From the NCBI GenBank assembly GCA_026989015.1, contig JALSKD010000177.1, positions 64,401 through 128,400 on the forward strand: DNA of 64,000 nucleotides, in the 5' to 3' direction. The translations under genes were made by a program, and so were the position numbers. The stretch's first letter is position 1. The number at the start of each line of letters is the position of its first letter. The notes beneath the pieces were generated by a model. The model was not told the origin of the DNA and searched no databases. It was given only the letters and a program-made list of their open reading frames with translations. This document shows positions 1 through 64,000 of this stretch, piece by piece. This DNA is from Gammaproteobacteria bacterium. Lineage in GTDB: Bacteria; Pseudomonadota; Gammaproteobacteria; GCA-001735895.

Positions 1-1
1 C

Positions 2-289
2 TGGCCCGATGCCGCCGGAGCACGCGCCGTGGCCCGTGACTGGGTGAATAAAAAACTCGCCGCCTGCGTCAACATTCTGCCCCCGATGCAGTCCATCTAT
101 CACTGGGATGGGGAACTGCAACAGGGTGAAGAGCATCAGATACTGATAAAGACCGATGACCGCCGCGCCGAAGCGCTGGAACAGGCCATCGCCACCGCCC
201 ACCCCTACGAGTGCCCGGAGATCATCCGTCTCGATATCGACGGCGGCTACGCGCCCTACTTGAACTGGATTACAGGTACCACCGCATGA
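2..289 (+). CDS. cutA: Divalent-cation tolerance protein CutA (5' end lies outside the window)
   Basis: The translation ...HPYECPEIIRLDIDGGYAPYLNW matches the CutA1 family. The frame stays open to position 2. Its stop TGA overlaps the dsbD ATG (ATGA). Confidence 0.8.
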   Translation, partial: WPDAAGARAVARDWVNKKLAACVNILPPMQSIYHWDGELQQGEEHQILIKTDDRRAEALEQAIATAHPYECPEIIRLDIDGGYAPYLNWITGTTA

Positions 290-2835
290 ATGTGATGACC
301 CGCCCCCTGACGCTGCTGCTGTGGCTCGCCCTTTCCCTGATCGCCCTGCCCTCACAGGCCCAGGAAGACGAATTGCTGCCGCCGGAGCAGGCCTTCAGTC
401 TCAGCGCACGCATGGACGGCGACCGCATCGTTGCCACCTACCGGATCGCGCCCGGTTATTACATGTACCGCAAACAGTTTGCCTTCGAGTCGGAGACCGA
501 CGGTGTCCAGCTCGCGGAACCTAAGATCCCCCCGGGCCACAAGAAAAAGGATGAATTCTTCGGTGAGGTGGAAACCTACCGCGATGCGGTCGAAATCACG
601 GTACCGGTCCGCTACAACGGACAGCCACCGGCCAGACTGCGCATCAAGGCCCGCGGTCAGGGCTGCGCCGACCTGGGCGTCTGCTATCCACCGCTGTTCC
701 AGACCCTGAACCTGACGCCCGGCAGCAACGCCACGGTGGCGGCCGAACCCTACCAGCGCCCGCAGGATATCCGCACACTCGCCGACGCCGACAAGCCGGC
801 CGGCGCAGACGGTGGCGATCCGCTGCAGGCACTGTTGTCTCTCCCCGTGGCCAGCGAAACCCCGAAGGAGGTCGCCACCAGGCAGCCGGAGCCAAAGCCT
901 GACGCCTCCAGCGACGCCCTGTCACTGCTGCAATCCTTCGGCGACGACATCGGACTCGACGACGAGGAAGAAATTCCTTCTCCCGACCAGGCCTACCGCA
1001 TCAGCGCCGCACTGGCTGACGACAACACCCTCACCGCCGACATCATCATCCGCGACAAGACCTACCTATACAAGGACAAATTCGGCGCCCAGCTGGCCGC
1101 CGGCTCCGGTGTTTCGGTAGGCCAGCCCGAGCTGCCCAAGGGCGACATCAAGAACGACGAATTCTTCGGTCGCATGGAGGTGTACCACAATGCGGTACAG
1201 TTCCCGATCCCCCTCAAACGCTCGCCCAATGCCAGTCCCGAATTCGCGGTGGCGCTCAATTACCAGGGCTGCGTCGAGGACAAGATCTGTTACCCGCCGA
1301 TGACCAAGTACCTGAAGGTCAACCTGGACAAGGGAACGGTGGACATCCTCGACGACAAGCCGGAAATCGCCGGCAGCGTCGGCGCGGACGATGCCGGCGG
1401 GGGCACACCTGCCACTGCAGACGCCAGCGAGACGGATACCGCTGCCGCCGGCGAGGGCGCAAGCACCGCCACCCTCGGCCAGAGCGAGCAGGACCGCTTC
1501 AACAGCATCCTCAGCCAGGGCAGCCTGTGGCTGATCGTATTCAGCTTCTTCGTGGCCGGAATCCTGCTGACCTTCACTCCCTGCGTGTTCCCGATGATTC
1601 CGATCCTCTCCGGCATCATCGCCGGCCAGGGCGACCGCATCACCACCCGCAAGGCCTTCGTGCTGTCGCTGGTCTATGTACTGGCGATGGCGGTGACCTA
1701 CGCCATCGCCGGCGCCATCGTCGGCTACTTCGGCGCCGAGTTCAACATCCAGGCCTGGTTCCAGGACCCGCTGATCCTGAGCCTGTTCGCCGCGCTGTTC
1801 GTGGCCCTGGCGCTGTCGATGTTCGGCTTCTACGAGCTGCAGATGCCCTCCTTCATCCAGAGCCGGGTGACCGAGATCAGCAACCGCCAGCAGGGCGGCG
1901 AACTGGTCGGCGTCGGCATCATGGGCAGCCTGTCGGCACTGATCGTCGGCCCCTGCATCACCGCGCCGCTGGTGGGCGCGCTAATCTTCATCTCGCAGAC
2001 CCAGGATTGGCTCACCGGCGGCATGGCCCTGTTCGCCCTCGGCCTCGGCATGGGCGTGCCGCTGATGGTGGTCGGCACCGCCGGCGGCAAGTTCCTGCCC
2101 AAGGCCGGCAGCTGGATGGATGCGGTCAAGGCCGTATTCGGCGTCGGCCTGCTGGCCATCGCCATCTGGATGCTGGAGCGCATTCTGCCGACCGAGGTCA
2201 CCATGCTGCTGATGGCCGCGCTGATCATCGTCTCCGCCATCTACATGGGGGCCATCGACAGCCTGCCGGAGGGCGCTTCCGGCTGGCGCAAACTGTGGAA
2301 GGGCCTGGGCTTCATACTGCTGCTCTACGGCGCCTTCTATCTGTATGGCGTTGCCGCCGGCAGCAAGGACCTGATCCAGCCGCTGAAGGGGCTGAACAAG
2401 GGCGCCACGGTGATCCAGCCCGTGCCCGGTGGCACCGCCTCAGCTACCCAGCCCAGGGCCGACCACATCGTGTTCCAGCGCATCAAGGGCATCGACGGTC
2501 TGGAGAAGGCGCTGGCCACGGCCCGCGCCAACAAGCAGCCGGTGATGCTCGATTTCTACGCCGACTGGTGCATTTCCTGCAAGGAGATGGAAAAGTACGC
2601 ATTCACCCATCCGCGGGTTCTGCAGGCGCTCGACGGGTTCATGACGATCCAGGCCGATGTCACGCCCAACGACAAGACCGACAAGGCGCTGATGAAGTCC
2701 CTCGGCATCTTCGGGCCGCCGGCGATCCTGTTCTTCGACCGCAACGGCAAGGAGATCCCGGGCAGCCGGGTGGTGGGCGCCATGAGCGGCGAGGAATTCG
2801 CCGAGCACATCATCAAGTGGACCCAGGACCTTTGA
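286..2835 (+). CDS. dsbD: Thiol:disulfide interchange protein DsbD, with a tandemly duplicated N-terminal alpha domain
   Basis: Signal peptide MNVMTRPLTLLLWLALSLIALPSQA. Two periplasmic alpha-like domains, each carrying QGC-x5-CYPP. An 8-TM core with the TPCVFPMIP motif. A C-terminal thioredoxin-like domain with WCISC. It lies directly downstream of cutA, as in E. coli. Confidence 0.9.
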   Translation: MNVMTRPLTLLLWLALSLIALPSQAQEDELLPPEQAFSLSARMDGDRIVATYRIAPGYYMYRKQFAFESETDGVQLAEPKIPPGHKKKDEFFGEVETYRDAVEITVPVRYNGQPPARLRIKARGQGCADLGVCYPPLFQTLNLTPGSNATVAAEPYQRPQDIRTLADADKPAGADGGDPLQALLSLPVASETPKEVATRQPEPKPDASSDALSLLQSFGDDIGLDDEEEIPSPDQAYRISAALADDNTLTADIIIRDKTYLYKDKFGAQLAAGSGVSVGQPELPKGDIKNDEFFGRMEVYHNAVQFPIPLKRSPNASPEFAVALNYQGCVEDKICYPPMTKYLKVNLDKGTVDILDDKPEIAGSVGADDAGGGTPATADASETDTAAAGEGASTATLGQSEQDRFNSILSQGSLWLIVFSFFVAGILLTFTPCVFPMIPILSGIIAGQGDRITTRKAFVLSLVYVLAMAVTYAIAGAIVGYFGAEFNIQAWFQDPLILSLFAALFVALALSMFGFYELQMPSFIQSRVTEISNRQQGGELVGVGIMGSLSALIVGPCITAPLVGALIFISQTQDWLTGGMALFALGLGMGVPLMVVGTAGGKFLPKAGSWMDAVKAVFGVGLLAIAIWMLERILPTEVTMLLMAALIIVSAIYMGAIDSLPEGASGWRKLWKGLGFILLLYGAFYLYGVAAGSKDLIQPLKGLNKGATVIQPVPGGTASATQPRADHIVFQRIKGIDGLEKALATARANKQPVMLDFYADWCISCKEMEKYAFTHPRVLQALDGFMTIQADVTPNDKTDKALMKSLGIFGPPAILFFDRNGKEIPGSRVVGAMSGEEFAEHIIKWTQDL

Positions 2836-2943
2836 GCCAACTTTGCACTGATCTGGCGAGAACCTGCGGAAAACTGGACACGATCATGCGCCCATGTGAG
2901 AATTGCGCAACTTTCTGAACCGACCCGGCGCTGCCTGCCCATC

Positions 2944-3399
2944 ATGCCCGACATCCTGGTCATCCACGGCCCCAACCTGAACCTGCTGGGACAGCGCGAA
3001 CCCGGCCATTACGGGGCCGACACGCTGCAGGACATCGAAGCCGAGATGGCCGAACTTGCGCGCGGTCACGGCGTCGGCCTGAGCAGCTTCCAGTCCAATC
3101 ACGAAGGCGAGATCGTCGACCGCATCCACCAGACACTGCGCGACGGCGTGGATTTCATCATCATCAATCCCGGCGCCTACACCCATACCAGCATCGCCAT
3201 TCGCGATGCCTTCCTCGCCTGCCGCAAGCCCTTCATCGAGGTACACCTGTCGAATGTGCATGCGCGCGAGGAATTCCGCCGACACTCCTATCTGTCGGAC
3301 ATCGCCGTTGGCGTGATCAGCGGGCTCGGCAAGGACAGCTATCTGCTGGCCCTGCATGCCGCGATCATTCGTACCCAGCATTCCGAAACCCCACGATAA
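2944..3399 (+). CDS. aroQ: 3-dehydroquinate dehydratase type II
   Basis: [24 protein letters not shown]...[12 protein letters not shown] is the type II DHQase signature. ATG at 2944 (the ORF begins upstream at a GTG). Confidence 0.9.
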
Positions 3400-3410
3400 A
3401 CGAGATCACC

Positions 3411-3881
3411 ATGGATATTCGCAAAATCAAGAAACTCATCGAACTGCTGGAGGAGTCCGGCATCTCCGAACTGGAGATCAGGGAAGGCGAGGAATCCGTG
3501 CGCATCAGCCGACAGACCGCCTCTGCCGCGCCGGTTACGGTGGCAGCGGCTCCGGCTCCGGCCCCGGCTCCGGCCGCCACCGCGGCTCCGGCCCCGGCGG
3601 CTACCGAAAGTACCCCCGCTGCTGACAGTGCCCCCGAGGAAGCCAGCGGGCACAAGATCCGCTCGCCGATGGTCGGCACCTTCTACGCCGCGCCCTCGCC
3701 CACCGCCGGCCCCTTCGTCACCGTCGGCCAGCGCGTCAACACCGGCGATACCCTGTGCATCATCGAGGCCATGAAGATGATGAACCAGATCGAGGCCGAT
3801 GTCTCCGGCGTGGTCAAGCAGATCCTCGTCGAGAACGGCCAGCCGGTCGAATTCGACCAGGTCCTGTTCATCATCGAATAA
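3411..3881 (+). CDS. accB: Acetyl-CoA carboxylase biotin carboxyl carrier protein
   Basis: Ala/Pro-rich linker followed by the biotinyl-lysine motif [12 protein letters not shown]. aroQ-accB-accC order is conserved. Confidence 0.9.
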
Positions 3882-3893
3882 CCGGTAACCCTC

Positions 3894-5237
<1,344 letters not shown>

Positions 5238-5250
5238 CTGCGGCCACGCC

Positions 5251-6132
5251 ATGCCCTGGTGGAACCTGAGCCTGCACTGTGGGCGTGACCTGCTCGAGGC
5301 AACCGAGGCACTGCTGCTGGAACTCGGCGCCCAGGCCATCGACATCCGCGACGCGGGCGATGAACCGCTGTTTGAGCCACTGCCCGGACAGCAACCGCTG
5401 TGGTCCGAATCCGTCATCACCGGGCTGTTCGATCACGGCACCGACCTCGAGGCCCTGCAGGACCGCCTGGCCCGTCAGCTGCCGGCGAAGCAGTTCGCCA
5501 GTCTGCAGGTCCGTGAACTGGCCGACCAGGTCTGGGAGCGCGCCCATCTGCAGCATTACCACCCGCTGCGCTTCGGCAAGAAGCTGTGGATCGTGCCCAG
5601 CTGGCACCGGCCGCCGGACCCGGATGCCTGCAACATCCTGCTCGATCCAGGTGTCGCCTTCGGTACCGGCAGCCATCCGACCACCGCGCTGTGCCTCGAA
5701 TACCTCGATGCCCATCCGCCTCAGGGACAGGCGGTCATCGACTACGGCTGCGGCTCCGGCATACTTGCCATTGCCGCTCACCGGCTCGGCGCCACTTCGA
5801 TCACCGCCATCGACATCGATCCACAGGCACTGGAGGCCACCCGCCAGAATGCCGAGCGCAACGGCATCGACTCCGACCGTTGGCGGATCAGTCTGCCCGA
5901 TGCCGACCTGCCGCCCGCCGACTGGCTGATCGCCAATATTCTTTCCGGTCCGCTGGTGGAACTGGAAGAACGCTTCCACCAGCTGGTGCGTCCCGGCGGC
6001 CGGCTGTTGCTGTCCGGTATCCTGCCGCAGCAGGCAGAAGCCGTGGTGTCCGCCTATGCTCCGCATTTCGATCTGGATGCTGTTACAATCGACCGCGACT
6101 GGTGCCGCATCAGCGGCCGCCGCAAGCCCTGA
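5251..6132 (+). CDS. prmA: Ribosomal protein L11 methyltransferase
   Basis: Begins MPWWNLSL and carries the SAM-binding motif VIDYGCGSGILAIAA. Position after accC is conserved. Confidence 0.9.
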   Translation: MPWWNLSLHCGRDLLEATEALLLELGAQAIDIRDAGDEPLFEPLPGQQPLWSESVITGLFDHGTDLEALQDRLARQLPAKQFASLQVRELADQVWERAHLQHYHPLRFGKKLWIVPSWHRPPDPDACNILLDPGVAFGTGSHPTTALCLEYLDAHPPQGQAVIDYGCGSGILAIAAHRLGATSITAIDIDPQALEATRQNAERNGIDSDRWRISLPDADLPPADWLIANILSGPLVELEERFHQLVRPGGRLLLSGILPQQAEAVVSAYAPHFDLDAVTIDRDWCRISGRRKP

Positions 6133-6149
6133 CAGCCCACACGCACCGC

Positions 6150-6983
6150 ATGAATACCCATATCCATCTCGACGAGGACATGCAGACCACCTGCCTGTTC
6201 TGCAGCAGCGTCTTCCGCATCACCCAGCAGCAGCTCGACCAGGCCCACGGCAAGGTGCGCTGCGGCATCTGCGGCGAGGCCTTCAATGCCCTGCTGACCC
6301 TCGAAAGCTACTCCGGAGAACCGGTGCATCCGCTGACCGCATCATCCACCACCGGTGAACCGAACGAAACCGACGGCAAGACCGGCAGCGAAGGCAGCGC
6401 GTCCCTGCCACCAGAGGAGCCGGAAACCGCTTCCTTGCCGGCAGAAGAGCCGGCACCCGAACCGCGGCCAGTCTCCCTGCAGGACGCCATGTACGGCGCA
6501 GCCGCTGAACGCGTCAGCAACCGTCAATGGCTGTGGGGGCTGGGCATCGCGCTGTTGCTGGCTCTGCTGGTGGTACAGACGGTCTATTACCTGCGCTACC
6601 GGCTGATCGCCAACCCCGACTACCAGCAGCAGGTACTCGGCCTGTGTCGCCTGCTGCCCTGTGATCCGGATCGCTTCCACAGCCCGCAGCAGGTGCGCCT
6701 TACGGAACGCAATGTCTTCACCCATCCGACACGAAAGCAGGCGCTGATGATCAGCGGGCGCTTCGTCAACCAGGCGCCCTTCCCGCAGACACCGCCGCGC
6801 CTGCGCATCAGCCTCTCCGACCTGCAGGGCAACCTCGTCGCCAACCGACTGTTCGAACCCCGGGAATACCTGGCCGATCCTTCTTTGAAACGCCTGCAGC
6901 CGGGCCAGCCGGTGCCGTTCCGGCTGGAGATCCATGATCCCGACGAAAAGGCGCTGACCTACGAGTTCGATTTCGTCTCATGA
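6150..6983 (+). CDS. Zinc-ribbon (MJ0042-type) plus DUF3426-like membrane-anchored protein
   Basis: N-terminal CxxC...CxxC (TCLFCSSVF...RCGICGEAF), then a Pro/Glu-rich linker and a TM helix. It occupies the slot between prmA and dusB, as in Pseudomonas. The ATG at 6150 was chosen over the longer ORF that starts at 5586. Confidence 0.65.
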   Translation: MNTHIHLDEDMQTTCLFCSSVFRITQQQLDQAHGKVRCGICGEAFNALLTLESYSGEPVHPLTASSTTGEPNETDGKTGSEGSASLPPEEPETASLPAEEPAPEPRPVSLQDAMYGAAAERVSNRQWLWGLGIALLLALLVVQTVYYLRYRLIANPDYQQQVLGLCRLLPCDPDRFHSPQQVRLTERNVFTHPTRKQALMISGRFVNQAPFPQTPPRLRISLSDLQGNLVANRLFEPREYLADPSLKRLQPGQPVPFRLEIHDPDEKALTYEFDFVS

Positions 6984-7975
6984 GCCTGACCATCGGCCCC
7001 TACCGCTTCGAGGCGCCACTGGCATTAGCGCCGATGGCCGGCGTCACCGATCGCCCCTTCCGACAGCTGTGCCGAGGTTTCGGCGCGGCGATGACGGTTT
7101 CGGAAATGGTGTCCAGCAAGCCGGAACTGCAGCATACCCGCAAATCGCGCCTGCGCCGCGACCATCGGGGTGAACCGCAACCGGTGATCGTGCAGATCGC
7201 CGGCGCCGACCCGCAGATGATGGCCGAGGCGGCCCGCTTCAATGTGGACCAGGGCGCGCAGATCATCGACATCAACATGGGCTGCCCGGCCAAGAAGGTC
7301 TGCCGGGTCGCGGCCGGCTCGGCGCTGCTGCGCGACGAAATCCGGGTCGGCCACATCCTGTCGGCGGTGGTCGAGGCGGTGCCGGTGCCGGTCACGCTGA
7401 AGACCCGCACCGGCTGGTCCCGCCAGCAGCGCAATCTGCCGCGCATTGCGCGCATCGCCGAGGATTGCGGCATCGCCGCGCTGACCGTCCACGGCCGCAC
7501 CCGGGAAGACCGCTACGAGGGCGAGGCCGAGTACGAGACCATCCGCGCGCTGCGCAACGGCCTGGGCATCCCGTTGATCGCCAACGGCGATATCGACTCG
7601 CCAAAAAAGGCACGGGCGGTCATGGACTTCACCGGCGCGGATGCTATCATGATCGGGCGGGCCGCCCAGCAGCGACCGTGGATCTTCCGTCAGATCCGCC
7701 ACTATCTGCTGACCGGCGAGGTGCTGCCCGAGCCCGGCCTTGAACAACGCAGGGCCTGGCTCATGCAGCATCTGCGGAATCTCTACGATTTCTATGGCGA
7801 GCTCCAGGGCTTGCGCATCGCCCGCAAACACATTGCCTGGCAGCTCGGTCGGGAATCGGCCTACCGCGACTACAAGATGCCGATCATGACCGCCGCTACT
7901 GCCAGCGAACAAATGGGGCTGATCCACAGCTTGTTCGAGCGACTCGACGACACCCGGCTGGCCCGAGCCAGCTGA
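6980..7975 (+). CDS. dusB: tRNA-dihydrouridine synthase B
   Basis: LAPMAGVTDRPFRQLCR...IDINMGCP are Dus family motifs. It lies upstream of fis. Confidence 0.9.
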   Translation: MSLTIGPYRFEAPLALAPMAGVTDRPFRQLCRGFGAAMTVSEMVSSKPELQHTRKSRLRRDHRGEPQPVIVQIAGADPQMMAEAARFNVDQGAQIIDINMGCPAKKVCRVAAGSALLRDEIRVGHILSAVVEAVPVPVTLKTRTGWSRQQRNLPRIARIAEDCGIAALTVHGRTREDRYEGEAEYETIRALRNGLGIPLIANGDIDSPKKARAVMDFTGADAIMIGRAAQQRPWIFRQIRHYLLTGEVLPEPGLEQRRAWLMQHLRNLYDFYGELQGLRIARKHIAWQLGRESAYRDYKMPIMTAATASEQMGLIHSLFERLDDTRLARAS

Positions 7976-8030
7976 CACGACGGGCGCTCCAGCCCCGATC
8001 CATGCACTGACCAGGATTCGGGATACCGCA

Positions 8031-8273
8031 TTGAACAACAAACCGCAGACGCTAGAGCAGTCCGTCGTCGCCGCCCTGACCCGGTATCTCGACGACCTCG
8101 ACGGAGAAGCACCCAGCAACCTCTACGACACCATCATGTCGGAAATCGAAAAACCGCTGCTGGCCACCGTGCTGCAGCATTGCGACCACAACCAGTCGCG
8201 CGCCGCCAGCTACCTGGGCATCAACCGCGGCACCCTGCGCAAGAAGCTGCGTCAGTACCGCATCACCAACTGA
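8031..8273 (+). CDS. fis: DNA-binding protein Fis
   Basis: C-terminal HTH LGINRGTLRKKLRQY. Follows dusB. The start appears to be TTG at 8031, so the start is uncertain. Confidence 0.8.
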   Translation: MNNKPQTLEQSVVAALTRYLDDLDGEAPSNLYDTIMSEIEKPLLATVLQHCDHNQSRAASYLGINRGTLRKKLRQYRITN

Positions 8274-8342
8274 CCGTCGCGGCTACCGCCCCGGCAGGTG
8301 AACGACTATAATGCGCGCACTTTTTTCACCGGATTGCGCATC

Positions 8343-9911
<1,569 letters not shown>

Positions 9912-9924
9912 TCCGGAGCCGCAC

Positions 9925-11199
9925 ATGAAGATACTCGTCATTGGCGGCGGTGGCCGCGAACATGCCTTGGCCTGGAAGGCCGCCCAGTCACCTCTGGCCG
10001 ATCAGGTCTTCGTCGCCCCCGGCAATGCCGGCACCGCACTGGAGCCAAAGCTGACCAATGTGGACATAGCCGCCGAGGACCTCGACGCCCTGCTCGATTT
10101 CGCCCGTGGCGAGGGCATCGACCTGACCATCGTCGGCCCCGAAGCGCCGCTGGTGGCCGGCGTGGTGGACCGCTTCGAGGAAGCCGGACTGAAGATCTTC
10201 GGTCCCAGCGCCCGCGCCGCGCAGCTCGAAGGTTCCAAGACCTTCACCAAGGATTTTCTCGCCCGCCACGGCATACCCACCGCGGCCTATGCCAGCTTCA
10301 CCGAAATCGAACCGGCACTGGACTTTATTCGTGAGCGGGGCGCGCCGATCGTGATCAAGGCCGACGGCCTGGCCGCCGGCAAGGGCGTGATCCTCGCCGA
10401 CAGTGAACAGCAGGCCGAAGCCGCCGTGCGCGACATGCTCGCCGGCAACGCCTTCGGCGATGCCGGACACCGGGTGGTGATCGAGGAATTCCTGCAGGGC
10501 GAGGAAGCCAGCTACATCTGCATGGTCGATGGCGAGCACATCCTGCCGATGGCCACCTCGCAGGATCACAAGGCCCGCGACGAAGGCGACCGCGGCCCCA
10601 ACACCGGCGGCATGGGCGCCTATTCTCCGGCTCCGGTGGTCAGCGACGAGATCGCCGAACGGGTGATGAACGAAGTCATCCGTCCTACCGTCGAGGGCAT
10701 GGCCGCCGAAGGCGCCCGTTATGTCGGCTTTCTCTATGCCGGCCTGATGATCGATGCCGAAGGCACGCCAAAGGTGCTGGAATACAACTGCCGTTTCGGC
10801 GACCCGGAGACCCAGCCGATCATGATGCGCCTGCAATCCGATCTGGTGGCTCACTGCCTGGCGGCACTGGAAGGCCGGCTGGACCAGGAGCTGGCGGAAT
10901 GGGATGCCCGCGCCTCACTGGGCGTGGTGATGGCGGCCAGGGGCTACCCCGACCACTACGACAAGGGGGAGGTGATCCGCAACATCCCCGAGGAAACGCC
11001 GACCCGCAAGGTTTTCCACGCCGGCACGGCGCTGAATGACGCGGGCGAAGTGGTCAGCAACGGTGGCCGCGTGTTGTGCGCGGTCGCACTCGGCAAGGAC
11101 ATCCGCGAGGCCCAGCAGGGTGCTTACGAACTGGTCGATGCCATCGACTGGCCCGGCGCCTACTGCCGCCGCGACATCGGCTTCAAGGCCATCCGCTGA
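9925..11199 (+). CDS. purD: Phosphoribosylamine-glycine ligase
   Basis: [19 protein letters not shown] followed by an ATP-grasp domain. Follows purH. Confidence 0.95.
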
Positions 11200-11363
11200 G
11201 CCTGAAACCGGGCCCCGCGGCCGACCGTTCGTCGGAAATCCTCCCGCCGTCCAACAGCGGCTTGGCGCACTCTGCTGACAGATCACTGGAACTGGGCGCG
11301 CCAAGCCCTTGATTCCACTTACCACCATATCCAGTGTAATCACCCCGTCCCAACCACCAGATG

Positions 11364-11393
11364 TTGTGGTAAGGCCCCTGCCGCGCCTATAAT
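11364..11393 (+). promoter_or_regulatory. Sigma70-like promoter (TTGTGG, 18 bp, TATAAT) for the small ORF at 11423
   Basis: Perfect -10 TATAAT at 11388-11393 and a -35-like TTGTGG at 11364-11369. A GGAGA Shine-Dalgarno sits 6 nt before the ATG. Confidence 0.35.
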
Positions 11394-11422
11394 TCCAGCG
11401 CCGCCACCACTGGAGATTCCGC

Positions 11423-11626
11423 ATGCGATGCCCTCACTGCCTGTCGCTGATGGAACAATACCGCAGCGATGCCACCGACAAGAGCCGGGTCAGCTTCTAC
11501 CGCTGCACGCTGTGCCGCAAGGAGCATGTCAGCAGCGAAACCCTGACCGTTCATCACCTTGTCGGCCGTTCCCGCGACGGCGCAAATTTTTCGCCAACGC
11601 TTTCACACATTTCCGCGATCTCCTGA
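11423..11626 (+). CDS. Small zinc-ribbon protein (CPHC...CTLC), 67 aa, function unknown
   Basis: Good Shine-Dalgarno (GGAGA), a preceding TATAAT, and two CxxC pairs spaced about 17 aa apart. Confidence 0.4.
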   Translation: MRCPHCLSLMEQYRSDATDKSRVSFYRCTLCRKEHVSSETLTVHHLVGRSRDGANFSPTLSHISAIS

Positions 11627-11669
11627 CCTAGACTCCTCTCCGTCATCGAATGAGCCGACGGGAGGCGAC

Positions 11670-11804
11670 ATGAAACACGACGGATTCAGGGATCAGCATC
11701 ACAACCGGTCACGCCGGCTTCAGCCGTTGGAATGGCTGCTCTACCTGCCCGGCGCGTTCATCATCGCCTATGGCCTGTGGCTTTCGGTCACCGTTACTGG
11801 TTGA
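11670..11804 (+). CDS. Small single-TM membrane peptide, 44 aa
   Basis: GGAGG Shine-Dalgarno 4 nt upstream. A hydrophobic segment LEWLLYLPGAFIIAYGLWLSV. A strong terminator follows immediately. Confidence 0.3.
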   Translation: MKHDGFRDQHHNRSRRLQPLEWLLYLPGAFIIAYGLWLSVTVTG

Positions 11805-11844
11805 CGGTCATGCCCTGAACGACTTTTTTACCCTCTTTGACTTG

Positions 11845-11870
11845 CCGGATCGATCGATCCGGTTTTTTTT
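11845..11870 (+). terminator. Rho-independent terminator (CCGGATCGATCGATCCGG followed by T8)
   Basis: An 18-bp perfect palindrome followed by eight T. Confidence 0.6.
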
Positions 11871-11950
11871 GGGCGGCGCCCGGGACGCACCGATTGCCTG
11901 CACAGACCGGGCACACTACCATGGTCCGATCCCGACCGAGGGTTCCCGCC

Positions 11951-12712
11951 ATGCCCGAACGCAATGTACTCGTTACCGGTGCCGCCAGCGGCCTGGGCCT
12001 CGCCATCGCCGAGGCCTTCGCCGAACAAGGCGGCTACCGGCTGCTGCTGACCGATCTCGAGGACAGCTCCCTGCCCCAGGTGGCCAAACGCCTTGATGCC
12101 ACCTGGCATGCGGCGGATCTTTCACGGCCGGATGACTGCGATCGCCTGATCGATGCGGCACTGGAGCAACTCGGTACGATCGATATCCTGATCAACAACG
12201 CCGGTCTGCAGCGTGTGTCACCGATCGAATCCCTCGACGATGCCGACTGGGATCGCCTGATCGCGGTGATGCTCAGCGCGCCCTTTCGGCTGACCCGCGG
12301 AGTCTGGCCCTCGATGAAGACCCGCGGCTGGGGTCGAATCATCAACATGGCATCGATTCACGCGCTAGTCGCATCACCACACAAGGCAGCCTATGTCGCG
12401 GCCAAGCACGGATTGCTGGGGCTGACCCGCACGGCCGCGCTGGAAGGCGGCGAACACGGCATTACCGTGAACGCGCTGTGTCCGGCCTATGTGCGCACGC
12501 CGCTGGTGGAGAACCAGATCGCCGACCAGGCGCGGATCCAGGGCCTGCCCGAAGAGGAGGTGGTGGAGCGGATCATGCTGGCGCCTTCGGCGGTCAGGCG
12601 CCTGATCGAACCGAAGGAGGTGGCGGCGCTGGCGCTTTACCTGTGCAGCGATGCCGCCGCCTCCATATCGGGCGCGGCGCTGCCCATCGACGGTGCCTGG
12701 ACCGCTCGCTGA
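11951..12712 (+). CDS. SDR-family oxidoreductase (3-hydroxybutyrate dehydrogenase-like)
   Basis: VLVTGAASGLGLAIA (TGxxxGxG) with a catalytic YxxxK motif (YVAAKHG). Confidence 0.85.
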   Translation: MPERNVLVTGAASGLGLAIAEAFAEQGGYRLLLTDLEDSSLPQVAKRLDATWHAADLSRPDDCDRLIDAALEQLGTIDILINNAGLQRVSPIESLDDADWDRLIAVMLSAPFRLTRGVWPSMKTRGWGRIINMASIHALVASPHKAAYVAAKHGLLGLTRTAALEGGEHGITVNALCPAYVRTPLVENQIADQARIQGLPEEEVVERIMLAPSAVRRLIEPKEVAALALYLCSDAAASISGAALPIDGAWTAR

Positions 12713-12721
12713 ACACACGCG

Positions 12722-14077
12722 TCAGTCGTTCGGGAAGCGCAGGCGGACGCGCAGTCCACCCATCGGCGAGGCATCGAATTCCAGCTCCAGCTCGTAGGCA
12801 TCGACGATATCCCGCACCACCGCCAGGCCGATGCCCTGACCCTCCTGGCTCTGGTCGAGACGGCTGCCCCGCTTGAGGATCAGATCGCGCTGATCGGCAT
12901 CCAGCCCGTCGCCGTCGTCGTCGATGATCAGGGTGACGGCATCGTCGTCCTGCAGCACCTCGACATGCACCTGCTGATGACCATACTTGCAGGCATTGTC
13001 GATCAGGTTGCCGAGCAGCTCCAGCAGGTCACTCTCATCGAGGCGCAGCGGGCGGGTGGCCTCGCCCACCACCTCGATCTGCATGCCCTTGCGGCCATAG
13101 ACCTTGCGCAGCGCAGAGACCGTCTTTGCCAGCAGAGGCATCAGTTCCAGCGGCCGGGCCATCGCGGTACCGCCCAGCGTGGCGGCCCGTTGCAGCTGAT
13201 AGGAGACGATCTGGTTCATGCGGCCGGTCTGCTCGGCCAGGGTGTTCAGGTCCTCTTCGTTACAGGCCTGCTTCTCGCTCAGTCCCCGCAGCACCGCCAG
13301 CGGCGTCTTCAGGCTGTGTGCCAGATCGTCGAGCGCATGGCGGTAGCGCTCCATCTGATGCTGTTCGCGCTTGAGCAGGGCATTGAGGTTCTGGGTCAGC
13401 GGCTGGAGTTCGGCCGGATAGCGGCGTTCGAAGCGCTGCTGCCGCCCTTCCTCGATGGCGTGCACCTCTTCACCGATTTGCCGCAAGGGCTTGAGGCTCC
13501 AGCTCATGACCCGCCACATCACCAGCAGCAGGATGCCGATGGTGGCCGCCAGCCACAGCCACAGCGTTTGCCTGAAGCGGCGAAACTGGACCATATAGTC
13601 ACTGGCGTCCTTCCACAGCACGAGGGTATAGAGGTCGAGCTTGGCATGGACATTGGGCCAACGGATGCTGAAGGCGAGCTGAAACCAGTCGTCGCCCTCA
13701 TAGGTCACCTGCTTGAAACGCAACTGCTCGGGGCGCAAGCCCTCCGGCGGGGGAAAGGGATCGGTCATCGACAGGGAACGCCAGATCTCGCGCAATCCGC
13801 CCTTCTCGTCCTGGGCGAACAGCTGGGCGTAGAGGCCGGACAGGGGATCGAACAGGGCGCCCTCGAACAGACGCTCGTCGGCGACGGTGATGCTCAGCCC
13901 GCTGGCGTCGCGGTCCACCGCGGCGAGAATGCTGTACATCAGCGCCTCGAGGTGACTGCGTTCCGCTTCCAGCATGCGTTTCGACACCGCCTGTTCCAGC
14001 GCCAGCGCGGTCAGCAGCATGAAACCGGCGAGCACCAGCAGGCTGCTCAGCAGCAGTCGGGTCTTGATCGAAGCCAT
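12722..14077 (-). CDS. Sensor histidine kinase (PhoQ/QseC-like)
   Basis: Two TM helices flank a periplasmic domain. H-box LAHSLKTPLAVL and a HATPase domain (NLIDNACKYG, GQGIGLAVV). Confidence 0.85.
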   Translation of the reverse strand: MASIKTRLLLSSLLVLAGFMLLTALALEQAVSKRMLEAERSHLEALMYSILAAVDRDASGLSITVADERLFEGALFDPLSGLYAQLFAQDEKGGLREIWRSLSMTDPFPPPEGLRPEQLRFKQVTYEGDDWFQLAFSIRWPNVHAKLDLYTLVLWKDASDYMVQFRRFRQTLWLWLAATIGILLLVMWRVMSWSLKPLRQIGEEVHAIEEGRQQRFERRYPAELQPLTQNLNALLKREQHQMERYRHALDDLAHSLKTPLAVLRGLSEKQACNEEDLNTLAEQTGRMNQIVSYQLQRAATLGGTAMARPLELMPLLAKTVSALRKVYGRKGMQIEVVGEATRPLRLDESDLLELLGNLIDNACKYGHQQVHVEVLQDDDAVTLIIDDDGDGLDADQRDLILKRGSRLDQSQEGQGIGLAVVRDIVDAYELELEFDASPMGGLRVRLRFPND

Positions 14078-14087
14078 CGGGTACGGC

Positions 14088-14777
14088 TCAGTTTTCGGGG
14101 CGCGCCGGCGGCAGGTTGAAACGGTAACCCCGTCCGCGCAGGGTCTCGATCGGCTGCAGGGTGCCGTCCGGGTCCAGCTTCAGCCGCAGACGGCGGATGA
14201 AGACCTCGATGACATTGCTGTCACGGTCGTCCTCGTCGTCATAGAGGTGTTCGGTCAGTACCGTCTTGGAGACCACTTCGCCCGCGTGCATCATCAGGTA
14301 TTCGAGCACCTTGTACTCGTAAGCGGTCAGTTCCACCTCCTCGTCATCGAGGGTCACCCGCTGGGTGGTCGGGTCCAGTTGCACCGGGCCACACTGAATG
14401 CGCGCGTCGGACCAGCCGGCCGCGCGGCGGATCAGCACCCGGATGCGGGCCATCATCTCTTCCTGATGGAAGGGCTTGACCAGGTAGTCGTCGGCGCCGG
14501 CATCGAGGCCTTCCACCTTGTCCTGCCAGCGGCCGCGGGCAGTGAGAATCAGAATCGGCAGTTGCGCGCCATCGGCGCGGATGCGGCGGATGATCTCGAG
14601 ACCGGACATCTGCGGCAGGCCCAGGTCGATGATGGCCACATCGGCCGGGTATTCCTGGGCCAGGTAGAGGCCGTCAACGCCATTGTCGGCCGTATCTACG
14701 GCAAAGCCTTCCTGCTTGAGGCGCTCGACGATCTGCCGGTTGATGTCGGCATCGTCTTCGATCACGATGGCTCTCAT
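14088..14777 (-). CDS. OmpR-family response regulator
   Basis: REC domain (MRAIVIEDDADI...DLGLPQMSG) plus a winged-helix domain. Lies upstream of the kinase on the same strand. Confidence 0.9.
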   Translation of the reverse strand: MRAIVIEDDADINRQIVERLKQEGFAVDTADNGVDGLYLAQEYPADVAIIDLGLPQMSGLEIIRRIRADGAQLPILILTARGRWQDKVEGLDAGADDYLVKPFHQEEMMARIRVLIRRAAGWSDARIQCGPVQLDPTTQRVTLDDEEVELTAYEYKVLEYLMMHAGEVVSKTVLTEHLYDDEDDRDSNVIEVFIRRLRLKLDPDGTLQPIETLRGRGYRFNLPPARPEN

Positions 14778-14823
14778 GGGCCGCTCCTGTCTTGAAACCG
14801 CACTATTCAAGCACAGAGCCCGT

Positions 14824-15399
14824 TCAAAAGACAGGCTCTACCCGCACCCGCAGCCGGATCCGCTTGCCCGGGTCGTAGGGCATGCGCACCGTGTACTTCT
14901 CGCCCTGGTAGCGGTAGGTGACCCGATAACCGTCGATCTCTTCCTCGTAGCGTACCCGTTCGGTGGTTTCGCAGACCTCCTCGACACGGGTATGTACCGA
15001 GCGGGTGGCCCGGGCACCGCCCGTACCGGCTGCGTCGTGACCCAGCTGAGCGCCGATGATGGTACCCACCGCGGTGGCGACCTTTTTGCCGCGGCCCCTG
15101 CCGATCTGGTGGCCAATGACGCCGCCGATGATCGCTCCAGCCAGGGTATTGCCGGCGGTGTTGCGCCGCTCGTAGCGGATCTCGCGCACTTCACGCACCG
15201 GTTCGCGCCAGCATTCGCTGACCGGCTCCACCACGCGGACCTCACGATACATTGGCGTCACCCGGATCACCTTTCCATAGACGGTACGCTCGACCGAATG
15301 GTGGCCCTTTTTCCAGCCATGATCACGGTCGGCCACAGCGCCGGTGCTCAGTGCCAACGCCAGGGTGCCCAGTAGCAGTGTCGTGTTCAGCGTCTTCAT
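14824..15399 (-). CDS. Glycine-zipper (2TM) outer-membrane protein
   Basis: Signal peptide and a GAIIGGVIGHQIGRGRG...GTIIGAQLG glycine-zipper segment. Confidence 0.6.
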   Translation of the reverse strand: MKTLNTTLLLGTLALALSTGAVADRDHGWKKGHHSVERTVYGKVIRVTPMYREVRVVEPVSECWREPVREVREIRYERRNTAGNTLAGAIIGGVIGHQIGRGRGKKVATAVGTIIGAQLGHDAAGTGGARATRSVHTRVEEVCETTERVRYEEEIDGYRVTYRYQGEKYTVRMPYDPGKRIRLRVRVEPVF

Positions 15400-15548
15400 C
15401 GTCGTTTCCTCGTTTGCGGACGGTATGCGAAGTCTAGGCGGGGGCGTCTGAACCGGTACTGAACCGTGGGCGGCTTGCCGGATGGCCGATCGGCAACTAT
15501 GATCGGTGGATCGGTTCTTCCAGGGCGGCGAGGTCGCCCACGGCTCTC

Positions 15549-17582
15549 ATGGCGTTTACCCTCTCCGCACGCGAACTGGACAGGCTGATCGACGGCCTCG
15601 AAGACTTTCACCGCAACTATGGCGACCTCAGCAGCCTGCTGGACGCCCCCGGCTGGCAGCGCCTCGCCGAGGCACACCGCGCCTTTGTCGAAGCCCTGAC
15701 CGACGGGCAAGCGGATGCCGGAGAACGCATTGCCGCCTACTACCTGGATCTGGACCTGCCCTTTCACCTGCTGATGGGCAGTTTCAATCAGCTCAAAAAT
15801 GCCCTGATGCAGATCCAGACCGCTCGCTCAAGCGGCGATGCGGACCCCTTCGACCTCTACGCCGGCATCAACCGGCTGCTGGAGGCGGCACGGCAGCAGG
15901 CGGCGCGGCGCTACCTGGACCACGAAAGCCGGCGCAGCGAGCCCCTGTGCAACGCCCAGATGCAGAACAAGCTGCTGATCCGCCTCTACCGGGACTGGCT
16001 GCAACGGGTCAACCGTGCCCTCGCCGAGGACCTCGACCGCTTTCCGCTGACACCGGCCAACGAGAGCCGCTTCACCGAGGCCCTGCAGTACCCGGAAAGC
16101 CTGCTCATCTGTCTCGATCTGAAGACCTGCGATCACATCCTCGAGCAGCACCGCCTGATCCGGCAGAAGGCCGGTATTCTCTACGCCATGCTCGCCGCCG
16201 CTCGCTACGACACGGCCTACCTGGCCTACCGCGAAACCCGCAGTCTGGTCTCGGAACTGACCCAGCTGCTCGGCGTACTGTATTTTGAAAGCCAGACCAA
16301 CCGCATCCAGAGTTTTTTCAATTTTGCCCAGGCCTCGCTGTACCTGCCCGGTGAGAAGTACTTCTGCGTGGCCAACCTGCGGCGACTCAATCACATCAAC
16401 CAGATGTACGGTGTCGAGAACGGCGACCGCAGCCTGCAATTGCTGGAAGACTGCTTCGGTGAATTGATGCAGCGCCATCAGTCGTGGATGGTGTTCACCC
16501 GCGGCATTGCCGGAGACTTCTACATCCATTGTCTGCGCGCCAGCCGGCAGCAGGTATTGAGCCTGATGCAGGAAATCGAGGACTGCCTGGAACGGCTGTC
16601 CCGAGACCGCGCCCTGCCCTTCCCGATCGAACTGATGATCTCGGGCATCCGCCTCACCGAGCTCAACGAGCTGACCACCGAGAACATGCACCACATCGTC
16701 GATTACCTGAGCCGCAACGGCGGCGGACGCCACCTGCAACTGCGTGAACGGCCCGAAGAGATCGACGAAATGCTGGAGTGGATGCGCCAGCGCTACCGCC
16801 AGAGCATTGACCTGGGGCGCAAGCTCGATAACGACCAGATCGAGATCTTCGTCCAGCCCCTGGTCACCCTCGACGCGTTGCAGGAAATCCACGCCTTCGA
16901 AATCCTCGGCCGTTTCCGCGAGGAAGACGGTTACATCAGCGCCGCCCTGTTCATCGACGATATCGTCCGCATGGGGCTGTCGGAGCGTTTCGACCGACTG
17001 GTGCTGGACTGCCTGATCCGCCAGGCCGACGATCTGCGTCTGCTCACGCGCCGGCTGTTCCTCAATGTCAGCGCGCTGACGCTGGAAGACACGGCCTACA
17101 TCGACGCGCTCAACGCCGCCATTGCCGGTCCCCTGTCCGGTTTTGACATCGTCATCGAACTGACCGAGCAAATCCTGCTGGAGAACCTGGAGCTTATCTA
17201 CCGCCTGCACCAGCGCCACGGGCTCAACTTCGCCATCGACGATTTCGGCACCGGCTTTTCCTCCCTGCAGACGGTCATCGAGCTGGCGCTGAAGGGCGGC
17301 ATCCAGTACCTGAAGATCGACGGTTCGCTGACCCAACAACTGGGCAAGAACCCGGCCAGCGAGCAGATCATCCGCATCACCCGCCAGATGGCCCGTGAAC
17401 TGGGCCTCAAGACGGTGGTGGAATACATCGAAACCCTTGAACAGAAGGACACCCTGGAAGGCATCGACATCGACTTCGGGCAAGGCTACCTGCTCGGCAT
17501 ACCGGACCCGGTCAAGGTCTGGCTCGGCAAGCTCGCCTACCTGCGCAGCAAGGCCGAGGCGACGCTCAATATCGGCGTCTGA
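15549..17582 (+). CDS. EAL-domain c-di-GMP phosphodiesterase with an N-terminal unknown domain and a degenerate GGDEF-like domain
   Basis: Degenerate GGDEF (RGIAGDFY) and an EAL domain (AFEILGRF...IDDFGTGFSSL...KIDGS). Confidence 0.8.
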   Translation: MAFTLSARELDRLIDGLEDFHRNYGDLSSLLDAPGWQRLAEAHRAFVEALTDGQADAGERIAAYYLDLDLPFHLLMGSFNQLKNALMQIQTARSSGDADPFDLYAGINRLLEAARQQAARRYLDHESRRSEPLCNAQMQNKLLIRLYRDWLQRVNRALAEDLDRFPLTPANESRFTEALQYPESLLICLDLKTCDHILEQHRLIRQKAGILYAMLAAARYDTAYLAYRETRSLVSELTQLLGVLYFESQTNRIQSFFNFAQASLYLPGEKYFCVANLRRLNHINQMYGVENGDRSLQLLEDCFGELMQRHQSWMVFTRGIAGDFYIHCLRASRQQVLSLMQEIEDCLERLSRDRALPFPIELMISGIRLTELNELTTENMHHIVDYLSRNGGGRHLQLRERPEEIDEMLEWMRQRYRQSIDLGRKLDNDQIEIFVQPLVTLDALQEIHAFEILGRFREEDGYISAALFIDDIVRMGLSERFDRLVLDCLIRQADDLRLLTRRLFLNVSALTLEDTAYIDALNAAIAGPLSGFDIVIELTEQILLENLELIYRLHQRHGLNFAIDDFGTGFSSLQTVIELALKGGIQYLKIDGSLTQQLGKNPASEQIIRITRQMARELGLKTVVEYIETLEQKDTLEGIDIDFGQGYLLGIPDPVKVWLGKLAYLRSKAEATLNIGV

Positions 17583-17589
17583 GGCGGGC

Positions 17590-18762
17590 TCAGTCCCGGC
17601 GCAACCGGTCACTGACCGCAATCGGCGTCGGGTAGGTCATCACCACATAGGTCGAGGACAGCAGGAAGCTGATCAGGGTGGCAAACTGGATCAGGAAATT
17701 CACCTCGTCGCGGATCACCCCCATCTGCGCCGCCAGCACCGCGATCAATAGCGAAAACTCGCTCATCTGCCCGAGCCTCACCGCCACCTCCAGCGAACGG
17801 CCGCTGCTCTCCTTCGAAAGGCGCAGCAGCAGATGATAAAGCAATGGCTTGGCCAACAGCGCCAGCAGCGCCAGACCCACCGCGGCCAGCCAGATCTGCT
17901 GCACCACCGCCAGATCGAAATTCGCTCCCAACGCCACGAAGAAGATGATCAGGAAGAAATCCCGCAGCGGCTTGAGGTTCTCGGCAATGAACAGGGCGAT
18001 CGGGCTGCGAGCCAGCGCCACGCCGGCGATGAAGGCGCCGATCTCGTAGGACAGGCCCATCCACTCGGCCGCTTCCGCCACGCCGAGACACCAGCCGATG
18101 GCAAGCAGAAAAATGTACTCCTGGATGCGGTCGAAGCGCGCGATCAGCCGGTTCAGCAGATGGCGTTCTATCAGCCAGGTGCCCAGCGCCAGCAACGGCA
18201 GGCCGAGAAACGGCCCAAGCATGCGCCACAGACTGGCCTCGCCGGCCTGGGATGAAGCCTCCAGCACCAGCAGCAGGATGATGGCGATGATGTCCTGGAA
18301 CAGCAACACCGAAATCATGATCTCACCGGTATGCTGATGATGCAGGACGGTGGTCGGTATCAGCTTGAGGCCGATGATGGTGCTCGAGAACATCAGCGCC
18401 GAACCCAGCAGCAGTGACGCGGTGGCGTCATAGCCCAGCGCAATGCCGAAGCCGTAGCCCAGCCCCAGCAACACCAGCGAGCTGATGCCGGTGACCAGTG
18501 TGGTCTCGCCGGCCATGCGGATCAGGTCCGCCGGGTTGAGGTTGAGGCCGAGCAGGAACAGCAGGAAGATGATGCCGACATTGGCGATGTTCTGGATCAG
18601 CGTCGGGTCCTGGATCAGCGCCAGACCGGATGGCCCGATCAGCAGGCCGACCGCAATATAGGCGATGATCAGCGTCTGCCGCAGCCACAGCGCCAGGGTC
18701 GCGGCCAGCGCCGCGCCGGCGAAGATCAGGAACAGGGTGAAGACGATGGAGGCGTTTTCCAT
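17590..18762 (-). CDS. CPA2-family cation:proton antiporter (membrane domain only, no KTN domain)
   Basis: About 12 TM helices. The N-terminal region resembles KefB/YbaL. ATG at 18762. Confidence 0.8.
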   Translation of the reverse strand: MENASIVFTLFLIFAGAALAATLALWLRQTLIIAYIAVGLLIGPSGLALIQDPTLIQNIANVGIIFLLFLLGLNLNPADLIRMAGETTLVTGISSLVLLGLGYGFGIALGYDATASLLLGSALMFSSTIIGLKLIPTTVLHHQHTGEIMISVLLFQDIIAIILLLVLEASSQAGEASLWRMLGPFLGLPLLALGTWLIERHLLNRLIARFDRIQEYIFLLAIGWCLGVAEAAEWMGLSYEIGAFIAGVALARSPIALFIAENLKPLRDFFLIIFFVALGANFDLAVVQQIWLAAVGLALLALLAKPLLYHLLLRLSKESSGRSLEVAVRLGQMSEFSLLIAVLAAQMGVIRDEVNFLIQFATLISFLLSSTYVVMTYPTPIAVSDRLRRD

Positions 18763-18784
18763 GCGCGAAGTGGCGGCCGGTGCG

Positions 18785-19429
18785 TCAGTGCAGCGAGGCT
18801 GAATTGGCCTGTTCCTGCAGCAACTCCCGGGCCTGTTGTTGCAGCGGATGGCGGTCGTCATCGGCGATTTGCGACAGCGCCTGCACCGCCTCCGGTGCCT
18901 GCAGCATCGACAGGTAATAGAGACCGTCGAGGGCGATCCGTTGGTCCGGGTTGTCGAGCAGGGCGAGCAAACGCGGCAGATGGGCCTCCAGCAAACCCTG
19001 TTCAGCCAGCTCCTCGATGATCGCCGACAGCCCGATACGCACCACCAGCGGCGTTTCCGGATCCTCCAGCAGGTCGAACAGGGCCGTACGCGCCGCTTCT
19101 TCCTTCAGCACTGCCTCGCGCGCGGCGTCCATGCCGCCCTCGGACAATTCTTCGCTGAGCAGCGAGCGCCACTTGCCACCGGTACTCTGCTGCAGCAGTT
19201 CCTCGATGTCCTTGCGCGTCTTGAGCCCGCTGAACAGCACGCCATTGACGAGATAGGAGGGTGCGCTGCGAATCCCCAGTGCGCTGGCCCGTTCGGGCGA
19301 GCGGGTGATGTCGATGACCTCCAGCTCATCGAGCTGTCCGTCCTGTTTCAGCTGTTCGAACAGCCGCTCCATCTGCGGACAGACGGGGCAACCGGGCATG
19401 ACGAACAGTTCGATGCGGCGAGAAGTCAT
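18785..19429 (-). CDS. Glutaredoxin/thioredoxin-like (CPVC) domain fused to HEAT-like repeats
   Basis: LFVMPGCPVCPQMERL thioredoxin-fold N-terminus. C-terminal helical repeats (LLEDPETPLVVRIGLSAIIEELAE...LLALLDNPDQRIALDGL). Confidence 0.6.
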   Translation of the reverse strand: MTSRRIELFVMPGCPVCPQMERLFEQLKQDGQLDELEVIDITRSPERASALGIRSAPSYLVNGVLFSGLKTRKDIEELLQQSTGGKWRSLLSEELSEGGMDAAREAVLKEEAARTALFDLLEDPETPLVVRIGLSAIIEELAEQGLLEAHLPRLLALLDNPDQRIALDGLYYLSMLQAPEAVQALSQIADDDRHPLQQQARELLQEQANSASLH

Positions 19430-19498
19430 GGGTTTGCTTGTTCCTCCCAGAGGTTTTCAATACACTGGCGGCTCTTCCTGACAACGCGATCGGCCCGC

Positions 19499-19942
19499 AT
19501 GATCAACCGGATTTCCCTGTCGCGCATCATCATGCTGACCATTGCCGTCATCCTCATCGGCATCCTCGTCATCGTCTTCCTGCAGATCGAGAGCGGATCG
19601 GCGAAGCCCCTGAGTTATGAAGTGATCGAGCGTCAACAGGAGAGGATGCAGGAAAAGCTCCAGGAGATCCAGCAGCGCAACCGGGCCAACACCGTTCCAT
19701 CAGCCACCACGGCGGCACAACCGCCGGTCGTTGTCCCGCCACCGCGCCCGGCACCACCCGCGCCGCGACACGCCCCCATGCCGCCTCCCACCGCCCCCGG
19801 CTACGGACCGGCACCTTACCCGGCTCCAGCCTATCCGGCTGGCCAATATCCGGCCTGGTCAGCACCGGGCTGGGGGTATCCGCCACCGCCACCCCGCAGC
19901 TGGCCTCAACCCTATCCGGCGCCCTGGCCACCGCCGCGCTGA
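19499..19942 (+). CDS. Membrane-anchored proline-rich protein (TM helix, coiled coil, Pro/Tyr/Trp-rich tail)
   Basis: N-terminal TM helix LTIAVILIGILVIVFL. GC3 codon bias is consistent with coding. No clear Shine-Dalgarno. Confidence 0.45.
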   Translation: MINRISLSRIIMLTIAVILIGILVIVFLQIESGSAKPLSYEVIERQQERMQEKLQEIQQRNRANTVPSATTAAQPPVVVPPPRPAPPAPRHAPMPPPTAPGYGPAPYPAPAYPAGQYPAWSAPGWGYPPPPPRSWPQPYPAPWPPPR

Positions 19943-19948
19943 TAGCCC

Positions 19949-20725
19949 TCAGACCATCGACTCGATCAGACGCTTGACCGCAGCCGCATCGAAGGGTTTG
20001 TCGATGATCGCCGACACGCCCTGGCTCTGCACCGCCGCCAGCTTGCTCTGATCGCCCTCAGTGGTGACCATCATCACCGGCACCTGCGGCTGGCGGCTCT
20101 TGTTGCGGATGAACCAAAGCAGCTCCTGCCCGTCCATGTGCGGCATGTTGTAGTCGCTGATGACCAGGTCGTACTCATTGTGCTGGATCAATGGCAGCGC
20201 GGCCCGGCCGTCCTCGGCCTCGGTGATGTCTTCCAGTCCCATGCGGTTCAGCGTGCGTGTGATCAGACGCCGCGCCAGGCGGCTGTCGTCCACCAGAAGA
20301 ATACGCAGGCTCCGGTCCAGCTCGATCGCGTCCGGGGCTTCCCAGTCCATGATCATGTTGATGGCGCGTTGCAGATCCCGGGCCTGAAACGGCTTGGGCA
20401 GTACCGCCGAGGCACCGGCCTGCTTGACCGGGTCCAGCTCGCGGAACGAGGTCTCCGACGAGATCAGCATGAACGGAATGTCCACCGATAGCGGATTGTC
20501 GCGCATCTCCAGCACCAGTTCGCGCCCGGTCATGTCTTCAAGAAACAGCGCGCTGATCACCAGGTCCGGCTGCTCGGTGTCGATCTTCAGCAGCGCTTCC
20601 TCACCGGTATCGACGGTATCGAACTGCTGGATGCCCAGATCCTCGAACTGTTGCAACACGATACGCCGCTGCGAGGACGAGGGCTCGACCAGAAGCACAT
20701 AAAGGGAATTGAGGTAGTGTGTCAT
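19949..20725 (-). CDS. Tandem-receiver response regulator (pseudo-receiver plus CheY-like REC, no output domain)
   Basis: REC2 has DDS...D...K motifs (LLVDDS, VISDYNMP). REC1 has EP in place of DD and Ala at the phospho-acceptor position (DLVISALFLEDMTG). Confidence 0.75.
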   Translation of the reverse strand: MTHYLNSLYVLLVEPSSSQRRIVLQQFEDLGIQQFDTVDTGEEALLKIDTEQPDLVISALFLEDMTGRELVLEMRDNPLSVDIPFMLISSETSFRELDPVKQAGASAVLPKPFQARDLQRAINMIMDWEAPDAIELDRSLRILLVDDSRLARRLITRTLNRMGLEDITEAEDGRAALPLIQHNEYDLVISDYNMPHMDGQELLWFIRNKSRQPQVPVMMVTTEGDQSKLAAVQSQGVSAIIDKPFDAAAVKRLIESMV

Positions 20726-20837
20726 GGAGGGGGACCATCGGCTTTGCAAGGTTCAGGGCTTCCTATAGCACAGGGCCCGGACTTTGCACCCACGGCCGGC
20801 GGTCTGCCGCTATAATACCGCGTCCCCGACCTCCGGA

Positions 20838-21779
20838 ATGACCATGAACGCCCTCGAAATACACGACCTGCACAAGACCTACGCCAATGGCCACCAGGCC
20901 CTGCGTGGCATCGACCTGGAAGTGGAACAGGGGGAGTTCTTCGCGCTGCTCGGACCCAATGGCGCCGGCAAGTCCACCTGCATCGGCATCGTTTCATCAC
21001 TGGTACGCAAGACTTCCGGCGAGGTACGCATCTTCGGTGACGCCATCGATCGTGATCCGATCGCCGCCAAGAGCCACCTCGGCGTGGTACCCCAGGAATT
21101 CAACTTCAACATCTTCGAGCCGGTGGAAGAGATCATCGCCAACCAGGGCGGCTACCAGGGCGTGCCGCCGCGCCAGGTGCGCCAGCGCACAGAACAGCTG
21201 CTGCGCGAACTGGACCTGTGGGACAAGCGGCGCGTCCAGGCGCGCGAACTCTCCGGCGGCATGAAGCGGCGGCTGATGATCGCCCGCGCGTTGATCCACC
21301 GGCCGCGACTGCTGATCCTCGACGAACCCACCGCCGGCGTGGACATCGAGCTGCGCCGATCGATGTGGGACTACATGCGCCGTATCAACGAGCAGGGCAC
21401 CACCATCATCCTCACCACCCACTACCTGGAAGAAGCGGAACAGATGTGCCGCCGGGTCGCCATCATCGACCATGGACGCATCGTCACCAACGACCGCATG
21501 AAACACCTGCTGCGCCAGCTCGATTGCGAGACCTTCGTGCTCAACGCCCGCGAGCCACTGGGACAGCTGCCGCCGCGGATCGGTCCCTTCGCGCTGCGCC
21601 GCATCGACGAACACACGCTGGAAGCCGACTTGCCCAAGCCCCATTCGTTGAACGAACTGATGCACGCGCTGGACGGACTCGGCATCGCCGTGGACAGCCT
21701 GCGCAACAAGAGCAACCGGCTCGAGGAACTGTTCCTCAGGCTGACCGGGAAGCCGCTTGAGACGGAGCAGAACGCATGA
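20838..21779 (+). CDS. ABC transporter ATP-binding protein (ABC-2/YadG-like)
   Basis: Walker A GPNGAGKST, LSGGMKRRL signature, Walker B LLILDEPT. Confidence 0.9.
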   Translation: MTMNALEIHDLHKTYANGHQALRGIDLEVEQGEFFALLGPNGAGKSTCIGIVSSLVRKTSGEVRIFGDAIDRDPIAAKSHLGVVPQEFNFNIFEPVEEIIANQGGYQGVPPRQVRQRTEQLLRELDLWDKRRVQARELSGGMKRRLMIARALIHRPRLLILDEPTAGVDIELRRSMWDYMRRINEQGTTIILTTHYLEEAEQMCRRVAIIDHGRIVTNDRMKHLLRQLDCETFVLNAREPLGQLPPRIGPFALRRIDEHTLEADLPKPHSLNELMHALDGLGIAVDSLRNKSNRLEELFLRLTGKPLETEQNA

Positions 21780-22552
21780 GCCGCTACCGCCGCTACTGGA
21801 TCGCCTACGCCACCATCACCCGGCGCGAAATCCTGCGTTTCGCGCGCATCTGGGTGCAGACCATCGTCCCGCCGGTGATCACCGTGGCGCTCTATTTCCT
21901 GATCTTCGGCAACCTCATCGGCGGGCGCATCGGCCGCATGGACGGCCTGCCCTATGTGGATTTCATCATGCCCGGCCTGATCATGATGGCGATCATCACC
22001 AATTCCTACGCCAATGTGGTGTCCTCCTTCTACGGCGCCAAGTTCGCCCACCACATCGAGGAGATGCTGGTGTCGCCGATCCCCAATCTTGTCATCCTCC
22101 TCGGCTACATGAGCGGCGGCATCGCCCGCGGCATGGCGGTCGGGCTGGCGGTGACCCTGACCTCGATGCTGTTCACCGAAGTGCGCGCCGAACACGCTCT
22201 GCTGGTGCTGCTGGTGGCCCTGCTGACCTCGACCCTGTTCGCGCTGGCGGGACTGATCAACGGCATCTTCGCCAAGAGCTTCGACGATGTATCGATCATA
22301 CCCACCTTCGTGCTGACGCCGCTGATCTACCTCGGCGGCATCTTCTACTCCATCGACCTGTTGCCGGACTTCTGGCAGACGCTGTCGCTGGCCAACCCCA
22401 TCCTGTACATGATCAACAGCTTTCGCTATGGTTTTCTCGGCGTCTCCGACATCGACATCGGCCCCGCACTGGCCGTCATCGTCGGTTTCATCCTGCTGCT
22501 GTTCGCCATCGCCATGACCCTGCTCAACCGCGGCACCGGTATCCGCACATGA
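21776..22552 (+). CDS. ABC-2 type transporter permease (YadH-like)
   Basis: 6-TM ABC-2 permease. Its ATG overlaps the stop of the ATPase gene. Confidence 0.85.
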   Translation: MSRYRRYWIAYATITRREILRFARIWVQTIVPPVITVALYFLIFGNLIGGRIGRMDGLPYVDFIMPGLIMMAIITNSYANVVSSFYGAKFAHHIEEMLVSPIPNLVILLGYMSGGIARGMAVGLAVTLTSMLFTEVRAEHALLVLLVALLTSTLFALAGLINGIFAKSFDDVSIIPTFVLTPLIYLGGIFYSIDLLPDFWQTLSLANPILYMINSFRYGFLGVSDIDIGPALAVIVGFILLLFAIAMTLLNRGTGIRT

Positions 22553-23358
22553 ACCGTTACATCGACATCGGCGTCAATCTCGGCAACCGCCGTCTGCTGC
22601 CCCGTGCCCAGGCGCTGATCGTGGAAGCCGCCGCGGCCGGCGTCGAAGGCCAGATCGTCACCGCCACCTCGCTGCAGCAGAGCCAGGTGGCGCAGGAGCT
22701 GTGCCAGCGCTTTCCGCGGCATCTGCGTTGTACCTGCGGCGTGCACCCGCATGACGCCAGTGAATGGAACGCGGACACGGCTCATCGGATCGAAAGGCTG
22801 GCCATCGCCAAAAGCGTCGCTGCCATCGGCGAAACCGGGCTCGATTACAACCGCAACTTCTCACCCCGCGCGCATCAGCTGGAAGCCTTTGAGGCCCAGC
22901 TGGAGCTGGCCGCCCGCCTTGGCATGCCGGTGTTTCTGCACCAGCGCGACGCGCTGGATGACTTCACCACCCTGCTCGCCCGCTACCGGGACCGTCTGCC
23001 CGGCGCGGTGGCCCACTGCTTTACCGAGGGTCGTGACGCCCTGTTCCGCCTGCTCGACCTGGACTGCCACATCGGCATCACCGGCTGGATCTGCGACGAA
23101 CGCCGCGGCCAGTCCCTGCAGCAGGCGGTCACGGAGATCCCGGACGACCGCCTGATGCTGGAAACCGACGCCCCCTACCTGCTGCCGCGCGACCTGCCCG
23201 ATCCCCCGGCGGACAAGACCAACCGTCCGCGGTACCTGCCCCATGTCGCCGCCACCGTGGCCCGGCTCCAGGGCAGGCCGCTGGAGCAGCTGGCCGACGC
23301 GGTATGGAACACGACCGTCCGGTTCTTTCAATTCACGCCCGGGACCGATCCGTCATGA
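22549..23358 (+). CDS. TatD-family metal-dependent hydrolase
   Basis: IDIGVNL...CGVHPHDAS...GETGLDY...FLHQRDA are TatD motifs. Confidence 0.85.
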   Translation: MNRYIDIGVNLGNRRLLPRAQALIVEAAAAGVEGQIVTATSLQQSQVAQELCQRFPRHLRCTCGVHPHDASEWNADTAHRIERLAIAKSVAAIGETGLDYNRNFSPRAHQLEAFEAQLELAARLGMPVFLHQRDALDDFTTLLARYRDRLPGAVAHCFTEGRDALFRLLDLDCHIGITGWICDERRGQSLQQAVTEIPDDRLMLETDAPYLLPRDLPDPPADKTNRPRYLPHVAATVARLQGRPLEQLADAVWNTTVRFFQFTPGTDPS

Positions 23359-24167
23359 CCCTCCGCATCCATTCGTTGTACATCTATCCCATCAAGTCCT
23401 GTCAGGGCATCGGGCTCGAACGCGCCGAACTGGTCGATACCGGCCTGCGCTGGGACCGCCACTGGATGCTGGTCGACGACGAAGGGCAGTTTCTCAGCCA
23501 GCGCCGGGTGCCGGCCATGGCGCGCATCGCCACCGAGCTGACCGACGACGCACTGATCGCCCGCAGCGACGGCAGGCAGATCGAAATCCCGCTGCACAGC
23601 CCGGATGTGGACCGCATGCCGGTTCAGATCTGGAACGACCTGCTGCCCGGCAGCATCGTCTCCGAGGCCATCGATCGCTGGTTCAGCGAAGTGCTGGAGA
23701 CCTGCTGCCATCTGGTATATCTGCCCGAAAGCGTGCCCCGCCAGGTGGATCGAGACTATGCAGCGGAAGGCCGGACGGTGGGCTTTGCCGACAGCTTCCC
23801 GCTGCTGGTGGTCAGCCTGGAAAACCTGTTGCCGCTCAATGCGCGGCTGGAGCAGCCGGTCGGCATCGACCGTTTCCGGCCCAACATCGTCATCGAGGGC
23901 GGCCAGCCGCACGAGGAGGACGACTGGGCGGCGATCCGCATCGGCGACCTTGTCATCGACCTGCCCAAGCCCTGCTCCCGCTGCGTGATCCCCAGCATCG
24001 ACCAGCGGACCGCCGAGCAGGATTCGTCGATACTCAAGGCGCTGGCAGCATACCGCCGCGGCGAAGACGGCAAGATCTACTTCGGCCAGAACGGCCTGCA
24101 CCGAAGCAATGGCTGGATCGAGGTGGGACAGGCCGTCGAGCCGGTCAAAAAGCCCGTTCCCGACTGA
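23355..24167 (+). CDS. MOSC-domain protein
   Basis: YIYPIKSCQG...RFRPNIVIEG...CSRCVIP are MOSC N-terminal beta-barrel and MOSC-domain motifs. Confidence 0.8.
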   Translation: MTLRIHSLYIYPIKSCQGIGLERAELVDTGLRWDRHWMLVDDEGQFLSQRRVPAMARIATELTDDALIARSDGRQIEIPLHSPDVDRMPVQIWNDLLPGSIVSEAIDRWFSEVLETCCHLVYLPESVPRQVDRDYAAEGRTVGFADSFPLLVVSLENLLPLNARLEQPVGIDRFRPNIVIEGGQPHEEDDWAAIRIGDLVIDLPKPCSRCVIPSIDQRTAEQDSSILKALAAYRRGEDGKIYFGQNGLHRSNGWIEVGQAVEPVKKPVPD

Positions 24168-24185
24168 AGATCGGCCATTCATCCG

Positions 24186-24210
24186 TTGCCGCGCCTGCGG
24201 CGGTTTTTTT
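24186..24210 (+). terminator. Rho-independent terminator after the MOSC gene
   Basis: GCCGC-gcct-GCGGC stem followed by T7. Confidence 0.5.
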
Positions 24211-24297
24211 CCCGGCAAAGCGCGATCGAGGGTCTAGAATAAGCGTAGCCAGGGAGTCCGGCGCCGACGACAACCCGAGGTTTCATCCACGCGCATC

Positions 24298-25017
24298 ATG
24301 AACGACCAGACCCGGATCAATTTCTACGCCTCCCGCCCCGAACCCTGCGGCTATCTGGAGGGGCGCCAGTCCATTTCCGCCTTTGCCAACCCCTATGTGG
24401 ACATGGACGCCGACACCTACAACAACCTGATCCTGTTCGGCTTTCGCCGGTCCGGCGGTTACCTGTACCGCCCGCACTGCCCGGACTGCACGGCCTGCAT
24501 CTCGCTGCGGGTGCGGGTTGAGGATCACCGGCTTTCACGCAACGACCGCAAGAACCTGCGCCGCAACGCCGACCTGTCGGTCCAGATCGCTCCGGCGAAG
24601 TTCTTCGAGGAACATTACGAACTCTACCGCCGCTACATCGACACCCGCCATGCCGACGGCAGCATGGCCAACCCCAGCCGGGCCGACTACCACCGTTTTC
24701 TGATCTGCGACTGGGCGGAGACCCGCTTCGTGGAATTTCGCCAGGGACGCCGCTTGCTGGGCGTGGCGGTCACCGATGTCACCGAAAGCGGCCTGTCGGC
24801 GGTCTATACCTTTTTCGACCCGGAACTCGGGGAGCGCAGCCTCGGCCATTTCGCCATCCTGTCGCAGATCGCGATGGCGCGGGAACAGGGCTACCCCTAC
24901 CTCTACCTGGGCTACTGGATCGAAGGCTGCGACAAGATGCGCTACAAGGCGCGCTACCGGCCGGCCGAGATTTTCGTCAACGATCAGTGGGTGGAGCTGG
25001 ATTCGCGCGACCGTTGA
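24298..25017 (+). CDS. bpt: Arginyl/aspartyl-glutamyl tRNA-protein transferase (Bpt)
   Basis: YLYRPHCPDCTACISLRV...FFDPE...LGYWIEGC are ATE1-family bacterial Bpt motifs. Confidence 0.85.
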   Translation: MNDQTRINFYASRPEPCGYLEGRQSISAFANPYVDMDADTYNNLILFGFRRSGGYLYRPHCPDCTACISLRVRVEDHRLSRNDRKNLRRNADLSVQIAPAKFFEEHYELYRRYIDTRHADGSMANPSRADYHRFLICDWAETRFVEFRQGRRLLGVAVTDVTESGLSAVYTFFDPELGERSLGHFAILSQIAMAREQGYPYLYLGYWIEGCDKMRYKARYRPAEIFVNDQWVELDSRDR

Positions 25018-25228
25018 ACGCCAGCCACAGGCGTATCGACAGCAGCAGCCACGGCAGAGCGTGCAGGCACAGATCGAAGATATCGACCGGCCGCGACAGG
25101 CTGCCGTCGAGCAGCATGCCCAGCTTCTCCAGCAGGTGCGGCTGCGGCCGGAACGGGGCCAGCCCCAGGGTGAAGGCGAACACCAGATAGAACAGCAGCG
25201 GGACTTCGGCGATCTTCTTCAGCATCAT
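24977..25228 (-). CDS. Small membrane protein (83 aa), start overlapping the upstream stop
   Basis: ATGATG start overlaps the TGA of the upstream phosphatase gene (ATGA). Two hydrophobic helices. Its 3' end overlaps the bpt 3' end by about 41 nt on the opposite strand. Confidence 0.4.
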   Translation of the reverse strand: MMLKKIAEVPLLFYLVFAFTLGLAPFRPQPHLLEKLGMLLDGSLSRPVDIFDLCLHALPWLLLSIRLWLAFNGRANPAPPTDR

Positions 25229-26007
25229 TCGCCCCCACCATGGATCAGGTCGAATACCCGGCGGTGGTAGTCCGCCGAACTGCAGGCCAGCACCGAGCGC
25301 GTATCGAGGATCGGCGGCTTGCCGTCCAGATCGGTGAACACCCCACCGGCTTCGCGCACGATCACCGACAATGCCGCAATATCGAGTATGTTCACATCCG
25401 ATTCGACGATGATCTCGATTTTTCCGCTGGCCAACAGGTGGTAGTGGTAGAAATCCCCATAGCCGCGGGTGCGGTTGACCTGTCGGGCCAGCCGGCCCAG
25501 CCCGTCCCAGCCCTGCGCATCGGCCGCCAGACTGGCGATGTTGCCGGTGGACAGGGCCGCGTCGCGCATCTCGGTCAGGGCGCTGACCCGGATCGGCCGA
25601 TCGTTGAGGTAAGCGCCCTCGCCACGGCTGGCCCAGGCCAGTTCGTTGAACATCACCCCGTTGGACACTCCGACCACCAGCTCGCCCCGGTGCATCAGTG
25701 CGATCTGGGTGGAAAAGAACGGGTACTGGCGGACGAAGGCCTTGGTGCCGTCGATCGGGTCGATCAGCCAGGTGTATTCGGCATCGGGGTTGCTGTGGCC
25801 GGTTTCCTCGCCGTAGAAACCGTGATCGGGAAAGGCGCCGAGTATCACCTCCCGGATCTTCTGCTCGGTCTCCACATCGGCCACGGTGACCGGCGTGTAG
25901 TCCTCCTTCATCGTGACCTTCACATTGGCCTCGTAGTAATGGCGAATGACTTCCTCGCCGGCCCGCGCCGCCTCCAGTGCGACCGAAAGATGGGGGTTGT
26001 TGCTCAT
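25225..26007 (-). CDS. Inositol monophosphatase family protein (SuhB/HisN-like)
   Basis: Motifs WLIDPIDGT and DAAL...WD. ATG at 26007 (MSNNPHL). Confidence 0.8.
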   Translation of the reverse strand: MSNNPHLSVALEAARAGEEVIRHYYEANVKVTMKEDYTPVTVADVETEQKIREVILGAFPDHGFYGEETGHSNPDAEYTWLIDPIDGTKAFVRQYPFFSTQIALMHRGELVVGVSNGVMFNELAWASRGEGAYLNDRPIRVSALTEMRDAALSTGNIASLAADAQGWDGLGRLARQVNRTRGYGDFYHYHLLASGKIEIIVESDVNILDIAALSVIVREAGGVFTDLDGKPPILDTRSVLACSSADYHRRVFDLIHGGGE

Positions 26008-26108
26008 GGAATGGGTCCTGTAACAAATCGGCTCATGGTACTGCAAAGGTGGCTGACGCGGAATCGCCCGTTCGGCATAATGAGGCGTTTTGAAACGCGA
26101 GAAATGCA

Positions 26109-26888
26109 ATGAAGGATCCCGTGGTACTGATCGGCATCGGTGAAATGGGCGGCGTCTTTGCACGCGGCCTGCTGCGTGCCGGATATCCGGTGTTTCCGGC
26201 TCGGCGCGATGACGATCTCTCCACCCTGGCCGAGGCACTGCCCTCTCCGGCGCTGGTGCTGGTGGCGGTGGGCGAAAGCGACCTGCACCCGGTGCTGGAA
26301 CGCCTGCCCGAGGCCTGGAAGCAAAGGCTCGGCCTGCTGCAGAACGAATTGCTGCCCCGGGATTGGCAGGCCCATGACATCACCGAGCCCACCGAGATCT
26401 CGGTCTGGTTCGAGAAGAAGCCGGGGCAGGATGTGAAGGTGTTGGTGCCTTCACCGGTGCATGGCCCCGGGGCCGGCATTCTGGTCGAGGCACTGGAAAG
26501 CCTGGGTATCCCTGCCCTGTGCATCGACAGAAAAGACGACATGCTGTTCGAACTGGTGCGCAAAAACCTCTACATCCTCACCACCAATATCGCCGGTCTG
26601 GAAACCGGCGGTACGGTCAAGGCGCTCTGGGATGACCACAGCCTGTTGATGAACCGGGTGTTCGACGATGTGCTGAAGCTGCAGGAACACCTCACCGGGC
26701 AGCACTTCGATCGCGATCGACTGCTGGCGGCGGTGCTCGAAGCCTTCGACGGCGACCCCGATCACCGCTGCATGGGCCGCAGCGCACCGGCCCGCCTGCA
26801 ACGGGCGCTGGCAATCGCCGATCAGGCCGGCATCGAGGTGCCGGAACTGCGGCGCATCGCCCGCGAGCGGCTGCAAAAACCGGACTGA
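26109..26888 (+). CDS. Putative NAD(P)-binding Rossmann oxidoreductase (ketopantoate-reductase / DUF2520-like)
   Basis: N-terminal VVLIGIGEMGG GxGxxG motif. No precise family assignment is possible by eye. Confidence 0.5.
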   Translation: MKDPVVLIGIGEMGGVFARGLLRAGYPVFPARRDDDLSTLAEALPSPALVLVAVGESDLHPVLERLPEAWKQRLGLLQNELLPRDWQAHDITEPTEISVWFEKKPGQDVKVLVPSPVHGPGAGILVEALESLGIPALCIDRKDDMLFELVRKNLYILTTNIAGLETGGTVKALWDDHSLLMNRVFDDVLKLQEHLTGQHFDRDRLLAAVLEAFDGDPDHRCMGRSAPARLQRALAIADQAGIEVPELRRIARERLQKPD

Positions 26889-26892
26889 GTTT

Positions 26893-27762
26893 TCAGAACA
26901 GCAGCGTCAGCGCCAGGACCAGCAGCAACCAGATCACCAGCGCCCGCAGCACCAGGCCGCGCGCCTTGCGCAACTCGGCAGCCGCCGACTCGGGAGCGGT
27001 GATGCGTTCGGCCAATCCGATGGCTGCCGCACCCACCTGGCGCAGCAACTCGGTATTCTGCTCATGGAGGTCGGCGGCCAGCGACACGCCCCGCCTGAAG
27101 GCCTGCCAGCCGTCGTCGAAGCGACCCGCAATCATATATGCGAATGCCGTTATCCGCGCCGGAATCCAATCCATCCAGCCCAGCAGCTCACGGGCCACGG
27201 CCCGCAGACTCTGCAACGATTCATCGAGCAGATCCGCCTGACGCTGGAAGCGTTCGAGTATCCGGTAGGCAACGGCCCCCACCGGCCCCAGCACCACGAA
27301 CCAGAATACCGGTCCGTAGATGCGGATCAATGCCTCGGAGAACAGCGCCCGGCACATGCCCTCGGCCTGCTCCGGCAGGGCTTCCGGCGCATCCTGACCC
27401 AGCAGCGGCATGGCGGCGGACCGGCGGGCCTGTGGGTCGTCGTCATCGAGCGTATCCAGGTAATCGTCCACCTGGGGATCCAGTTCATCCGGCCCCAGGC
27501 TCAGGTAAATCACGATGACGCCGAAAGCCAGCTCGAACAGGCCGAACAAGGCATTGTGGAACATCGAGGACAGCAGCCACACCGCCAGCAGCAGCGGAGC
27601 CATCAGCACCGCCAGCGCGCCCCAGGGACCCAGCTTGTCGATCTGCAGCACCTCGAGCATCCAGCGGCTGTAGTCGCGCAGGCCATCGAAGCGGCGGAAG
27701 GATTTCAGTTGCGGCAGGCTGCGTTCCAGCAGCAGCGCGATGATCAGGCTCAGAACGGTCAT
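26893..27762 (-). CDS. ampE: Regulatory membrane protein AmpE
   Basis: Membrane protein directly downstream of ampD with an overlapping start (ATGA). Family resemblance to AmpE. Confidence 0.75.
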   Translation of the reverse strand: MTVLSLIIALLLERSLPQLKSFRRFDGLRDYSRWMLEVLQIDKLGPWGALAVLMAPLLLAVWLLSSMFHNALFGLFELAFGVIVIYLSLGPDELDPQVDDYLDTLDDDDPQARRSAAMPLLGQDAPEALPEQAEGMCRALFSEALIRIYGPVFWFVVLGPVGAVAYRILERFQRQADLLDESLQSLRAVARELLGWMDWIPARITAFAYMIAGRFDDGWQAFRRGVSLAADLHEQNTELLRQVGAAAIGLAERITAPESAAAELRKARGLVLRALVIWLLLVLALTLLF

Positions 27763-28337
27763 GTCGTGGTATCGGCAGAAAGGTTCAGCAACTCATGGAA
27801 GCCGGCCCAGTCGAAACCGGGCCCGGGGTCGGTCTTGCGCCCCGGAGCGATGTCACTGTGGCCACAGATGGCCGGCTCCGGCATGGCAATGTGCAGCGCA
27901 GGATACCGCTTGCCCAGGGCGATTGCCAGCCGCGCCAGCTGCGCGTACTGGGCGCTCTCGAAACCGTCCTCGTCGCAGCCTTCCAGTTCGATGCCGATCG
28001 AGAAATCGTTGCAGCGCTCGCGTCCCCGCCAGCAGGACTCACCGGCATGCCAGGCGCGGTCATCGAAGGAGACGAACTGGGTCAGCCGGCCGTCACGCTC
28101 GATCAGGCAGTGAGCGGACACCTCGAGATCGGCGATTTCTGCAAAATACGGATGCGCGCCGGCATCCAGCCGGTTCCGGAAGAAGGCCCGGATGTAACCG
28201 CCGCCGTACTCGCCCGGCGGCAGGCTGATCGCGTGCACCACCAGCAGCTCGATGTCGCAGCCCGGTGGCCGCGCATCAAAGTTGGGTGACGGACAATGTG
28301 TCGCGCCGATCAGCCAGCCCGCGTCGTCGATCTTCAA
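27759..28337 (-). CDS. ampD: 1,6-anhydro-N-acetylmuramyl-L-alanine amidase AmpD
   Basis: GWLIGATHCPSPNFDARP...LLVVHAISLPPGEYGG aligns to E. coli AmpD. The apparent start is TTG. Confidence 0.9.
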   Translation of the reverse strand: MKIDDAGWLIGATHCPSPNFDARPPGCDIELLVVHAISLPPGEYGGGYIRAFFRNRLDAGAHPYFAEIADLEVSAHCLIERDGRLTQFVSFDDRAWHAGESCWRGRERCNDFSIGIELEGCDEDGFESAQYAQLARLAIALGKRYPALHIAMPEPAICGHSDIAPGRKTDPGPGFDWAGFHELLNLSADTTT

Positions 28338-28395
28338 CTCAATACCCCGGATGGTTTATGCCCCATGGACTTCCCGGCACGATAGAATAGCCGTC

Positions 28396-30405
<2,010 letters not shown>

Positions 30406-30533
30406 AAGACCTGGGTCTGCCTGCCGCTTGATCCTGATCACTGTATAAGCAAAACTTTTCTTCGCCCGCGGCATCATAAGGAGTAGCATGAAATCGTCCA
30501 CAGTGGACGACCCACCCGTCAGGAGGATGCCCG

Positions 30534-30734
30534 ATGAACACCGAATCCCGAACCCCATGGAAACTGCTGCCCCTGTTGCTGCTGTTGGCCGGCGGCTTGA
30601 ACACCGCCCCCGCCCTCGCACAGCAGGACGACAGCAAGGCCACGGCAACCGACGAACAGACGGCCGCAGGCGAAGAGGCCCAGAAAAAGAAAAAAGCCGC
30701 GGAAGGCGAGGAAGAAGAACCCGACTGCGAATGA
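30534..30734 (+). CDS. Small secreted acidic peptide (signal peptide, Glu/Lys-rich tail ending CE)
   Basis: AGGAGG Shine-Dalgarno 7 nt upstream of the ATG. N-terminal signal peptide LLPLLLLLAGGLNTAPALA. Confidence 0.35.
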   Translation: MNTESRTPWKLLPLLLLLAGGLNTAPALAQQDDSKATATDEQTAAGEEAQKKKKAAEGEEEEPDCE

Positions 30735-30750
30735 CAGCGGGTTCCCGATG

Positions 30751-30781
30751 CACGGCCCGGACGCCTGTGGTCCGGGCCGTG
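30751..30781. terminator. 12-bp GC hairpin between convergent genes; possible bidirectional terminator (no U-tract)
   Basis: CACGGCCCGGAC-gcctgt-GGTCCGGGCCGTG. Confidence 0.3.
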
Positions 30782-30791
30782 TTCGGAGCGC

Positions 30792-31415
30792 TTACTGGGC
30801 GATCTTGTCGCCCTTCTGATGGCCGGCCAGACCGGTTACGGCGGAAGGGTCCACCTCATACAGCGCCGGCAGTGAATGGGCGATGCCCTTGTGGCAATCG
30901 ATGCAGGTCTTGCCCTCGTCGAAGCCCTTGATGTGGTTTTTCATCGCCCGACGCTGTTGCTTGGTGTAGTCCATCGACTCCCAGTCGTGGCAGTTCCGGC
31001 ACTCCCGGGAATCCGTATCCTTCATGGCCTTCCAGACATGCCGCGCCAGTTCGAGCCGCTTGGCCTCGAACTTCTCCGGCGTATCGATGGTGCCCAGCAC
31101 CTTGTGCAGCAACTCGTTGGAGGCCTGCACCTTGCGGATCATCTTGTAGACCCAGGGCTTGGGCACATGGCAGTCCGGACAGGTGGCGCGCACCCCGCTG
31201 CGGTTGGCATAGTGGATGGTATCCTGGTATTCCACATAGACATTCTCTTCCATCTCGTGGCAGGAGATGCAGAACTTCTCGGTATTGGTGGCCTCCATCG
31301 CGGTATTGAATCCGCCCCAGAAAACGATACCAGCAACAAAACCCAGGAACAGTATGGCACCGAGCGATTTCTTGCTCGGCCGCTTCAGTGTGTCAACTAT
31401 CGATCGAATACTCAT
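30792..31415 (-). CDS. napC: Tetrahaem cytochrome c NapC (NapC/NirT family)
   Basis: An N-terminal TM helix and four CxxCH motifs. Confidence 0.9.
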   Translation of the reverse strand: MSIRSIVDTLKRPSKKSLGAILFLGFVAGIVFWGGFNTAMEATNTEKFCISCHEMEENVYVEYQDTIHYANRSGVRATCPDCHVPKPWVYKMIRKVQASNELLHKVLGTIDTPEKFEAKRLELARHVWKAMKDTDSRECRNCHDWESMDYTKQQRRAMKNHIKGFDEGKTCIDCHKGIAHSLPALYEVDPSAVTGLAGHQKGDKIAQ

Positions 31416-31441
31416 GTCAGTCTCTCGCTCCGGTCAGCGTC

Positions 31442-31876
31442 TCAGCGCAAGGCTTCGACGGGCTGGAACTTGTTCTCGACCAGCGGCTGGGCATCCACCT
31501 GTGGCACATGGCACTGGGTGCAGAAATAGCGCCGCGCGGAGACATTGGCCAGCACATTGGCGTCACGGTCCTCGAAATGGGTCTGACTGATCTTGGTGGC
31601 GCCATAGCGCTTGTAGTTCTTCCAGCTGTGGCAGGTCAGGCACTTGTTGAACTTGAGGGTGATCTTGTAGTTGTCGATCTTGTGGGGCACCAGCGGCGGC
31701 TGCTGCACATAATCCCGCGGTATCGGATCGCGATCCGGTTGCACCTTCTTGATGTCCACCGGCGCCGAGGGGCCTTCGATATCCATCGCGCCACGCAGAG
31801 ACTGCACATCGCCCGCCCAGCCGGCAAAGGACAGGCCAAGCAACAAGCCGAGGATGAGGAACGGTGATTTTTTCAT
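31442..31876 (-). CDS. napB: Dihaem cytochrome c NapB
   Basis: Signal peptide and two CxxCH motifs (CLTCH, CTQCH). Confidence 0.9.
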   Translation of the reverse strand: MKKSPFLILGLLLGLSFAGWAGDVQSLRGAMDIEGPSAPVDIKKVQPDRDPIPRDYVQQPPLVPHKIDNYKITLKFNKCLTCHSWKNYKRYGATKISQTHFEDRDANVLANVSARRYFCTQCHVPQVDAQPLVENKFQPVEALR

Positions 31877-32820
31877 GGTAAGACCTCTCTCTGATGGGAC
31901 TGTTTAACGGGTTCGGCCGGGTCGCTGTCGGCCGGATGGCCGACCCGGTCGTTGAAACGCAGGTCGAAACGGAAGACTTCGGTGCTGCAGATGTCGATGC
32001 AGCGCCCGCAATTGGTGCAATTGATGTCCTTGATGATGCTGGTGGGCCGGCCGTTCTTTTTCAGCACCGGTGTGATGACCTTCTGCTCCGGGCAGACCGC
32101 GAAACATTCCATGCAGCGGTCGCAGCGGTCCAGCGCCACCGCGTTGACGCGGATCAGGCTGGTCTTGCCCAGCAGGCTGTAGAAGGCGCCGACCGGACAC
32201 AGGTGGCCGCACCAGGCGCGGCGACTGATGAAGGCGTCGAGCAGGAAGATCATCAGGATGATCGCCCAGGCCATGCCCATACCGAAGATCAACGCGCGCT
32301 GCACCATCGACACCGGGTTGACGAATTCCCAGGCGATGATACCCAGCGCCGCGGAGACGCCCAGCACGGCGGCCAGGAACCAGTAGCGGTTGGCGCGCGA
32401 CAGCTTGAGTTCGGACTTGATGTTGAGTTGGGTGCGCAACCACTGGGCCGCATCGGTGACGATATTGATCGGGCAGACCCAGGAACAGTAGGCACGGCCA
32501 CCGATCAGCATGTAGAAGGCCAAAACGATCAGTGCACCGATGACCGCCGTCATCTCCGGCAGGTAGCCGGCCGCCAGGGTCTGCAGCAACACGAAGGGAT
32601 CGGTCAGCGGCAATACATCCAGGGTCAGGCTGGAGGCCAGGTTGCCCTTGACGATCCAGATACCGAACCAGGGCCCGATGAGGAACAGGGCCAGTATCGT
32701 GATTTGCGAAAACCTGCGCAAAATCAACCATTTGCAGGTTTTCCAGAAACCCTTGACGCGCAGCGCCTCCCGGCCCAGCTCGCTCGGCGGGGTGGCCTTC
32801 TTCTTCGCCGCGACCGCCAT
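31873..32820 (-). CDS. napH: Membrane-bound ferredoxin-type protein NapH
   Basis: 4 TM helices plus CxxCxxxCP motifs. Start overlaps the napG stop. Confidence 0.9.
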   Translation of the reverse strand: MAVAAKKKATPPSELGREALRVKGFWKTCKWLILRRFSQITILALFLIGPWFGIWIVKGNLASSLTLDVLPLTDPFVLLQTLAAGYLPEMTAVIGALIVLAFYMLIGGRAYCSWVCPINIVTDAAQWLRTQLNIKSELKLSRANRYWFLAAVLGVSAALGIIAWEFVNPVSMVQRALIFGMGMAWAIILMIFLLDAFISRRAWCGHLCPVGAFYSLLGKTSLIRVNAVALDRCDRCMECFAVCPEQKVITPVLKKNGRPTSIIKDINCTNCGRCIDICSTEVFRFDLRFNDRVGHPADSDPAEPVKQSHQREVLP

Positions 32821-33674
32821 CACTTGAAGCCTCTGTTGAGGGTGTCGAGCGCGCTGTTGCCAAAGGGCGTGGCGTCGTCACCCTGCTGTTCGCGGATCAG
32901 CCCCTGGCCTTCGTAGTCGTAGCGCTGGCCTTCGGGCAATGTGTAGCGGTGCTCCAGATCCGGGGTCACCAGGCTGCCGCCCGCCTTCTGCTTCTCTTCC
33001 CAGCCGAGGCGGTAATAGTTGCCCATTTCGCCCATCGCCAGATGGCGGGGGAGCACCTTGATGGTGGCGGTCTCGACCACGCAGGCATGTTCGCACTTGC
33101 CGCAGCCGGTACAGTGATCGGAGTGCACGGTGGGAATGAAGAAGGCATGCTTCCCGGTGCGCTTGTTGGGCTTGAGTTCCAGCGTGATCGCCTTGCCGTG
33201 TACCGGGCATACGTTGTAACAGACCTCGCAGCGCAAGCCCTGAAACGCGATGCAGTTTTCCTGATCGATCAGCACCGCCAGACCCATGTCCGCCTCGTCG
33301 ATGTCGGTGAGGCCGGGATCCAGCGCGCCGGTGGGACAGGCCTTGACGCAGGGTATGTCCTCGCACATTTCGCAGGGGATCTTGCGGGCCTCGAACCAGG
33401 GCGTACCCAGCGGCACCTCCTCGCCGACCTCGGCCAGCTTGAGGGTGTCGTAGGGACAGCCGCGCACACACAATCCGCAGCGGATGCAGGCGGCGAGGAA
33501 TTCATCTTCGTCGTTGACACCGGGCGGGCGGATGGCAGTGGCCGGCAACGAGCGGGCCGGACCGGCATAGAGACCGATGCCCAGCCCCGCAATGCCGGCT
33601 GCGCTGGCGCCCTTGAGCAGTCCGATCAGGAACCGCCGCCGGCTCTGCCGCGCCCGTTTCTCACTGTCGTTCAT
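32820..33674 (-). CDS. napG: Periplasmic ferredoxin-type protein NapG
   Basis: Tat signal (RRRFLIGLL) and four 4Fe-4S cysteine clusters. Confidence 0.9.
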   Translation of the reverse strand: MNDSEKRARQSRRRFLIGLLKGASAAGIAGLGIGLYAGPARSLPATAIRPPGVNDEDEFLAACIRCGLCVRGCPYDTLKLAEVGEEVPLGTPWFEARKIPCEMCEDIPCVKACPTGALDPGLTDIDEADMGLAVLIDQENCIAFQGLRCEVCYNVCPVHGKAITLELKPNKRTGKHAFFIPTVHSDHCTGCGKCEHACVVETATIKVLPRHLAMGEMGNYYRLGWEEKQKAGGSLVTPDLEHRYTLPEGQRYDYEGQGLIREQQGDDATPFGNSALDTLNRGFK

Positions 33675-33700
33675 GCCACTGCCCCGTCAGCCCGCGTCGG

Positions 33701-36244
33701 TCAGGCGCGCTCCACCTTGACCGCGCACTTCTTGTAGTCCGTCTCCTTGGACAGCGGGTCGGTGGCATCCAGCGTCAGCTTGTTGACCAATCGTCCGGCA
33801 TCGAACCAGGGCACGAAGATCAGCCCCTCGGGCACACGGTTGCGCCCACGGGTTTCGACCATGGCCTCGATCTCGCCGCGCCGTGATGCGATTTTGGCCG
33901 TCATGCCACGGCGCAGGCCCCGTTTCTTGGCGTCCTTGGGGTGCATGAACACCACCGCGTCGGGGAAAGCTCGATAAAGCTCCGGCACCCGCCGCGTCAT
34001 CGAGCCGGAATGCCAGTGTTCGAGCACGCGGCCGGTGCACAGCCACAGGTCGAAATCCTTGTCCGGGCTTTCCGCCGGCGGCTCGTAGGGGGCGGTGATG
34101 ATGTTGGCGCGTCCGTCCTTGCGGCCATAGAACTTCCAGCCTTCCCCGGCCTTGACATAGGGGTCGTAGCCTTCACGGTAACGCCACAGGGTTTCCTTGC
34201 CGTTGATGACCGGCCAGCGCAGGCCACGCACCTTGTGGTAGACATCGAAGGGTGCCTGTTCGTGGCCTTTCTTCACGCCTTCGTGCTGGAAGCGGCGGTA
34301 CTCCTCGAACAGGCCTTTCTGTACATAGAAGCCGAAATGCTCGGATTCATGGTTGCGGTAGGCGTTGCCCCGGTCATCGGTGATCTTGCCCTCATAGGGG
34401 AACCGGTCCACCTGGCCATTGGCATAGAGGATGTCGAACAGGGTCTTGCCGCGGTATTCCGGCTTCTTCGCCAACAACTCCTCGGGCCAGACTTCCTCGA
34501 CCTTGAAGCGCTTGGAGAACTCCATCACCTGCCACAGATCGGATTTGGCCTCGCCCGGCGCCGGTACCTGCTCGCGCCAGAACTGGGTACGCCGCTCGGC
34601 GTTGCCGTAGGCGCCCTCCTTCTCGGTCCACATCGCGGTGGGCAGGATCAGATCGGCCGCCATCGCGGTGACCGTCGGGTAGGGGTCGGAGACGACGATG
34701 AAGTTGTCCGGATTGCGGTAGCCCGGATAGGTCTCCTCGTTCATGTTGGCGGCCGCCTGCATGTTGTTGTTGCACTGTACCCAGTAGGCATTGAGCTTGC
34801 CGTCCTTGAGCATGCGATTCTGCAACACGGCGTGGTAGCCCTTCTTGCCGGGGATGGTGCCTTCCGGCAGTTTCCAGATCTTCTCGGCGAAATCGCGGTG
34901 CGGCTTTTTCATGATCACATAATCGGCCGGCAGGCGATGGGCGAACGTGCCCACCTCACGGGCGGTACCGCAAGCCGAGGGCTGACCGGTGAGCGAGAAG
35001 GGGCCATTGCCGGGCTCGGAGATCTTGCCCATCAGCAGGTGCACGTTGTAGCACAGGCCGTTGACCCAGACGCCGCGGGTATGCTGGTTGAAGCCCATGG
35101 TCCACAGCGACATGATCTTCTTGTCCGGATCGGCATAGAGCTTGGCCAGCCGCTCGAGTTTTTCCTTGGGCACGCCGGACAGCTCGGCGGTGTACTCCAG
35201 GGTGTAGGGCTCGACCGACTTGGCGTATTCCTCGAAACTGATCTTGGAGAGCTTGCCCTTGTTGGCGTTCTTGGCCTTTTTCTGCAGCGGATGCTCCGGG
35301 CGCAGGCCATAGCCGATATCGGTCGGGGTTTTGGTGAAGTTCACATGCTGGTTAATGAACTCCTCGTTGTAGGCCTTGTTCTGGATGATGTAGTTGGCGA
35401 TGTAGTTGAGGATCGCCAGATCCGTCTGCGGGGTGAACACCATGCCGTTGTCGGCCAGATCGAAGCAGCGGTGCTTGTAGGTGGACAGTACATGCACCTC
35501 GCAGCCCGGCTTGGTGAGTCGGGTGTCGGTGAGGCGGGTCCACAGGATCGGGTGCATCTCCGCCATGTTCGATCCCCACAGCACGAAGGCATCGGCATGC
35601 TCCAGGTCGTCGTAGCAGCCCATCGGCTCGTCGGCGCCGAAGGCGCGGATGAAGGCGCCCACCGCCGACGCCATGCAGTGGCGCGCATTGGGGTCGATGT
35701 TGTTGGAACGGAAGCCGGCCTTGAACAGCTTGGAAGCGGCATAGCCTTCCCACACGGTCCATTGCCCGGAGCCGAACATGCCGACGCGGGAGGTGATCTT
35801 GTCCACCGGCTTGCCCTTGTTCTCCTCGTTGCTGCGGCGGATGGCTTCCTTGAATTTCTCGGCCATGACATCGAAGGCCTCGTCCCAGGACACTTCCTCG
35901 AAGTGGCCGTCCTTGTCGTAGACGCCGTCGGTCTTGCGCAGCAGCGGCTTGGTGAGCCGGTCCTTGCCGTAGATGATCTTCGACAGGAAATAGCCCTTGA
36001 TGCAGTTCAGGCCGCGGTTGACCGGTGCGTCGGGATCGCCCTGGGTGGCCACGATGCGGTCGTTGCGGGTGCCCACCAGCACCGAACAGCCGGTGCCGCA
36101 GAAACGGCAGGGCGCCTTGTCCCAGCGGATATCGTCGGGGCCCTTGGCCAGTGCTTCGTTGATGCCGGGAATGGTGACGCCGGCAGCGGCCGCGGTCGCG
36201 GCGATGGCATTGGTCTTGATAAAGTCGCGTCTGGTCAATTTCAT
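33701..36244 (-). CDS. napA: Periplasmic nitrate reductase catalytic subunit NapA
   Basis: Tat signal [10 protein letters not shown], an N-terminal CxxCxxxC cluster, and a molybdopterin oxidoreductase domain. 847 aa. Confidence 0.95.
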
Positions 36245-36507
36245 GCTTGAGCCCCCTCAGTGGTCGTCAGATCGTCGCTGAATTGATAGATCATCGCCGC
36301 GGACAGCACCCCGTCGATGTCATGGAAACTGGAAATGGTATCGGCCACCACCCGGCTGCTCTCGTCTTCGACGGTGACCACCAGGCGGCCTTCCTCGGTG
36401 TTGGCATGCACCTCCACGCCGGGGCGCGCATTGAGGGCCTCCTCCACCTTGAACCGCTGATCGGCGCGGGCATGCACCATCACGCCACAAATGTTGTACT
36501 CGGTCAT
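36241..36507 (-). CDS. napD: NapA chaperone NapD
   Basis: 88-aa TorD-independent NapD fold. Its stop overlaps the napA start. Confidence 0.85.
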
Positions 36508-36513
36508 GACTCG

Positions 36514-37005
36514 CTACTCCGGATGTTGTCGGTTGATCGTGATCGCGCCGGCCGGACAGATGCTCACGCACTCTCCGCAGCCGGTGCAGGCAGCCGTCGC
36601 CATGTGCACATGGGTGATGCCGCCAACGACCTGGGTGAAACGGATGGCTTCGGTCTCGCAGACCTCGCCGCAGGAGCGGCAGATCACGCCGCGCTCCGAA
36701 AAACACCGGTCATCGATCTGCGCGACCTGCTGCCAGGGCGCGCGCCCGCCCATCTTCAGGGCCTCGGGCGTGCATACGGCCACGCAGGCCTCGCAGTAGT
36801 CGCAACCGGATGACTGGAAATCAATTTCGGGGTAGCCGCCATCGCCGATACGGATGATGCCTTGAGGGCATTCGCGGACACAGTCGCCGCAGCGGTCACA
36901 GAGACGGACGAATCGCGCCTCCTCTACGGCCCAGGGGGGGCGCAGCGGTTGCTGGTTGGCCGGACGGCCGAACAACAGGTTGCGCTTGGATCGAGAGATG
37001 GTCAT
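36514..37005 (-). CDS. napF: Ferredoxin-type protein NapF
   Basis: Multiple CxxCxxCxxxCP 4Fe-4S motifs. First gene of napFDAGHBC. Confidence 0.85.
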   Translation of the reverse strand: MTISRSKRNLLFGRPANQQPLRPPWAVEEARFVRLCDRCGDCVRECPQGIIRIGDGGYPEIDFQSSGCDYCEACVAVCTPEALKMGGRAPWQQVAQIDDRCFSERGVICRSCGEVCETEAIRFTQVVGGITHVHMATAACTGCGECVSICPAGAITINRQHPE

Positions 37006-37057
37006 GGGCGGCTCCCTTGTTCACCACGCACCTTAGAGACCCCGCCAAGGAAACGGA

Positions 37058-37071
37058 ATGATCTATATCAA
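37058..37071 (-). promoter_or_regulatory. FNR-type box (aTGAT-ctat-ATCAA) upstream of napF
   Basis: Matches 9 of 10 positions of the TTGAT-N4-ATCAA consensus. Centred about 60 bp upstream of the napF ATG. Confidence 0.5.
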
Positions 37072-37122
37072 ATCCCGCGCCGGACGGTCGACAACCCGAT
37101 GCGGAGTCCGGGGGCCGGGCAG

Positions 37123-37152
37123 AAAAAAACCCGGTGGCAGACGCCGACCGGG
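37123..37152 (-). terminator. Rho-independent terminator after flgF
   Basis: On the minus strand, CCCGGT...ACCGGG stem followed by T7. Confidence 0.6.
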
Positions 37153-37177
37153 CTCATTCAGCAACTGTCCGATCCCG

Positions 37178-37921
37178 TCAGCCGGACAGGCGCATCAGCC
37201 GCGAGCTCGCGGCATCGTTTTCATTGGCCAGGCTCATCAGCTTGACCTGGGTTTCGTAGAAACGGGCGTATTCCATCATCTGCACCATGGCGTCCACGCT
37301 GTTGACATTACTGCCTTCCAGTGCACCGCTGGTGAGCGTGACCGAGGCGTCCGGCTCCGGCTGGCTGCCGTCGCGGGTGCGGAACAGCCCGTCCTCGCCG
37401 CGTTGCAGGGTGTCCGCATCGGGTTTTACCAAGCGCAGGCGGTCGATGGTCACCAGCGTACTCGCCGCCTGGCCGCTGGCGCGGATGCTGATCGACCCGT
37501 CGCGACCGATGACCAGGCTTTCGAATTCCGGCAGCGTGACCGGTCCGCCCTCGCCCATCACCGGCTGCCCCGCGCCGTTGGTCAGCAGGCCGCTGGCATC
37601 GATGCGCAGATCGCCGCGACGGCTGTAGGCGATGCTGCCGTCGGCGGCCTGCACTTCCATCCAGCCCTCCCCGTTGATCGCCACATCCAGATCGCGACCG
37701 GTGGTCATGATCGGGCCCGAAACCAGGTCTGCACCGCTGATGCGCTCGCTGGCATAGGCCCGGGCCGGATGGCCCGGACCGTATACCGGCTCGGACTGAA
37801 AGTGTTCGATCTGAGCCTTGAAGCCGACCGTGCTGGCATTGGCCAGGTTGTTGGCCACCACCTGCTGCCCGAACTGGGCGTTGCGGGCGCCGTTCATGGC
37901 GATGTAGAGAAGACGGTCCAT
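37178..37921 (-). CDS. flgF: Flagellar basal-body rod protein FlgF
   Basis: MDRLLYIAMNGA...ANNLANASTVGFK and a C-terminal rod motif. Confidence 0.9.
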   Translation of the reverse strand: MDRLLYIAMNGARNAQFGQQVVANNLANASTVGFKAQIEHFQSEPVYGPGHPARAYASERISGADLVSGPIMTTGRDLDVAINGEGWMEVQAADGSIAYSRRGDLRIDASGLLTNGAGQPVMGEGGPVTLPEFESLVIGRDGSISIRASGQAASTLVTIDRLRLVKPDADTLQRGEDGLFRTRDGSQPEPDASVTLTSGALEGSNVNSVDAMVQMMEYARFYETQVKLMSLANENDAASSRLMRLSG

Positions 37922-37939
37922 GGCGGTTCAATACCCCGT

Positions 37940-39274
37940 TCAGCGGATCTGGATAATGGTCTGAGTCAGCGTATTGGCGGTTTCGATGGTCCGCGCATTG
38001 GCCTGGAAGTTGCGTTGCGCGGTGATCAGGTTCACCAGTTGCTGGGTCAGGTCCACATTCGAGGTCTCCAGCGCGCCGGACTGGATCAGCCCGAAACGAC
38101 CGGTACCCGCCTCGCCGGCCAGCACGGCGCCGGAAGCCTGGGTTTCGTCCCAGGAAGTGGCACCGACATTGGCCAGGCCCTGGCTGTTGGGGAAGTCGGC
38201 CAGCGCCACCTTGCCGATCGGCGACGAGACACCATTGGTGTAGGTGGCGCGGATCAGCCCGTCCTCGGAAATGTCGATGCCGGTCAGCCGGCCGGTGGTG
38301 TAACCGGTCGGGTTCAGCGTGTTGACCGAGAAGTTGGCGGCATACTGGGTGGTGTTGTTGTTGGCAAAGTCATGGACGATGGTCAGTGGATTGGCGCCAT
38401 TGGCCAGCGCAATGCTGGTGTTCTGGATCAGCGCCGGGGTGGTGGAGGCCAGCGAACCGTCGGGGTTGAAGTTGAACTGGGCCGCCACCTGGTTGATGTT
38501 GGGGGCGCCGGTCGGATCCGGGTGGTTGATGGTGTTGCCGCCGGTGATGTCCACCGGCGCGCCGTCCAGATAGGTGAACATCTGCCACTGGTTGGGATCG
38601 CCGGGCGCCGGGTTGGTGGCGCTGCCGATGTCGTCCTTGATGAAGTAGTAGGTCAGCACATGGGACTCACCCAGCGAGTCATAGACCGTGGACGAGGTGG
38701 AGTTGGTGTAGCTGTTGCTGACACTGGGATCGAACAGGGCCGGATCCTTGGGAATCGCGGTGGCGTTGAGGTTGACGCCGATATCGATCTGGTCGGTGGC
38801 CAGCGGGGTACCGGTGGACGGCGGCAGCACGATCGAGCTGGTGGTATTGAGGCTGGTGGACGTGACCTCGCCGGTCAGCGGATCCACCGGGAAGGCCTGC
38901 AGGTAGCGGCCATCGTTGTTGACGATGTAACCGTCGGCATTGACGCGAAACTCGCCGGCGCGGCTGTAGTTGCGGTCGGTGCCGTCGGGATTCTGACTGA
39001 TCACGAAGAAGCCCTGCCCGCTGATCGCCAGATCCAGACTGGCGTCGGTGAACTGGAAGTTCCCCTGCGAGAACTGCTGGCTCACATTGTCGATCTGCAC
39101 GCCCTGGCCCACCGCGGTGGGCGAATTGCCAAAGGGCGATACGGCATAGACATCGCCGAACTCGGTGCGCGAGAACTTGAAGCCGGTGGTCCCGACATTG
39201 GCGATGTTGTTACTGGTCACATTGAGGTCCATCGATGCGGCCTGCAGGCCGCTCAAGGCGGTATTGAAGGACAT
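37940..39274 (-). CDS. flgE: Flagellar hook protein FlgE
   Basis: MSFNTALSGL...NNIANVGTTGFK and C-terminal ...ITAQRNFQANARTI. Confidence 0.9.
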   Translation of the reverse strand: MSFNTALSGLQAASMDLNVTSNNIANVGTTGFKFSRTEFGDVYAVSPFGNSPTAVGQGVQIDNVSQQFSQGNFQFTDASLDLAISGQGFFVISQNPDGTDRNYSRAGEFRVNADGYIVNNDGRYLQAFPVDPLTGEVTSTSLNTTSSIVLPPSTGTPLATDQIDIGVNLNATAIPKDPALFDPSVSNSYTNSTSSTVYDSLGESHVLTYYFIKDDIGSATNPAPGDPNQWQMFTYLDGAPVDITGGNTINHPDPTGAPNINQVAAQFNFNPDGSLASTTPALIQNTSIALANGANPLTIVHDFANNNTTQYAANFSVNTLNPTGYTTGRLTGIDISEDGLIRATYTNGVSSPIGKVALADFPNSQGLANVGATSWDETQASGAVLAGEAGTGRFGLIQSGALETSNVDLTQQLVNLITAQRNFQANARTIETANTLTQTIIQIR

Positions 39275-39317
39275 GCTGTCTCCCCTATCGTTGCAATGAA
39301 GGCGGGCCTGGGCCCGT

Positions 39318-39995
39318 CTACGAAATCTTCCGGATCTGGCTCATGCTGATATCGCCCAGATCGGAAACCGTCAAAGTCAATTCCTGCCCGGCCTGCCCCA
39401 GCGTCACGCTCTCGACGCGCACCTGGGTGAGCATGCTGCCGCTGTTGATGCCATCGTTCTGGTGCACCTCGGCGGCGATGCGGTAGGCGCCGGCCGGTGC
39501 CCGGCTGCCGTCATCGAGCAGGCCGTCCCAGCGCACATCCATCAGGCCGGCCGGCTGCAGGCCGAAATCCAGCCGCTTGACCAGTTGCCCGCTGGCATCG
39601 GTGATGTTGACCACCACCTGTTTCGCCGGCTGATCGAGATCGACCGCGGCCACCAGCGGCTCGGTTTCGCCAAGCCGTGCCTGATCGCCGGGCACCAGTA
39701 CATCACGGCCGACCATGGTCGAGGCCTGCAGGGCCTGATTGGACTGGAAGGCCGTGCTCATGCTGTTGAAGGAACTGTTCAGGTCGTTGATGCCGCTGAC
39801 GGTGCTGAACTGCGCCATCTGCGCGAGGAAATCCCCGTTCTCCATCGGTTTGAGCGGGTCCTGAAACTTCAGCTGTGCCGTCATCAGCGCCAGAAAGTCG
39901 TCCTGGCCCAGTTCGTCCGGGGCCTTCTGCTTGGACTGGGTGGTCTTGTTGAGGCCCAGCTGGGTATAGAGCTGTTTCGGATCGATCTCAGACAT
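39318..39995 (-). CDS. flgD: Flagellar hook assembly/capping protein FlgD
   Basis: FLALMTAQLKFQDPLKPME is the FlgD signature. Confidence 0.85.
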   Translation of the reverse strand: MSEIDPKQLYTQLGLNKTTQSKQKAPDELGQDDFLALMTAQLKFQDPLKPMENGDFLAQMAQFSTVSGINDLNSSFNSMSTAFQSNQALQASTMVGRDVLVPGDQARLGETEPLVAAVDLDQPAKQVVVNITDASGQLVKRLDFGLQPAGLMDVRWDGLLDDGSRAPAGAYRIAAEVHQNDGINSGSMLTQVRVESVTLGQAGQELTLTVSDLGDISMSQIRKIS

Positions 39996-40007
39996 GGCGA
40001 CGACTCA

Positions 40008-40421
40008 TCAGTTGTTGCCCAGCGCCAGGGTGCGCGTCAGCAGTTCCTTGGAGGTATTGAGCACTTCGACATTGTTTTGATAGGCTCGTGAAGAGGATAG
40101 CATGTTGGCCATCTCCTCGACCGTGTTCACATTGCTGGTGTACACATAGCCCTGCACGTCGGCCAGCGGGTGGCCCGGCTGGTAGCGGCTGCGCACCGGC
40201 GCCTGGCTCTCCACCACGCCCAACATGCGTACGCCGGTCTCGGCGGGCCGGCGGGCATCCAGCAACAGGCTCTGGAACACGGTTTCCCGCGCGCGGTAGG
40301 CCTCCTGCTCGCTGGCGGCCACGGTTTCCGCATTGGCCATGTTGCTGGCGATGGTGTTGAGCCGCAGCGACTGGGCGCTGATCGCGCTGCCGGAGATCTG
40401 AAAATTCGCATAGAGTCCCAT
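40008..40421 (-). CDS. flgC: Flagellar basal-body rod protein FlgC
   Basis: NIASNMANAET...YTSNVNTVEEM. Confidence 0.9.
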   Translation of the reverse strand: MGLYANFQISGSAISAQSLRLNTIASNMANAETVAASEQEAYRARETVFQSLLLDARRPAETGVRMLGVVESQAPVRSRYQPGHPLADVQGYVYTSNVNTVEEMANMLSSSRAYQNNVEVLNTSKELLTRTLALGNN

Positions 40422-40432
40422 CGTCGCGCCTC

Positions 40433-40834
40433 CTATTGACCCTTGATCGCCAGTTTCAGGCTGCGGATCTTGCCGTTGAGAAAGGTCAGGCTGGTCTGGT
40501 ACTGCAGCGCATTCTCGGCGAAGCGCGCCTGTTCCATCTGCATGTCCACGGTGTTGCCATCGAGGGACGGCATCATCGGGTTGCGGTACTTGATACCGGC
40601 TTCGAGCGCATCGATGTCGGTGGCGGCAATATGCCGTTCATCGGTGCGCTTCAACTCGATCCCCGGCTCGCCGTCCTGCTGCATGCGCTGCAACAGGGCG
40701 GAGAAATCCATGTCGCGGGCCTTGTAGTTGGGGGTATCGGCATTGGCGATGTTGCTGGCGAGAATGCCTGCGCGTCGGGAGCGCAGCATCAGCGCATCGT
40801 CATGTATGGAAAAGGCGCGTTCGATGATGGACAT
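40433..40834 (-). CDS. flgB: Flagellar basal-body rod protein FlgB
   Basis: SNIANADTPNYKARD. ATG at 40834. Confidence 0.9.
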   Translation of the reverse strand: MSIIERAFSIHDDALMLRSRRAGILASNIANADTPNYKARDMDFSALLQRMQQDGEPGIELKRTDERHIAATDIDALEAGIKYRNPMMPSLDGNTVDMQMEQARFAENALQYQTSLTFLNGKIRSLKLAIKGQ

Positions 40835-41011
40835 GGCGTGTCGGTTCCGGTTGAGCTTGCGTTGCCCGTAACACTGCAGGAACCGATCCATGCCAGATTT
40901 TATGTTTTATTTCAATTACTTGGTAATTTTCAGGATGGATGAACGCGGCAAGGCGGCAAGGCCGGACGGCGACAACGGAGGCAATTTGCCGCCCGCCAGG
41001 CCGTTGTTACG

Positions 41012-41959
41012 CTATTGCGCCACCGCCGGCAGGGCATCGAGCACCGCCTTGGCCAGCAGGTCCGGCTCGAACTTGGCGATGAATTTGTTGGCGCCCACCT
41101 TGTCCACCATGTTCTGGTTGAACACGCCGGACATGGAGGTGTGCAGGATGATGTACAGGTGCTTGAGGCGTTCATCGGCGCGCACCGCGGTGGTGAAGGT
41201 ATAGCCGTCCATCTCCGGCATCTCGATGTCCGAGATCACCATCGCCAGCCGTTGCAGCTTGGGGTCGTCGTTGTCCGCCCACTCCTTGAGCAGATCAATG
41301 GCTTCCTTTCCATCCTTGGCGGTGATCGTCTCCATCTTGAGGTCGTTTTCGATGGTGCGGGTGACCTGCTTGCGCGCCACCAGCGAATCGTCGGAGACCA
41401 GGATCAGGTTCTTCTCGACATCGAAATCGCCCTCCTCCACCTGGTCGAGGAATTCCTGGGATACATGCTCCTTGGCGCCCACCACTTCGGACAGCACCCG
41501 TTCCACATCGATCACCTCGACCATCTTCTCGTTGACATAGGTCACCGCCGTCAGGTAGCTGGAGCCGGCGGCACCGGCCGGCGGCGGCTGCATGTCCTTC
41601 CAGTTGAGGTTGATGATGCGGTCCACCTCGCGCACCAGAAAGCCCTGCACGCTGCGGTTGTACTCGGAGATGATGACAAAGGCATTGTCGATGTCCTCGA
41701 TCTTCGGGCCGCCGATGGCCAGACTCAGGTCCATGATGCTGATGGTCTGGCCCCGAATGTTGGCGATGCCGCGCACCACCGGGTGGGACTGGGGCACCGA
41801 GGACAACCTCGGGCACTGCAATACCTCGCGGACCTTGAACACGTTGATGCCATAGAGCTGACGCCCCTGCAGGCGGAACATCAGCAGTTCCAGTCGGTTG
41901 CGGCCGGCCAGCTGGGTACGCTGGTCGACACTCGCCATGACGCCGGACATAGTTGAACC
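41012..41959 (-). CDS. cheV: Chemotaxis protein CheV (CheW-like plus REC)
   Basis: A CheW-like domain followed by a REC domain (ISDIEMPEMDG). Confidence 0.85.
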   Translation of the reverse strand, partial: GSTMSGVMASVDQRTQLAGRNRLELLMFRLQGRQLYGINVFKVREVLQCPRLSSVPQSHPVVRGIANIRGQTISIMDLSLAIGGPKIEDIDNAFVIISEYNRSVQGFLVREVDRIINLNWKDMQPPPAGAAGSSYLTAVTYVNEKMVEVIDVERVLSEVVGAKEHVSQEFLDQVEEGDFDVEKNLILVSDDSLVARKQVTRTIENDLKMETITAKDGKEAIDLLKEWADNDDPKLQRLAMVISDIEMPEMDGYTFTTAVRADERLKHLYIILHTSMSGVFNQNMVDKVGANKFIAKFEPDLLAKAVLDALPAVAQ

Positions 41960-42052
41960 TCTCGTCGAATTCGATGGAGCCTTCCACCACCGGATGGCGG
42001 CGGAGCCTGTCGGTATAACGGCCGCATCGGCCAATCCTTGAGCGCCCTGACA

Positions 42053-42068
42053 TGGCCTGGAACTTGCT
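42053..42068 (+). promoter_or_regulatory. Candidate sigma54 promoter (TGGCCT-N5-TTGCT) upstream of flgA
   Basis: GG and GC elements with exact 10-nt spacing, about 85 bp upstream of the flgA ATG. Confidence 0.35.
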
Positions 42069-42153
42069 TGAAACGCCTGAGCTGCAGGAAAACCCGTGTC
42101 GGGCGTCAAAACCCCGTCATTCCGAAACACCGATTCAACCGAGTATAGACAAG

Positions 42154-42855
42154 ATGCACGCGCGCATGAGGATTCTCGCCCTGTTTCTCTGCCTGCCGAC
42201 GGGCATGTCCGCACAGGCGGCCGAATGGCAGAGTCTGGCCTCGATTCGCCTCCAGGCGGAACGCTTTCTCGACCGCTACCCCTACGGCGAGGGCCTGACC
42301 CCGGAGATCGAAGTCGGGGCGCTGGATCCGCGCCTTCGCCTCAAGGCCTGCGCCGAGGATCTGGACATCCGTTTCACCCGTCCGGAGCGTGACCGGGGCA
42401 ACAGCTCGCTGACCCTGCGTTGCACCACGCCGACGCGCTGGAAACTGCACCTGCCGGTCACCGTTCGGCTGTATGACGAGGTGCTGGTCACCCAGAGCCC
42501 GATCCGCCGCGGCGCGGCGATCGAGGGCGCCCGACTGACCGCTCGGCGCAAGGAAGTCTCCCGCTACCGCGAAGGCTACTACCGCCCCGGCGATCCGGTC
42601 GACCGCCTGCAGGCAAAACGGGATCTGCCGGCCGGTACGCCGCTCACCGCCCGCGTGGTCGAGCCGCGTCTGGCGGTACGCAGTGGCGAACAGGTCACCA
42701 TCCAACTGTCGATCCGCGGACTCGACATCAAGAGCCGGGGCAAGGCCCTGCAGTCCGGGCCGGTGGGCAAGACCATCCGCGTCAAAAACGCCCGCTCGGG
42801 ACGCATCATCGAGGGCGAAATCACCGCGCCGGGACAGGTTCGGGTGAGGATGTGA
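42154..42855 (+). CDS. flgA: Flagellar P-ring assembly chaperone FlgA
   Basis: Signal peptide and a C-terminal SAF/FlgA domain (GKTIRVKNARSGRIIEGEI). Confidence 0.8.
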   Translation: MHARMRILALFLCLPTGMSAQAAEWQSLASIRLQAERFLDRYPYGEGLTPEIEVGALDPRLRLKACAEDLDIRFTRPERDRGNSSLTLRCTTPTRWKLHLPVTVRLYDEVLVTQSPIRRGAAIEGARLTARRKEVSRYREGYYRPGDPVDRLQAKRDLPAGTPLTARVVEPRLAVRSGEQVTIQLSIRGLDIKSRGKALQSGPVGKTIRVKNARSGRIIEGEITAPGQVRVRM

Positions 42856-42887
42856 GACGGGCCTCGACGCAAGGGCAACGATAGGAT

Positions 42888-42914
42888 TAAAGTATCGGAC
42901 GATGCGGCCGATAA
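42888..42914 (+). promoter_or_regulatory. Sigma28 (FliA) promoter TAAAGTAT-N11-GCCGATAA upstream of flgM
   Basis: Near-perfect match to TAAAGTTT-N11-GCCGATAA, 32 nt upstream of the flgM ATG. Confidence 0.6.
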
Positions 42915-42945
42915 TACACTCGGGTCGATCCAACGGGAGAACACG

Positions 42946-43230
42946 ATGACTGACGCAATCAACAATCACGGCCGGGTCAAGACCACCGGTCCCAGCCCCG
43001 CCCCGAAAACGGGTGGAAATCCGGCCTCCGAGGCCGGCAAGCCGGCCGCGGCCGCTTCCGATGTGCTCAAGCTCAGCTCCGAGCGCATCATGGAACAGAT
43101 GGCGCGCCTGCCCGAAGTCGATCAGAGCCGGGTGGAGGCGATCAAGTCCGCGCTGGCGCGTGGCGACTACCAGCCGGATCCCGAGGTCATCGCGCGCAAG
43201 TTCGCCGACATCGAAAAACTGCTGCCATGA
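42946..43230 (+). CDS. flgM: Anti-sigma-28 factor FlgM
   Basis: 94 aa, with C-terminal VDQSRVEAIKSALARGDYQPDPEVIA. Confidence 0.8.
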   Translation: MTDAINNHGRVKTTGPSPAPKTGGNPASEAGKPAAAASDVLKLSSERIMEQMARLPEVDQSRVEAIKSALARGDYQPDPEVIARKFADIEKLLP

Positions 43231-43721
43231 CGCCCGCTCCCCGCATCGACCCGGCCGAGCTGACACCACGGCTGCAGGCCTTGCTGGAACGCCTGGACCG
43301 CCGCATCGACGACTACCTCGACTACCTGCAGCAGCTGCACGCGGCGATCCGTGACAACGATGCGTCTCGCCTGGAGCAATTGCTGCCCCACGCCCCGGCC
43401 CTGCAACAGGCGATCGACGAGCCGCTGCAGGAACGAGAGCGGCTGCTCGACGAACTGGGTGCCGACGGCCTCGACAGCCTGTTTCGGCGTCTTGGGAACC
43501 CGGCTGAGTTGCTGCACACCCGGAAACGGGTCGAACAACAGCTCGAACGCCTGCGCCGTCAGCTGATGAGCAACGACCTGTTGCTGCGCAAGAGCCGCCA
43601 GCGCCTGCGCCAGAGCATCGGCATACTGGCCGGTCATTTCGATTCCCCCCAGGCCAGCGCCTATTCCCGCGACGGCGGTTTGTCCAACGCCAGCCACCGG
43701 CGCAGCCTCGCCCGCGCCTGA
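43227..43721 (+). CDS. flgN: Flagellar export chaperone FlgN
   Basis: Translationally coupled to flgM. Helical, Leu/Gln/Arg-rich. Confidence 0.7.
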   Translation: MTPAPRIDPAELTPRLQALLERLDRRIDDYLDYLQQLHAAIRDNDASRLEQLLPHAPALQQAIDEPLQERERLLDELGADGLDSLFRRLGNPAELLHTRKRVEQQLERLRRQLMSNDLLLRKSRQRLRQSIGILAGHFDSPQASAYSRDGGLSNASHRRSLARA

Positions 43722-43728
43722 GCCCCCC

Positions 43729-46251
43729 CTACAGCCGATCGAGCAGTTCGCCTTCCCGCGGCAGCGCGCGGGGCCGCGCAATGCCGTAGCCCTGGGCAAA
43801 ATCCACACCCAGTTCCTTCAGCGCCTGCAGGATGGCATCGTCCTCGACGAACTCGGCGATGGTGCGCAGCTTGAGCACGCTGCCGATGTTGTGGATCGAT
43901 TCCACCATCGCCCGATCGATGTCGTCTTCCACCATGTCCTTGACGAAAGCGCCGTCGATCTTCAGGTAATCCACCCGCAATGACTTCAGGTAGGCGAAGG
44001 AGCTGAGCCCACTGCCGAAATCGTCCAGCGCGAAGCGGCAACCCAGCTCGCGCAGCTCGTCCATGAACAGCTGGGCCTGGGACAGGTTGCTGATGGCCGC
44101 GGTCTCCGTGATCTCGAAGCAGATGTGGTCGGCGGCGATGGCGTGCTCGTCGATGAGCTGCTTGACGCGGTAAAGCAGGCTCTCGTCGGCCAGCGACTGC
44201 CCGGACAGGTTGATCGCGAACACCGCCTCGGCACGATGATCCCAATGCGCCTCGATCCAGGTGAACAGCCGTTCGATCACCCACAGATCGATCTTCGACA
44301 TCAGCTGGTAACGCTCGGCCGAGGTGATGAAGGCTCCGGGCGGTATCAGCTCGCCGTCTTCGGAAACCATGCGGATGAGGATTTCGTAATGCAGCGGATC
44401 GCGGTCATCGGCGATCGGCACGATCGGCTGGTAGTGCAATTCGAAGCGGTCCTCGTCGAGGGCATTCTGGATGCGCACCAGCCAATGCGCCTCGCCGCGC
44501 CGCTGGGAGATCTCGACATCGTTCGGGCTGTAGATGTGCACCCGATTGCGCCCCGCGTCCTTGGCCGCGTAACAGGCCGAGTCGGCGGCCTTGAACACCT
44601 CGTCCATGTCCGGGCTGTGGGCGTCCACCATCACCAGTCCGACGCTGATGCCAACCTGGAAGGACTGATCCTGCCAGCCGAAGCGGAAATCCTCCACCGC
44701 CATGCGGATGTTCTCGGCCACATTCACCGCCGGACCCAACTCGCATTCGCTGAGGATGATCGCGAACTCGTCCCCGCCCAGCCGCGCCAGCGTATCGGCG
44801 CCTCGGATCTTGGAACGGAAGATGTCGGAAAGCTGGCGCAACAGCTCGTCACCGGCGGCATGGCCGCAGGTGTCGTTGACCACCTTGAACTTGTCCAGAT
44901 CCATGAAACACAGGCAGTGTTCGGTGCCTTCCTCGCGGGCGGTGTCGATCACCTTCTCCAGCCGCCGCTCGAACTCGCGGCGGTTGACCAGCCCGGTCAG
45001 CTCGTCGTGGGTCGCCTGCCATGAAAGCCGGTTGGCCAGACGGTGCGACTTGCTCACATCGCGCAGGATCAGCACCGCGCCTATGGTGTCACCGATCGCG
45101 TTGTGGCGCGGCGTCGCCACCTGGTGGATGACCCGCTGCTCCCCCTGCTTGTCGATGAGCACATCGCCGGATACCGAATCCACCTGCTTGCCGCTCTCGA
45201 TGCAGGCAAACACCGGCAGTTGCTTGTTGTCGGACTCGATGGTGATCACCCGGTCGATGCGCTGACCCAGCAATTCCTGCTCGTCGTAGCCGGTCAGCTT
45301 CAGGGCCGCCGGGTTGATGTAGGTGATCTGGCCGATGATGTCGGTGGTGATCACCCCATCGGCGATACAGGAAAGGGTGACCTGGGCCTGTTCCTTTTCC
45401 CGGTACAGCGCTTCCTCGAAGGCCTGGCGCTCGGTGATGTCCTTGATGGTAACGATATACTGCCGGTCCTCGCCCTTCAGAATGCTGCTCACGGCCAGTT
45501 CGGCATGGAACAGCTCACCGCCTTTCTTCAGCCCCTTGACCGTCTGCAGGTAATCCAGCGCCGCGAGACCGTCATCGGAGTGGATCATCTGCTCGACGCG
45601 CCGGTTGTGCGGCGACGGCAGCAGCATGCCCACCGGCTTGCCGAGCACCTCGTACTGATCGTAGCCGAACATCTTCTGCGCCGAGCGGTAGAAACTGCTG
45701 ATGCGCCCCATGCGGTTGAGGATGACCACCGCATCGAGGGTATTGTCGAGCACCGTCTTGAGCTGGAACTCCTGCTCGCGGGAACGGGCGACGACGGTCT
45801 CCAGCTCGAACAGGGTGCGCTTGAGAAACTGCTCGTGGCGGATTCGCTGACGGGCATCGCTGATGCGCAAAAGGCATCCGGGTTCGCCGTCCGTGTTCAC
45901 CGGCGTCACCTCGATGCTGTGCGGCAGCGGCTGTCCGCCGGCCTCATCCTGTGATGTATCGAACAGCGGCAGACTGCAGCGGTGCAGGCGCGCCGACAGC
46001 AGCGAAGACAGGCCGGAGGCCAGCGCATCCCGGATCGCCTGTTGCAGTGGCTCGCCCAGATCGGCAAACCGTTCAGCCAGCGTGTGGCCATGCACCTGGG
46101 TGTCTTGCAGCCCGCTGTGTCGTTCCATCCACCGGTTCCACAGGCGTACCCGCGCATGGCGGTCGAGCAGTACGAGGCCCATACCGACCTCGTCGAGCAG
46201 CGCATGCGGCTCGGCCCGGAGCGCTTCGACGGACGGTTCGACGGCCGGCAT
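43729..46251 (-). CDS. PAS-PAS-PAS-GGDEF-EAL signalling protein
   Basis: Three PAS modules, an intact GGDEF (RLGGDEF) and an EAL domain (YEILIRM...DDFGSGLSS). Confidence 0.85.
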   Translation of the reverse strand: MPAVEPSVEALRAEPHALLDEVGMGLVLLDRHARVRLWNRWMERHSGLQDTQVHGHTLAERFADLGEPLQQAIRDALASGLSSLLSARLHRCSLPLFDTSQDEAGGQPLPHSIEVTPVNTDGEPGCLLRISDARQRIRHEQFLKRTLFELETVVARSREQEFQLKTVLDNTLDAVVILNRMGRISSFYRSAQKMFGYDQYEVLGKPVGMLLPSPHNRRVEQMIHSDDGLAALDYLQTVKGLKKGGELFHAELAVSSILKGEDRQYIVTIKDITERQAFEEALYREKEQAQVTLSCIADGVITTDIIGQITYINPAALKLTGYDEQELLGQRIDRVITIESDNKQLPVFACIESGKQVDSVSGDVLIDKQGEQRVIHQVATPRHNAIGDTIGAVLILRDVSKSHRLANRLSWQATHDELTGLVNRREFERRLEKVIDTAREEGTEHCLCFMDLDKFKVVNDTCGHAAGDELLRQLSDIFRSKIRGADTLARLGGDEFAIILSECELGPAVNVAENIRMAVEDFRFGWQDQSFQVGISVGLVMVDAHSPDMDEVFKAADSACYAAKDAGRNRVHIYSPNDVEISQRRGEAHWLVRIQNALDEDRFELHYQPIVPIADDRDPLHYEILIRMVSEDGELIPPGAFITSAERYQLMSKIDLWVIERLFTWIEAHWDHRAEAVFAINLSGQSLADESLLYRVKQLIDEHAIAADHICFEITETAAISNLSQAQLFMDELRELGCRFALDDFGSGLSSFAYLKSLRVDYLKIDGAFVKDMVEDDIDRAMVESIHNIGSVLKLRTIAEFVEDDAILQALKELGVDFAQGYGIARPRALPREGELLDRL

Positions 46252-46853
46252 CACGATACCCTCCCATGCACGGCCGGCGTCTTGATGGCTTGCCAGGGCG
46301 CACCGCACCAGAGCAGCCAGGCGCGGTCCCCGCGGCCAGAGTGTTCGATCCGCAGTTCGGCCAGCGTGGCGAGGCTGCTGTCGGCAGGCCGTGGCAGGGC
46401 TGTGCTCAGTGCGCCCGGACGCTCCCGCCAGAGACGCGGCGGCGCAGCGCCATCGATACCCGTGGTCAACTGCCCGTGGTGTTCCAGGCAACGGTTGATG
46501 ATGCGGTTGCCGATCTCGGTCAGGGCCTCCTCCTCCATCTCGGTCAGCACCTCAAGACGGATCTCCTCACCCAGCAGATGATGCAGCAGGTCGCGGGCAT
46601 CGCCCTCGGTGCAGAACCACAGCATCGTGCCCCGCTCCGCAGGACGCAGGCTCTGCGCCACGCACAGCAGATCGTGTTCAGCGGGCAGCGTATCGAACAG
46701 GCTGTCCCAGTCGCCGTGACGGCAACCCTGCAGATGAAATCCCGCCTCGCCGGGCACCGAAGCGGACAGCAGCGCGCCCGCCTCGGACAAGGCGAGCTGT
46801 GTCACCTGCTGAAACAGATGCTCCCTGTCGGGAGTGGCGGTTGGGCTGGACAC
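46251..46853 (-). CDS. CheX/CheC-like protein (single E-x2-N-x21-P motif)
   Basis: EEALTEIGNRIINRCLEHHGQLTTGIDGAAPP fits the CheC/CheX phosphatase motif. Apparent GTG start. Its stop overlaps the start of the downstream PAS-GGDEF-EAL gene. Confidence 0.45.
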   Translation of the reverse strand: MSSPTATPDREHLFQQVTQLALSEAGALLSASVPGEAGFHLQGCRHGDWDSLFDTLPAEHDLLCVAQSLRPAERGTMLWFCTEGDARDLLHHLLGEEIRLEVLTEMEEEALTEIGNRIINRCLEHHGQLTTGIDGAAPPRLWRERPGALSTALPRPADSSLATLAELRIEHSGRGDRAWLLWCGAPWQAIKTPAVHGRVS

Positions 46854-46976
46854 CGGCTGTATGGTTCCGTCCTGGGCTTCGGAAAAGTCGGAGGCCGCGT
46901 ACAGGACGCGGTTTTCCCGAGTATAGACGGGGCTGGAGATTTTGCCCGCCCGGCGGGCGGATGCCGTTCCGGCCGA

Positions 46977-48089
46977 TCAGTCGATGGCCTTGCCCTGGGC
47001 TTCCGCCGGGAAGGCCGACTCATAGCCCCAGATATCGGTGTCGTAGCCCTGGGCGCGCAGCATCTCGCCACGGGCCGAGATGTAACGCTGGAAGCTGGGC
47101 TGGGTGTCATAGCCCTGCTCCAGCACATAGGCCAGGGAAGACTGGAAGTGGAAGGTCTTGAGGAACCCTTCGATGCGGTGGACCTCCTTGCCCGTATCAT
47201 CGAAGAACACCACCGACGGCGTGTAGGCGATACCCAGCTCGCGGGCATAGTCCCGGGCCGTCATGCGGCGGCCATCGACGGTGGTCACGGGTTCTTCGGC
47301 GTAGACATTCAGTTGCACACTGCGCATCTGCTTCGCCAGCGCGCGGGTCGGCGCATCGCTCAGCACGCGCTGATGCATGACCGCACAATCGTCACAGCCG
47401 GGCGCTTCGAAATAGACGGCCAGATAGCGGCCGTCTCCGCGAATCAGTGATTTGAGATCCCGTGTGTCGAGGAAGAAATCCTCGCCGATCAGGCTTCCGC
47501 TGCGCGGCGCTTCACTGTCGAGCATGTAGTTGGCGAAGGTGGTTTCCTTTTCCTTGCCCTCTCCGGCGAAGCGCAATGCCTTGCGCAGCTTTGCCGGCGG
47601 GTAGTAGCCATTGAGCCGCAGCACCACCCGGCCCTGCTCGTCGAGGAACAGCAGCGTGGGCGTGTATTGCACCTTCAGCGCTTCGGCAAAACTCTTCTCG
47701 GTGTAATCCCGGCCCCCAATGCTGACGATCTCGCGATCGCCCCACATGTTGAGGGCAATACCGTCGAAACGGCTTTGTACATAGTCACGGATCTTCGGAT
47801 CCTGGAAATTTTCCTCCACCAGCTTGGCGCAGTAGGGGCAACCGTTCTGGTAGAAATACAGCAATACCCGGCGTCCATTGTCGCGCGCCTCGGCCACATC
47901 CTCCTCGAAATCGAGGAAGCTCTCCTTGAACCATTCGGGAATCTCCGATTCACGGGCGCCAAGGTAGCGCCCTTCGGAAGTCTGCTGCCCCATCACGGAC
48001 GGCGGCATCAGCCCGAGCAGCAACAGGAGCAGTGCGGTCAATGTGGCGGCAGGGGAAAACGATCGGCTGGCCAGATAGCGTGTTCTCAT
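46977..48089 (-). CDS. Periplasmic double thioredoxin-fold protein (CPYC and CDDC)
   Basis: Signal peptide and two thioredoxin-like domains. ATG at 48089, with a GAGGA Shine-Dalgarno. Confidence 0.7.
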   Translation of the reverse strand: MRTRYLASRSFSPAATLTALLLLLLGLMPPSVMGQQTSEGRYLGARESEIPEWFKESFLDFEEDVAEARDNGRRVLLYFYQNGCPYCAKLVEENFQDPKIRDYVQSRFDGIALNMWGDREIVSIGGRDYTEKSFAEALKVQYTPTLLFLDEQGRVVLRLNGYYPPAKLRKALRFAGEGKEKETTFANYMLDSEAPRSGSLIGEDFFLDTRDLKSLIRGDGRYLAVYFEAPGCDDCAVMHQRVLSDAPTRALAKQMRSVQLNVYAEEPVTTVDGRRMTARDYARELGIAYTPSVVFFDDTGKEVHRIEGFLKTFHFQSSLAYVLEQGYDTQPSFQRYISARGEMLRAQGYDTDIWGYESAFPAEAQGKAID

Positions 48090-48271
48090 GGTGGTCATCC
48101 TCGGTGGCTGCTTGTTTGGACGCCTGCAGTGTCCCGGCAGTTTCATAGGCAGGATCTATGGACATCATCACTACAAACGATTTGGGAAATACCCTGCGGC
48201 CCCCATATTCTACCCGCAAGCTGAACAAAGCAACGATTCCCCCAACACTTTAATCAACGAGGTAAGACACA

Positions 48272-48919
48272 ATGGAAAACGAAACTCCGATCACCCGCAT
48301 GCCGCGGATCAACGAACCCGCACCGGCCTTCGAAGCCAAGACCACTCATGGCATCCGCAGGCTCGAGGACTACAAGGGCAAATGGCTGGTGCTGTTCTCC
48401 CATCCGGCCGATTTCACGCCGGTCTGCACCACCGAGTTCATTGCCTTTGCCAAGCGTGCCGAGGAGTTCGGCAAGCTCAATGCCGAATTGCTGGGACTGT
48501 CCATCGACAGCACCTACAGCCATCTCGCCTGGGCACGCAACATCAAGGAGAAATTCGGTCAGGATATCCCCTTCCCGATCATCGCCGATCTGGACATGAA
48601 GGTGGCCCAGGCCTACGGCATGATCCACCCCGGCGCTGCCGACACCTCCGCCGTGCGGGCGACCTTCATCATCGATCCTGAGGGCATGCTGCGTGCCATG
48701 GTCTACTACCCGATGACCAACGGCCGTTCCATCGATGAATTCCTGCGCCTGCTGGCCGCCTTGCAGACCTCGGACGAGCACGGCGTCGCCACTCCCGAAG
48801 GCTGGCAGCCCGGCGACAAGGTCATCGTTCCTCCGCCACAGGACATCGACAGCGCCGAAGCCCGCATGAACGAAGGCTATGAGTGCGTCGACTGGTACTT
48901 CTGCAAGAAGAACCTGTAA
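48272..48919 (+). CDS. Peroxiredoxin (Prx6/1-Cys type)
   Basis: FSHPADFTPVCTTEF peroxidatic Cys motif. 215 aa. Confidence 0.9.
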   Translation: MENETPITRMPRINEPAPAFEAKTTHGIRRLEDYKGKWLVLFSHPADFTPVCTTEFIAFAKRAEEFGKLNAELLGLSIDSTYSHLAWARNIKEKFGQDIPFPIIADLDMKVAQAYGMIHPGAADTSAVRATFIIDPEGMLRAMVYYPMTNGRSIDEFLRLLAALQTSDEHGVATPEGWQPGDKVIVPPPQDIDSAEARMNEGYECVDWYFCKKNL

Positions 48920-48963
48920 ACCCGATCAGTCCTCCCTATCCGACATCATGGCAGATGTCCTTC

Positions 48964-48988
48964 GGCCCGCCCCGCGGGCCGTTTTTTT
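48964..48988 (+). terminator. Rho-independent terminator after the peroxiredoxin gene
   Basis: GGCCCGC-ccc-GCGGGCC stem followed by GT7. Confidence 0.7.
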
Positions 48989-49250
48989 GCACAGGGAAGT
49001 GCTTATCCTGCGAGCGCAGGGACGCGCAGGAGCAGGGTTTGCACAGGGAGGTGCTTATGCCGCGAAGGCCAGGGAAGGCCGAGAGCGGCGCTTGCACAGG
49101 GGTGAGCCACGACCGTCTTGCCAGTGGCAAGACGCAGCGTAGGCGAACGCCCGGACAGGGTGAGTCATGACCGTTCTGCCAGTGGCAGAACGCAGCATAG
49201 ACGAACGCCCGGACAGGAAGTCCGGGCTGGATCGACAGACCAGGGAAGGT
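48989..49250 (+). repeat. Array of about 5 degenerate tandem units (period 53-61 bp), each with short GC stems whose loops are AGGGAA, AGGGAG or AGGAA
   Basis: Hairpins: GCAC-AGGGAA-GTGC at 48989-49002; CCTGCG...AGGGA...CGCAGG at 49007-49030; GCAC-AGGGAG-GTGC at 49041-49054; GGCC-AGGGAA-GGCC at 49067-49080; GCCCGGAC-AGGAA-GTCCGGGC at 49207-49227; ACC-AGGGAA-GGT at 49239-49250. Also two 9-bp hairpins with AGU loops, at 49114-49134 and 49172-49192. Confidence 0.7.
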
Positions 49251-49484
49251 TACCGACTCCGCAACCCACTGACGCCACCGCTACCGGAACAGCCCCACCA
49301 GCAAGGCCGAACCAACGCATCGTGGAACAGGCATCTAGCCACTGAAGGCGGACGCGGGTTTCGCGCCTGTTGACGGCAGCGCCCCGGTAGCCGGCGACGG
49401 TGCGGGACGCGAGTTCCTTTCTTTGCGGGTCCAAAGAAAGGAACCAAAGAAAAGACCCCCAGCCGCCCCGGCCTGCGGCTGCCC
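49106..49484 (+). repeat. Copy A of a 379-bp direct repeat
   Basis: About 97% identical to 49604-49982 (offset 498 bp). Contains two AGU-loop hairpins, GGA-loop hairpins, and a 13-bp hairpin GTTCCTTTCTTTG-cgggtc-CAAAGAAAGGAAC. Confidence 0.8.
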
Positions 49485-49603
49485 GGCCGTCAACCGCCCC
49501 GCACCGGCACGCCGCGATGCGCTCCCGGCGCAGCGCGGCTCACGCGGCGTCCTGCCGCGTGACCGGCACGGAACGGCCGCCGACCGGCGGGGCAGATGGG
49601 TTC

Positions 49604-49982
49604 GCCACGACCGTCTTGCCGGTGGCAAGACGCAGAGTGGGCGAACGCCGGGTCAGGGTGAGTCATGACCGTTCTGCCAGTGGCAGAACGCAGCATAGAC
49701 GAACGCCCGGACAGGAAGTCCGGGCTGGATCGACACACCAGGGAAGGTTACCGACTCCGCAACCCACTGACACCACCGCTACCGGAACAGCCCCACCAGC
49801 AAGGCCGAACCAACGCATCGCGGAACAGGCATCTAGCCACTGTAGGCGGACGCGGGTTTCGCGCCCGTTGACGACGGCGCCCCGGTAGCCGGCGACGGTG
49901 CGGGACGCGAGTTCCTTTCTTTGCGGGTCCAAAGAAAAGAACCAAAGAAAAGACCCCCAGCCGCCCCGGCCTGCGGCTGCCC
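49604..49982 (+). repeat. Copy B of the 379-bp direct repeat
   Basis: See copy A. The 119-bp spacer between copies and the flanks are unique. Confidence 0.8.
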
Positions 49983-49999
49983 CGTAGCGGCAAAGCCGC

Positions 50000-50863
50000 T
50001 CATGCAAACAGCGTGCGTGCCAGTTCGCGCAGGCGCTCGCCCTGGTGCTCCAGTTCCTGCTGCAACGCCGTACAGGCATCGATCTCGAGACCGATCAGCG
50101 CTCTGCGGGGGTCGGCCTCGGCGCAGTTGACCCGCGCTCGGTGCATGCCGACCTGCCGAATCGCATAGCCGACGATCCACTCCATGGGGCGGCGCTGCGC
50201 TTCCCGGTATTCGCCGGTGAGCGCCATCGCCGCTTCCAGATCCTCGGGCAGTTTCCATTTCAGCGCCAGCAGTCCACCGGCATCGGCCTGATCGAAGCCG
50301 AGCCGCTCACGCAAAGCCTGGTGCAGGCTCAGCCGATCATCCGCTTCTTTCTGCCGCTGCACGGCTTCCGCGAATTCGTCGGGAAGGCGGTCGGCAATCC
50401 ACAACACGCCCAGATTGTGCAACAGTCCGCCGGCCCGGGCCGCCGCCGGTTCCAAGCGTTCGGACAGCGGGCTGGCGGCGCAGATCCTGGCCGAGGCTTC
50501 GGCGCAGAGCAAGGCGTCGGTCCAGTAGCGCTCCGCGTCAAAGGCGGGGCAGCGGCTGGGATCGAAGGCCGCGGCCACGGCCAACGCCAGGCTGGTACTG
50601 CGCACCACCGACAGGCCCAGGCGGGCACAGGCCTGCTCTACCGAGAGGATGGTCTCCACCGGCGAGGACCAGGCCGAATTGGCCAGTGCGATGAGGCGGC
50701 CGGCGATGGTCGGGAATTGTTCGATGACAGCGGCGATCTCGCGGAAATCCAGCTGCTCGTTGCTCAGTGCCCGCAACAGCATCGGCGTGTTGGAGGGCAA
50801 AACCGGCAGGCGTCCGCTGCCCAGGCGGTCCAGCAGGGCGGGAGGTTCGATGTGGCGGCTCAT
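50000..50863 (-). CDS. HDOD-domain signalling protein
   Basis: HDOD motifs (LPVLPSNTPMLLRAL...HNLG). Last gene of the TBDR/DUF4154/hybrid-kinase operon. Confidence 0.8.
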   Translation of the reverse strand: MSRHIEPPALLDRLGSGRLPVLPSNTPMLLRALSNEQLDFREIAAVIEQFPTIAGRLIALANSAWSSPVETILSVEQACARLGLSVVRSTSLALAVAAAFDPSRCPAFDAERYWTDALLCAEASARICAASPLSERLEPAAARAGGLLHNLGVLWIADRLPDEFAEAVQRQKEADDRLSLHQALRERLGFDQADAGGLLALKWKLPEDLEAAMALTGEYREAQRRPMEWIVGYAIRQVGMHRARVNCAEADPRRALIGLEIDACTALQQELEHQGERLRELARTLFA

Positions 50864-50882
50864 GGTCGCACTCCTGTTGTTG

Positions 50883-53800
50883 TCATTGTCTGTCGTTCTC
50901 GGGAAGAAAATTCCCGCGGGCCAGTTCCGGTATCTGCTCCGGCGGCACCGGACGGCTGAAGTAATAGCCCTGGATCGTATCGCAGCCCAGTCCCTGCAGG
51001 ACCCGCAGCTGTTCGACCTCTTCCACGCCCTCGGCGACCACAGTGTGCCCGAGCGCATGGGCCACGCCCACGATGGTGCCCAGCAGCACGGCCGAATCGC
51101 GATCCTGCAGCATGTCGCGGATGAACAGGCGGTCGATCTTCAGGCAATCGACGGGCAGGTATTTCAGCGAGGCGAGGGAGCTGTATCCGGTGCCGAAGTC
51201 ATCGATGGCGAGTTTGATGCCGAGATCGCGGATGCGTTCGAAGTTGTCCGGGTTGTCGCCACTGGTCTGCACCACGCTTTCGGTGACTTCCAGTTCCAGA
51301 CGCTCGGCCGGGAACCCGGTCTGCTGCAACACCGTCTGCAGGCTTTCGACCATGTCCGGGCTTTCGAACTGCAGCGGAGAGATGTTGACCGCAATGGTGA
51401 ATCCGTCGATGCCTTCCTGCTGCCAGCGCATGCCCTGACGGCAGGCCCGGTACAGCACCTGTTCGCCCAGTTGGCCGATGACGCCGATACGCTCGGCGAT
51501 GCCGATGAATTCCGCCGGCGATATCAGGCCGCGTTGGGGGTGATTCCAGCGCACCAGCGCCTCGACGCCGCTCATGCGGCCGGTCTCCAGACTCACCTGC
51601 GGCTGATAGTGCAACTCGAGTTGGCCTTCGGCCAGTGCCTGACGCAATTCCTGCTCCATCTGCAGGCGCTTCTGCGCCTTGGCGGTCAACTCCGGCTGAT
51701 AGAAGGCATAACGGTGCTTGCCCTCTTCCTTGGCCGCGTACATGGCGCTGTCGGCCGCCTTCAGCAGACCCTGCGCATCCATGCCGTCCTCGGGGTAGTA
51801 GGCAATGCCGATACTGGCGCGCGGATGCATCTTCTGGCCGCCCAGTTCGACGGCTTCATTGAGCGTTTGCAGGGTACGCCGGGCCACATCGGCGGCGTCA
51901 TACTGGTCACCGACATTGTCGACCAGGATGCAGAATTCATCGCCGGACAGGCGGGCCACGAAATCGGTCTCGCGCAGGATCGACTGCAGGCGCGTGGCGA
52001 CGATCTTCAACAGTTCGTCACCCACATCATGGCCCAGGCTGTCATTGACATCCTTGAAGCCGTCCAGGTCCAGGTACAGCAGGGCGAAGCGCTCGTCACG
52101 CCGGTGCGCCGCACGGATCACGTCTTCAAGGTGCTTGTGGAAATAGGCACGGCTGGCCAGCCCGGTCAGCACATCGGTATAGGCGAGCTGGCGGATGCGC
52201 TGCTCCGAAGCGCGTTGTTCGGTGATGTCCTGCACCGTGCCCAACACCACGCCGCTGTCGTCCGGAGCCAGTGACAGCAGCTGGTGCACCACCCGTTCCC
52301 GGTTGCGCCCGACCCTGAGACGGTAATCGGCGGACTGAATCTCGCCGCCGCGCGCCACCTCGTGAATCTGGTTGCGGATGTATTCCTGATCCTCTGGATG
52401 AACCCTCGACAGAAAATCCTCCAGCCCGTGAATGCCCGGCGCTTCACAGCAGTCGATCATCTGTGCCAGGTGCTCCGAGGTTTCGAAGCGGTCGCTTTGG
52501 GTCTGCCAGCGCCAGTAGCCGAGGCGTGCCAGTTTCTGCACGCTGGCCAGATGCTGCTGGTTCTCGTGCAGTTCGCGGGTGGTCTGCGCCACGCGCAGCT
52601 GAAAACGCATGCGGTGCACCAGCAGTGCCGGCGAAATCGGCTTGACGATGAAGCTGGAGGCGCCGGATTCAAAGGCCCGGTCCACCGATTCGATGTCGTC
52701 CAGGCCGGTGACCATCATCACCGGCAAAATCGGCCAGCGCGCATCGCGGCGGATCGCGCGGCAGGTTTCGAAACCGTCCTTGCCCGGCATCAGGGCATCG
52801 AGGATCACCAGATCGGGGGTCGATTCCTCCATCCGTTGCAGCGCCCGGTCGCCGCTGTCCGCCTCGATCACCCGCATGCCCTGGCTTTCCAGCAGCTCAC
52901 GGATCATGCCGCGGAAGGCGTTGTCGTCATCGACCAGAAGGATCCGTGGCGCGGTGTCATCGGCCGCCGGGGAGACGGTGGCCCCGCCCTTGCGGTTGAC
53001 CGTGTCCGGCAGCCAGTCGCTGCGCAAGCGCTGCTGCAGATCCGGCCAGCCTTCGTGTAAAGCCTTCAGCAGTGCATCCAGCCCGTCGAGCTGGCCAAGA
53101 CGGGCCTGATGTTCCAGCTCCCGGCAGCGCTCGGAGAAGGCCTTGAGGCCCAGGTTGGCGGAAGCGGATTTGAGGCCGTGGGCCAGCTGCCTCAGGCCAT
53201 CGGCATCGGCATCGCTCAGTGCCTGTTCCATGCGGGCCAGTGTCTCGGGGGTCTCGTCGAGGAAATGCCCCAGCGCCTTGCCGAGTATGTCTCGACCGGT
53301 ATCTTCCGAAAGCTGCCTGAGATCCAGCAGCGTGCCTTCGTCGATATCGGACACCGCGTCCGCGACCTCCGCGCTCGGGCTTGCGGCTTCCTCATCCGTG
53401 AGCCAGTGGCGCAAGCGGTCCTCAAGGGCCTGGCGCGAAAAGGGCTTGCTCAGGTAATCGTCCATGCCGGCCTCGGCGCACTGTTCCTGGATGCCCTTTT
53501 GCACATCGGCGGTGAGGGCGATCACCGGAACCCGCGCACGCTTCGATGCCTGTTCATCGGCACGGATCTTCCGCGTGGCCTCGAATCCGTCCATGCGCGG
53601 CATGTGGCAATCCATCAGGATCAGGTCGTAATCGCCCTGTTGCGCCCGTTCGACGGCTTCGATACCGTCGATCGCGACATCCACCTCAACACCGATCTGC
53701 ATCAGCATGCCGATGGCGACTTCCTGGTTGACCGGGTTGTCCTCGGCCAGCAGCACCCGTCCACCGAGTGCCTCTACCGTGTCCCGCCGCGTAGCCGAAC

Positions 53801-55760
53801 CCGGCGTAGCGGCCGGCTCGCCCATCAGATCGCAGAGGGCTTCATGCAGCTGCTTCTGCCGCACCGGTTTCTGCAGGTAGTCGGCAACGCCCTGTTCGCG
53901 CGCCTTGCGGCTGTCCATATCCAGCTGCGTGGAGCTGAGCATGACCACCCGCGGTTGACTGAGTCCGGATTCGCGCCGGATAGCTGCCACCAGCTCCAGC
54001 CCGTCCATGTCCGGCATGTGCAGGTCGGACAGAACCAGCTCGAAGGGATCGCCGTCGGCATCGGCCTCGCGCAGGCGTTCCAGTGCCTTGAGGGCACTGT
54101 CGACGCTTTCCGGACGCATCCCCCAACTGCGCGCATGGTCTCCGAAGATCTGACGGTTGACCGGGTGATCATCGACGATCAGCACGCGCACAGAGTCGAG
54201 CAATTGCGGACAGCGGTTGGCGCCCTGGCGGGTTTCCGCCGTACCCAGCAGCAGCTCGAAGGCGAAACAGGCGCCCTCGCCCGGCCTGCTGTCGAGCCGG
54301 ATCTGCCCGCCCATCAGCCTTACCAGGCGCTGGGCGATGGCGAGGCCGAGGCCGGTACCCCCGAAGCGGCGGGTGGTGGAGCCGTCGGCCTGGCTGAAGG
54401 CCTCGAAGATGCGCTGCTGCTTGTCGGGGTCGATACCGATGCCGGTATCACAGACCTCGAAACCGATCCGCACCCGTTCGCCGCTGTCCTCGAGCAGCCG
54501 AGCCGATAGCCGCACCTCGCCCTTGGCAGTGAACTTGACCGCGTTGCTGAGCAGATTGGACAGCACCTGACGCAGGCGGGTGGCGTCACCCCTTACCGTT
54601 TGCGGCAGATTGGCGGGCAGATCGGCCAGGGTCTCCAGTCCCTTGCGCATGGCCTGCCCGGCAAACAGTTCCAGGGTATCCTCGAGCAGGTCGCGCAGAT
54701 CGAAGGGGCGTTCCTCCAGTTCCAGCTTGCCGGCCTCGATCTTGGAAAAATCGAGAATGTCGTTGATGATTTCAAGCAGCGACTCGGCACTGCGGTGGGC
54801 AGTCAGCGCCAGGCGGTGGGCACGCACATCGAGACCGGCATCGAGCAACAATTCGGTCATCCCCAGCACGCCGTTCATCGGCGTGCGGATCTCGTGGCTC
54901 ATGGTGGCGAGGAATTCGCTCTTGGCACGGCTGGCCTGTTCGGCCTCCACCTTTGCCGCCATGAGACAGGCGGTGCGTTCCGATACCTTGTGTTCCAGGT
55001 TCTGACGATAGGACTCCAGTCGCCGGTCCCGTTCCTCGAGCTGCTCCAGCATCTCGTTGAAGCGGGCGGTCAGCAGGCCGATCTCGTCTTCCCCACCACT
55101 GGGCAGGCGCAGGCGATAGTCCTGCTCTTCGGCCACCTTCTCCATGCCCTTGACCAGATTCTCGACCGGCCCCGAGATGCTGCGCTGCAAACGCGAGGAC
55201 AGCCACCAGGCGCCGAGCATGAGGGTGCCGAACAGGGCCAGAATGAACAGAATCTGCTGGCCGATCTTGCGGTACAGCGGTTCCAGCGAGGCTTCGACGA
55301 ACAGGTAGCCGATCAGCCGTTGCTTGTGGTGCACCGGCACCGCCAGATCGTAATCATCGTCGTCATAACGCCGGGCGGCCACGCCCTGCTCGCGGACACG
55401 GTCGAGCAGTTGGCGGTCCTGGGCTTCCAGCATCTCGCCCGACCCCTCACGATGGTATTGGGCCAGCGGTTGACCGTCGGGGCGAAGCAGCCAGGCCATG
55501 CGCACATCCCGTTCCTGCCGCAGTGACTCCAGCAACTGTCGAGCAGTGACCGCATCCTCAAAGCTGAGCGCCGCGGTGGCATTGGTGGCGATGATGTGGG
55601 CAAGCGAGGTGAGGCGGTTTTCGAGGGCATTGCGGTAGCCCTGGACTTCCATCACCACGAACAGGGCCGAAGCGGCGATCAGGGCCACACCGGTCACCGT
55701 CAGGATCAGCCGTCGCAGACGACGCGACAGGCCGCCGTTTTTTTGTGCGTTGCGACTCAT
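50883..55760 (-). CDS. 1624-aa hybrid sensor kinase: TM / periplasmic YfiN-like sensor / HAMP-HisKA-HATPase / REC-REC-Hpt / REC-PAS-GGDEF(SGDEF)-EAL
   Basis: His[12 protein letters not shown]. HATPase LSNAVKFT...GGTGLGLAI. Three REC domains with conserved Asp. Hpt [16 protein letters not shown]-like domain reading RLSGDEF. EAL domain (EALVRW...[10 protein letters not shown]...KIDR). Confidence 0.9.
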
Positions 55761-56344
55761 GGCTGCGCCTCCCCGTCCCGTGATCGGGTTTCCACGATTT
55801 GCGACATCGACAGTAACGGCGCAGCGATACGCAGGCCGGCAGCTCGGGCGCGTTCGGGGTTGATGATGAAACCGATGCGCCCATCCTGCCGGTGAAACTG
55901 GATCATCCCGCCCTGCTCTGCAAACTCATCGGTTTCGCCCAGGGTCAGCATCGGCCAGCGGGAGAATTTCTCGAGTATCTGTCTCTGAAAGACCCGTTTT
56001 TCGGGGCTCAGATAGAGAATGCGGCAGGTTTCCGGGACCTGGTCGGATTGGGCATAATGGGCCGTTTCAATCGGTACATGGTCGATCTCCCGACCCTCCA
56101 GCCGATCCAGCGTGCCGTCGAAGGGATCGTCACCGAGCACGCAGATTGTGAACTGCCCGGACGCCGCTTCGGGCCATTCGATGAACTGGGCCAGCTTGTA
56201 GACAAGAGCCGCTTTCAAGGCCGGCTCAGCACTGCCCACGCCCGCCAGCGTCAAGACCGGCAGCAGCAACAGCAGCGGCCAGGCTGTGCGCAAATGCGGC
56301 AACAGCCGCCGCAAACGGCTCGGTGATGGTACGGCCCGGGTCAT
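55757..56344 (-). CDS. YfiR-like periplasmic protein (DUF4154)
   Basis: Signal peptide, then [17 protein letters not shown]...[11 protein letters not shown]...ILYLS, as in YfiR/DUF4154. Its stop overlaps the hybrid kinase start (ATGA). Confidence 0.7.
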
Positions 56345-56357
56345 CGGTGCAGCCGGC

Positions 56358-58445
56358 TCAGAAGTCCCAGCGCAGAGTGGCCAGCACGGAACGCTCGACA
56401 TCGGTATAGACGAAGATATTCTCCGCCCCGAACTCGGAATGGCGGTCCTTCAGCAGGTTGAAGGCCACCAGGCTCAGTTCAAGATCGTCTTTCTGCCAGG
56501 CCATGCGCAGGTTGAAGCGGGTATGGGCCGGAATGCTGCGCGGACGCGAAAAGCCGGAGCGGGACAAGGCATCCACATGCTGGATCCACAGGTCCATCGA
56601 CAGCTCGGGGGTAATGCTGTGCTGCGAGCGCAGCGACCACTGGTAGCGGGCGGAGGAGCCCTTGAGCACCGTGTCACCAAAGGCATCGGTACTGCTGTCA
56701 TCCACATCGGCGGACAGATCCAGCCAGCTGTAATTGGCACGCAGCCGCCAGTTCTCGTGCGCCTGCCAGTCCAGACTCAGTTCGGCACCCTGGCTGGTGG
56801 CATCGCGCAGGTTGTCGTAGGTCAGACTGTTGGGCGGGTAAAACCACTCTCCGGGGTTGAGCGGATTGGGTACCTGAAACGACAGCGATCCCGTCGCCTC
56901 GAAGGTCACCAGGTCGCTGTAACGGTTGTGGAACAGCGCGAGGTCGAGGGAGATGCGTTCGTCGAGGTGCCAACGGTAGCCCAGTTCGAGGGCGTCGAGG
57001 ATTTCGGACTTCACATCCGGGTTGCCTTCGACCCGCAACACGCCGGGAAACGGGTAATACACGGGATCCGCCGGATCCGGTGGCAACTGGTAGGTGACAA
57101 TGCTGCTGTTGGTTTCCAGCCGCGAGGGCGTACGCACGGCCCGCGAGGCGGCCAGCCACCAGGCATGGCGTGCATCCGGCGCCCACAGCAGACGCAGGCT
57201 GGGCTGGGTTTCGCTGCCGGTATAGTCGTTGTGCTCCCACTTGATGCCGGCGGTCAGCTTGAGGTCTTCGCGCCAGGCGAATTCGTCCTGAACGAAGAGG
57301 TTGTACAATTCCTGGATCTTCGGATCCTGGTAGAAAACGGTACGGAAGGTATCGTCGAAGTCGTCTTCGATGCGGCGGTAACCCAGGCCCCAGACCAGCT
57401 CATTGCGCCGGCCCAGCTTGAGGTTCTGGCTGAAGTCGATATCGAAGGTATCCACCCTTTGCCTGAGCACCTGTTCCTGCCGGTCACTGTGATCGACATA
57501 GACCTGAAAGCTGCTCTGGCGGTCGCCCTCGTCCCGTACCCAGCGCATCAACAGGTTGTAGCCTTCCGATTCAAAGGCATCCGGCAAAAAGGGGAGCAGG
57601 AACGGATGCTGTGGGTCGGGTGGCAGGTTGGCCGGATCGGCGGGATCCAGAATGAATTCCCTCAGCACCTGGTTCTCGTTCGCATGATAGGCATCGCCCT
57701 GCAGCGTCAGGCTGTCTTGTTCCGACAGCGCGAGATCGATGCGAAAGCCCATCTGCGTCTTGTCCCAGTCGTCACCGGCCTCTCCATTCAGATCGGGGCT
57801 GTAGCTGCTTTCACGGCGGTTGAACTTGGCATAGACCCGTCCGGCACTGCCTTCGTCCAGTGCAAAGCCATGCCGCAGCGTCACCAGCTGCTCTTCATTA
57901 CCGGCGCCGACGCCGACCAGTGTACCGACAGACTCGGCGGCCGGACGGGTGATGATGTTGATCACGCCATTGACCGCGTTGGCCCCCCAAATGGTGGAGC
58001 CCGGCCCGCGGATCACCTCGATGCGGTCGATGTCCTCAAGCAAGACATCCTGCACTTCCCAGTAGACGCCGGCATAGGTCGGCGTGTACACGCTGCGGCC
58101 GTCGATCAGTACCAGCAGCTTGTTGGCGAACTGACTGGCGAAGCCACGGCTGGAAATCGCCCATTTGTTGGCATCGATGCGGGCCACCTGGATACCCGGC
58201 GCCAGACGCAGCGCCTCGGGTATGCTGGTCACGCCGCTGCGGCGAATGTCGTCACGGGTGATGACAAAGATGGCAGCCGCGGAATCATTGACGCGCTGTT
58301 TCTTCCGGGCGACCGAGGTCACTTCCAGCGACAGCAGCTCCTGCAGGTCCAGCGACAGGTAGTCGTCCAGGGGATCGGCGGCGCGAGCGTGCGAGGCCGT
58401 CAGCAACACGACCAGGTAAAGCAGCGGGAACAGGTTTCGGGGCAT
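56358..58445 (-). CDS. TonB-dependent receptor (plug plus beta-barrel), 695 aa
   Basis: Signal peptide, plug domain (DSAAAIFVITRDDIRRSGVTSIPEALRLAPG), and a terminal aromatic residue ...WDF. Confidence 0.85.
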   Translation of the reverse strand: MPRNLFPLLYLVVLLTASHARAADPLDDYLSLDLQELLSLEVTSVARKKQRVNDSAAAIFVITRDDIRRSGVTSIPEALRLAPGIQVARIDANKWAISSRGFASQFANKLLVLIDGRSVYTPTYAGVYWEVQDVLLEDIDRIEVIRGPGSTIWGANAVNGVINIITRPAAESVGTLVGVGAGNEEQLVTLRHGFALDEGSAGRVYAKFNRRESSYSPDLNGEAGDDWDKTQMGFRIDLALSEQDSLTLQGDAYHANENQVLREFILDPADPANLPPDPQHPFLLPFLPDAFESEGYNLLMRWVRDEGDRQSSFQVYVDHSDRQEQVLRQRVDTFDIDFSQNLKLGRRNELVWGLGYRRIEDDFDDTFRTVFYQDPKIQELYNLFVQDEFAWREDLKLTAGIKWEHNDYTGSETQPSLRLLWAPDARHAWWLAASRAVRTPSRLETNSSIVTYQLPPDPADPVYYPFPGVLRVEGNPDVKSEILDALELGYRWHLDERISLDLALFHNRYSDLVTFEATGSLSFQVPNPLNPGEWFYPPNSLTYDNLRDATSQGAELSLDWQAHENWRLRANYSWLDLSADVDDSSTDAFGDTVLKGSSARYQWSLRSQHSITPELSMDLWIQHVDALSRSGFSRPRSIPAHTRFNLRMAWQKDDLELSLVAFNLLKDRHSEFGAENIFVYTDVERSVLATLRWDF

Positions 58446-58518
58446 GATTTCGACCGTGAGTTACTGTACTTCGGTCGAGTATAGAAGAGGCCCGCAAAAA
58501 CGCAGGACGGGCGGCGAA

Positions 58519-59124
58519 TCAACCCCAGTCGAATTCGTTGGAATCGACGCGGGTGTCCAGATCCTTCAGAATGCCGTTGTGGATGTCGTAGATCCAGCCG
58601 TGCACCGACAGCTCGGCGCCTCGCCGCCAGGCTTCCTTGACGATGGTGGTGTGGCAGACATTCTTCACCTGCTCCATCACATTCAGCTCACACAGACGGT
58701 CCAGCTTCTGCGCCGGATCCAGCCCCTCGAGCCGGTCCCGGTGAAAACGCCCGACATCCCTGATGTGGCGCAGCCAGTTGTCGATCAAGCCATGCTCCGC
58801 ATCCTCCAGCGCCGCCTTGACCCCGCCGCAGCCATAGTGTCCGGTGACGATGATGTGCTTGACCTTGAGCACATCCACCGCGAACTGGATCACCGACAGG
58901 CAATTGAGGTCCGTGTGCACCACCACATTGGCGATATTGCGGTGCACGAACACCTCGCCCGGCGGCAGATTGATGATCTCGTTGGCCGGCACCCGGCTGT
59001 CGGAGCAGCCGATCCACAGGTATTCCGGCGCCTGCTGCTTGGCCAGCCGGTTGAAGAAATCGGGGTCTTCATCGAGGATGCGTGCCGCCCATTCGCGGTT
59101 GTTCTTGAGCAAGTGATCCAGCAT
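58519..59124 (-). CDS. Beta-class carbonic anhydrase
   Basis: CSDSR and HxxCGG zinc-ligand motifs (IGCSDSRV, TGHYGCGGV). Confidence 0.9.
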   Translation of the reverse strand: MLDHLLKNNREWAARILDEDPDFFNRLAKQQAPEYLWIGCSDSRVPANEIINLPPGEVFVHRNIANVVVHTDLNCLSVIQFAVDVLKVKHIIVTGHYGCGGVKAALEDAEHGLIDNWLRHIRDVGRFHRDRLEGLDPAQKLDRLCELNVMEQVKNVCHTTIVKEAWRRGAELSVHGWIYDIHNGILKDLDTRVDSNEFDWG

Positions 59125-59209
59125 GACAGGCCCTGTTGCGGAAATCGCCGCCGTTTATAACACGGAAGTCACTCGGCGAGAACCGGGGGTTCTTCCCGCA
59201 ACGGGGTGT

Positions 59210-60358
59210 TCAGGTTTCGACAAGTTTCATCAGATGCTCCGGCAGCCGCCTCAGGTTGCTGGCGGTGCACAGCGGAATGTGCAACTCCCCGGCCCGCTTG
59301 CGGGCGCCGGGGGAGACGCGGTCGAAGGATATGAGCATGGCACGGCCATGCAGGCCACCGATGAGATCGCGCAGGCTGTCGAGCTTGTAGACGATGCCGT
59401 TGCCGGCCCCGCCGCCGGCCTTGCCCTGTATGCGGGCGGTCTTGCATTCGATGATATGGAGCCGGTTGTCGCGCAGAAACACCACATCCAGCTCGTTGTG
59501 TATGCGCTCGCCGCCACGCTCGCGCACCACCTTGACGCCATAGGCAATGTCGTGAATATGCGGATCCTGCTGGCGCAGACGGCGCAGTTCGTCGAACACC
59601 AGCTGCTCCAGCCAGCCGCCACTGGCGAAAAAGCGATCCGCCTCGCTGCGGAAATGGATGCGCCGGTTCTCCAGCCGCAGCACGCCGGCCTGCTGGAACA
59701 GATCCAGCAGCTCGGCCAGGCGCTCATCGATGTGCTTCAGCCGCGGCGTGACCCGCTTGTCGTCGATGCGCATGGCGAGATGATTGAGCATCGGGATGAC
59801 TTTCTTGAACCGCGGCGCGCTGGCGGCGATGCGCCGCGCGGCCTCGAGGGTTTCGGCGTGGCGGATGCTGCGCCCGGGCGCCTCGGCCACCTGCATGCCG
59901 TTGGCCTGCAGGTAGAGCTCGATGCGCATGCTATCCTCCAGCTCCGCCTGCGGCTGCTGCGGGTGCAGCCACAACAGGCTGTCGCTGTGCGGGTGCACAT
60001 AGAAGACCGGCAGATCGCGCTGGCGGAACACCTCGTAGGCGGCCATGCTCATCGGTTTGGTACCGCCGGTCGCATTGAGGGCAATGGAGGCGGCCAGTTC
60101 GGGGCGGCGGTCGAGAAAACCGGCCACGCGCTCCCGGATATGGGGGATGTTCCAGGCATCGTCGATGTCGAGCAGCTCGCATCCGGCCCTGCCCTCCAGC
60201 GCCTGACGCAGCCATTCGGCGTGCTGGCGCATGGCCGGGCTGACCAGCAGCACCACCCGCCGCGGCGCGAAGCGCCGGTCCAGCACCGGTGTCAGGTTGG
60301 GCACCGGCTGGTTGGAGACGAGGCAGAGATGGGTTTCGGGCTGCATGCTGTTGCGCAT
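59210..60358 (-). CDS. Card1/Can2-like protein: N-terminal CARF domain plus C-terminal PD-(D/E)xK nuclease (DUF1887-like)
   Basis: CARF-like N-terminus (LCLVSNQPVPNLTPVL...LNATGGTKPMSMAAYEVF). C-terminal ELDVVFLRDNRLHIIECKT gives D...ExK. No cas genes or cyclase genes nearby. Confidence 0.55.
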   Translation of the reverse strand: MRNSMQPETHLCLVSNQPVPNLTPVLDRRFAPRRVVLLVSPAMRQHAEWLRQALEGRAGCELLDIDDAWNIPHIRERVAGFLDRRPELAASIALNATGGTKPMSMAAYEVFRQRDLPVFYVHPHSDSLLWLHPQQPQAELEDSMRIELYLQANGMQVAEAPGRSIRHAETLEAARRIAASAPRFKKVIPMLNHLAMRIDDKRVTPRLKHIDERLAELLDLFQQAGVLRLENRRIHFRSEADRFFASGGWLEQLVFDELRRLRQQDPHIHDIAYGVKVVRERGGERIHNELDVVFLRDNRLHIIECKTARIQGKAGGGAGNGIVYKLDSLRDLIGGLHGRAMLISFDRVSPGARKRAGELHIPLCTASNLRRLPEHLMKLVET

Positions 60359-60425
60359 TCAACACGCAATCGGCAGCCGGCGCAAGCCGGGCCTGCATGT
60401 CGACACACAAGCCAGCGGCAGACAA

Positions 60426-60451
60426 CAAAAAGGCCGGTACGATGACCGGCC
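60426..60451 (-). terminator. Rho-independent terminator downstream of tRNA-Arg
   Basis: On the minus strand, GGCCGGT-catcgt-ACCGGCC followed by T5. Confidence 0.6.
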
Positions 60452-60461
60452 TTCAGGGAGA

Positions 60462-60538
60462 TGGCGCGCTGGGGAGGATTCGAACCCCCGACCCCTTGGT
60501 TCGTAGCCAAGTACTCTATCCAACTGAGCTACCAGCGC
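60462..60538 (-). tRNA. tRNA-Arg (anticodon ACG)
   Basis: 77-nt cloverleaf folded by hand: acceptor stem GCGCUGG/CCAGCGC, D arm, anticodon loop CUACGAA, T arm GGGGG-UUCGAAU-CCUCC, discriminator G, and an encoded CCA. Confidence 0.9.
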
Positions 60539-60555
60539 TGAATGAGGGCGAGATT

Positions 60556-61695
60556 CTACGGATTTTGCGACCGATTGCCAGCAGTTTTTTGGCCGCCACC
60601 GGGCCTGTGGTGCAGGTATTCGCGGTGGCCGTGGCAGCCGGCATGACAGAGCAGTTCATAGGCGATGGTTTCACTGCGCTCGGCTACCTCGGTGGCGCGC
60701 GGGCGTTCTCCCCAGAGCTGTACCGGGTCGCCCGGCCCCGCCTCGGTGCCGCTCAGATCGACGGTGATCATGTCCATCGACACGCGGCCGATCACCGGGG
60801 CATAAGCATCGCCGATGGCCACCCGGCCGCCGTTCATGTGCCGCGGATAGCCGTCGGCATAGCCGGCGGCAACAACGCCCACGCGCAGGTCCCGCGGACA
60901 GACATAGCGCCCCCCGTAGCCGATGCCCTGCCCCTTGCGCCGGGTATTGACGGCGAGCAGCCGCGACTCGAAGCGCATCGCCGGACGCAGACGATCCTCG
61001 CAGCGGTGGTCGGCCATCGGATCGGCGCCATACAGGGCAATGCCGGCACGCACCCAGTGGCGGCGAGCACCGGGCCAGGCAACGATCCCGGCGGAGTTGG
61101 CAATGCCCCATTCGAAGTCGGAAAGCCCCAACGCATCGACGCGCTCGATTTGCCGCAGGCTGGATTCATCGGCGGCGTCATCGGCATTGGCCAGGTGCGT
61201 CATCAGGCGGATCTCGCCGAGACCGGTCAGGCGTTGCAGACGCGACAGGGCATCCATCAGCCCGCTACGGTCGAAACCGAGGCGGCCCATGCCGGAATCG
61301 AACTTGAGCCAGACATCGATGGCCCCATGACGGTCGGCGGCCTCCAGCAGTTCGATCTGCCAGGCCTGGTGCAGCACCGGATCGAGGCCGAGGTCGATGC
61401 ACGCCTGCATCTGGGCGGCGTCGAGTGGGCCGCCAAGCACGAGGATGCGTTGCGCAATGCCGGCTTCACGCAGGCTGCGGGCTTCCATCGGCGTGGCCAC
61501 GGCGAAGGCCGCGGCATGCGGCAAGGCGCGCGCCACCTGCACGGCCCCATGGCCATAGGCGTCGGCCTTGATGACCGCGATCAGGTGGCTGTCCGGCGCC
61601 AGTGATTGCAGCAATTCGTGGTTGTCGCGGATGGCCTGCAGGTCGATGACGACGCGGGCATGGCGCTGCGGGCTATTCCTCGCCGCCGAAGTCAT
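60556..61695 (-). CDS. alr: Alanine racemase
   Basis: VIDLQAIRDNH...AVIKADAYGHG is the PLP-Lys motif. ATG at 61695 overlaps the dnaB 3' end by 23 nt. Confidence 0.85.
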   Translation of the reverse strand: MTSAARNSPQRHARVVIDLQAIRDNHELLQSLAPDSHLIAVIKADAYGHGAVQVARALPHAAAFAVATPMEARSLREAGIAQRILVLGGPLDAAQMQACIDLGLDPVLHQAWQIELLEAADRHGAIDVWLKFDSGMGRLGFDRSGLMDALSRLQRLTGLGEIRLMTHLANADDAADESSLRQIERVDALGLSDFEWGIANSAGIVAWPGARRHWVRAGIALYGADPMADHRCEDRLRPAMRFESRLLAVNTRRKGQGIGYGGRYVCPRDLRVGVVAAGYADGYPRHMNGGRVAIGDAYAPVIGRVSMDMITVDLSGTEAGPGDPVQLWGERPRATEVAERSETIAYELLCHAGCHGHREYLHHRPGGGQKTAGNRSQNP

Positions 61696-63106
61696 CGTAG
61701 GCGAGGTTCTCGAAGCGTGTGTACTGGCCGAGGAAAGCCAGTCGCACCTTGCCGATGGGGCCGTTGCGCTGCTTGCGGATGAGGATCTCGGCAGTGCCCT
61801 TGTCGGGGCTGTCGGGGTTGTAGACTTCGTCGCGGTAGATGAACAGGATGACATCGGCATCCTGCTCGATGCCGCCGGATTCACGCAGGTCGGACATTAC
61901 CGGGCGCTTGTCCGGCCGCTGCTCGACACTGCGGTTGAGCTGTGACAGGGCGATGACCGGCACATCCAGCTCCTTGGCCAGGGCCTTGAGCGAGCGGCTG
62001 ATCTCGGAGATCTCGGTGGCGCGGTTTTCGGTGCTGCCACCGATCTGCATCAGCTGCAGGTAGTCGATAATGATCAGGTCCAAGCCATGCTCGCGCTTCA
62101 GGCGACGGGCGCGGGCACGCAGCTCGGTGGGCGTCAGCGCCGGGGTGTCGTCGATGAACAGCTGGGCGTTGTTGAGCATGGTCACCGCCGAGGTGATGCG
62201 CGGCCAGTCCTGGTCCTGCAATTTTCCGGTGCGCAGATTGTGCTGGTCGATGCGGCCCAGCGAGGACATCATGCGCAAGGCCAACTGCTCGCCGGGCATC
62301 TCCATGCTGAATACGGCCACCGACTTGTTGCCGCTGACCGCGGCGTTCTCGGCCAGGTTCATGGCGAAGCTGGTCTTGCCCATCGACGGGCGGCCGGCGA
62401 CGATGATGAGGTCGGACTTCTGCAGACCGGAGGTCATTTCGTCGAACTTGGCGAAGCCGCTGCTGATGCCGGTGATCGGTTCCTCGCTGTCGTAGAGTTC
62501 CTGCACCCGGGTGACGGCGCGGCTGAGCAGACCACGGATGGCCTCGAAGCCCTTCTGGTTGCCGGCGCCGGCCTCGGCGATCTGGAACACGCGCTTCTCG
62601 GCCTCGTCGAGCAACTCCTTGCTGCTGCGGCCGTCGGCGTTGTAGGCGGAATCGGCGATCTCGTGGCCGACCTGGATCAGGTTGCGCAACACCGAATACT
62701 CGCGGACGATCTCGGCGTAGGCCTTGATGTTGACGGCGGTGGGCGTCTCGGCGGCAAGCAACCCCAAATAGGCCAGGCCACCGATGCTGTCCAACTCGCC
62801 CCGCTTCTCCAGCCAGTCGGAGATGGTGACCACATCGTAGGGCTTGTCTTCATTGGAGAGCGCGGCGATGGCGCGGAAAATCAGCTGATGATCGTGGCGG
62901 TAGAAATCCTGCTCGTTGACGATATCGGCAATCTGCTCCCAGGCGCGGTTGTCGAGCATCAGTCCGCCAAGCACCGATTGCTCGGCCTCCAGCGAATGGG
63001 GCGGCACCTTGAGGTCTTCGACCCGCTGGTTCAGTTCGGCGACACGGTTGGCGAGTTCAGTCACGGCTCTCGGACGGTTGGGATGGCAACGGAAAACGGG
63101 CCGCAC
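61673..63106 (-). CDS. dnaB: Replicative DNA helicase DnaB
   Basis: VPPHSLEAEQSVLGGLML and a RecA-like domain GRPSMGKTSFAMN. The start is uncertain (GTG at 63106 or an internal GTG). Confidence 0.9.
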   Translation of the reverse strand: MRPVFRCHPNRPRAVTELANRVAELNQRVEDLKVPPHSLEAEQSVLGGLMLDNRAWEQIADIVNEQDFYRHDHQLIFRAIAALSNEDKPYDVVTISDWLEKRGELDSIGGLAYLGLLAAETPTAVNIKAYAEIVREYSVLRNLIQVGHEIADSAYNADGRSSKELLDEAEKRVFQIAEAGAGNQKGFEAIRGLLSRAVTRVQELYDSEEPITGISSGFAKFDEMTSGLQKSDLIIVAGRPSMGKTSFAMNLAENAAVSGNKSVAVFSMEMPGEQLALRMMSSLGRIDQHNLRTGKLQDQDWPRITSAVTMLNNAQLFIDDTPALTPTELRARARRLKREHGLDLIIIDYLQLMQIGGSTENRATEISEISRSLKALAKELDVPVIALSQLNRSVEQRPDKRPVMSDLRESGGIEQDADVILFIYRDEVYNPDSPDKGTAEILIRKQRNGPIGKVRLAFLGQYTRFENLAYDDFGGEE

Positions 63107-63173
63107 CGTTGCCGGTAGCGGCCCGCCGAGTGTAGCAAATCATGGCCCGCATGGGGCCAGGATTCTGTGCCGC

Positions 63174-63626
63174 CTATTCCTCGCCGACGATGACGACGAG
63201 GATCTTCGCGTCCACGCCGGTGTGCAGGTGCAGGTCGATCTCGTGCTCGCCGGTGACCCGCAGGGCGCCCTCGGGCAGGCGCACTTCGCGCTTCTCGATG
63301 GCGGTGCCGGCGGCGGTGATCGCATCGGCGATATCGGCGGTACCGATGGAGCCGAACAGCTTGCCTTCGCTGCCCACCTTGGCGGTGATCTCCACCTGAC
63401 CCAGCTCCTCGATGGCCTGCTTGCGGGCTTCGGCGGCGGCCTTGGCTTCGGCCATTACCTTCTCCAGCTCGGCGCGCCGCTTTTCGAACTCGGCCAGGTT
63501 TTCCGGAGTCGCCGGCTTGGCCTTGCCGCTGGGCAGCAGGTAGTTGCGGGCATAACCGGGCTTGACGGTGACCTTGTCACCCAGGGAGCCCAGGTTCTCG
63601 ATGTTTTCCAGCAGAATGACTTCCAT
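63174..63626 (-). CDS. rplI: 50S ribosomal protein L9
   Basis: [32 protein letters not shown]. Confidence 0.9.
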
Positions 63627-63640
63627 CGGATATTCCTCAC

Positions 63641-64000
63641 TTATTCATCGGTTTTGGGGGGCGGTTTCAGGTAGGCCCTGAAGTTCGCCCAGTTGTCTAT
63701 CACACCCAGCGCGGCGACCGCGGCCACCACCTGGGGAAAAATCAGCATCAGCACATACACGGCAAACAGCGCCCAGCCGCGCTTTCCAAGGCCGGCCCAG
63801 CGGTGCAGCACCGCCAGCCCCTGATACAGAAAAGCGGCCAGCGCCACCATCAGCATCGACAGCAGCCAGTCCTGCCGCAGCAGCACCGCGGCCACCGTGA
63901 GCAGCAGGGCCGCCAGCGCCGCCATACGCCCGAGGCGCAACGCGAGGAATTCCTCGCGGTAGCCGTCGGAGCCGGCCAGCCGGGCCTGCAGCCAGCGCGC
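63641..64000 (-). CDS. Membrane protein (5' end outside the window), in the rpsR/rplI neighbourhood
   Basis: The open frame continues to the window edge. Hydrophobic helices. Matches the position of the hypothetical membrane protein upstream of rplI in Pseudomonas. Confidence 0.4.

Follow-up and report, generated by a model that had tools for sequence, protein, structure and literature searches.

Two structured non-coding repeat families fill the spacer between a peroxiredoxin gene and an HDOD gene in a gammaproteobacterium

Introduction

Why does a spacer without genes carry a dense series of hairpins with GGA loops? We studied the interval between two convergent genes, prx (encoding a 1-Cys peroxiredoxin, by Pfam) and HDOD, which lie 1080 bp apart in a stretch of 64,000 nucleotides of a Gammaproteobacteria bacterium genome (contig JALSKD010000177.1; this whole stretch is called the window, and coordinates refer to it). 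An initial annotation of positions 48964-49982 proposed a small RNA of the CsrB/RsmX/Y/Z type, a sponge that titrates CsrA/RsmA. Here, we analyse the anatomy of the interval, the distribution of its elements in other genomes and the explanations that compete for them.

Results

Layout of the interval

The interval starts directly 3' of the prx terminator, as initially described (stem at 48963-48981 and T-run). It also lacks credible coding sequence: its open reading frames have no Pfam match and do not show the GC3 signature of the neighbouring genes (0.57-0.72 vs 0.77-0.82). Neither a GacA box nor a sigma-70-like promoter was found in the interval, in agreement with the initial annotation, and the GacA/UvrY box TGTAAG-N6-CTTACA is absent from 48000-50100 at up to three mismatches. 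The listed + strand GGA-loop hairpins are all present. They were recovered in a hairpin scan with a minimum stem of 4 bp, except ACC-AGGGAA-GGT, whose 3-bp stem falls outside the scan and which was read from the sequence. Such hairpins are about fourfold denser in the interval (7 distinct + strand hairpins in 1.08 kb) than in the window (114 on the + strand in 64 kb).

While the GGA hairpins and the lack of coding sequence stand, the repeat origin of the hairpins had been missed, and the claims about strand and spacing need correction. The hairpins are not independent events, as they derive from repeats of 52 bp (2.2 copies), 58 bp (2 copies) and a 498-bp period. The proposed spacing of about 53-61 bp applies to the repeat periods only; elsewhere the distances are 26, 29 and ~140 nt. 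Nor are all of the hairpins on the + strand, as at least two strong GGA-loop hairpins lie on the - strand (49540-49562 and 49518-49532), and the upstream terminator, described as the only one, is joined on the - strand by further sites that resemble terminators (49979-49958 and 49481-49460). The 498-bp repeat, which we call family B, makes up about 85% of the interval, and its conserved structure is on the strand opposite to the + strand hairpins. The interval is not one small-RNA gene; two kinds of structured repeat are stacked in it.

The first kind, module A, comprises 2.2 tandem copies of a 52-nt twin-hairpin unit on the + strand (48987-49101). The T-run of the prx terminator is continuous with the first TTGCAC of the module.

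48963..48988, + strand: intrinsic terminator of the 1-Cys peroxiredoxin gene (gene by Pfam), 8 G-C pairs and T-run
48987..49038, + strand: module A unit 1, two hairpins joined by TTAT
48989-49002, + strand: unit 1 hairpin 1, GCAC-AGGGAA-GTGC
49007-49011 with 49032-49036, + strand: unit 1 hairpin 2, outer stem CCTGC/GCAGG, with purine-rich internal loops
49014-49027, + strand: unit 1 hairpin 2, inner stem, GCGC-AGGGAC-GCGC
49039..49090, + strand: module A unit 2, 92% identical to the sole unit of the orthologous locus L004
49041-49054, + strand: unit 2 hairpin 1, GCAC-AGGGAG-GTGC
49059-49089, + strand: unit 2 hairpin 2, GCCGC...GGCC-AGGGAA-GGCC...GCGGC, inner part at 49067-49080
49091..49104, + strand: module A unit 3, incomplete (CTTGCACAGGGGTGAG), interrupted where the 498-bp repeat starts

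Module A occurs at this single locus in the 64-kb window. On the + strand, the window scan detected no terminator 3' of the hairpins and no promoter-like site. As the module lies 3' of the strong prx terminator and lacks a terminator of its own, RNA from it would arise only through read-through.

Family A in other genomes

Module A belongs to a family (family A) of 52-53-nt modules found in many Gammaproteobacteria as tandem arrays of 1 to 7 units, with more than 118 matching genomic stretches among the matches listed and several loci per genome. It is present on at least 10 contigs of the MAG CSMAG_2548, at least four each of Bse_11 and SRP128015_co1_131, and at least two to three of others; these counts per genome are lower bounds, as a match requires an exact 20-mer. 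Arrays also occur in a cultured Sedimenticola, for example at locus L052. The 20-mer is conserved in Gammaproteobacteria, Riflebacteria and Bacillaceae, and the module was absent from the plasmid collection searched. In related genomes, family A thus has the many intergenic loci per genome of REP/BIME-like elements, and it also forms variable-copy clusters at gene 3' ends as they do. The initial annotation had named a dispersed family of extragenic palindromes as evidence against its own reading, and related genomes contain exactly that.

At least four extra T residues directly precede 44 of 67 family A arrays, and in 40 of the 67 a stable hairpin also precedes the T-run, so that the array adjoins a terminator. 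Terminators are not enriched downstream (7 of 59 arrays vs 20 of 177 controls). A GacA box with up to two mismatches accompanies only 1 of 99 arrays.

The loop of hairpin 2, which was unconstrained by the search pattern, keeps GGA in 72 of 74 distinct family A sequences (mostly as AUGGAU or AUGGAC, with purine-rich internal loops), while the outer and inner stems co-vary. Judged from this conservation, the GGA loops are a selected feature and not a product of chance. The GGA strand is the better folding strand in 65 of the 74 sequences (p = 2e-11), and for module A alone G.U pairs are in modest excess (21 vs 13). In addition, hairpin 1 of family A (GCACARGGAUGUGC) agrees with the CsrA SELEX consensus RUACARGGAUGU (quoted in PMC4347634) at ~11 of 12 positions.

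Anatomy of the 498-bp repeat

Family B is represented by a direct repeat with a 498-bp period, present in 1.8 tandem copies that share 95.7% identity over 391 nt (49094-49484 vs 49592-49982). Its parts are as follows.

49094..49484, no strand assigned: copy A, 95.7% identical to copy B over 391 nt
49592..49982, no strand assigned: copy B, ending 17 nt before the HDOD stop codon
49100..49217, + strand: 58-bp tandem duplication (2 copies) with hairpins CGTCTTGCC-AGT-GGCAAGACG and CGTTCTGCC-AGT-GGCAGAACG; again at 49598-49715
49207..49252, + strand: second kind of twin GGA hairpin; repeated at 49705-49750
49207-49227 and 49705-49725, + strand: its first member, GCCCGGAC-AGGAA-GTCCGGGC, from the hairpin scan
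49241 and 49739, + strand: its second member, ACC-AGGGAA-GGT, 3-bp stem, read from the sequence
49460..49481, - strand: G+C-rich hairpin CAGCCGC-AGGCCGGG-GCGGCUG, directly 5' of the pseudoknot described below; repeated at 49958-49979
49485..49603, - strand: spacer between the copies, with a three-way junction fold, 5' of pseudoknot copy A
49540-49562, - strand: GGA-loop hairpin UCACGCGGC-AGGAC-GCCGCGUGA within the three-way junction
49518-49532, - strand: GGA-loop hairpin UGCGC-CGGGA-GCGCA within the three-way junction

Copy A thus has GGA hairpins 5' of its pseudoknot on the - strand, and the + strand GGA hairpins of the window are antisense to its family B cores. The CAGCCGC/GCGGCUG hairpin and the U-rich L1 segment together score as terminator-like on the - strand. 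The base of the three-way junction is homologous to L002:7281-7330, in an orthologous locus.

A putative triple-helix pseudoknot

The most conserved part of family B is a core of about 50 nt on the - strand.

49409..49462, - strand: pseudoknot core copy A, covariance model R1 69 bits, E = 5.5e-14
49458-49454, - strand: copy A, x = GGGUC, which pairs with GACCC of the loop GACCCG
49453-49444, - strand: copy A, L1 = UUUUCUUUGG, U-rich
49444-49432, - strand: copy A, stem strand S2a = GUUCCUUUCUUUG
49425-49413, - strand: copy A, stem strand S2b = CAAAGAAAGGAAC
49907..49960, - strand: pseudoknot core copy B, covariance model R1 64.6 bits, ~40 nt after the HDOD stop codon

Across family B, the stem is 99.1% paired and includes 46 U.G/G.U pairs on one strand, equivalent to A.C on the other. 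The single stem substitution in core copy B gives U.G on the - strand and C.A on the + strand. The helix between the loop and the 5' segment was assessed with a register-free test, which gave a mean of 4.06 bp vs 2.87 +/- 0.08 in 200 shuffles; this test was used in place of a column-based count in alignment A3, whose value of 46.8% paired is affected by loop-length gaps.

In diverged family B cores we identified a three-way covariation in which L1 mirrors the pyrimidine strand of the stem (AAGAGAAA with UUCUCUUU, AAAGAAAA with UUUCUUUU, AAAAGAAA with UUUUCUUU, and others). The mirror relation holds in at least seven types of variant, from more than 20 cores, and none of them fits a direct repeat; the one exception is L206, and the L001 core is a partial example. 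Because the U-rich strand both mirrors the stem and co-varies with it in diverged copies, a major-groove triple helix is implied. We therefore predict that the - strand core is probably an H-type pseudoknot in which the U-rich linker would lie in the major groove of the 13-bp stem, giving U.A-U and C+.G-C triples. The three-way covariation supports this putative pseudoknot, which is extremely widespread and absent from Rfam.

Family B in other genomes

More than 120 metagenome stretches match family B among the matches listed, and the core recurs in soil and marine metagenomes, in Burkholderiaceae and in Fusobacteria. Further members are found in Caballeronia, Burkholderia, Ralstonia, Variovorax and Ilyobacter, at up to 19 places per replicon, and the core is conserved across phyla (Proteobacteria, Fusobacteria and AT-rich taxa). 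Family B elements are two-armed inverted repeats of ~0.5 kb, with a second, inverted core 350-500 nt away at 17 or more loci; in the window, the two copies are direct and neither has an inverted partner. The median distance of cores to the end of a convergent neighbour is 132 nt, and no transposase or other recurrent protein was found among the neighbours. On the pseudoknot strand, the 220-nt segments 5' of the pseudoknot contain 103 GGA loops vs 30 UCC loops. The relative orientation of GGA hairpins and cores is not fixed, which fits selfish, orientation-free repeats.

Several known element types were considered and rejected. The CAAAGAAAG triple repeat does not appear to be a transposon end or transposase site, given that there is no recurrent neighbouring protein and that the third repeat mirrors the others instead of copying them directly. 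An IS200/IS605-type single-strand element does not fit two cores of one element on opposite strands, and integron attC sites, CRISPR repeats, iterons and parS were set aside for lack of their defining motifs or periodicity. Full-text literature searches returned nothing relevant on the core sequence or on bacterial intergenic triple-helix pseudoknots, and nothing relevant linking CsrA with repetitive extragenic palindromic elements.

Orthologous spacers

We located orthologous loci through homologues of HDOD. The initial annotation had looked to conservation of the orthologous prx-HDOD region, but the spacers differ in both length (104, 256, 691 and 1080 bp) and content.

L009, 104 bp: no element (0 family A units)
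L004, 256 bp: one family A unit
L002, 691 bp: one family A unit and a family B core that is inverted relative to the flanks
Window, 1080 bp: 2.2 family A units and two family B copies

The prx gene itself is missing in three relatives, and L002 and L151 bear UCC loops at the places of GGA loops in the window. The prx-HDOD spacer is a hypervariable dump of two tandemly amplified families of structured non-coding repeats.

Comparison with known RNA families

At gathering score, Rfam models matched only tRNAs and one Bacillaceae-1 in the window and 28 related loci; at E <= 10, four sub-regions gave matches at noise level only (RsmW, M23, SorX and miRNAs). The Csr/Rsm models proposed as a check on the initial annotation gave no match at gathering score and none reaches E = 0.1. 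RsmW was the only one of them to appear in the window (15.4 bits, E = 1.1-7.9). Searches of the 64-kb window and of all retrieved loci revealed neither csrA nor fliW.

Family A resembles two orphan motifs. Like TwoAYGGAY (RF01731), whose two stem-loops have AYGGAY-type loops, it has two stem-loops (the loop of hairpin 2 being mostly AUGGAU/AUGGAC), purine-rich (G.A-type) internal loops, no apparent gene association and an occurrence in Gammaproteobacteria. However, the loops in the window are AGGGAA, AGGGAG and AGGGAC, not AYGGAY, and RF01731 had no match at E <= 10 in the window module or in a clean array of the family (L116). To our knowledge, neither the position next to a terminator nor 52-nt tandem arrays are part of the description of this motif. 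TwoAYGGAY was reported from human gut, Gammaproteobacteria and Clostridiales (PMC2864571). With Bacillaceae-1 (RF01690), family A shares a short hairpin followed by a longer hairpin with an internal loop, although the Rfam model is on the opposite (RUCCU-loop) strand and the taxon differs. A member from Bacillaceae (L022) contains the family A 20-mer TTGCACAAGGACGTGCTGAT and matches RF01690 with 54.3 bits, and a soil B-type element (L131) reaches 24.9 of the 35 bits required at the gathering score; the window itself has no match. A role in CsrA binding has already been proposed for TwoAYGGAY and for Bacillaceae-1 in reverse complement (PMC4333381).

Discussion

Given the analyses presented above, the interval is a mosaic of repeats that include candidate CsrA-binding modules, and not a dedicated sponge gene. 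The initial interpretation survives insofar as the GGA loops are a selected feature and hairpin 1 resembles the CsrA consensus, but not as to a gene of the CsrB/CsrC/RsmX/Y/Z type. We suggest that the two tandemly amplified families are most likely RNA modules on the 3' extensions of the flanking mRNAs, an explanation to which we give about an even chance. In many Gammaproteobacteria, family A usually begins at the T-run of the upstream gene's terminator, and its tandem arrays grow and shrink. Each unit presents two A(N)GGA(Y) loops ~26 nt apart, which would suffice for one CsrA/RsmA dimer. The + strand elements may be carried by read-through of the prx terminator and the - strand elements in the HDOD 3' UTR. 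The GGA hairpins might then bind CsrA/RsmA and provide distributed, UTR-borne titration or recruitment, as RsmW and RsmU do, and the triple helix, as a compact fold, may stabilise the RNA or end it.

There are precedents for RsmA binders that derive from UTRs and are independent of GacA (PMC4950607, PMC13622538, PMC7694677). RsmW of P. aeruginosa and RsmU of Xanthomonas are GGA-hairpin RNAs that ride on the transcript of a neighbouring gene and need no GacA box (same references). They differ in being single conserved loci, whereas the families described here are dispersed repeats, and the elements score 15-27 bits with the RsmW model against a gathering threshold of 52 bits.

Alternatively, both families may be purely selfish DNA of the REP/BIME or MITE kind, with hairpins recognised by a transposase or recombinase as single-stranded DNA or cruciforms and with GGA loops and triplex serving mobility, without an RNA function. 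We consider this unlikely, although much of the distribution agrees with it. As in REP/BIME, REPIN and MITE elements, short palindromic units occupy gene-free spacers and gene 3' ends in tandem or inverted clusters, at many loci per genome and with copy numbers that vary between relatives. Dispersal of multi-copy elements, the breaking of assemblies at them and the two-armed inverted architecture of ~0.5 kb in family B are hallmarks of mobile DNA. The family B core occurs in opposite orientations in the same spacer of relatives, family A arrays adjoin terminator T-runs as if these were a preferred insertion target, and G.T wobbles and T.A-T triples are possible in single-stranded DNA too. Against selfish DNA, the unit has no GTAG-type REP head, and no RAYT, other transposase or recurrent gene was found beside family B elements. 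Furthermore, the family A 20-mer and the family B triplex core are conserved in sequence across phyla, which suggests a universal partner and not a lineage-specific enzyme. The purine-rich (G.A) internal loops, the G.U pairs, the triplex and the 103:30 bias of GGA over UCC are strand-specific, and L1 mirrors the stem, which speaks against repeated protein-binding sites.

We regard as distinctly improbable that the elements are RNA 3'-end structures unrelated to CsrA, acting as exonuclease barriers or termination enhancers, or with GGA/UCC loops that mimic or sequester Shine-Dalgarno/anti-Shine-Dalgarno sequences. Both families do lie at gene 3' ends, family A at terminator T-runs and family B cores at a median distance of 132 nt to the end of a convergent gene; the G+C-rich hairpin with the U-rich L1 scores as a terminator directly after HDOD, and the Rfam annotation of the related Bacillaceae-1 is on the UCC strand. 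This explanation nevertheless does not account for a nearly invariant GGA in A(N)GGA(Y) loops whose stems vary freely, nor for the match of hairpin 1 to the CsrA SELEX consensus at ~11 of 12 positions.

A dedicated + strand sponge RNA that titrates CsrA/RsmA is very improbable: repeated A(N)GGA hairpin loops (7 distinct in 1 kb) that fit the CsrA consensus (PMC4347634), with two sites reachable by one CsrA dimer, and a best, though weak, Rfam similarity to RsmW (15.4 bits) favour it, but the locus has no Csr/Rsm covariance-model match at E = 0.1 or better, no GacA/UvrY box, no promoter-like site or closing + strand terminator of its own and no conserved counterpart in orthologous spacers (where it is absent or different), half of the supposed sites are duplicates from recent tandem repeats, family A is multi-locus, variable in copy number and 3' of other genes' terminators, and for 85% of the interval the best-conserved structure lies on the opposite strand.

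If the GGA modules bind CsrA, as our favoured explanation of RNA modules on mRNA 3' extensions proposes, part of the titrating capacity would reside in dispersed, copy-variable repeats on such extensions and would not be limited to a few GacA-controlled small-RNA genes. This would change searches for Csr/Rsm networks in uncultured Gammaproteobacteria and provide a testable function for orphan motifs of the TwoAYGGAY and Bacillaceae-1 type.

The topology predicted for the family B core matches that of the SAM-V structure, in which a U-rich loop 1 and the purine strand of stem 2 run in parallel and engage in U.A-U and C+.G-C triples (PMC6061858). No Rfam riboswitch resembles the core in sequence or by covariance model, and the core differs from riboswitches and ENEs in that it is not tied to particular downstream genes, lacks a poly(A) partner, is multi-copy and belongs to two-armed elements. 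ENEs illustrate how RNAs of mobile elements can gain stability from triplexes. Tentatively, and at somewhat less than an even chance, we suggest that the - strand core (49409-49462 and 49907-49960) is the first member recognised here of an undescribed class of structured RNA (or single-stranded DNA) that spans several phyla. Members would be H-type pseudoknots of ~50 nt with a U.A-U/C+.G-C triple helix of at least seven layers, on multi-copy two-armed intergenic elements of Proteobacteria, Fusobacteria and AT-rich soil and marine taxa, usually with CsrA-type GGA hairpins 5' on the same strand. If so, the core would be a bacterial, mobile-element-borne counterpart of the triple-helix stability elements of eukaryotes and viruses, and possibly a CsrA-binding RNA family whose 3' end is protected by the triplex. 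Outside riboswitches, a conserved triplex in bacteria would represent a new structural and functional class. The core may also serve as a handy marker for a large unannotated family of intergenic elements that break metagenome assemblies.

The interval is a mosaic of two repeat families

The interval at 48964-49982 lies between convergent genes for a 1-Cys peroxiredoxin (prx) and an HDOD-domain protein:

48272-48919, +, prx, left flank
48963-48981 plus T-run, +, prx terminator
48987-49101, 52-bp tandem repeat, 2.2 copies
49094-49484 and 49592-49982, direct repeat with a 498-bp period, 95.7% identical
49518-49532 and 49540-49562, -, GGA-loop hairpins
50000-50866, -, HDOD-domain gene, right flank

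The longest HDOD ORF (352 aa) overlaps (50867-51058) the 3' end of the upstream CHASE8-HAMP-HisKA-REC-Hpt-PAS-GGDEF-EAL gene; because homologues have 287 aa, we place the true start at the internal Met at 50866. ORFs within the interval have no Pfam match and lack the GC3 of 0.8 and GC2 of 0.4-0.5 typical of the adjoining genes, and we therefore consider it non-coding. The initial annotation was right that the interval starts at a real prx terminator and has no credible CDS, and all of the + strand GGA-loop hairpins that it listed are present. Our hairpin scan recovered those with stems of at least 4 bp; the 3-bp ACC-AGGGAA-GGT was read directly from the sequence. The density of GGA-loop hairpins is about four times that of the whole window. 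These hairpins are not mutually independent, as they were generated by the 52-bp repeat, a 58-bp tandem repeat (2 copies) and the 498-bp-period repeat. The reported spacing of 53-61 bp is mere repeat period, and two good - strand examples contradict the statement that every hairpin lies on the + strand. The interval is thus a mosaic of amplified repeats from two families, the 52-nt twin GGA-hairpin unit (family A) and the 498-bp-period unit (family B). Across the entire window, only one Rfam match reaches the gathering score, a tRNA gene (60465-60538, -).

HDOD homologues assign the window to an uncultured gammaproteobacterial lineage close to Sedimenticola and the sulfur-oxidising symbionts of tubeworms and clams. 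The orthologous prx-HDOD spacer, where the initial annotation had suggested looking for conserved GGA loops, is hypervariable 3' of HDOD:

L009 (HDOD 71% aa identity), 104 bp, terminator only
L004 (75%), 256 bp, single twin-hairpin unit directly after the terminator
L002 (76%), 691 bp
Window, 1080 bp

In L002, the segment that corresponds to window positions 49342-49474 and 49551-49600 is flipped with respect to the genes on either side. Three further relatives (L007, L008 and L011) lack prx and have a thioredoxin-like gene directly after HDOD; L011 retains a remnant of the prx terminator region (CCCGACATCAAGGCCGATGTCTTCAGCCCGCCCCCGCGGGCTGTTTTTT), suggesting that prx was lost rather than gained. 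The closest relative (L001, HDOD 91%) and several short-read contigs terminate inside elements, since repeats break assemblies.

Family A: twin GGA hairpins at terminators

A scan for TTGCACARGGANGTGCTNAT, with one genome per species, returned at least 118 stretches. Among the matches listed, structured ones are mostly gammaproteobacterial, with hosts including Sedimenticola, a Solemya symbiont, Thiolapillus, Marinobacterium, Thalassotalea, Shewanella, Colwelliaceae and Algicola. The unit comprises hairpin 1 (GCAC-ARGGAY-GTGC), TTAT and hairpin 2. Hairpin 2 is built from an outer stem of 5 bp, purine-rich internal loops and an inner stem of 4-5 bp, and is capped by a terminal loop. Its two stems show free covariation (GTCTC/GAGAC, ACCC/GGGT, CCTCCC/GGGAGG, GCCG/CGGC and others). 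The search pattern left the hairpin 2 loop unconstrained, and GGA is retained there in 72 of 74 distinct sequences among the matches listed, mostly as AUGGAU or AUGGAC. In 65 of 74 cases among the same matches, folding favours the GGA strand over its complement (mean 2.4 kcal/mol, p = 2e-11), and G.U pairs number 21 on the GGA strand versus 13 on the complement. Folding and G.U counts agree with an RNA that lies on the GGA strand and has G.A-type internal loops.

Arrays contain 1-7 units among the matches listed, where at least four extra T immediately precede 44 of 67 arrays and a stable hairpin also precedes the T-run in 40 of 67. Family A therefore typically begins exactly at the T-run of the upstream gene's terminator, as in the window.

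One Bacillaceae sequence with the same 20-mer is a true Bacillaceae-1 RNA; Rfam places that annotation on the other strand, not on the one that corresponds to the GGA-loop strand of family A. CsrA binding by such hairpins had been suspected before: Gardner and Eldai proposed the reverse complement of Bacillaceae-1, and TwoAYGGAY, as CsrA binders, flagging the strand as uncertain (PMC4333381), and Weinberg et al. listed TwoAYGGAY for human gut, Gammaproteobacteria and Clostridiales (PMC2864571). The TwoAYGGAY model matches neither the window nor a clean family A array. Hairpin 1 agrees at about 11 of 12 positions with RUACARGGAUGU, which PMC4347634 quotes as the SELEX consensus for CsrA. Among twin GGA hairpins of the TwoAYGGAY/Bacillaceae-1 type, family A is a new variant: it is gammaproteobacterial, abuts terminators and forms arrays.

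Two other repeats were also seen. MAG CSMAG_2548 (L021, L027, L030, L043, L055, L088, L097, L129) carries, on at least 10 contigs, a composite repeat in which family A units alternate with a conserved segment of about 70 nt (CTGACCTCCCATTGCCYCAGGG...CCCCTAACCTGCAA). Riflebacteria MAGs and the unclassified MAG SRP192927_co6_749 each contain a longer repeat in at least 5-8 copies; it has the same 20-mer TTGCACARGGANGTGCTTAT, followed by GCAGAGCUGCGC-AGGAUAGAG-CAGCUCUGC and by a tail of roughly 100 nt that is conserved (L014, L016, L023, L035, L037, L039, L042, L044, L045, L047, L056, L058, L061, L065, L071, L072, L076, L081, L105, L115, L120, L121, L125, L126, L128). The longer repeat appears to be a high-copy family of its own, centred on this shared GGA hairpin.

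Family B: a pseudoknot with a predicted triple helix

The window and L002 share the hairpin GTTCCTTTCTTTG-CGGGTC-CAAAGAAAGGAAC (49413-49444) and the following CAAAGAAAAGACCCCC, with compensatory stem changes. A metagenome scan for this motif returned at least 120 stretches. Among the matches listed, contigs come from soil, rhizosphere, freshwater, marine and gut samples, AT-rich and GC-rich alike, and matches often lie 50-150 bp from contig ends. Chromids of Caballeronia and Burkholderia contain as many as 19 copies of the motif per replicon, and it is also present in Ralstonia, Variovorax and the fusobacterium Ilyobacter; in all of these it is always intergenic and unannotated. We found no recurrent protein family beside it and no match to the core in Rfam 15 or the searchable literature. 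The Rfam M23 RNA model scores 28.9 and 24.9 bits at 49416-49485 and 49914-49982 (-), against a gathering score of 41.2, through the G+C hairpin and pseudoknot stem; this is probably hairpin-level resemblance only. One soil member has sub-threshold matches to RsmW (27 bits) on the triplex strand and to Bacillaceae-1 on the opposite strand.

On the strand opposite to the search pattern, one stem position pairs as U.G or G.U in 46 of the 112 sequences among the matches listed; the pattern strand would have A.C there, and just one sequence is left unpaired on the inferred strand. Copy B in the window shows the same wobble bias, and together these results identify the window's minus strand as the functional single strand. 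On that strand the family order is x, UUUCUUUGG, GUNACUUUCUUUG, a loop containing x', and CAAAGAAAGUNAC; in the window, x and UUUCUUUGG are followed by a 13-bp stem whose loop pairs back to x (GGGUC/GACCC). This loop-x helix averages 4.06 bp across the family versus 2.87 +/- 0.08 in shuffles, and the core is predicted to be an H-type pseudoknot. Loop 1 (UUUCUUU) and the purine strand of stem 2 (AAAGAAA) are parallel, the geometry of a putative U.A-U/C+.G-C major-groove triple helix.

A covariance model (R1) recovered diverged cores beyond the reach of the exact pattern. In these, loop 1 co-varies with the stem, each time as its mirror, with L206 the single exception and L001 an additional, partial case:

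AAGAGAAA with UUCUCUUU
AAAGAAAA with UUUCUUUU
AAAGAAAAA with UUUCUUUUU
AAAAGAAA with UUUUCUUU
AAGAAAA with UUCUUUU
AAGAAA with UUCUUU
AAAAAA with UUUUUU

A direct repeat in loop 1, as expected of reiterated protein-binding sites, fits none of the asymmetric variants. Given its breadth and three-way covariation, the core may represent a new class; it lay outside the original observation and is the most interesting content of the interval.

Along the window minus strand, the HDOD stop codon and a small hairpin come first, followed by a G+C hairpin at 49979-49958 and then by pseudoknot copy B at 49960-49907. Next come the + strand GGA hairpins and the 58-bp repeats, both in antisense. The last three features are a three-way junction displaying two GGA loops (49603-49485), a second G+C hairpin (49481-49460) and, finally, pseudoknot copy A (49462-49409). 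Together with U-rich loop 1, the G+C hairpin scores as terminator-like, and 49335-49610 folds at -165.6 kcal/mol on the minus strand versus -150 on the plus strand. Elsewhere, diverged cores lie inverted 350-500 nt from primary cores, so that the typical element is a two-armed unit of about 0.5 kb with triplex strands pointing outward, whereas the window lacks an inverted arm and carries its two copies in direct orientation. Among the matches listed, the 220 nt 5' of the pseudoknot on the triplex strand contain 103 GGA-loop hairpins against 30 with UCC loops. On the same strand, 67 of 100 downstream neighbours are convergent (median 132 nt), which places the elements at gene 3' ends. Only the window and L002, among 82 gammaproteobacterial family A loci in the matches listed, contain family B; the two families are therefore independent modules, stacked here by chance.

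Possible roles

Sequence comparisons indicate that each family has been selected for a strand-specific folded structure. On the best reading, to which we give roughly even odds, both are RNA modules that would ride on 3' extensions of the prx and HDOD mRNAs. The twin hairpins are very probably CsrA/RsmA ligands, given their nearly invariant GGA, their agreement with the SELEX consensus and the presence of two sites in each unit; they would act in the manner of the mRNA-derived binders RsmW and RsmU (PMC4950607, PMC13622538, PMC7694677), not of CsrB. The triplex pseudoknot would most simply be a compact, nuclease-resistant or termination-associated fold, judging from its position and by analogy with triple-helix stability elements.

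The main rival, which we consider less likely, treats both families as selfish DNA-only repeats. It would account for the dispersal of both families, the inversion of elements between relatives, the two-armed architecture and the insertion next to terminators; the orientation of GGA hairpins relative to family B cores also varies, which weakens a strict RNA model. Dispersal around the genome, which the initial annotation had named as evidence against a sponge locus, was found for family A in related genomes (at least 10 contigs in one MAG and at least 4, 4 and 3 in others). That the repeats are 3'-end elements independent of CsrA is unlikely. Neither family bears the signals of an sRNA gene, and the dedicated CsrA/RsmA-sponge gene first proposed is very improbable: Csr/Rsm models match neither the window nor a clean family A array, a GacA box lies within 300 nt upstream of 1 of 99 arrays among the matches listed, the window has no such box at this locus and no promoter-like site (both absences already noted initially), and terminators are not enriched downstream of arrays (7/59 versus 20/177 among the matches listed).

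Minor features of family B elements

At L215, inverted copies of the short palindromic repeat GTCATTCCCGCGAAGGCGGGAATCCAG (4160-4195 and 4810-4880) flank a family B element; we take them to resemble the ATTCCC-N8-GGGAAT repeats of Neisseria and Betaproteobacteria. A clean terminator (ACCCCUGCGGGGCCUUUUCG, 4412-4432) lies in the middle of this two-armed element, at the end of the UCC-loop arm, where transcription from the UCC-loop side would halt; the inferred RNA strands point outward. In AT-rich elements (L145:6880-6906, L135 and L138), a partial extra stem arm (GTTCATTTCTTTTG-CTTGCCC) adjoins the primary core, and a common tail of more than 150 nt carries an AACUCGC...GCUCAAACAG internal-loop motif. 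These elements may form a distinct structured subfamily.

Follow-up and report, generated by a model that had tools for sequence, protein, structure and literature searches.

A recent tandem duplication within a mosaic of GGA-hairpin modules and predicted triple-helix pseudoknots between a peroxiredoxin and an HDOD gene

The 1.08-kb gene-free spacer between a peroxiredoxin gene (+ strand) and an HDOD gene (- strand) in our window, that is, the whole 64-kb stretch of gammaproteobacterial DNA that we analysed, is filled by a BIME-like mosaic of repeats that has undergone a recent tandem duplication (period 498 bp; Table 1). Rather than a single gene, the duplicated unit combines structured repeats of two types, one per strand: two modules, termed M, together with GGA-loop hairpins lie on the + strand of each 379-bp copy, and one pseudoknot lies on the - strand. 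The duplication per se is ordinary; its copied content is the unusual part.

Both blastn (E = 0) and column-by-column comparison aligned the copies head-to-tail and without gaps at a 498-bp offset, confirming the direct duplication that had been read from the sequence in the original prediction. The near-identity claimed there held as well, the estimate of about 10 substitutions (~97%) being corrected to 13 substitutions, 0 indels, and 96.6% identity. A 379-bp match at this level cannot arise by chance, and the proposed recent, tandem origin is supported. Identity falls abruptly at both edges, with weak similarity upstream (49070-49105 versus 49567-49603). Within each copy there is a further tandem repeat of 58 bp, and another, of 52 bp, immediately precedes the unit. 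Outside the duplication, no elements of the unit were found elsewhere in the 64-kb window; the repeat search revealed no inverted repeats at the unit ends of the kind that characterize MITEs, and no target duplications were seen bounding the unit. Protein coding in the peroxiredoxin-HDOD spacer was rejected upon inspection, all ORFs of at least 30 aa being R/P/G/A-rich off-frame products; this agrees with the earlier dismissal of the 68-aa R/P/G-rich small ORFs as frame artefacts.

Table 1. Features of the peroxiredoxin-HDOD interval (window coordinates)
Feature	Position	Strand	Basis or remark
1-Cys peroxiredoxin gene	48272-48919	+	Pfam
Peroxiredoxin intrinsic terminator	48963-48988	+	Terminator scan, Pfam, junction conservation in L005/L142
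Two 52-nt A modules	48986-49093	+	TTTGCAC-AGGGAA-GTGC ... GGCC-AGGGAA-GGCC, Csr/Rsm-type GGA hairpins
Two 58-nt M modules, copy 1	49100-49217	+	AGU-loop hairpins of the original prediction
Duplicated unit, copy 1	49106-49484		Repeat search, blastn, column-by-column comparison
GGA-loop hairpin CCCGGAC-AGGAA-GTCCGGG	49208-49226	+	Sequence, fold; copy 2 at +498
GGA-loop hairpin ACC-AGGGAA-GGT	49239-49250	+	Sequence, fold; copy 2 at +498
C/A-rich, T-poor linker	49251-49342	+	AT skew 0.38-0.40; common to L138
Structured tail, GC-rich hairpins	49343-49412	-	3' of pseudoknot 1; copy 2 49841-49910
Triple-helix pseudoknot (predicted), copy 1	49413-49458	-	Comparative evidence
Pseudoknot copy 1, S1 5' GGGTC	49458-49454	-	
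Pseudoknot copy 1, L1 UUUCUUU	49452-49446	-	
Pseudoknot copy 1, S2 5'	49444-49432	-	
Pseudoknot copy 1, S1 3' GACCC	49431-49427	-	
Pseudoknot copy 1, S2 3'	49425-49413	-	
GC-rich hairpin CAGCCGC-AGGCCGGG-GCGGCTG	49460-49481	-	Just 5' of pseudoknot; copy 2 49958-49979
TwoAYGGAY-like domain (spacer of the original prediction)	49485-49603	-	- strand fold z = -3.9
Spacer hairpin TGCGC-CGGGA-GCGCA	49532-49518	-	GGA loop
Spacer hairpin CACGCGGC-AGGAC-GCCGCGTG	49561-49541	-	GGA loop
M-module pair, copy 2	49598-49715	+	Same pair as copy 1
Duplicated unit, copy 2	49604-49982		13 substitutions vs copy 1
Triple-helix pseudoknot (predicted), copy 2	49911-49956	-	43 nt past HDOD stop codon, on HDOD's strand
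HDOD-domain gene	50000-50863	-	Flanking context, outside duplication

On the + strand, the upstream A modules and the M modules with their GGA-loop hairpins form a modular, CsrB/RsmZ-like GGA-hairpin array that runs from the peroxiredoxin terminator onwards. Indeed, the modules begin at the T-run of this terminator, and its junction with TTTGCACAGGGA is kept in L005 and L142, which carry homologous modules. GGA occurs 10 times on the + strand and 3 times on the - strand of 48986-49260, and the minimum free energy fold of the + strand (z = -6.6) exposes it in the hairpin loops AGGGAC, AGGGAA, and AGGAA. The A modules (tandem repeat 48987-49101, period 52) have homologues in L003, L142, and L005, the last with a single module that agrees with the CsrA SELEX consensus and has perfect consensus loops in hairpins GCACAAGGATGTGC and GGCCAAGGATGGCC; relatives carry perfect A(N)GGAUG hairpins, with AAGGAU loops in the homologous modules of both L005 and L142.

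The M modules (TRF period 58) share the layout GGGTGAG-a-GACCG-(7-9 bp hairpin, RGU loop)-CGCAG-a'-GCGAACG, a pattern matched in the window only at 49111-49148, 49169-49206, 49609-49646, and 49667-49704. The hairpins that had been predicted here, CGTCTTGCC-AGT-GGCAAGACG (with a GGT loop in copy 2), CGTTCTGCC-AGT-GGCAGAACG, and the GGA-loop hairpin CCCGGAC-AGGAA-GTCCGGG, are all present. M homologues in L136-L142 show compensatory hairpin changes (TTCTGCC/GGCAGAA, GAATGTCC/GGACATTC, GAAGGTCC/GGACCTTC), and the GGA-loop hairpins that follow the M modules are kept in L138, L142, L140, L136, and L141. In L142, two A modules precede a 127-nt unit of M plus GGA hairpins that is present three times, all behind the terminator of an unrelated gene. 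The contexts of the M modules are unrelated, with cases downstream of fusA, next to a tRNA, and around a truncated gene for an IS91-type transposase.

The remaining predicted hairpin, GTTCCTTTCTTTG-CGGGTC-CAAAGAAAGGAAC followed by CAAAGAAAAG, is likewise present. A role for it as the 3' end of an sRNA was not supported: the terminator reading was rejected for want of a + strand U-tract, and on the - strand the 13-bp hairpin plus AAAGAAAAG reads as a conserved H-type pseudoknot of ~55 nt, of which it is the reverse complement. No U-tract follows the pseudoknot on its own strand either, where the terminator scan scored only the preceding GC hairpin plus GGGGUCUUUUCUUU as weakly terminator-like. 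The stems of the two copies differ by one substitution (49440 G / 49938 A), which yields an A.C mismatch on the + strand and a U.G wobble on the - strand. Across the family, 57/123 instances have G.U or U.G at one S2 position, and the - strand is therefore the structured strand.

Homologues were gathered by sequence pattern, which makes their apparently extreme sequence conservation partly circular, and they are not phylogenetically independent. Among these instances, all five S1 pairs (5/5) are changed on both sides, 3 pairs covary in S2, which is 99.7% paired, and the covariation score of the pseudoknot reaches 0.251 as compared with 0.091 after shuffling, a value attained by 0/500 shuffles and by no slid control (<=0.079); the compensatory X/X' pairs are of at least 14 types. 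The fixed-register test of S1 was weak on the mixed alignment because two subfamilies are offset by one column, and it was repeated on a gap-free subset.

The UUUCUUU tract upstream obeys a parallel Hoogsteen rule relative to the AAAGAAA strand of the stem. In 125 distinct homologues, the loop follows this mirror rule exclusively in 39 and a direct rule exclusively in 0, the others being self-mirror and uninformative (58) or neither (28). The variant classes comprise TTTTCTTT/AAAAGAAA, TTTCTTTT/AAAGAAAA, TTCTTTT/AAGAAAA, TTTTTCTTT/AAAAAGAAA, and CTTTTTCTTT/GAAAAAGAAA. Since loop variants follow the mirror and never the direct rule, we rejected a reading of the two TTTCTTT tracts as direct repeats, that is, protein-binding iterons. 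An alternative-hairpin switch was discarded as well, with the class TTCTTTT/CTTTTCTT giving 5 nt of Watson-Crick versus 7/7 Hoogsteen matches. The UUUCUUU loop can occupy the major groove of the UUUCUUU/AAAGAAA stem, where it would form seven U.A-U / C+.G-C triples. Together, the strand-specific wobble pairs and the three-way covariation indicate, at the comparative level, selection on what would be a folded single strand.

The 119-bp stretch between the copies (49485-49603; ~72-73% GC) had been regarded as a unique spacer. It does occur only once in the window; however, it is not filler, being conserved with L138 (86.6%) and L003 (~78%) within the - strand element. This stretch forms the 5' domain of the pseudoknot element belonging to copy 1, the upstream one, and is TwoAYGGAY-like: its - strand fold shows a long basal stem with two GGA-loop hairpins, and the TwoAYGGAY RNA motif (RF01731; Weinberg et al. 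2010, PMC2864571) similarly has a shared stem that bears two hairpins with GGA in their loops. In contrast to that motif, the spacer loops are CAGGAC and CCGGGAG and not AYGGAY, and cmscan returned no match of the spacer to RF01731 at E <= 10, which leaves it short of the TwoAYGGAY threshold. In L044, a bona fide TwoAYGGAY (46.2 and 45.1 bits, above threshold) does immediately precede this pseudoknot on its 5' side and on the same strand; the Rfam model matched there stops before the pseudoknot. More generally, loop-GGA hairpins upstream of the pseudoknot are enriched on its strand (59 instances versus 21). The structured tail on its 3' side is conserved with L003, L138, and L044.

We tentatively propose that the 13-bp hairpin belongs to an undescribed cross-phylum, multi-copy RNA family, possibly an H-type pseudoknot with 7-10 consecutive major-groove triples that often follows GGA-hairpin (TwoAYGGAY/Csr-like) domains. 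The pseudoknot was found at >=120 loci in several phyla, its carriers including Burkholderiales, Xanthomonadales, sulfur oxidisers, Chitinophagaceae, and Selenomonadales. Four Paraburkholderia replicons of ~2-2.5 Mb carry it at >=40 places each, and E. coli gave no match. It is intergenic in 124/142 instances according to crude gene calls, and divergent inverted pairs 420-520 bp apart are frequent, as seen in Burkholderiales and Comamonadaceae. A general 3'-UTR role is excluded because many copies elsewhere have no co-oriented upstream gene, again by crude gene calls. Phage origin was discarded, with only 11 IMG/VR matches. The family is absent from Rfam, and literature searches by sequence strings and topic retrieved no description of it; the repeat is thus apparently undescribed in bacteria so far. 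One Rfam model, RF02421 (Bp1_Cand684_SIPHT), starts in the purine arm of the stem of a Caballeronia/Burkholderia pseudoknot copy and runs through the next GC hairpin on the same strand. It covers only the 3' arm plus downstream lineage-specific sequence, leaves out the loop, the 5' arm, and the pseudoknot helix, and has no match in the window.

The joint explanation that we favor, with restrained confidence, is a recent duplication in a repeat mosaic that combines CsrA titration with a pseudoknot 3' module and has spread by recombination. The function that we infer from sequence is CsrA titration plus structural capping of RNA 3' ends. A + strand transcript would titrate a CsrA/RsmA-type protein, and the duplication would add ~3 binding hairpins, in the way that CsrB-type RNAs grow by internal duplication. 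The pseudoknot on the - strand may in turn form a compact 3' module that resists nucleases; copy 2 (43 nt downstream of HDOD) would act for the HDOD mRNA and copy 1 for a small GGA-hairpin RNA. The modules would move among loci as non-autonomous repeats, and unequal recombination between them could have made the duplication.

Comparison with relatives points to mobility. Syntenic relatives have peroxiredoxin-HDOD spacers of 104, 256, 691, and 1080 bp with highly variable content: L005 and L008 lack the pseudoknot element at this locus, L003 has it in the opposite orientation and at a different position, and in L002, a 91% HDOD relative, it comes directly after HDOD. In L138, the whole block including the 119-bp stretch sits between other genes. 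GGA modules and hairpin element are therefore separable, given the inversion in L003 and the absence of the latter beside the GGA modules of L142 and L005. A generic dispersed repeat had been named beforehand as what would speak against paralogous genes, and part of this was found: the unit's parts belong to dispersed families, and the block has a second locus in L138.

This dispersal is also what would be expected if MITE/REP/BIME-like repeats had accumulated selfishly or neutrally, the duplication being a by-product of recombination and the folds serving their own propagation, an account that we regard as unlikely yet worth serious weight. It draws on the multi-copy, cross-phylum distribution and inverted pairs of the pseudoknot, on the unrelated contexts of the M modules, on the varying locus content, and on the short-read contigs L001 and L002, which end inside the element. 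Enterobacterial REP/BIME elements are likewise short, structured, multi-copy repeats, strictly confined to intergenic DNA, commonly within operons or where two genes converge, that build mosaic clusters of several motif types with alternating orientation and local tandem duplications; a 3' barrier is their proposed RNA role. The pseudoknot is multi-copy and intergenic in the same way in other genomes, and this organism's 64 kb holds 2 copies, both within the duplication. However, the sequences are unrelated, the imperfect palindrome of REP/BIME is replaced here by a triple-helix pseudoknot (predicted), and the distribution spans phyla. Moreover, a survey of 120 loci showed no transposase or any other protein family to be recurrent within 2.5 kb of the pseudoknot, which led us to reject an autonomous transposon; RAYTs, for their part, act in trans. 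Neither terminal inverted repeats nor target duplications were seen around the unit, its GGA hairpins fit the CsrA consensus far beyond chance with GGA kept in the loops of relatives, and strand-specific wobbles with three-way covariation fit a functional RNA, although a transposition-aiding structure is compatible with them too.

It is improbable that each 379-bp copy is an independent + strand sRNA gene, the two being rsmX-like paralogues with the 13-bp hairpin as 3' end. Pseudomonads do have tandem paralogous Rsm RNAs, and GGA-bearing + strand modules open each copy. The Rsm-like suggestion of the original prediction stands in that Csr/Rsm-type GGA-loop hairpins occupy the 5' third of the copies on the + strand. 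A single gene ended by a terminator hairpin is not supported: neither copy is preceded by a promoter-like site, as no sigma-70-like promoter was found in 48800-50100 and no sigma-54 promoter by eye. Of + strand terminators, the scan gave only the one behind the peroxiredoxin gene and none after the GGA modules. The 13-bp hairpin lacks a U-tract on that strand, the wobble pairs of its family become A.C mismatches there, and it is the element found inverted in L003 and absent in L142 and L005. CsrB/RsmZ/RsmY/RsmX sRNAs (Rfam clan CL00106) resemble the array in their many GGA motifs in short loops on one strand and in their modular repeats with apparent growth by internal tandem duplication, the module periods here and in L142 being 52, 58, 127, and 498 bp. 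Unlike them, the array shows no match to the clan, no recognisable promoter or 3' terminator, and no GacA/UvrY box (TGTAAG-N6-CTTACA, <=3 mismatches allowed) nearby; its modules start at another gene's terminator and recur at several unrelated loci, and nothing in known Csr/Rsm RNAs corresponds to the M core GGGTGAG...GACCG-hairpin-CGCAG...GCGAACG. No Csr/Rsm model reached its gathering threshold (best RsmW, 15.4 bits, E = 8.5, versus 52). Rfam searches at gathering and at E <= 10 gave a tRNA elsewhere in the window as the only above-threshold match, and the sub-threshold matches in the interval (M23, SorX, miRNA, RsmW) were judged chance. No csrA-like ORF was found in the 64-kb window.

Quite improbably, the pseudoknot may instead act as single-stranded DNA, an H-DNA-like triplex signalling recombination, transposition, or replication that moves or duplicates the block. 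Mirror-repeat polypyrimidine tracts such as those of the pseudoknot are the classical H-DNA signature, and DNA also forms T.A-T / C+.G-C triplexes and G.T wobbles. Neither wobble pairs nor triplexes therefore discriminate RNA from single-stranded DNA, and the occurrence of the element across phyla, dispersed in both orientations and in inverted pairs, suits such a signal. Against it, no Y1/HUH or other transposase is linked to the pseudoknot, the pseudoknot of L044 lies directly 3' of the curated RNA motif TwoAYGGAY on the same strand, and a Burkholderia copy overlaps the sRNA candidate Bp1_Cand684, which was reported as RT-PCR positive (RF02421; PMC3521395). That one copy was assembled twice is highly improbable: short-read assemblies of this organism and its 91% relative do break at the element, but the copies differ at 13 positions and in their flanks, and L138, an independent metagenome contig, spans the junction of unit 3' part, spacer, and unit 5' part collinearly (86.6% over 522 bp).

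As an RNA, the pseudoknot would have structural precedents in the SAM-II/SAM-V and preQ1-II riboswitches and telomerase RNA, H-type pseudoknots in which a U-rich loop 1 likewise lies in parallel to the stem 2 purine strand, where consecutive U.A-U triples can form, and in the ENE/MALAT1 triple helices; as with the latter, a triple helix near an RNA 3' region would suggest protection against decay. It differs from these riboswitches and ENEs in being a dispersed multi-copy intergenic repeat and not a single-copy 5' leader, in being predicted from sequence comparison, and in having no sequence or Rfam match and no evident ligand or gene association; its purine strand is internal, in place of an A-rich tail at the 3' end.

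For a long major-groove triple helix, the comparative evidence is unusually clean, with three-way covariation of 39 to 0. If the family proposed here is real, it would give bacteria an equivalent of the triple-helix stability elements of eukaryotes and viruses and would tie dispersed repeats to CsrA-type post-transcriptional control. As RNA, it would constitute a widespread bacterial triple-helix element beyond riboswitches and would lend itself readily to testing whether triplexes stabilise or terminate bacterial RNAs. Such repeat elements also explain why short-read assemblies break here. Finally, the locus presents predicted CsrA-type binding hairpins as portable modules multiplied by tandem duplication, which bears on the origin and growth of Csr/Rsm sponge RNAs.

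The 1,080-bp gene-free spacer between the peroxiredoxin and HDOD genes is a mosaic of modules from three or more repeat families, distributed over both strands. Read along the + strand, it runs from the terminator through modules A1 and A2 to a block of M1, M2, GGA hairpins, and linker, followed by a full − strand element (tail, pseudoknot 1, GC hairpin, and TwoAYGGAY-like domain), a second M1, M2, GGA-hairpin, and linker block, and a truncated − strand element (tail, pseudoknot 2, and GC hairpin) before HDOD. Genes of c-di-GMP signalling surround this spacer (43729-55760), namely PAS-GGDEF-EAL, HDOD, and, downstream of HDOD, a 1,625-aa CHASE8-histidine kinase-receiver-GGDEF-EAL gene; their set and order are kept in relatives, with a variable intervening spacer. 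Tubeworm endosymbionts are the nearest named relatives of the HDOD protein of this uncultured gammaproteobacterium, and sulfur-oxidation proteins, e.g., SoxA, are encoded on contigs bearing the window's repeat modules.

Features of the peroxiredoxin-HDOD region in window coordinates
Feature	Position	Strand	Remark
PAS-GGDEF-EAL gene	43729-46491	−	
1-Cys peroxiredoxin gene	48272-48919	+	
Gene-free spacer	48920-49999		
Hairpin GACATC-ATGGCA-GATGTC	48938-48961		just 5' of peroxiredoxin terminator
A modules (two)	48986-49093	+	homologous to the module in relative L005
Duplicated unit, copy 1	49106-49484		
Domain between the copies	49603-49485	−	TwoAYGGAY-like
Duplicated unit, copy 2	49604-49982		
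HDOD-domain gene	50000-50863	−	
tRNA gene	60465-60538	−	sole Rfam gathering-level match in window

Among syntenic contigs, retrieved via HDOD homologues, the spacer is highly plastic, measuring 104 bp in L008 (peroxiredoxin terminator only), 256 bp in L005, and 691 bp in L003, and its modules are dispersed and variably present. Short-read contigs encoding an identical (L001) or 91% identical (L002) HDOD protein break off inside the element, directly past HDOD. The GACATC-ATGGCA-GATGTC hairpin is kept in all relatives (L003, L005, L008, and L010); L010 retains it with the terminator despite loss of the peroxiredoxin gene, which hints at a role of its own for this piece.

L003 carries a 230-bp homologue of window 49343-49600 in opposite orientation and at a different spot in the spacer. 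This led us to search with a degenerate pattern built from the 13-bp hairpin as read on the − strand. Matches at no fewer than 120 genome loci revealed a common architecture, X - UUUCUUUGG - U-NAC-UUUCUUU(G) - X' - nn - (C)AAAGAAAG-UNAC - GC hairpin, in which the 5' portion of the hairpin loop, X', pairs with X in at least 14 compensatory versions. Collecting homologues by sequence pattern inflates their sequence conservation and leaves variants under-represented, and since instances are phylogenetically related, these counts do not equal independent events. When 64 sequences were aligned free of gaps, each of the five pairs of the X/X' helix (S1) changed on both sides, with a covariation score of 0.251 against 0.091 for shuffled data (reached in 0 of 500) and at most 0.079 for slid partners. 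Covariation supports the predicted folds. At one position of the second stem (S2), 57 of 123 instances among the matches listed carry a G.U or U.G pair, which assigns the structure to the TTTCTTTGG strand, i.e., the window's − strand, where the only stem substitution of copy 2 is likewise a U.G wobble.

In H-type pseudoknots, loop 1 follows the major groove of stem 2 in parallel with that stem's 3' strand. Here this strand is the purine one, and the loop UUUCUUU fits AAAGAAA by the parallel Hoogsteen rule. Because UUUCUUU is its own mirror image, variants alone separate a triplex from a direct repeat. These comprise, as loop with stem, TTTTCTTT with AAAAGAAA, TTTCTTTT with AAAGAAAA, TTCTTTT with AAGAAAA, TTTTTCTTT with AAAAAGAAA, and CTTTTTCTTT with GAAAAAGAAA; in every class, the loop mirrors the pyrimidine strand of the stem at a fixed 4-nt offset. 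The 125 distinct instances among the matches listed include 58 self-mirror and 28 fitting neither rule, most of them with an extra 5' T assignable to helix X; a simple direct repeat of pyrimidine tracts is rejected by the remainder, 39 mirror-only against 0 direct-only. We read this comparative pattern as three-way covariation, pointing to a run of 7-10 U.A-U / C+.G-C triples. At L002:5865-5915, loop 1 UUUCUCU and stem 5' strand CCUCUCUU replace UUUCUUU and CCUUUCUUU, a concerted change compatible with the triplex rule on a contig that stops short of the purine strand.

Carriers among the matches listed include Caballeronia, Polaromonas, Acidovorax, Thiobacillus, Xanthomonas, Lysobacter, and Halothiobacillaceae, as well as Desulfuromonadales, Chitinophagaceae, Selenomonadales, and a CPR bacterium; the pseudoknot is rare in viral contigs and was not found in E. 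coli. By crude gene calls on the matches listed, 124 of 142 instances are intergenic, usually with 400-500 nt of non-coding sequence upstream and a close, convergent downstream gene (median ~110 nt), and no protein family recurs next to them. Each of four Paraburkholderia replicons (~2-2.5 Mb each) holds it in at least 40 places, and divergent inverted pairs 420-520 bp apart are frequent in Burkholderiales, with a conserved unit of ~110 nt. In Caballeronia and Acidovorax (L017:6145-6745, L067:290-860), pseudoknot units cap imperfect palindromes of 600-800 bp with like arms and an interior that differs between loci. Scans of the window and homologous loci identified no Rfam family for the pseudoknot, nor did we find a description in the literature; RF02421 (Bp1_Cand684), which tested positive by RT-PCR in B. 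pseudomallei (PMC3521395), takes in no more than the 3' arm of one Burkholderia copy and the sequence downstream of it. Pseudoknot 2 shares the strand of HDOD and begins 43 nt past the stop codon of that gene, an arrangement also seen in L002. The main rival reading takes the modules as selfish repeats devoid of a host role. It is also conceivable that the pseudoknot acts as single-stranded DNA.

The sequence between the copies, originally described as a unique spacer, is part of the pseudoknot element: on the − strand it folds into a long stem with two GGA-loop hairpins and is conserved with L003 and the metagenomic contig L138. At another pseudoknot locus (L044), the pseudoknot is twice immediately preceded on its 5' side by a TwoAYGGAY RNA that scores above the Rfam threshold, and AYGGAY-loop hairpins adjoin the pseudoknot at Selenomonas loci. 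Over 115 related instances among the matches listed, loop-GGA hairpins within 210 nt upstream are enriched on the pseudoknot strand (mean 1.11 vs 0.43; more in 59, fewer in 21).

On the + strand, the single A module of L005 (TTTGCAC-AAGGAT-GTGC ... GGCC-AAGGAT-GGCC) sits directly 3' of the peroxiredoxin terminator, and both its hairpins match the CsrA high-affinity consensus. M modules, two per copy and 3' of the A modules, follow GGGTGAG-a-GACCG-(7-9 bp hairpin, RGU loop)-CGCAG-a'-GCGAACG and precede hairpins CCCGGAC-AGGAA-GTCCGGG and ACC-AGGGAA-GGT. GGA occurs 10 times over 275 nt on this strand vs 3 on the other, falling in loops of a fold whose stability greatly exceeds that of shuffled sequences (z = −6.6). 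A metagenome scan matched the M hairpin in seven contigs, with compensatory changes in hairpin and outer helix (e.g., TTCTGCC/GGCAGAA, GAATGTCC/GGACATTC, GTGCGG/CCGCAC). L142 bears two A modules and three 127-nt repeats (M plus GGA hairpins) past the terminator of an unrelated SoxA-like gene, and L137 an M copy 3' of fusA. The latter (L137:rc 300-600), with GGA and AYGGAY-like hairpins and flanking GTGACTTAACGTCAC palindromes, starts immediately past the EF-G stop codon and so may lie within a highly expressed operon. L140:126-344 places one M with GGA hairpins between a 32-nt copy of the tRNA-Met 5' half and the complete tRNA-Met, the arrangement expected from insertion of the module into the tRNA gene or from recombination there. 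A truncated IS91-type (Y2_Tnp) transposase fragment in L141:1-1030 is bordered by M modules, four in all and in both orientations, one of which overlaps the end of the fragment's reading frame. A and M modules are portable carriers of putative CsrA-type sites; the 64-kb window itself contains no csrA-like ORF. The original prediction of two complete paralogous sRNA genes, one per copy, is only partly right: the copies are an opposite-strand mosaic, no promoter, GacA box, or + strand terminator for the GGA modules was found at the locus, and Rfam Csr/Rsm models did not match them.

The tandem duplication itself is confirmed, and recent. Offset by 498 bp, the copies give a gapless alignment and are near-identical as claimed, with 13 substitutions rather than about 10, no indels, and 96.6% identity; every hairpin previously listed is present, and the small R/P/G/A-rich ORFs are indeed frame artefacts. 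Each copy contains a 58-bp tandem repeat, a 52-bp one lies just upstream, and no part of the unit recurs in the rest of the 64-kb window. L138, from the metagenome that also yielded L002, carries a full element and then an M block collinear with window 49285-49805 (86.6% over 522 bp). There the block is flanked by the start of a redoxin gene and by a CRISPR-like array of three repeats, beyond which come SH3, CsiV, and Mfd genes. The 498-bp period is thus a pre-existing composite present at a second locus, and an assembly artefact is very unlikely, as this independent contig spans the copy 1-spacer-copy 2 arrangement. The adjoining mini-array (L138:746-920) has GTCTTAATCCCTTTTTCATCAGGGGTGGGTTCGAAAC twice perfect and once degenerate with 34-nt spacers; cas genes are absent from the 3.6-kb contig, and the repeat from the window. 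Within the block homologue, a 77-bp tandem duplication (L138:600-748; segment GGATCGAC..ACCAGGGA.GGTTACC..CTGACACCACCG.TACC) is a further local duplication of the same repeat family.

We tentatively attribute the duplication to unequal recombination between modules. The + strand modules would sequester a CsrA/RsmA-type protein, for which the duplication would provide more sites, and the − strand pseudoknot may serve as an RNA 3' structural module for both the HDOD mRNA and the GGA-hairpin RNA.

Follow-up and report, generated by a model that had tools for sequence, protein, structure and literature searches.

The operon and its flanking signals

Within the window (the whole stretch of 64,000 nucleotides that was analyzed), four intact genes on the minus strand span positions 58445-50000 and encode, in this order, a TonB-dependent receptor (TBDR), a YfiR-like protein of the DUF4154 family, a hybrid sensor kinase, and an HDOD protein. 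Independent gene prediction on the identical contig of the metagenome yields the same four products, which bears out the open reading frames of an earlier sequence-only reading. The genes are closely packed. As read from the sequence, 13 nt lie between the TBDR stop and the DUF4154 start, the DUF4154 stop and the kinase start overlap by 4 nt (ATGA), and the kinase stop and the HDOD start are 19 nt apart. The sequence-only reading had the overlap right but gave both gaps one nucleotide too many (14 and 20 nt). Its view of the four genes as one tightly linked unit is supported by the spacing, by a terminator-like hairpin after the HDOD gene, and by the loss of synteny at both ends. Among the domain families it had named, all except PAS exceed the curated Pfam cut-off; PAS_3 reaches 24.5 bits, slightly below its cut-off of 25.6.

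The promoter of the operon presumably lies in the 73-nt gap in front of the TBDR gene (58446-58518, minus strand, read from the sequence). This gap contains a TATACT hexamer ~32 nt before the TBDR ATG; a consensus search of the minus strand gave no sigma-70 site. A weak terminator-like hairpin of the upstream carbonic anhydrase gene (58506-58491) lies within the same region. At the opposite end, a GC-rich, terminator-like hairpin followed by a T-rich tail (49958-49979, minus strand, recognized purely by its match to the consensus) lies 20 nt past the HDOD stop and is likely the 3' end of the operon. The hairpin belongs to a duplicated element and has a second copy at 49481-49460.

The receptor and the YfiR-like protein

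The first gene (58445-56358, minus strand) encodes a TBDR of 695 aa with Pfam matches to Plug (2.1e-21) and TonB_dep_Rec_b-barrel (3.8e-36). NCBIfam model NF053590 (TOL_0244 family) matches with 651.7 bits, above its cut-off of 645, and by this sequence match the receptor is a member of the TOL_0244 family. A signal peptide (aa 1-22, ARA/AD) precedes the plug (aa 52-161) and a barrel of 22 strands, and the chain ends in ...RWDF. Only ~30 residues connect signal peptide and plug, and no N-terminal signaling (STN) domain is detected by Pfam. The solved structures nearest to the AF2 model (pLDDT 80.6) are Cir, PirA, PfeA, and BtuB, with at most 18% identity. Within the short connecting segment, family consensus and AF2 delineate a conserved stretch (aa 29-47, YLSLDLQELLSLEVTSVAR; 58305-58361, minus strand) that consists of a short helix (34-38 in AF2) and a TonB-box-like strand (41-43), with LEVTSVA aligned to ETMVVTA of Cir. 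The consensus L..LSLE.L...EVTS.SK is kept across 60 TBDRs from several phyla, and none of the solved TBDR structures aligns upstream of the TonB box of the window receptor. The extracellular loops of the family vary across phyla (alignment windows of 0.23-0.36 identity to the consensus).

The second gene (56344-55757, minus strand) encodes a periplasmic protein of 195 aa with a signal peptide and without a lipobox. The DUF4154 assignment of the sequence-only reading holds in the HMM search (PF13689, 1.6e-39), and sequence and predicted fold agree on the YfiR-like identity. P. aeruginosa YfiR structures are matched with E ~2e-3, and the top Foldseek matches of the AF2 model (pLDDT 84.9) are again YfiR (TM 0.75-0.81). 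The model also matches a Rhodothermus "substrate-binding protein" (5z6v/6k1x) and the L-Trp-bound structure 3lft; YfiR itself is folded like a single lobe of a type I binding protein (PMC4655355). Among NCBIfam models, NF053591 is the top match (96.7 bits, cut-off 125), and the YfiR model scores 41 with a cut-off of 85.

The single Cys pair, C68 and C107, aligns with C71 and C110 of P. aeruginosa YfiR, a pair that is redox-switchable (PMC4655355). The C-terminal hydrophobic face is also conserved, including I157, F159, L177, and L178, which correspond to V160, F162, V180, and L181 in YfiR. According to the alignment to YfiR, the window protein lacks the Cys145-Cys152 disulfide, which gives the YfiB-binding surface of YfiR its shape and without which YfiR is not stable (PMC4655355). 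Moreover, the YfiB-contacting YfiR residues E163 and I169 are not conserved and are replaced by I160 and A166.

A hybrid kinase with a CHASE8 sensor and a long output

The third gene (55760-50883, minus strand) encodes an inner-membrane hybrid sensor kinase of 1625 aa in the order TM1, CHASE8, TM2, HAMP, HisKA/HATPase, REC, REC, Hpt, REC, PAS, GGDEF, and EAL. The protein is colinear end to end with orthologues of 1625-1645 aa (50-67% identity). Besides CHASE8, Pfam detects HAMP, HisKA, HATPase_c, three Response_reg stretches, Hpt, GGDEF, and EAL; TorS and BarA are the best full-length NCBIfam matches, both below cut-off.

The periplasmic CHASE8 domain (aa 43-155; 55296-55634, minus strand) is flanked by TM1 (15-42) and TM2 (166-189) according to hydropathy. 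The sequence-only reading had likened this end of the kinase to the YfiN sensor, and both searches agree: CHASE8 is matched with 2.2e-18 (66.8 bits, cut-off 27), and the NCBIfam DgcN/YfiN model covers positions 4-238 of the N-terminal 259 aa with 5.5e-30 (score 104.5). By sequence homology, the TM-CHASE8-TM-HAMP module is the counterpart of that in YfiN. NF053592 ("HK, YfiR-like protein-associated") matches the N-terminus with 157.2, below its cut-off of 194. An AALSF motif in the domain (aa 63-67; 55560-55574) is equivalent to AAVVF of YfiN, which genetic work established as the site for YfiR (PMC3375315). This patch is the best-conserved element in 72 aligned sensors, with F67 kept in 68 and D69 in 64 of them.

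All catalytic and phospho-acceptor motifs of the kinase are present (H289, D579, D717, H861, and D988). The HisKA and HATPase_c core (aa 279-505; 54246-54926, minus strand) has the H-box SHEIRTP, an N-box, and G1 and G2 boxes, and the phosphorelay segment (52608-54173, minus strand) comprises REC1 (D579), REC2 (D717), Hpt (H861), and REC3 (D988). The GGDEF domain (aa 1193-1349; 51714-52184, minus strand) reads SGDEF at the active site and retains its RxxD I-site (RETD, 1263-1266), a pattern found in four of the five orthologues checked. The EAL domain (aa 1370-1604; 50949-51653, minus strand) has the motifs EALVR, DDFGTG, KID, EGVE, and QGYYF and is predicted to be an active phosphodiesterase. 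Its best NCBIfam matches are phosphodiesterases (DibA and PRK10060), all below cut-off.

The last gene (50863-50000, minus strand), preceded by an AGGAG ribosome-binding site, encodes a stand-alone cytoplasmic HDOD protein of 287 aa (Pfam HDOD, 3.5e-37) with PDB relatives 9qzk, 3m1t, and 3ljx/MmoQ. An HDOD gene also follows the giant kinase in Thalassolituus oleivorans and at two further loci (L003 and L092) and is lacking in Thiolapillus and L091. It is restricted to the giant kinase-GGDEF-EAL version of the operon, with four of six such operons and none of the 80 loci surveyed below possessing it. The HDOD protein is probably an accessory of particular lineages that goes with the c-di-GMP output end and lies outside the sensing core.

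Conservation of the module

We surveyed 80 genome loci with related DUF4154 genes and counted neighbors within 6 kb. The linkage that the sequence-only reading saw at a single locus recurs widely: a TBDR is found at 73/80 loci (adjacent in 66), a CHASE8 sensor at 68/80, and both at 63/80. The surveyed taxa are Gamma- and Alphaproteobacteria, Acidobacteriota, Gemmatimonadota, Planctomycetota, Desulfobacterota, Nitrospirota, and Verrucomicrobiota. In the reverse look-up, a DUF4154 gene and a CHASE8 kinase adjoin five of five TBDR homologues, and the four-gene block is kept in at least four unrelated flanking contexts. Since the block recurs in unrelated flanks and the trio recurs across phyla, the arrangement is more than chance. 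No YfiB-like gene was found in the window or in the 86 loci searched; as the sequence-only reading had suggested, the outer-membrane neighbor is instead a TBDR, and a dedicated family at that. DUF4154-linked TBDRs belong mostly to one family (tblastn E ~1e-92 to 1e-145 against the window TBDR), whereas unlinked TBDRs of the same loci reach only ~1e-13.

The composition of the loci varies. Three loci with full flanks have DUF4154 and a sensor and lack a TBDR (L009, L069, and L079), and three others have TBDR and DUF4154 without a recognizable sensor (L008, L020, and L052). Genomes with several modules have a separate TBDR for each (L011/L020, L021/L032, and L029/L045), and several operons have two to three TBDR paralogues before a single YfiR-like gene. 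A search for a genuine TBDR-DUF4154 fusion found none. One orthologous operon sits between flgIJKL and flagellin genes. Across 41 trios, the three envelope-exposed parts correlate mutually in their divergence (r 0.89-0.95, partial correlations 0.79-0.89) and less closely with the kinase's own catalytic core (r 0.68-0.74). These values are confounded by shared ancestry, near-duplicate loci (Spearman only 0.62-0.68), and possible shuffling of kinase cores.

T. oleivorans TOL_0244-0241 is the same four-gene operon in order and domain architecture, including a 1645-aa kinase and HDOD, and its proteins are colinear with those of the window (48, 39, 50, and 38% identity). In proteomics, the T. oleivorans receptor is up sevenfold on the solid alkane n-C28, and the YfiR-like protein is detected exclusively on n-C28; the authors read the increase of the receptor as alkane uptake (PMC6304351). 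NCBIfam has three consecutive models for the trio: NF053590 (TOL_0244-family TBDR), NF053591 (TOL_0243-family YfiR-like protein), and NF053592 (sensor histidine kinase, YfiR-like protein-associated). The window TBDR exceeds its family cut-off, whereas the YfiR-like protein (96.7/125) and the kinase N-terminus (157.2/194) fall below theirs. We found no published function of these families and no paper linking a TBDR to YfiR-like/CHASE8 proteins in the literature. Pairs of yfiR and yfiN, mostly without yfiB and with GGDEF-EAL, HPT, or histidine kinase outputs, have been described (Malone et al., 2012, PMC3375315); they occur, among other taxa, in Opitutus, Geobacter, Rhodothermus, and Acidobacteria, with the hydrophobic contact residues conserved (PMC3375315). 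A TonB or receptor neighbor of these YfiR-YfiN[PAS] cores is never mentioned (PMC3375315), and the conserved TBDR partner is the addition made here. Hence, TBDR-YfiR-like-CHASE8 is a real, conserved, and catalogued module, and with YfiB-less cores described in 2012 and NCBIfam models in place it is less new than the sequence-only reading implied.

Proposed mechanism and alternatives

We estimate a probability of roughly 60% that the window operon is an instance of a widespread envelope-spanning TBDR/YfiR-like/CHASE8 sensory module with an unusually long output. The YfiBNR precedent and the conserved contact residues suggest that the C-terminal hydrophobic face of the YfiR-like protein docks on the AALSF patch of the kinase and thereby holds one signaling state. 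Gene linkage points to the TBDR as the input, whose TonB-dependent ligand binding or transport would alter the amount of free YfiR-like protein available to the sensor. We tentatively favor a partner switch, in which the ligand-loaded TBDR would expose its N-terminal helix and TonB box and capture the YfiR-like protein at the outer membrane similarly to YfiB, which pairs a β-strand with β7 of YfiR once an N-terminal segment unwinds (PMC4655355). On the cytoplasmic side, the intact motifs are consistent with a phosphorelay from autophosphorylated H289 to a REC domain (D579 or D717), to Hpt (H861), and on to REC3 (D988). REC3 might then set the balance between the SGDEF cyclase-type and the EAL activity, and the resulting change in c-di-GMP might shift the cell between motility and attachment.

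Gene linkage and co-divergence are what suggest gating of the YfiR-like protein by the TBDR, and ligand import would be an equally good reading of them. Since the anatomy of the TBDR is ordinary (TonB box, plug, 22 strands, no signaling domain), pure import is at least as natural. Further points against the favored reading are the missing Cys145-Cys152 disulfide and YfiB contacts, the lack of TBDR-DUF4154 fusions in the search, the few loci without a TBDR or a sensor, and the NCBIfam scores of the YfiR-like protein and the kinase N-terminus below cut-off. As a TonB-energized importer, the TBDR might bring in a substrate that binds the YfiR-like protein or CHASE8 and alters docking as in LuxP-LuxQ and TorT-TorS; receptor and YfiR-like protein would never touch. 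This is possible, if somewhat doubtful. It fits a canonical transporter, a YfiR fold akin to a single binding-protein lobe (PMC4655355) with model matches to 5z6v/6k1x and 3lft, two to three TBDR paralogues per YfiR-like gene, easily read as multiple import routes, and a T. oleivorans receptor induced on a specific growth substrate. However, the poorly conserved extracellular loops (0.23-0.36 identity across phyla) argue against one common ligand, the conserved surface of the YfiR-like protein is a protein-docking face with no obvious pocket, and the conserved helix before the TonB box is left unexplained.

It is improbable that the kinase instead senses another envelope cue, such as redox state (Cys68-Cys107) or general envelope stress, with the TBDR as co-expressed cargo such as a nutrient receptor needed under the same circumstances. 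The redox-switchable pair of P. aeruginosa YfiR (Cys71-Cys110; PMC4655355) is conserved here, co-transcription alone would give the co-expression in T. oleivorans, and some loci have a YfiR-like protein and a sensor without a TBDR. Yet neither a single dedicated TBDR family from Acidobacteriota to Gammaproteobacteria nor a TBDR whose divergence follows that of the periplasmic parts better than the kinase core's does would be expected of cargo. Furthermore, each module in multi-module genomes has a TBDR of its own, and TBDR/YfiR-like pairs occur with no sensor nearby (L008, L020, and L052). That the four genes are functionally unconnected neighbors is very hard to reconcile with gaps of 13, -4, and 19 nt, at least four unrelated flanks, the trio at 63/80 loci, and 5/5 in the reverse look-up; the neighborhood survey effectively rules out chance adjacency.

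Comparison with known systems

FecA-FecR-FecI and FpvA-FpvR-PvdS are TonB-dependent transducers of cell-surface signaling. In contrast to FecA and FpvA, the window TBDR is without an STN domain, no anti-sigma or ECF sigma genes are found near the operon, and the relay would lead to a histidine kinase and c-di-GMP enzymes instead of a sigma factor. LuxP-LuxQ, TorT-TorS, and ChvE-VirA are binding-protein-dependent sensor kinases and share with the window operon a soluble periplasmic protein that docks on a REC-Hpt hybrid kinase, a docking that is predicted here. Their partner is a two-lobe binding protein, whereas the YfiR-fold partner has a single lobe, and the dedicated TBDR within the unit is unlike LuxP-LuxQ-type systems.

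OmpS of Alcanivorax dieselolei (Wang and Shao, 2014, cited in PMC6304351) is described as a TBDR-like outer-membrane protein needed for alkane detection and the downstream response, with a stated similarity to TOL_0244 of 40.3% (PMC6304351). The downstream route given for it in PMC6304351 leads to chemotaxis and transcription instead of a YfiR/CHASE8 kinase.

YfiBNR (TpbB; P. aeruginosa and E. coli) and HmsCDE (Yersinia pestis) likewise have a periplasmic DUF4154/YfiR-fold protein beside an inner-membrane TM-CHASE8-TM-HAMP sensor. As in YfiBNR, the same operon encodes an outer-membrane partner, and the AAxxF patch, the C-terminal hydrophobic face, and the pair equivalent to Cys71-Cys110 are all kept; the second YfiR disulfide (C145-C152) is missing here. 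The gene order is receptor, YfiR-like, and sensor rather than yfiR-yfiN-yfiB. The outer-membrane partner is a TonB-dependent barrel of 695 aa in place of the OmpA/Pal-like lipoprotein YfiB of ~160 aa. Where YfiBNR has a lone GGDEF domain as its output, the window operon has a hybrid kinase whose four-step phosphorelay leads to GGDEF-EAL.

Organization and Genomic Context of the Operon

The four minus-strand genes encode a TonB-dependent receptor (TBDR; 58445..56358, 695 aa), a YfiR-like DUF4154 protein (56344..55757, 195 aa), a hybrid kinase (55760..50883, 1625 aa) and an HDOD protein (50863..50000, 287 aa). The sequence-only reading had described them as tightly linked at 50000-58445. All four ORFs are intact, and an independent gene call on an identical public metagenome contig (ENA ERZ27262642, 145.8 kb) yields the same four products. 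For the YfiR-like protein we chose the ATG that gives a signal peptide and passed over a longer ORF from 56401, which would overlap the upstream gene. The ATGA overlap between the DUF4154 and kinase genes stands, whereas two spacings had been counted one nucleotide too long: read from the sequence, 13 nt (not 14) separate the TBDR stop from the DUF4154 start, and 19 nt (not 20) with an AGGAG inside separate the kinase stop from the HDOD start. A sequence scan places a terminator-like hairpin with a T-rich tail on the minus strand, 20 nt past the HDOD stop. At the other end, 73 nt lie between the stop of the upstream beta-carbonic anhydrase gene and the TBDR ATG; they include a weak hairpin and a TATACT hexamer, and no consensus promoter was called in this stretch.

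Genes for carbonic anhydrase, a Card1-like nuclease, alr and dnaB are located upstream of the operon, and those for AhpC and a thioredoxin-like protein downstream. The nuclease (59210-60358, minus strand, 382 aa), encoded between alr and the carbonic anhydrase gene, is a stand-alone Card1/Can2-like protein with CARF and PD-(D/E)xK domains (Pfam CARF_Card1 and Card1_endonuc; PADLOC CARF4--CARF_PDDEXK at 1.7e-113). There are no cas genes among its neighbors, and since it is missing at the syntenic position in the related locus L003, it looks like an inserted ancillary effector of the type III CRISPR type. PADLOC returned no match for the YfiR-like or the HDOD protein.

Downstream, a 1.08-kb gene-free stretch (48920-49999) contains a duplicated element of ~300-400 nt at 49094-49891, arranged in tandem with a 498-nt period and 95% identity. 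Several perfect palindromes (CGTTCTGCCAGTGGCAGAACG, CGTCTTGCCAGTGGCAAGACG, GTTCCTTTCTTTGCGGGTCCAAAGAAAGGAAC) lie in each copy, which has the same terminator-like hairpin at its end. The palindrome CGTTCTGCCAGTGGCAGAACG occurs nowhere else in the 64-kb window, and the AT skew of the element is unusually high (0.30). In the intergenic region downstream of the operon no Rfam model reaches its gathering score, the best being M23 sRNA (28.9 vs. 41.2). As the HDOD gene of L003 is followed by another gene after only ~230 nt, the duplicated element appears to be an insertion. A second c-di-GMP protein with three PAS, a GGDEF and an EAL domain (43729-46491, minus strand, ~840-920 aa) is encoded 3.5 kb downstream of the operon and occupies the same position in L003, which marks the neighborhood as rich in c-di-GMP turnover genes.

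The YfiR-Like Protein

The assignment of the small protein to DUF4154 was upheld by HMM search (PF13689, 1.6e-39, above the curated Pfam cut-off), and sequence and predicted fold agree in identifying it as YfiR-like. Its only PDB sequence matches are P. aeruginosa YfiR structures (E ~2e-3), and the top 15 Foldseek matches of its AlphaFold (AF2) model, built with 30 homologs (pLDDT 84.9), are all YfiR (TM 0.75-0.81, rmsd 2.6-2.8 Å). The protein stays below the cut-off of the NCBIfam YfiR equivalog NF053586 (41 vs. 85 bits). Of the YfiR cysteine pairs it keeps only C68 and C107, equivalent to C71-C110 of YfiR. The positions of YfiR C145 and C152 are taken by Ala142 and Gln149, so that the second disulfide is absent, and YfiR E163 and I169 are not conserved. 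YfiR itself needs the C145-C152 disulfide for its stability, and the bond contributes to the surface that YfiB contacts (PMC4655355). Genetic mapping has placed the contact face for YfiN among hydrophobic residues in the C-terminal part of YfiR, near V160, F162, and L183 (PMC3375315). Residues I157, F159, L177, and L178 of the YfiR-like protein match YfiR V160, F162, V180, and L181, and in the family alignment F159 is nearly invariant (at least 90%) and L177 invariant.

The best structural match after YfiR is a single-domain, 155-aa "substrate-binding protein" of Rhodothermus marinus (PDB 5z6v, 6k1x, 8wgl). Malone et al. list Rhodothermus among the distant hosts of YfiNR (PMC3375315). Together with the fold match, this suggests that the crystal structure may be an overlooked YfiR-like protein.

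The Hybrid Kinase

Every domain listed in the sequence-only reading exceeds its curated Pfam cut-off except PAS, for which PAS_3 in the kinase is marginal (24.5 vs. 25.6 bits). The kinase thus carries CHASE8 (2.2e-18), HAMP, HisKA, HATPase_c, three Response_reg, Hpt, GGDEF, and EAL domains. The proposed resemblance of its periplasmic domain to the YfiN sensor is corroborated: CHASE8 scores 66.8 bits (cut-off 27) and sits between membrane helices 15-42 and 166-189 assigned by hydropathy, while positions 4-238 of the NCBIfam DgcN/YfiN model match aa 11-258 within the N-terminal 259 residues at 5.5e-30. The exposed AAVVF motif of YfiN is the YfiR-binding site mapped genetically by Malone et al. 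(PMC3375315). AALSF (aa 63-67 of the kinase) aligns with it and is the best-conserved element in 72 aligned CHASE8 domains of DUF4154-linked sensors (F67 in 68, D69 in 64, and A64 in 58).

On the cytoplasmic side, H289 in SHEIRTP and the N, G1, and G2 boxes are intact, the acceptor aspartates D579, D717, and D988 and Hpt H861 are all present, and the GGDEF domain has SGDEF at the place of the GG[DE]EF active-site motif, with an intact RETD (RxxD) I-site five residues ahead, a pattern common to four of the five orthologs checked. The EAL signature is complete (EALVR, DDFGTG, KID, EGVE, QGYYF), as predicted for an active phosphodiesterase. By its intact kinase and phospho-acceptor motifs, the protein is a self-contained His-Asp-His-Asp relay ending on REC-PAS-GGDEF-EAL.

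The TonB-Dependent Receptor

Both the Plug and the TonB_dep_Rec_b-barrel domains of the TBDR are above their Pfam cut-offs. The protein consists of a 22-aa signal peptide, a TonB box, a plug from aa 52, and a 22-strand barrel ending in a terminal Phe, and by sequence it fits the general description of TonB-dependent transporters, including the C-terminal aromatic residue. Its TonB box-like LEVTSVA aligns with ETMVVTA at the start of Cir, and the AlphaFold model (pLDDT 80.6) shows a barrel with a plug in the canonical arrangement. The closest solved structures, Cir, PirA, PfeA, and BtuB, share at most 18% identity with it; hence a substrate is not inferable from structure. The ~30 residues from signal peptide to plug contain a family motif, L..LSLE.L...EVTS.SK, for which a short helix leading into the TonB-box strand is predicted. 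Among the DUF4154-linked receptors compared, the motif is also found in more divergent members, and no solved TBDR aligns with the window receptor ahead of the TonB box. A search for a FecA-type STN signaling domain gave no match at E ≤ 0.01.

Conservation of the Gene Neighborhood

To survey DUF4154 neighborhoods, one genome per species was scanned, which gave 232 relatives with the subfamily motif. The best 80 loci were taken with 10-kb flanks and their ORFs labeled using the domains of the window. Among these 80, a TBDR lies within 6 kb of the DUF4154 gene in 73 and directly adjacent in 66, a CHASE8 sensor is present in 68, and both occur in 63; in several of the exceptions the contig breaks off near the DUF4154 gene. 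The surveyed taxa include Gamma- and Alphaproteobacteria, Acidobacteriota, Gemmatimonadota, Planctomycetota (Scalindua), Desulfobacterota, Nitrospirota, and Verrucomicrobiota. The sensor output is a histidine kinase in 59 loci and GGDEF-EAL in six. A single family accounts for the linked TBDR in most loci (tblastn against the window TBDR mostly ~1e-92 to 1e-145), and the unlinked TBDRs of the same loci match at ~1e-13. The link also holds when the receptor is the starting point: for each of the five TBDR homologs looked up (from Thalassolituus, Thiolapillus, an isolate of the Thermodesulfobacteriota, and two metagenome-derived genomes), the genes just downstream encode DUF4154 and a CHASE8 kinase. 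Where a genome has two modules, as several do, each module has a TBDR of its own. The sequence-only reading of the parts and of their belonging together is largely borne out.

The outer-membrane partner had been proposed to be a TBDR instead of an OmpA-like YfiB, and the search agrees: E. coli YfiB as a tblastn query matched nothing at E ≤ 0.01 in 86 loci and nothing better than E = 1.4 in the 64-kb window, although a very divergent OmpA-like partner could escape this single query. In Thalassolituus oleivorans (L088/L089), an OprF/OmpA-type porin gene (6559-7698) lies 300 nt upstream of the receptor gene TOL_0244. We rejected this porin as a YfiB counterpart: at 379 aa it differs from YfiB in both size and type, and the other operons have no such gene beside them.

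Pairwise identities over 41 complete trios of TBDR, YfiR-like protein, and CHASE8 sensor indicate co-divergence of the envelope parts (TBDR/YfiR-like r = 0.89, YfiR-like/CHASE8 r = 0.95, TBDR/CHASE8 r = 0.89). Against the catalytic core of their own kinase, each of the three gives r = 0.68-0.74, and partial correlations with the kinase core controlled are 0.79-0.89. These values are suggestive of TBDR membership and not conclusive, because shared ancestry, near-duplicate loci (Spearman values 0.62-0.68), and shuffling of the kinase core all contribute. Taken as a whole, comparative genomics strongly backs the TBDR as part of the module.

Two joined TBDR-DUF4154 ORFs (L021 8204-10549 and L032 2150-4843, both from the Acidobacteriota MAG MFD02581.bin.2.147) were considered as Rosetta-stone fusions and rejected. 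The last barrel strand is missing and the start codon and signal peptide of the YfiR-like protein are kept, features of the junction that most likely reflect frameshift errors of long-read assembly. The DUF4154 family comprises 29,635 cluster representatives at E ≤ 0.001, and none of the best 150 is a TBDR fusion. Tandem DUF4154 domains, two or three in 340-546 aa, were seen among the best representatives (P0216-P0223, P0240, P0247).

Orthologous Operons and the HDOD Gene

T. oleivorans MIL-1 has the same gene order as the window: TOL_0244 (TBDR), TOL_0243 (DUF4154), TOL_0242 (a 1645-aa kinase), and TOL_0241 (HDOD). Full-length colinear identities are 48, 39, 50, and 38%, respectively. TOL_0243 appears as a 199-aa YfiR-like protein in the supplement of a proteomic study in which TOL_0244 rose sevenfold on n-C28 relative to Tween 80, and whose authors, with reference to OmpS of Alcanivorax, proposed that TOL_0244 is a receptor for the uptake of alkanes; TOL_0243 was detected on n-C28 only, at a low and non-significant level (supplementary table; PMC6304351).

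In Thermodesulfobacteriota bacterium B35 (GCA_046599375.1, 7001-14564), the TBDR, DUF4154 protein, and 1625-aa kinase are 49, 40, and 53% identical to those of the window. As this locus from another phylum is about as close as the gammaproteobacterial orthologs, sequence similarity suggests that the whole module has passed between phyla. A metagenome contig (L092; ENA ERZ21939214 ctg11837l, 4950-15444) encodes an orthologous operon of two TBDR paralogs, a DUF4154 protein, a kinase of 1636 aa, and an HDOD protein. This operon has flgI-flgJ-flgK-flgL on one side and flagellin genes on the other, which hints that the output of the module bears on motility.

The HDOD assignment is firm (Pfam 128.2 bits vs. 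cut-off 22.9, 3.5e-37; PDB HDOD proteins at 2.7e-15 to 1e-10). An HDOD gene follows the giant kinase-GGDEF-EAL gene in the window, L003 (4-nt overlap), T. oleivorans, and L092; it does not follow the orthologous kinases of Thiolapillus and strain B35 and is found in none of the 80 surveyed loci. The HDOD gene therefore accompanies modules whose kinase ends in GGDEF-EAL and is not tied to the sensing core, and a role of the protein at the c-di-GMP output end would fit.

Possible Inputs to the Module

We read the TBDR, the YfiR-like protein, and the CHASE8 sensor as one signaling unit, with a probability of roughly 0.6. Judging from YfiBNR and from the conserved contact residues, the YfiR-like protein would bind the CHASE8 domain and set the state of the kinase, and the linkage of the genes points to the TBDR as the provider of input. 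That the four genes adjoin by chance is extremely improbable when set beside the recurrence of the trio in the survey. The TBDR might also be cargo merely expressed alongside the YfiR-like protein and the kinase. In the surveyed subfamily, a dedicated TBDR is the constant outer-membrane neighbor and co-diverges with the periplasmic parts; we regard the cargo explanation as quite improbable.

Two views of the input itself are about equally likely. In YfiBNR, YfiB pairs a strand with YfiR beta7 once its own N-terminal segment unwinds (PMC4655355), and the YfiR-like protein might switch partners when captured by a ligand-loaded TBDR, much as by YfiB. We put this forward tentatively; the conserved helix/TonB-box segment would perhaps pair with the edge strand of the YfiR-like protein. 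Alternatively, the TBDR, a canonical transporter in its anatomy, may import a compound bound by the SBP-like YfiR fold or by the CHASE8 domain, a ligand relay that we hold to be possible at similar odds.

Should capture operate, a dedicated TBDR family without a signaling domain would report ligand occupancy at the surface by capturing the YfiR-like inhibitor, and CHASE8 kinases and c-di-GMP enzymes would be released. The trio would then represent a second, mechanistically distinct type of TonB-dependent trans-envelope signaling in at least eight phyla, a claim that we consider doubtful at present. If true, it would also tell what stands in for YfiB in most YfiR-YfiN systems. The wider point is that one dedicated TBDR family may signal via YfiR-like proteins in many phyla, and whether a TBDR acts through a YfiR-like protein on histidine kinases and c-di-GMP enzymes without a FecA-type signaling domain is now a testable question. 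T. oleivorans MIL-1 is a cultured carrier of the operon, and growth on solid n-C28 is a receptor-inducing condition. The n-C28 proteomic result merits a second look, as the receptor could serve a surface-attachment/c-di-GMP circuit and not alkane uptake.

Comparison With Known Systems

FecA-type transducers have an STN domain ahead of the plug, which the window TBDR lacks, and anti-sigma and ECF sigma genes adjoining the receptor, of which there are none among the neighbors of the operon. The kinase combines HisKA-HATPase, REC, and Hpt on one polypeptide, as do unorthodox hybrid kinases of the BarA/GacS/TorS/ArcB type, but it is an ortholog of no named kinase (NCBIfam score vs. cut-off: BarA 546 vs. 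890, TorS 545 vs. 676.5).

A close parallel is YfiBNR. Its periplasmic YfiR has a counterpart in the window with the same fold and PF13689 domain, although only the first of the two YfiR cysteine pairs (C71-C110, C145-C152) is present. The TM-CHASE8(PAS-like)-TM-HAMP layout of the sensor is likewise shared, with AALSF in place of AAVVF. In contrast, the single GGDEF diguanylate cyclase output of YfiBNR is replaced by HisKA-HATPase, two REC, Hpt, REC, PAS, GGDEF, and EAL, and the OmpA/Pal-like lipoprotein YfiB has no counterpart in the operon. That most YfiR-YfiN-type sensor pairs lack YfiB has been known since 2012, in a study that does not mention TonB (PMC3375315). Our literature search found no paper that ties DUF4154/YfiR to a TonB-dependent receptor, and a 2022 review of c-di-GMP sensing names CHASE8 once and neither YfiR nor TonB.

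NCBIfam release 20 holds the consecutive models NF053590 ("TOL_0244 family TonB-dependent receptor"), NF053591 ("TOL_0243 family YfiR-like periplasmic protein"), and NF053592 ("sensor histidine kinase, YfiR-like protein-associated"). From these names and numbers we infer that curators built the models from this conserved neighborhood. The window TBDR passes NF053590 (651.7 vs. 645, profile positions 4-604 of 604). The YfiR-like protein is under the NF053591 cut-off (96.7 vs. 125), which is still its best NCBIfam match with full profile coverage, and the kinase N-terminus is under that of NF053592 (157.2 vs. 194), again its best match (profile positions 3-222 of 223). The module is therefore already catalogued, if uncharacterized, and the window provides an additional, well-preserved member.
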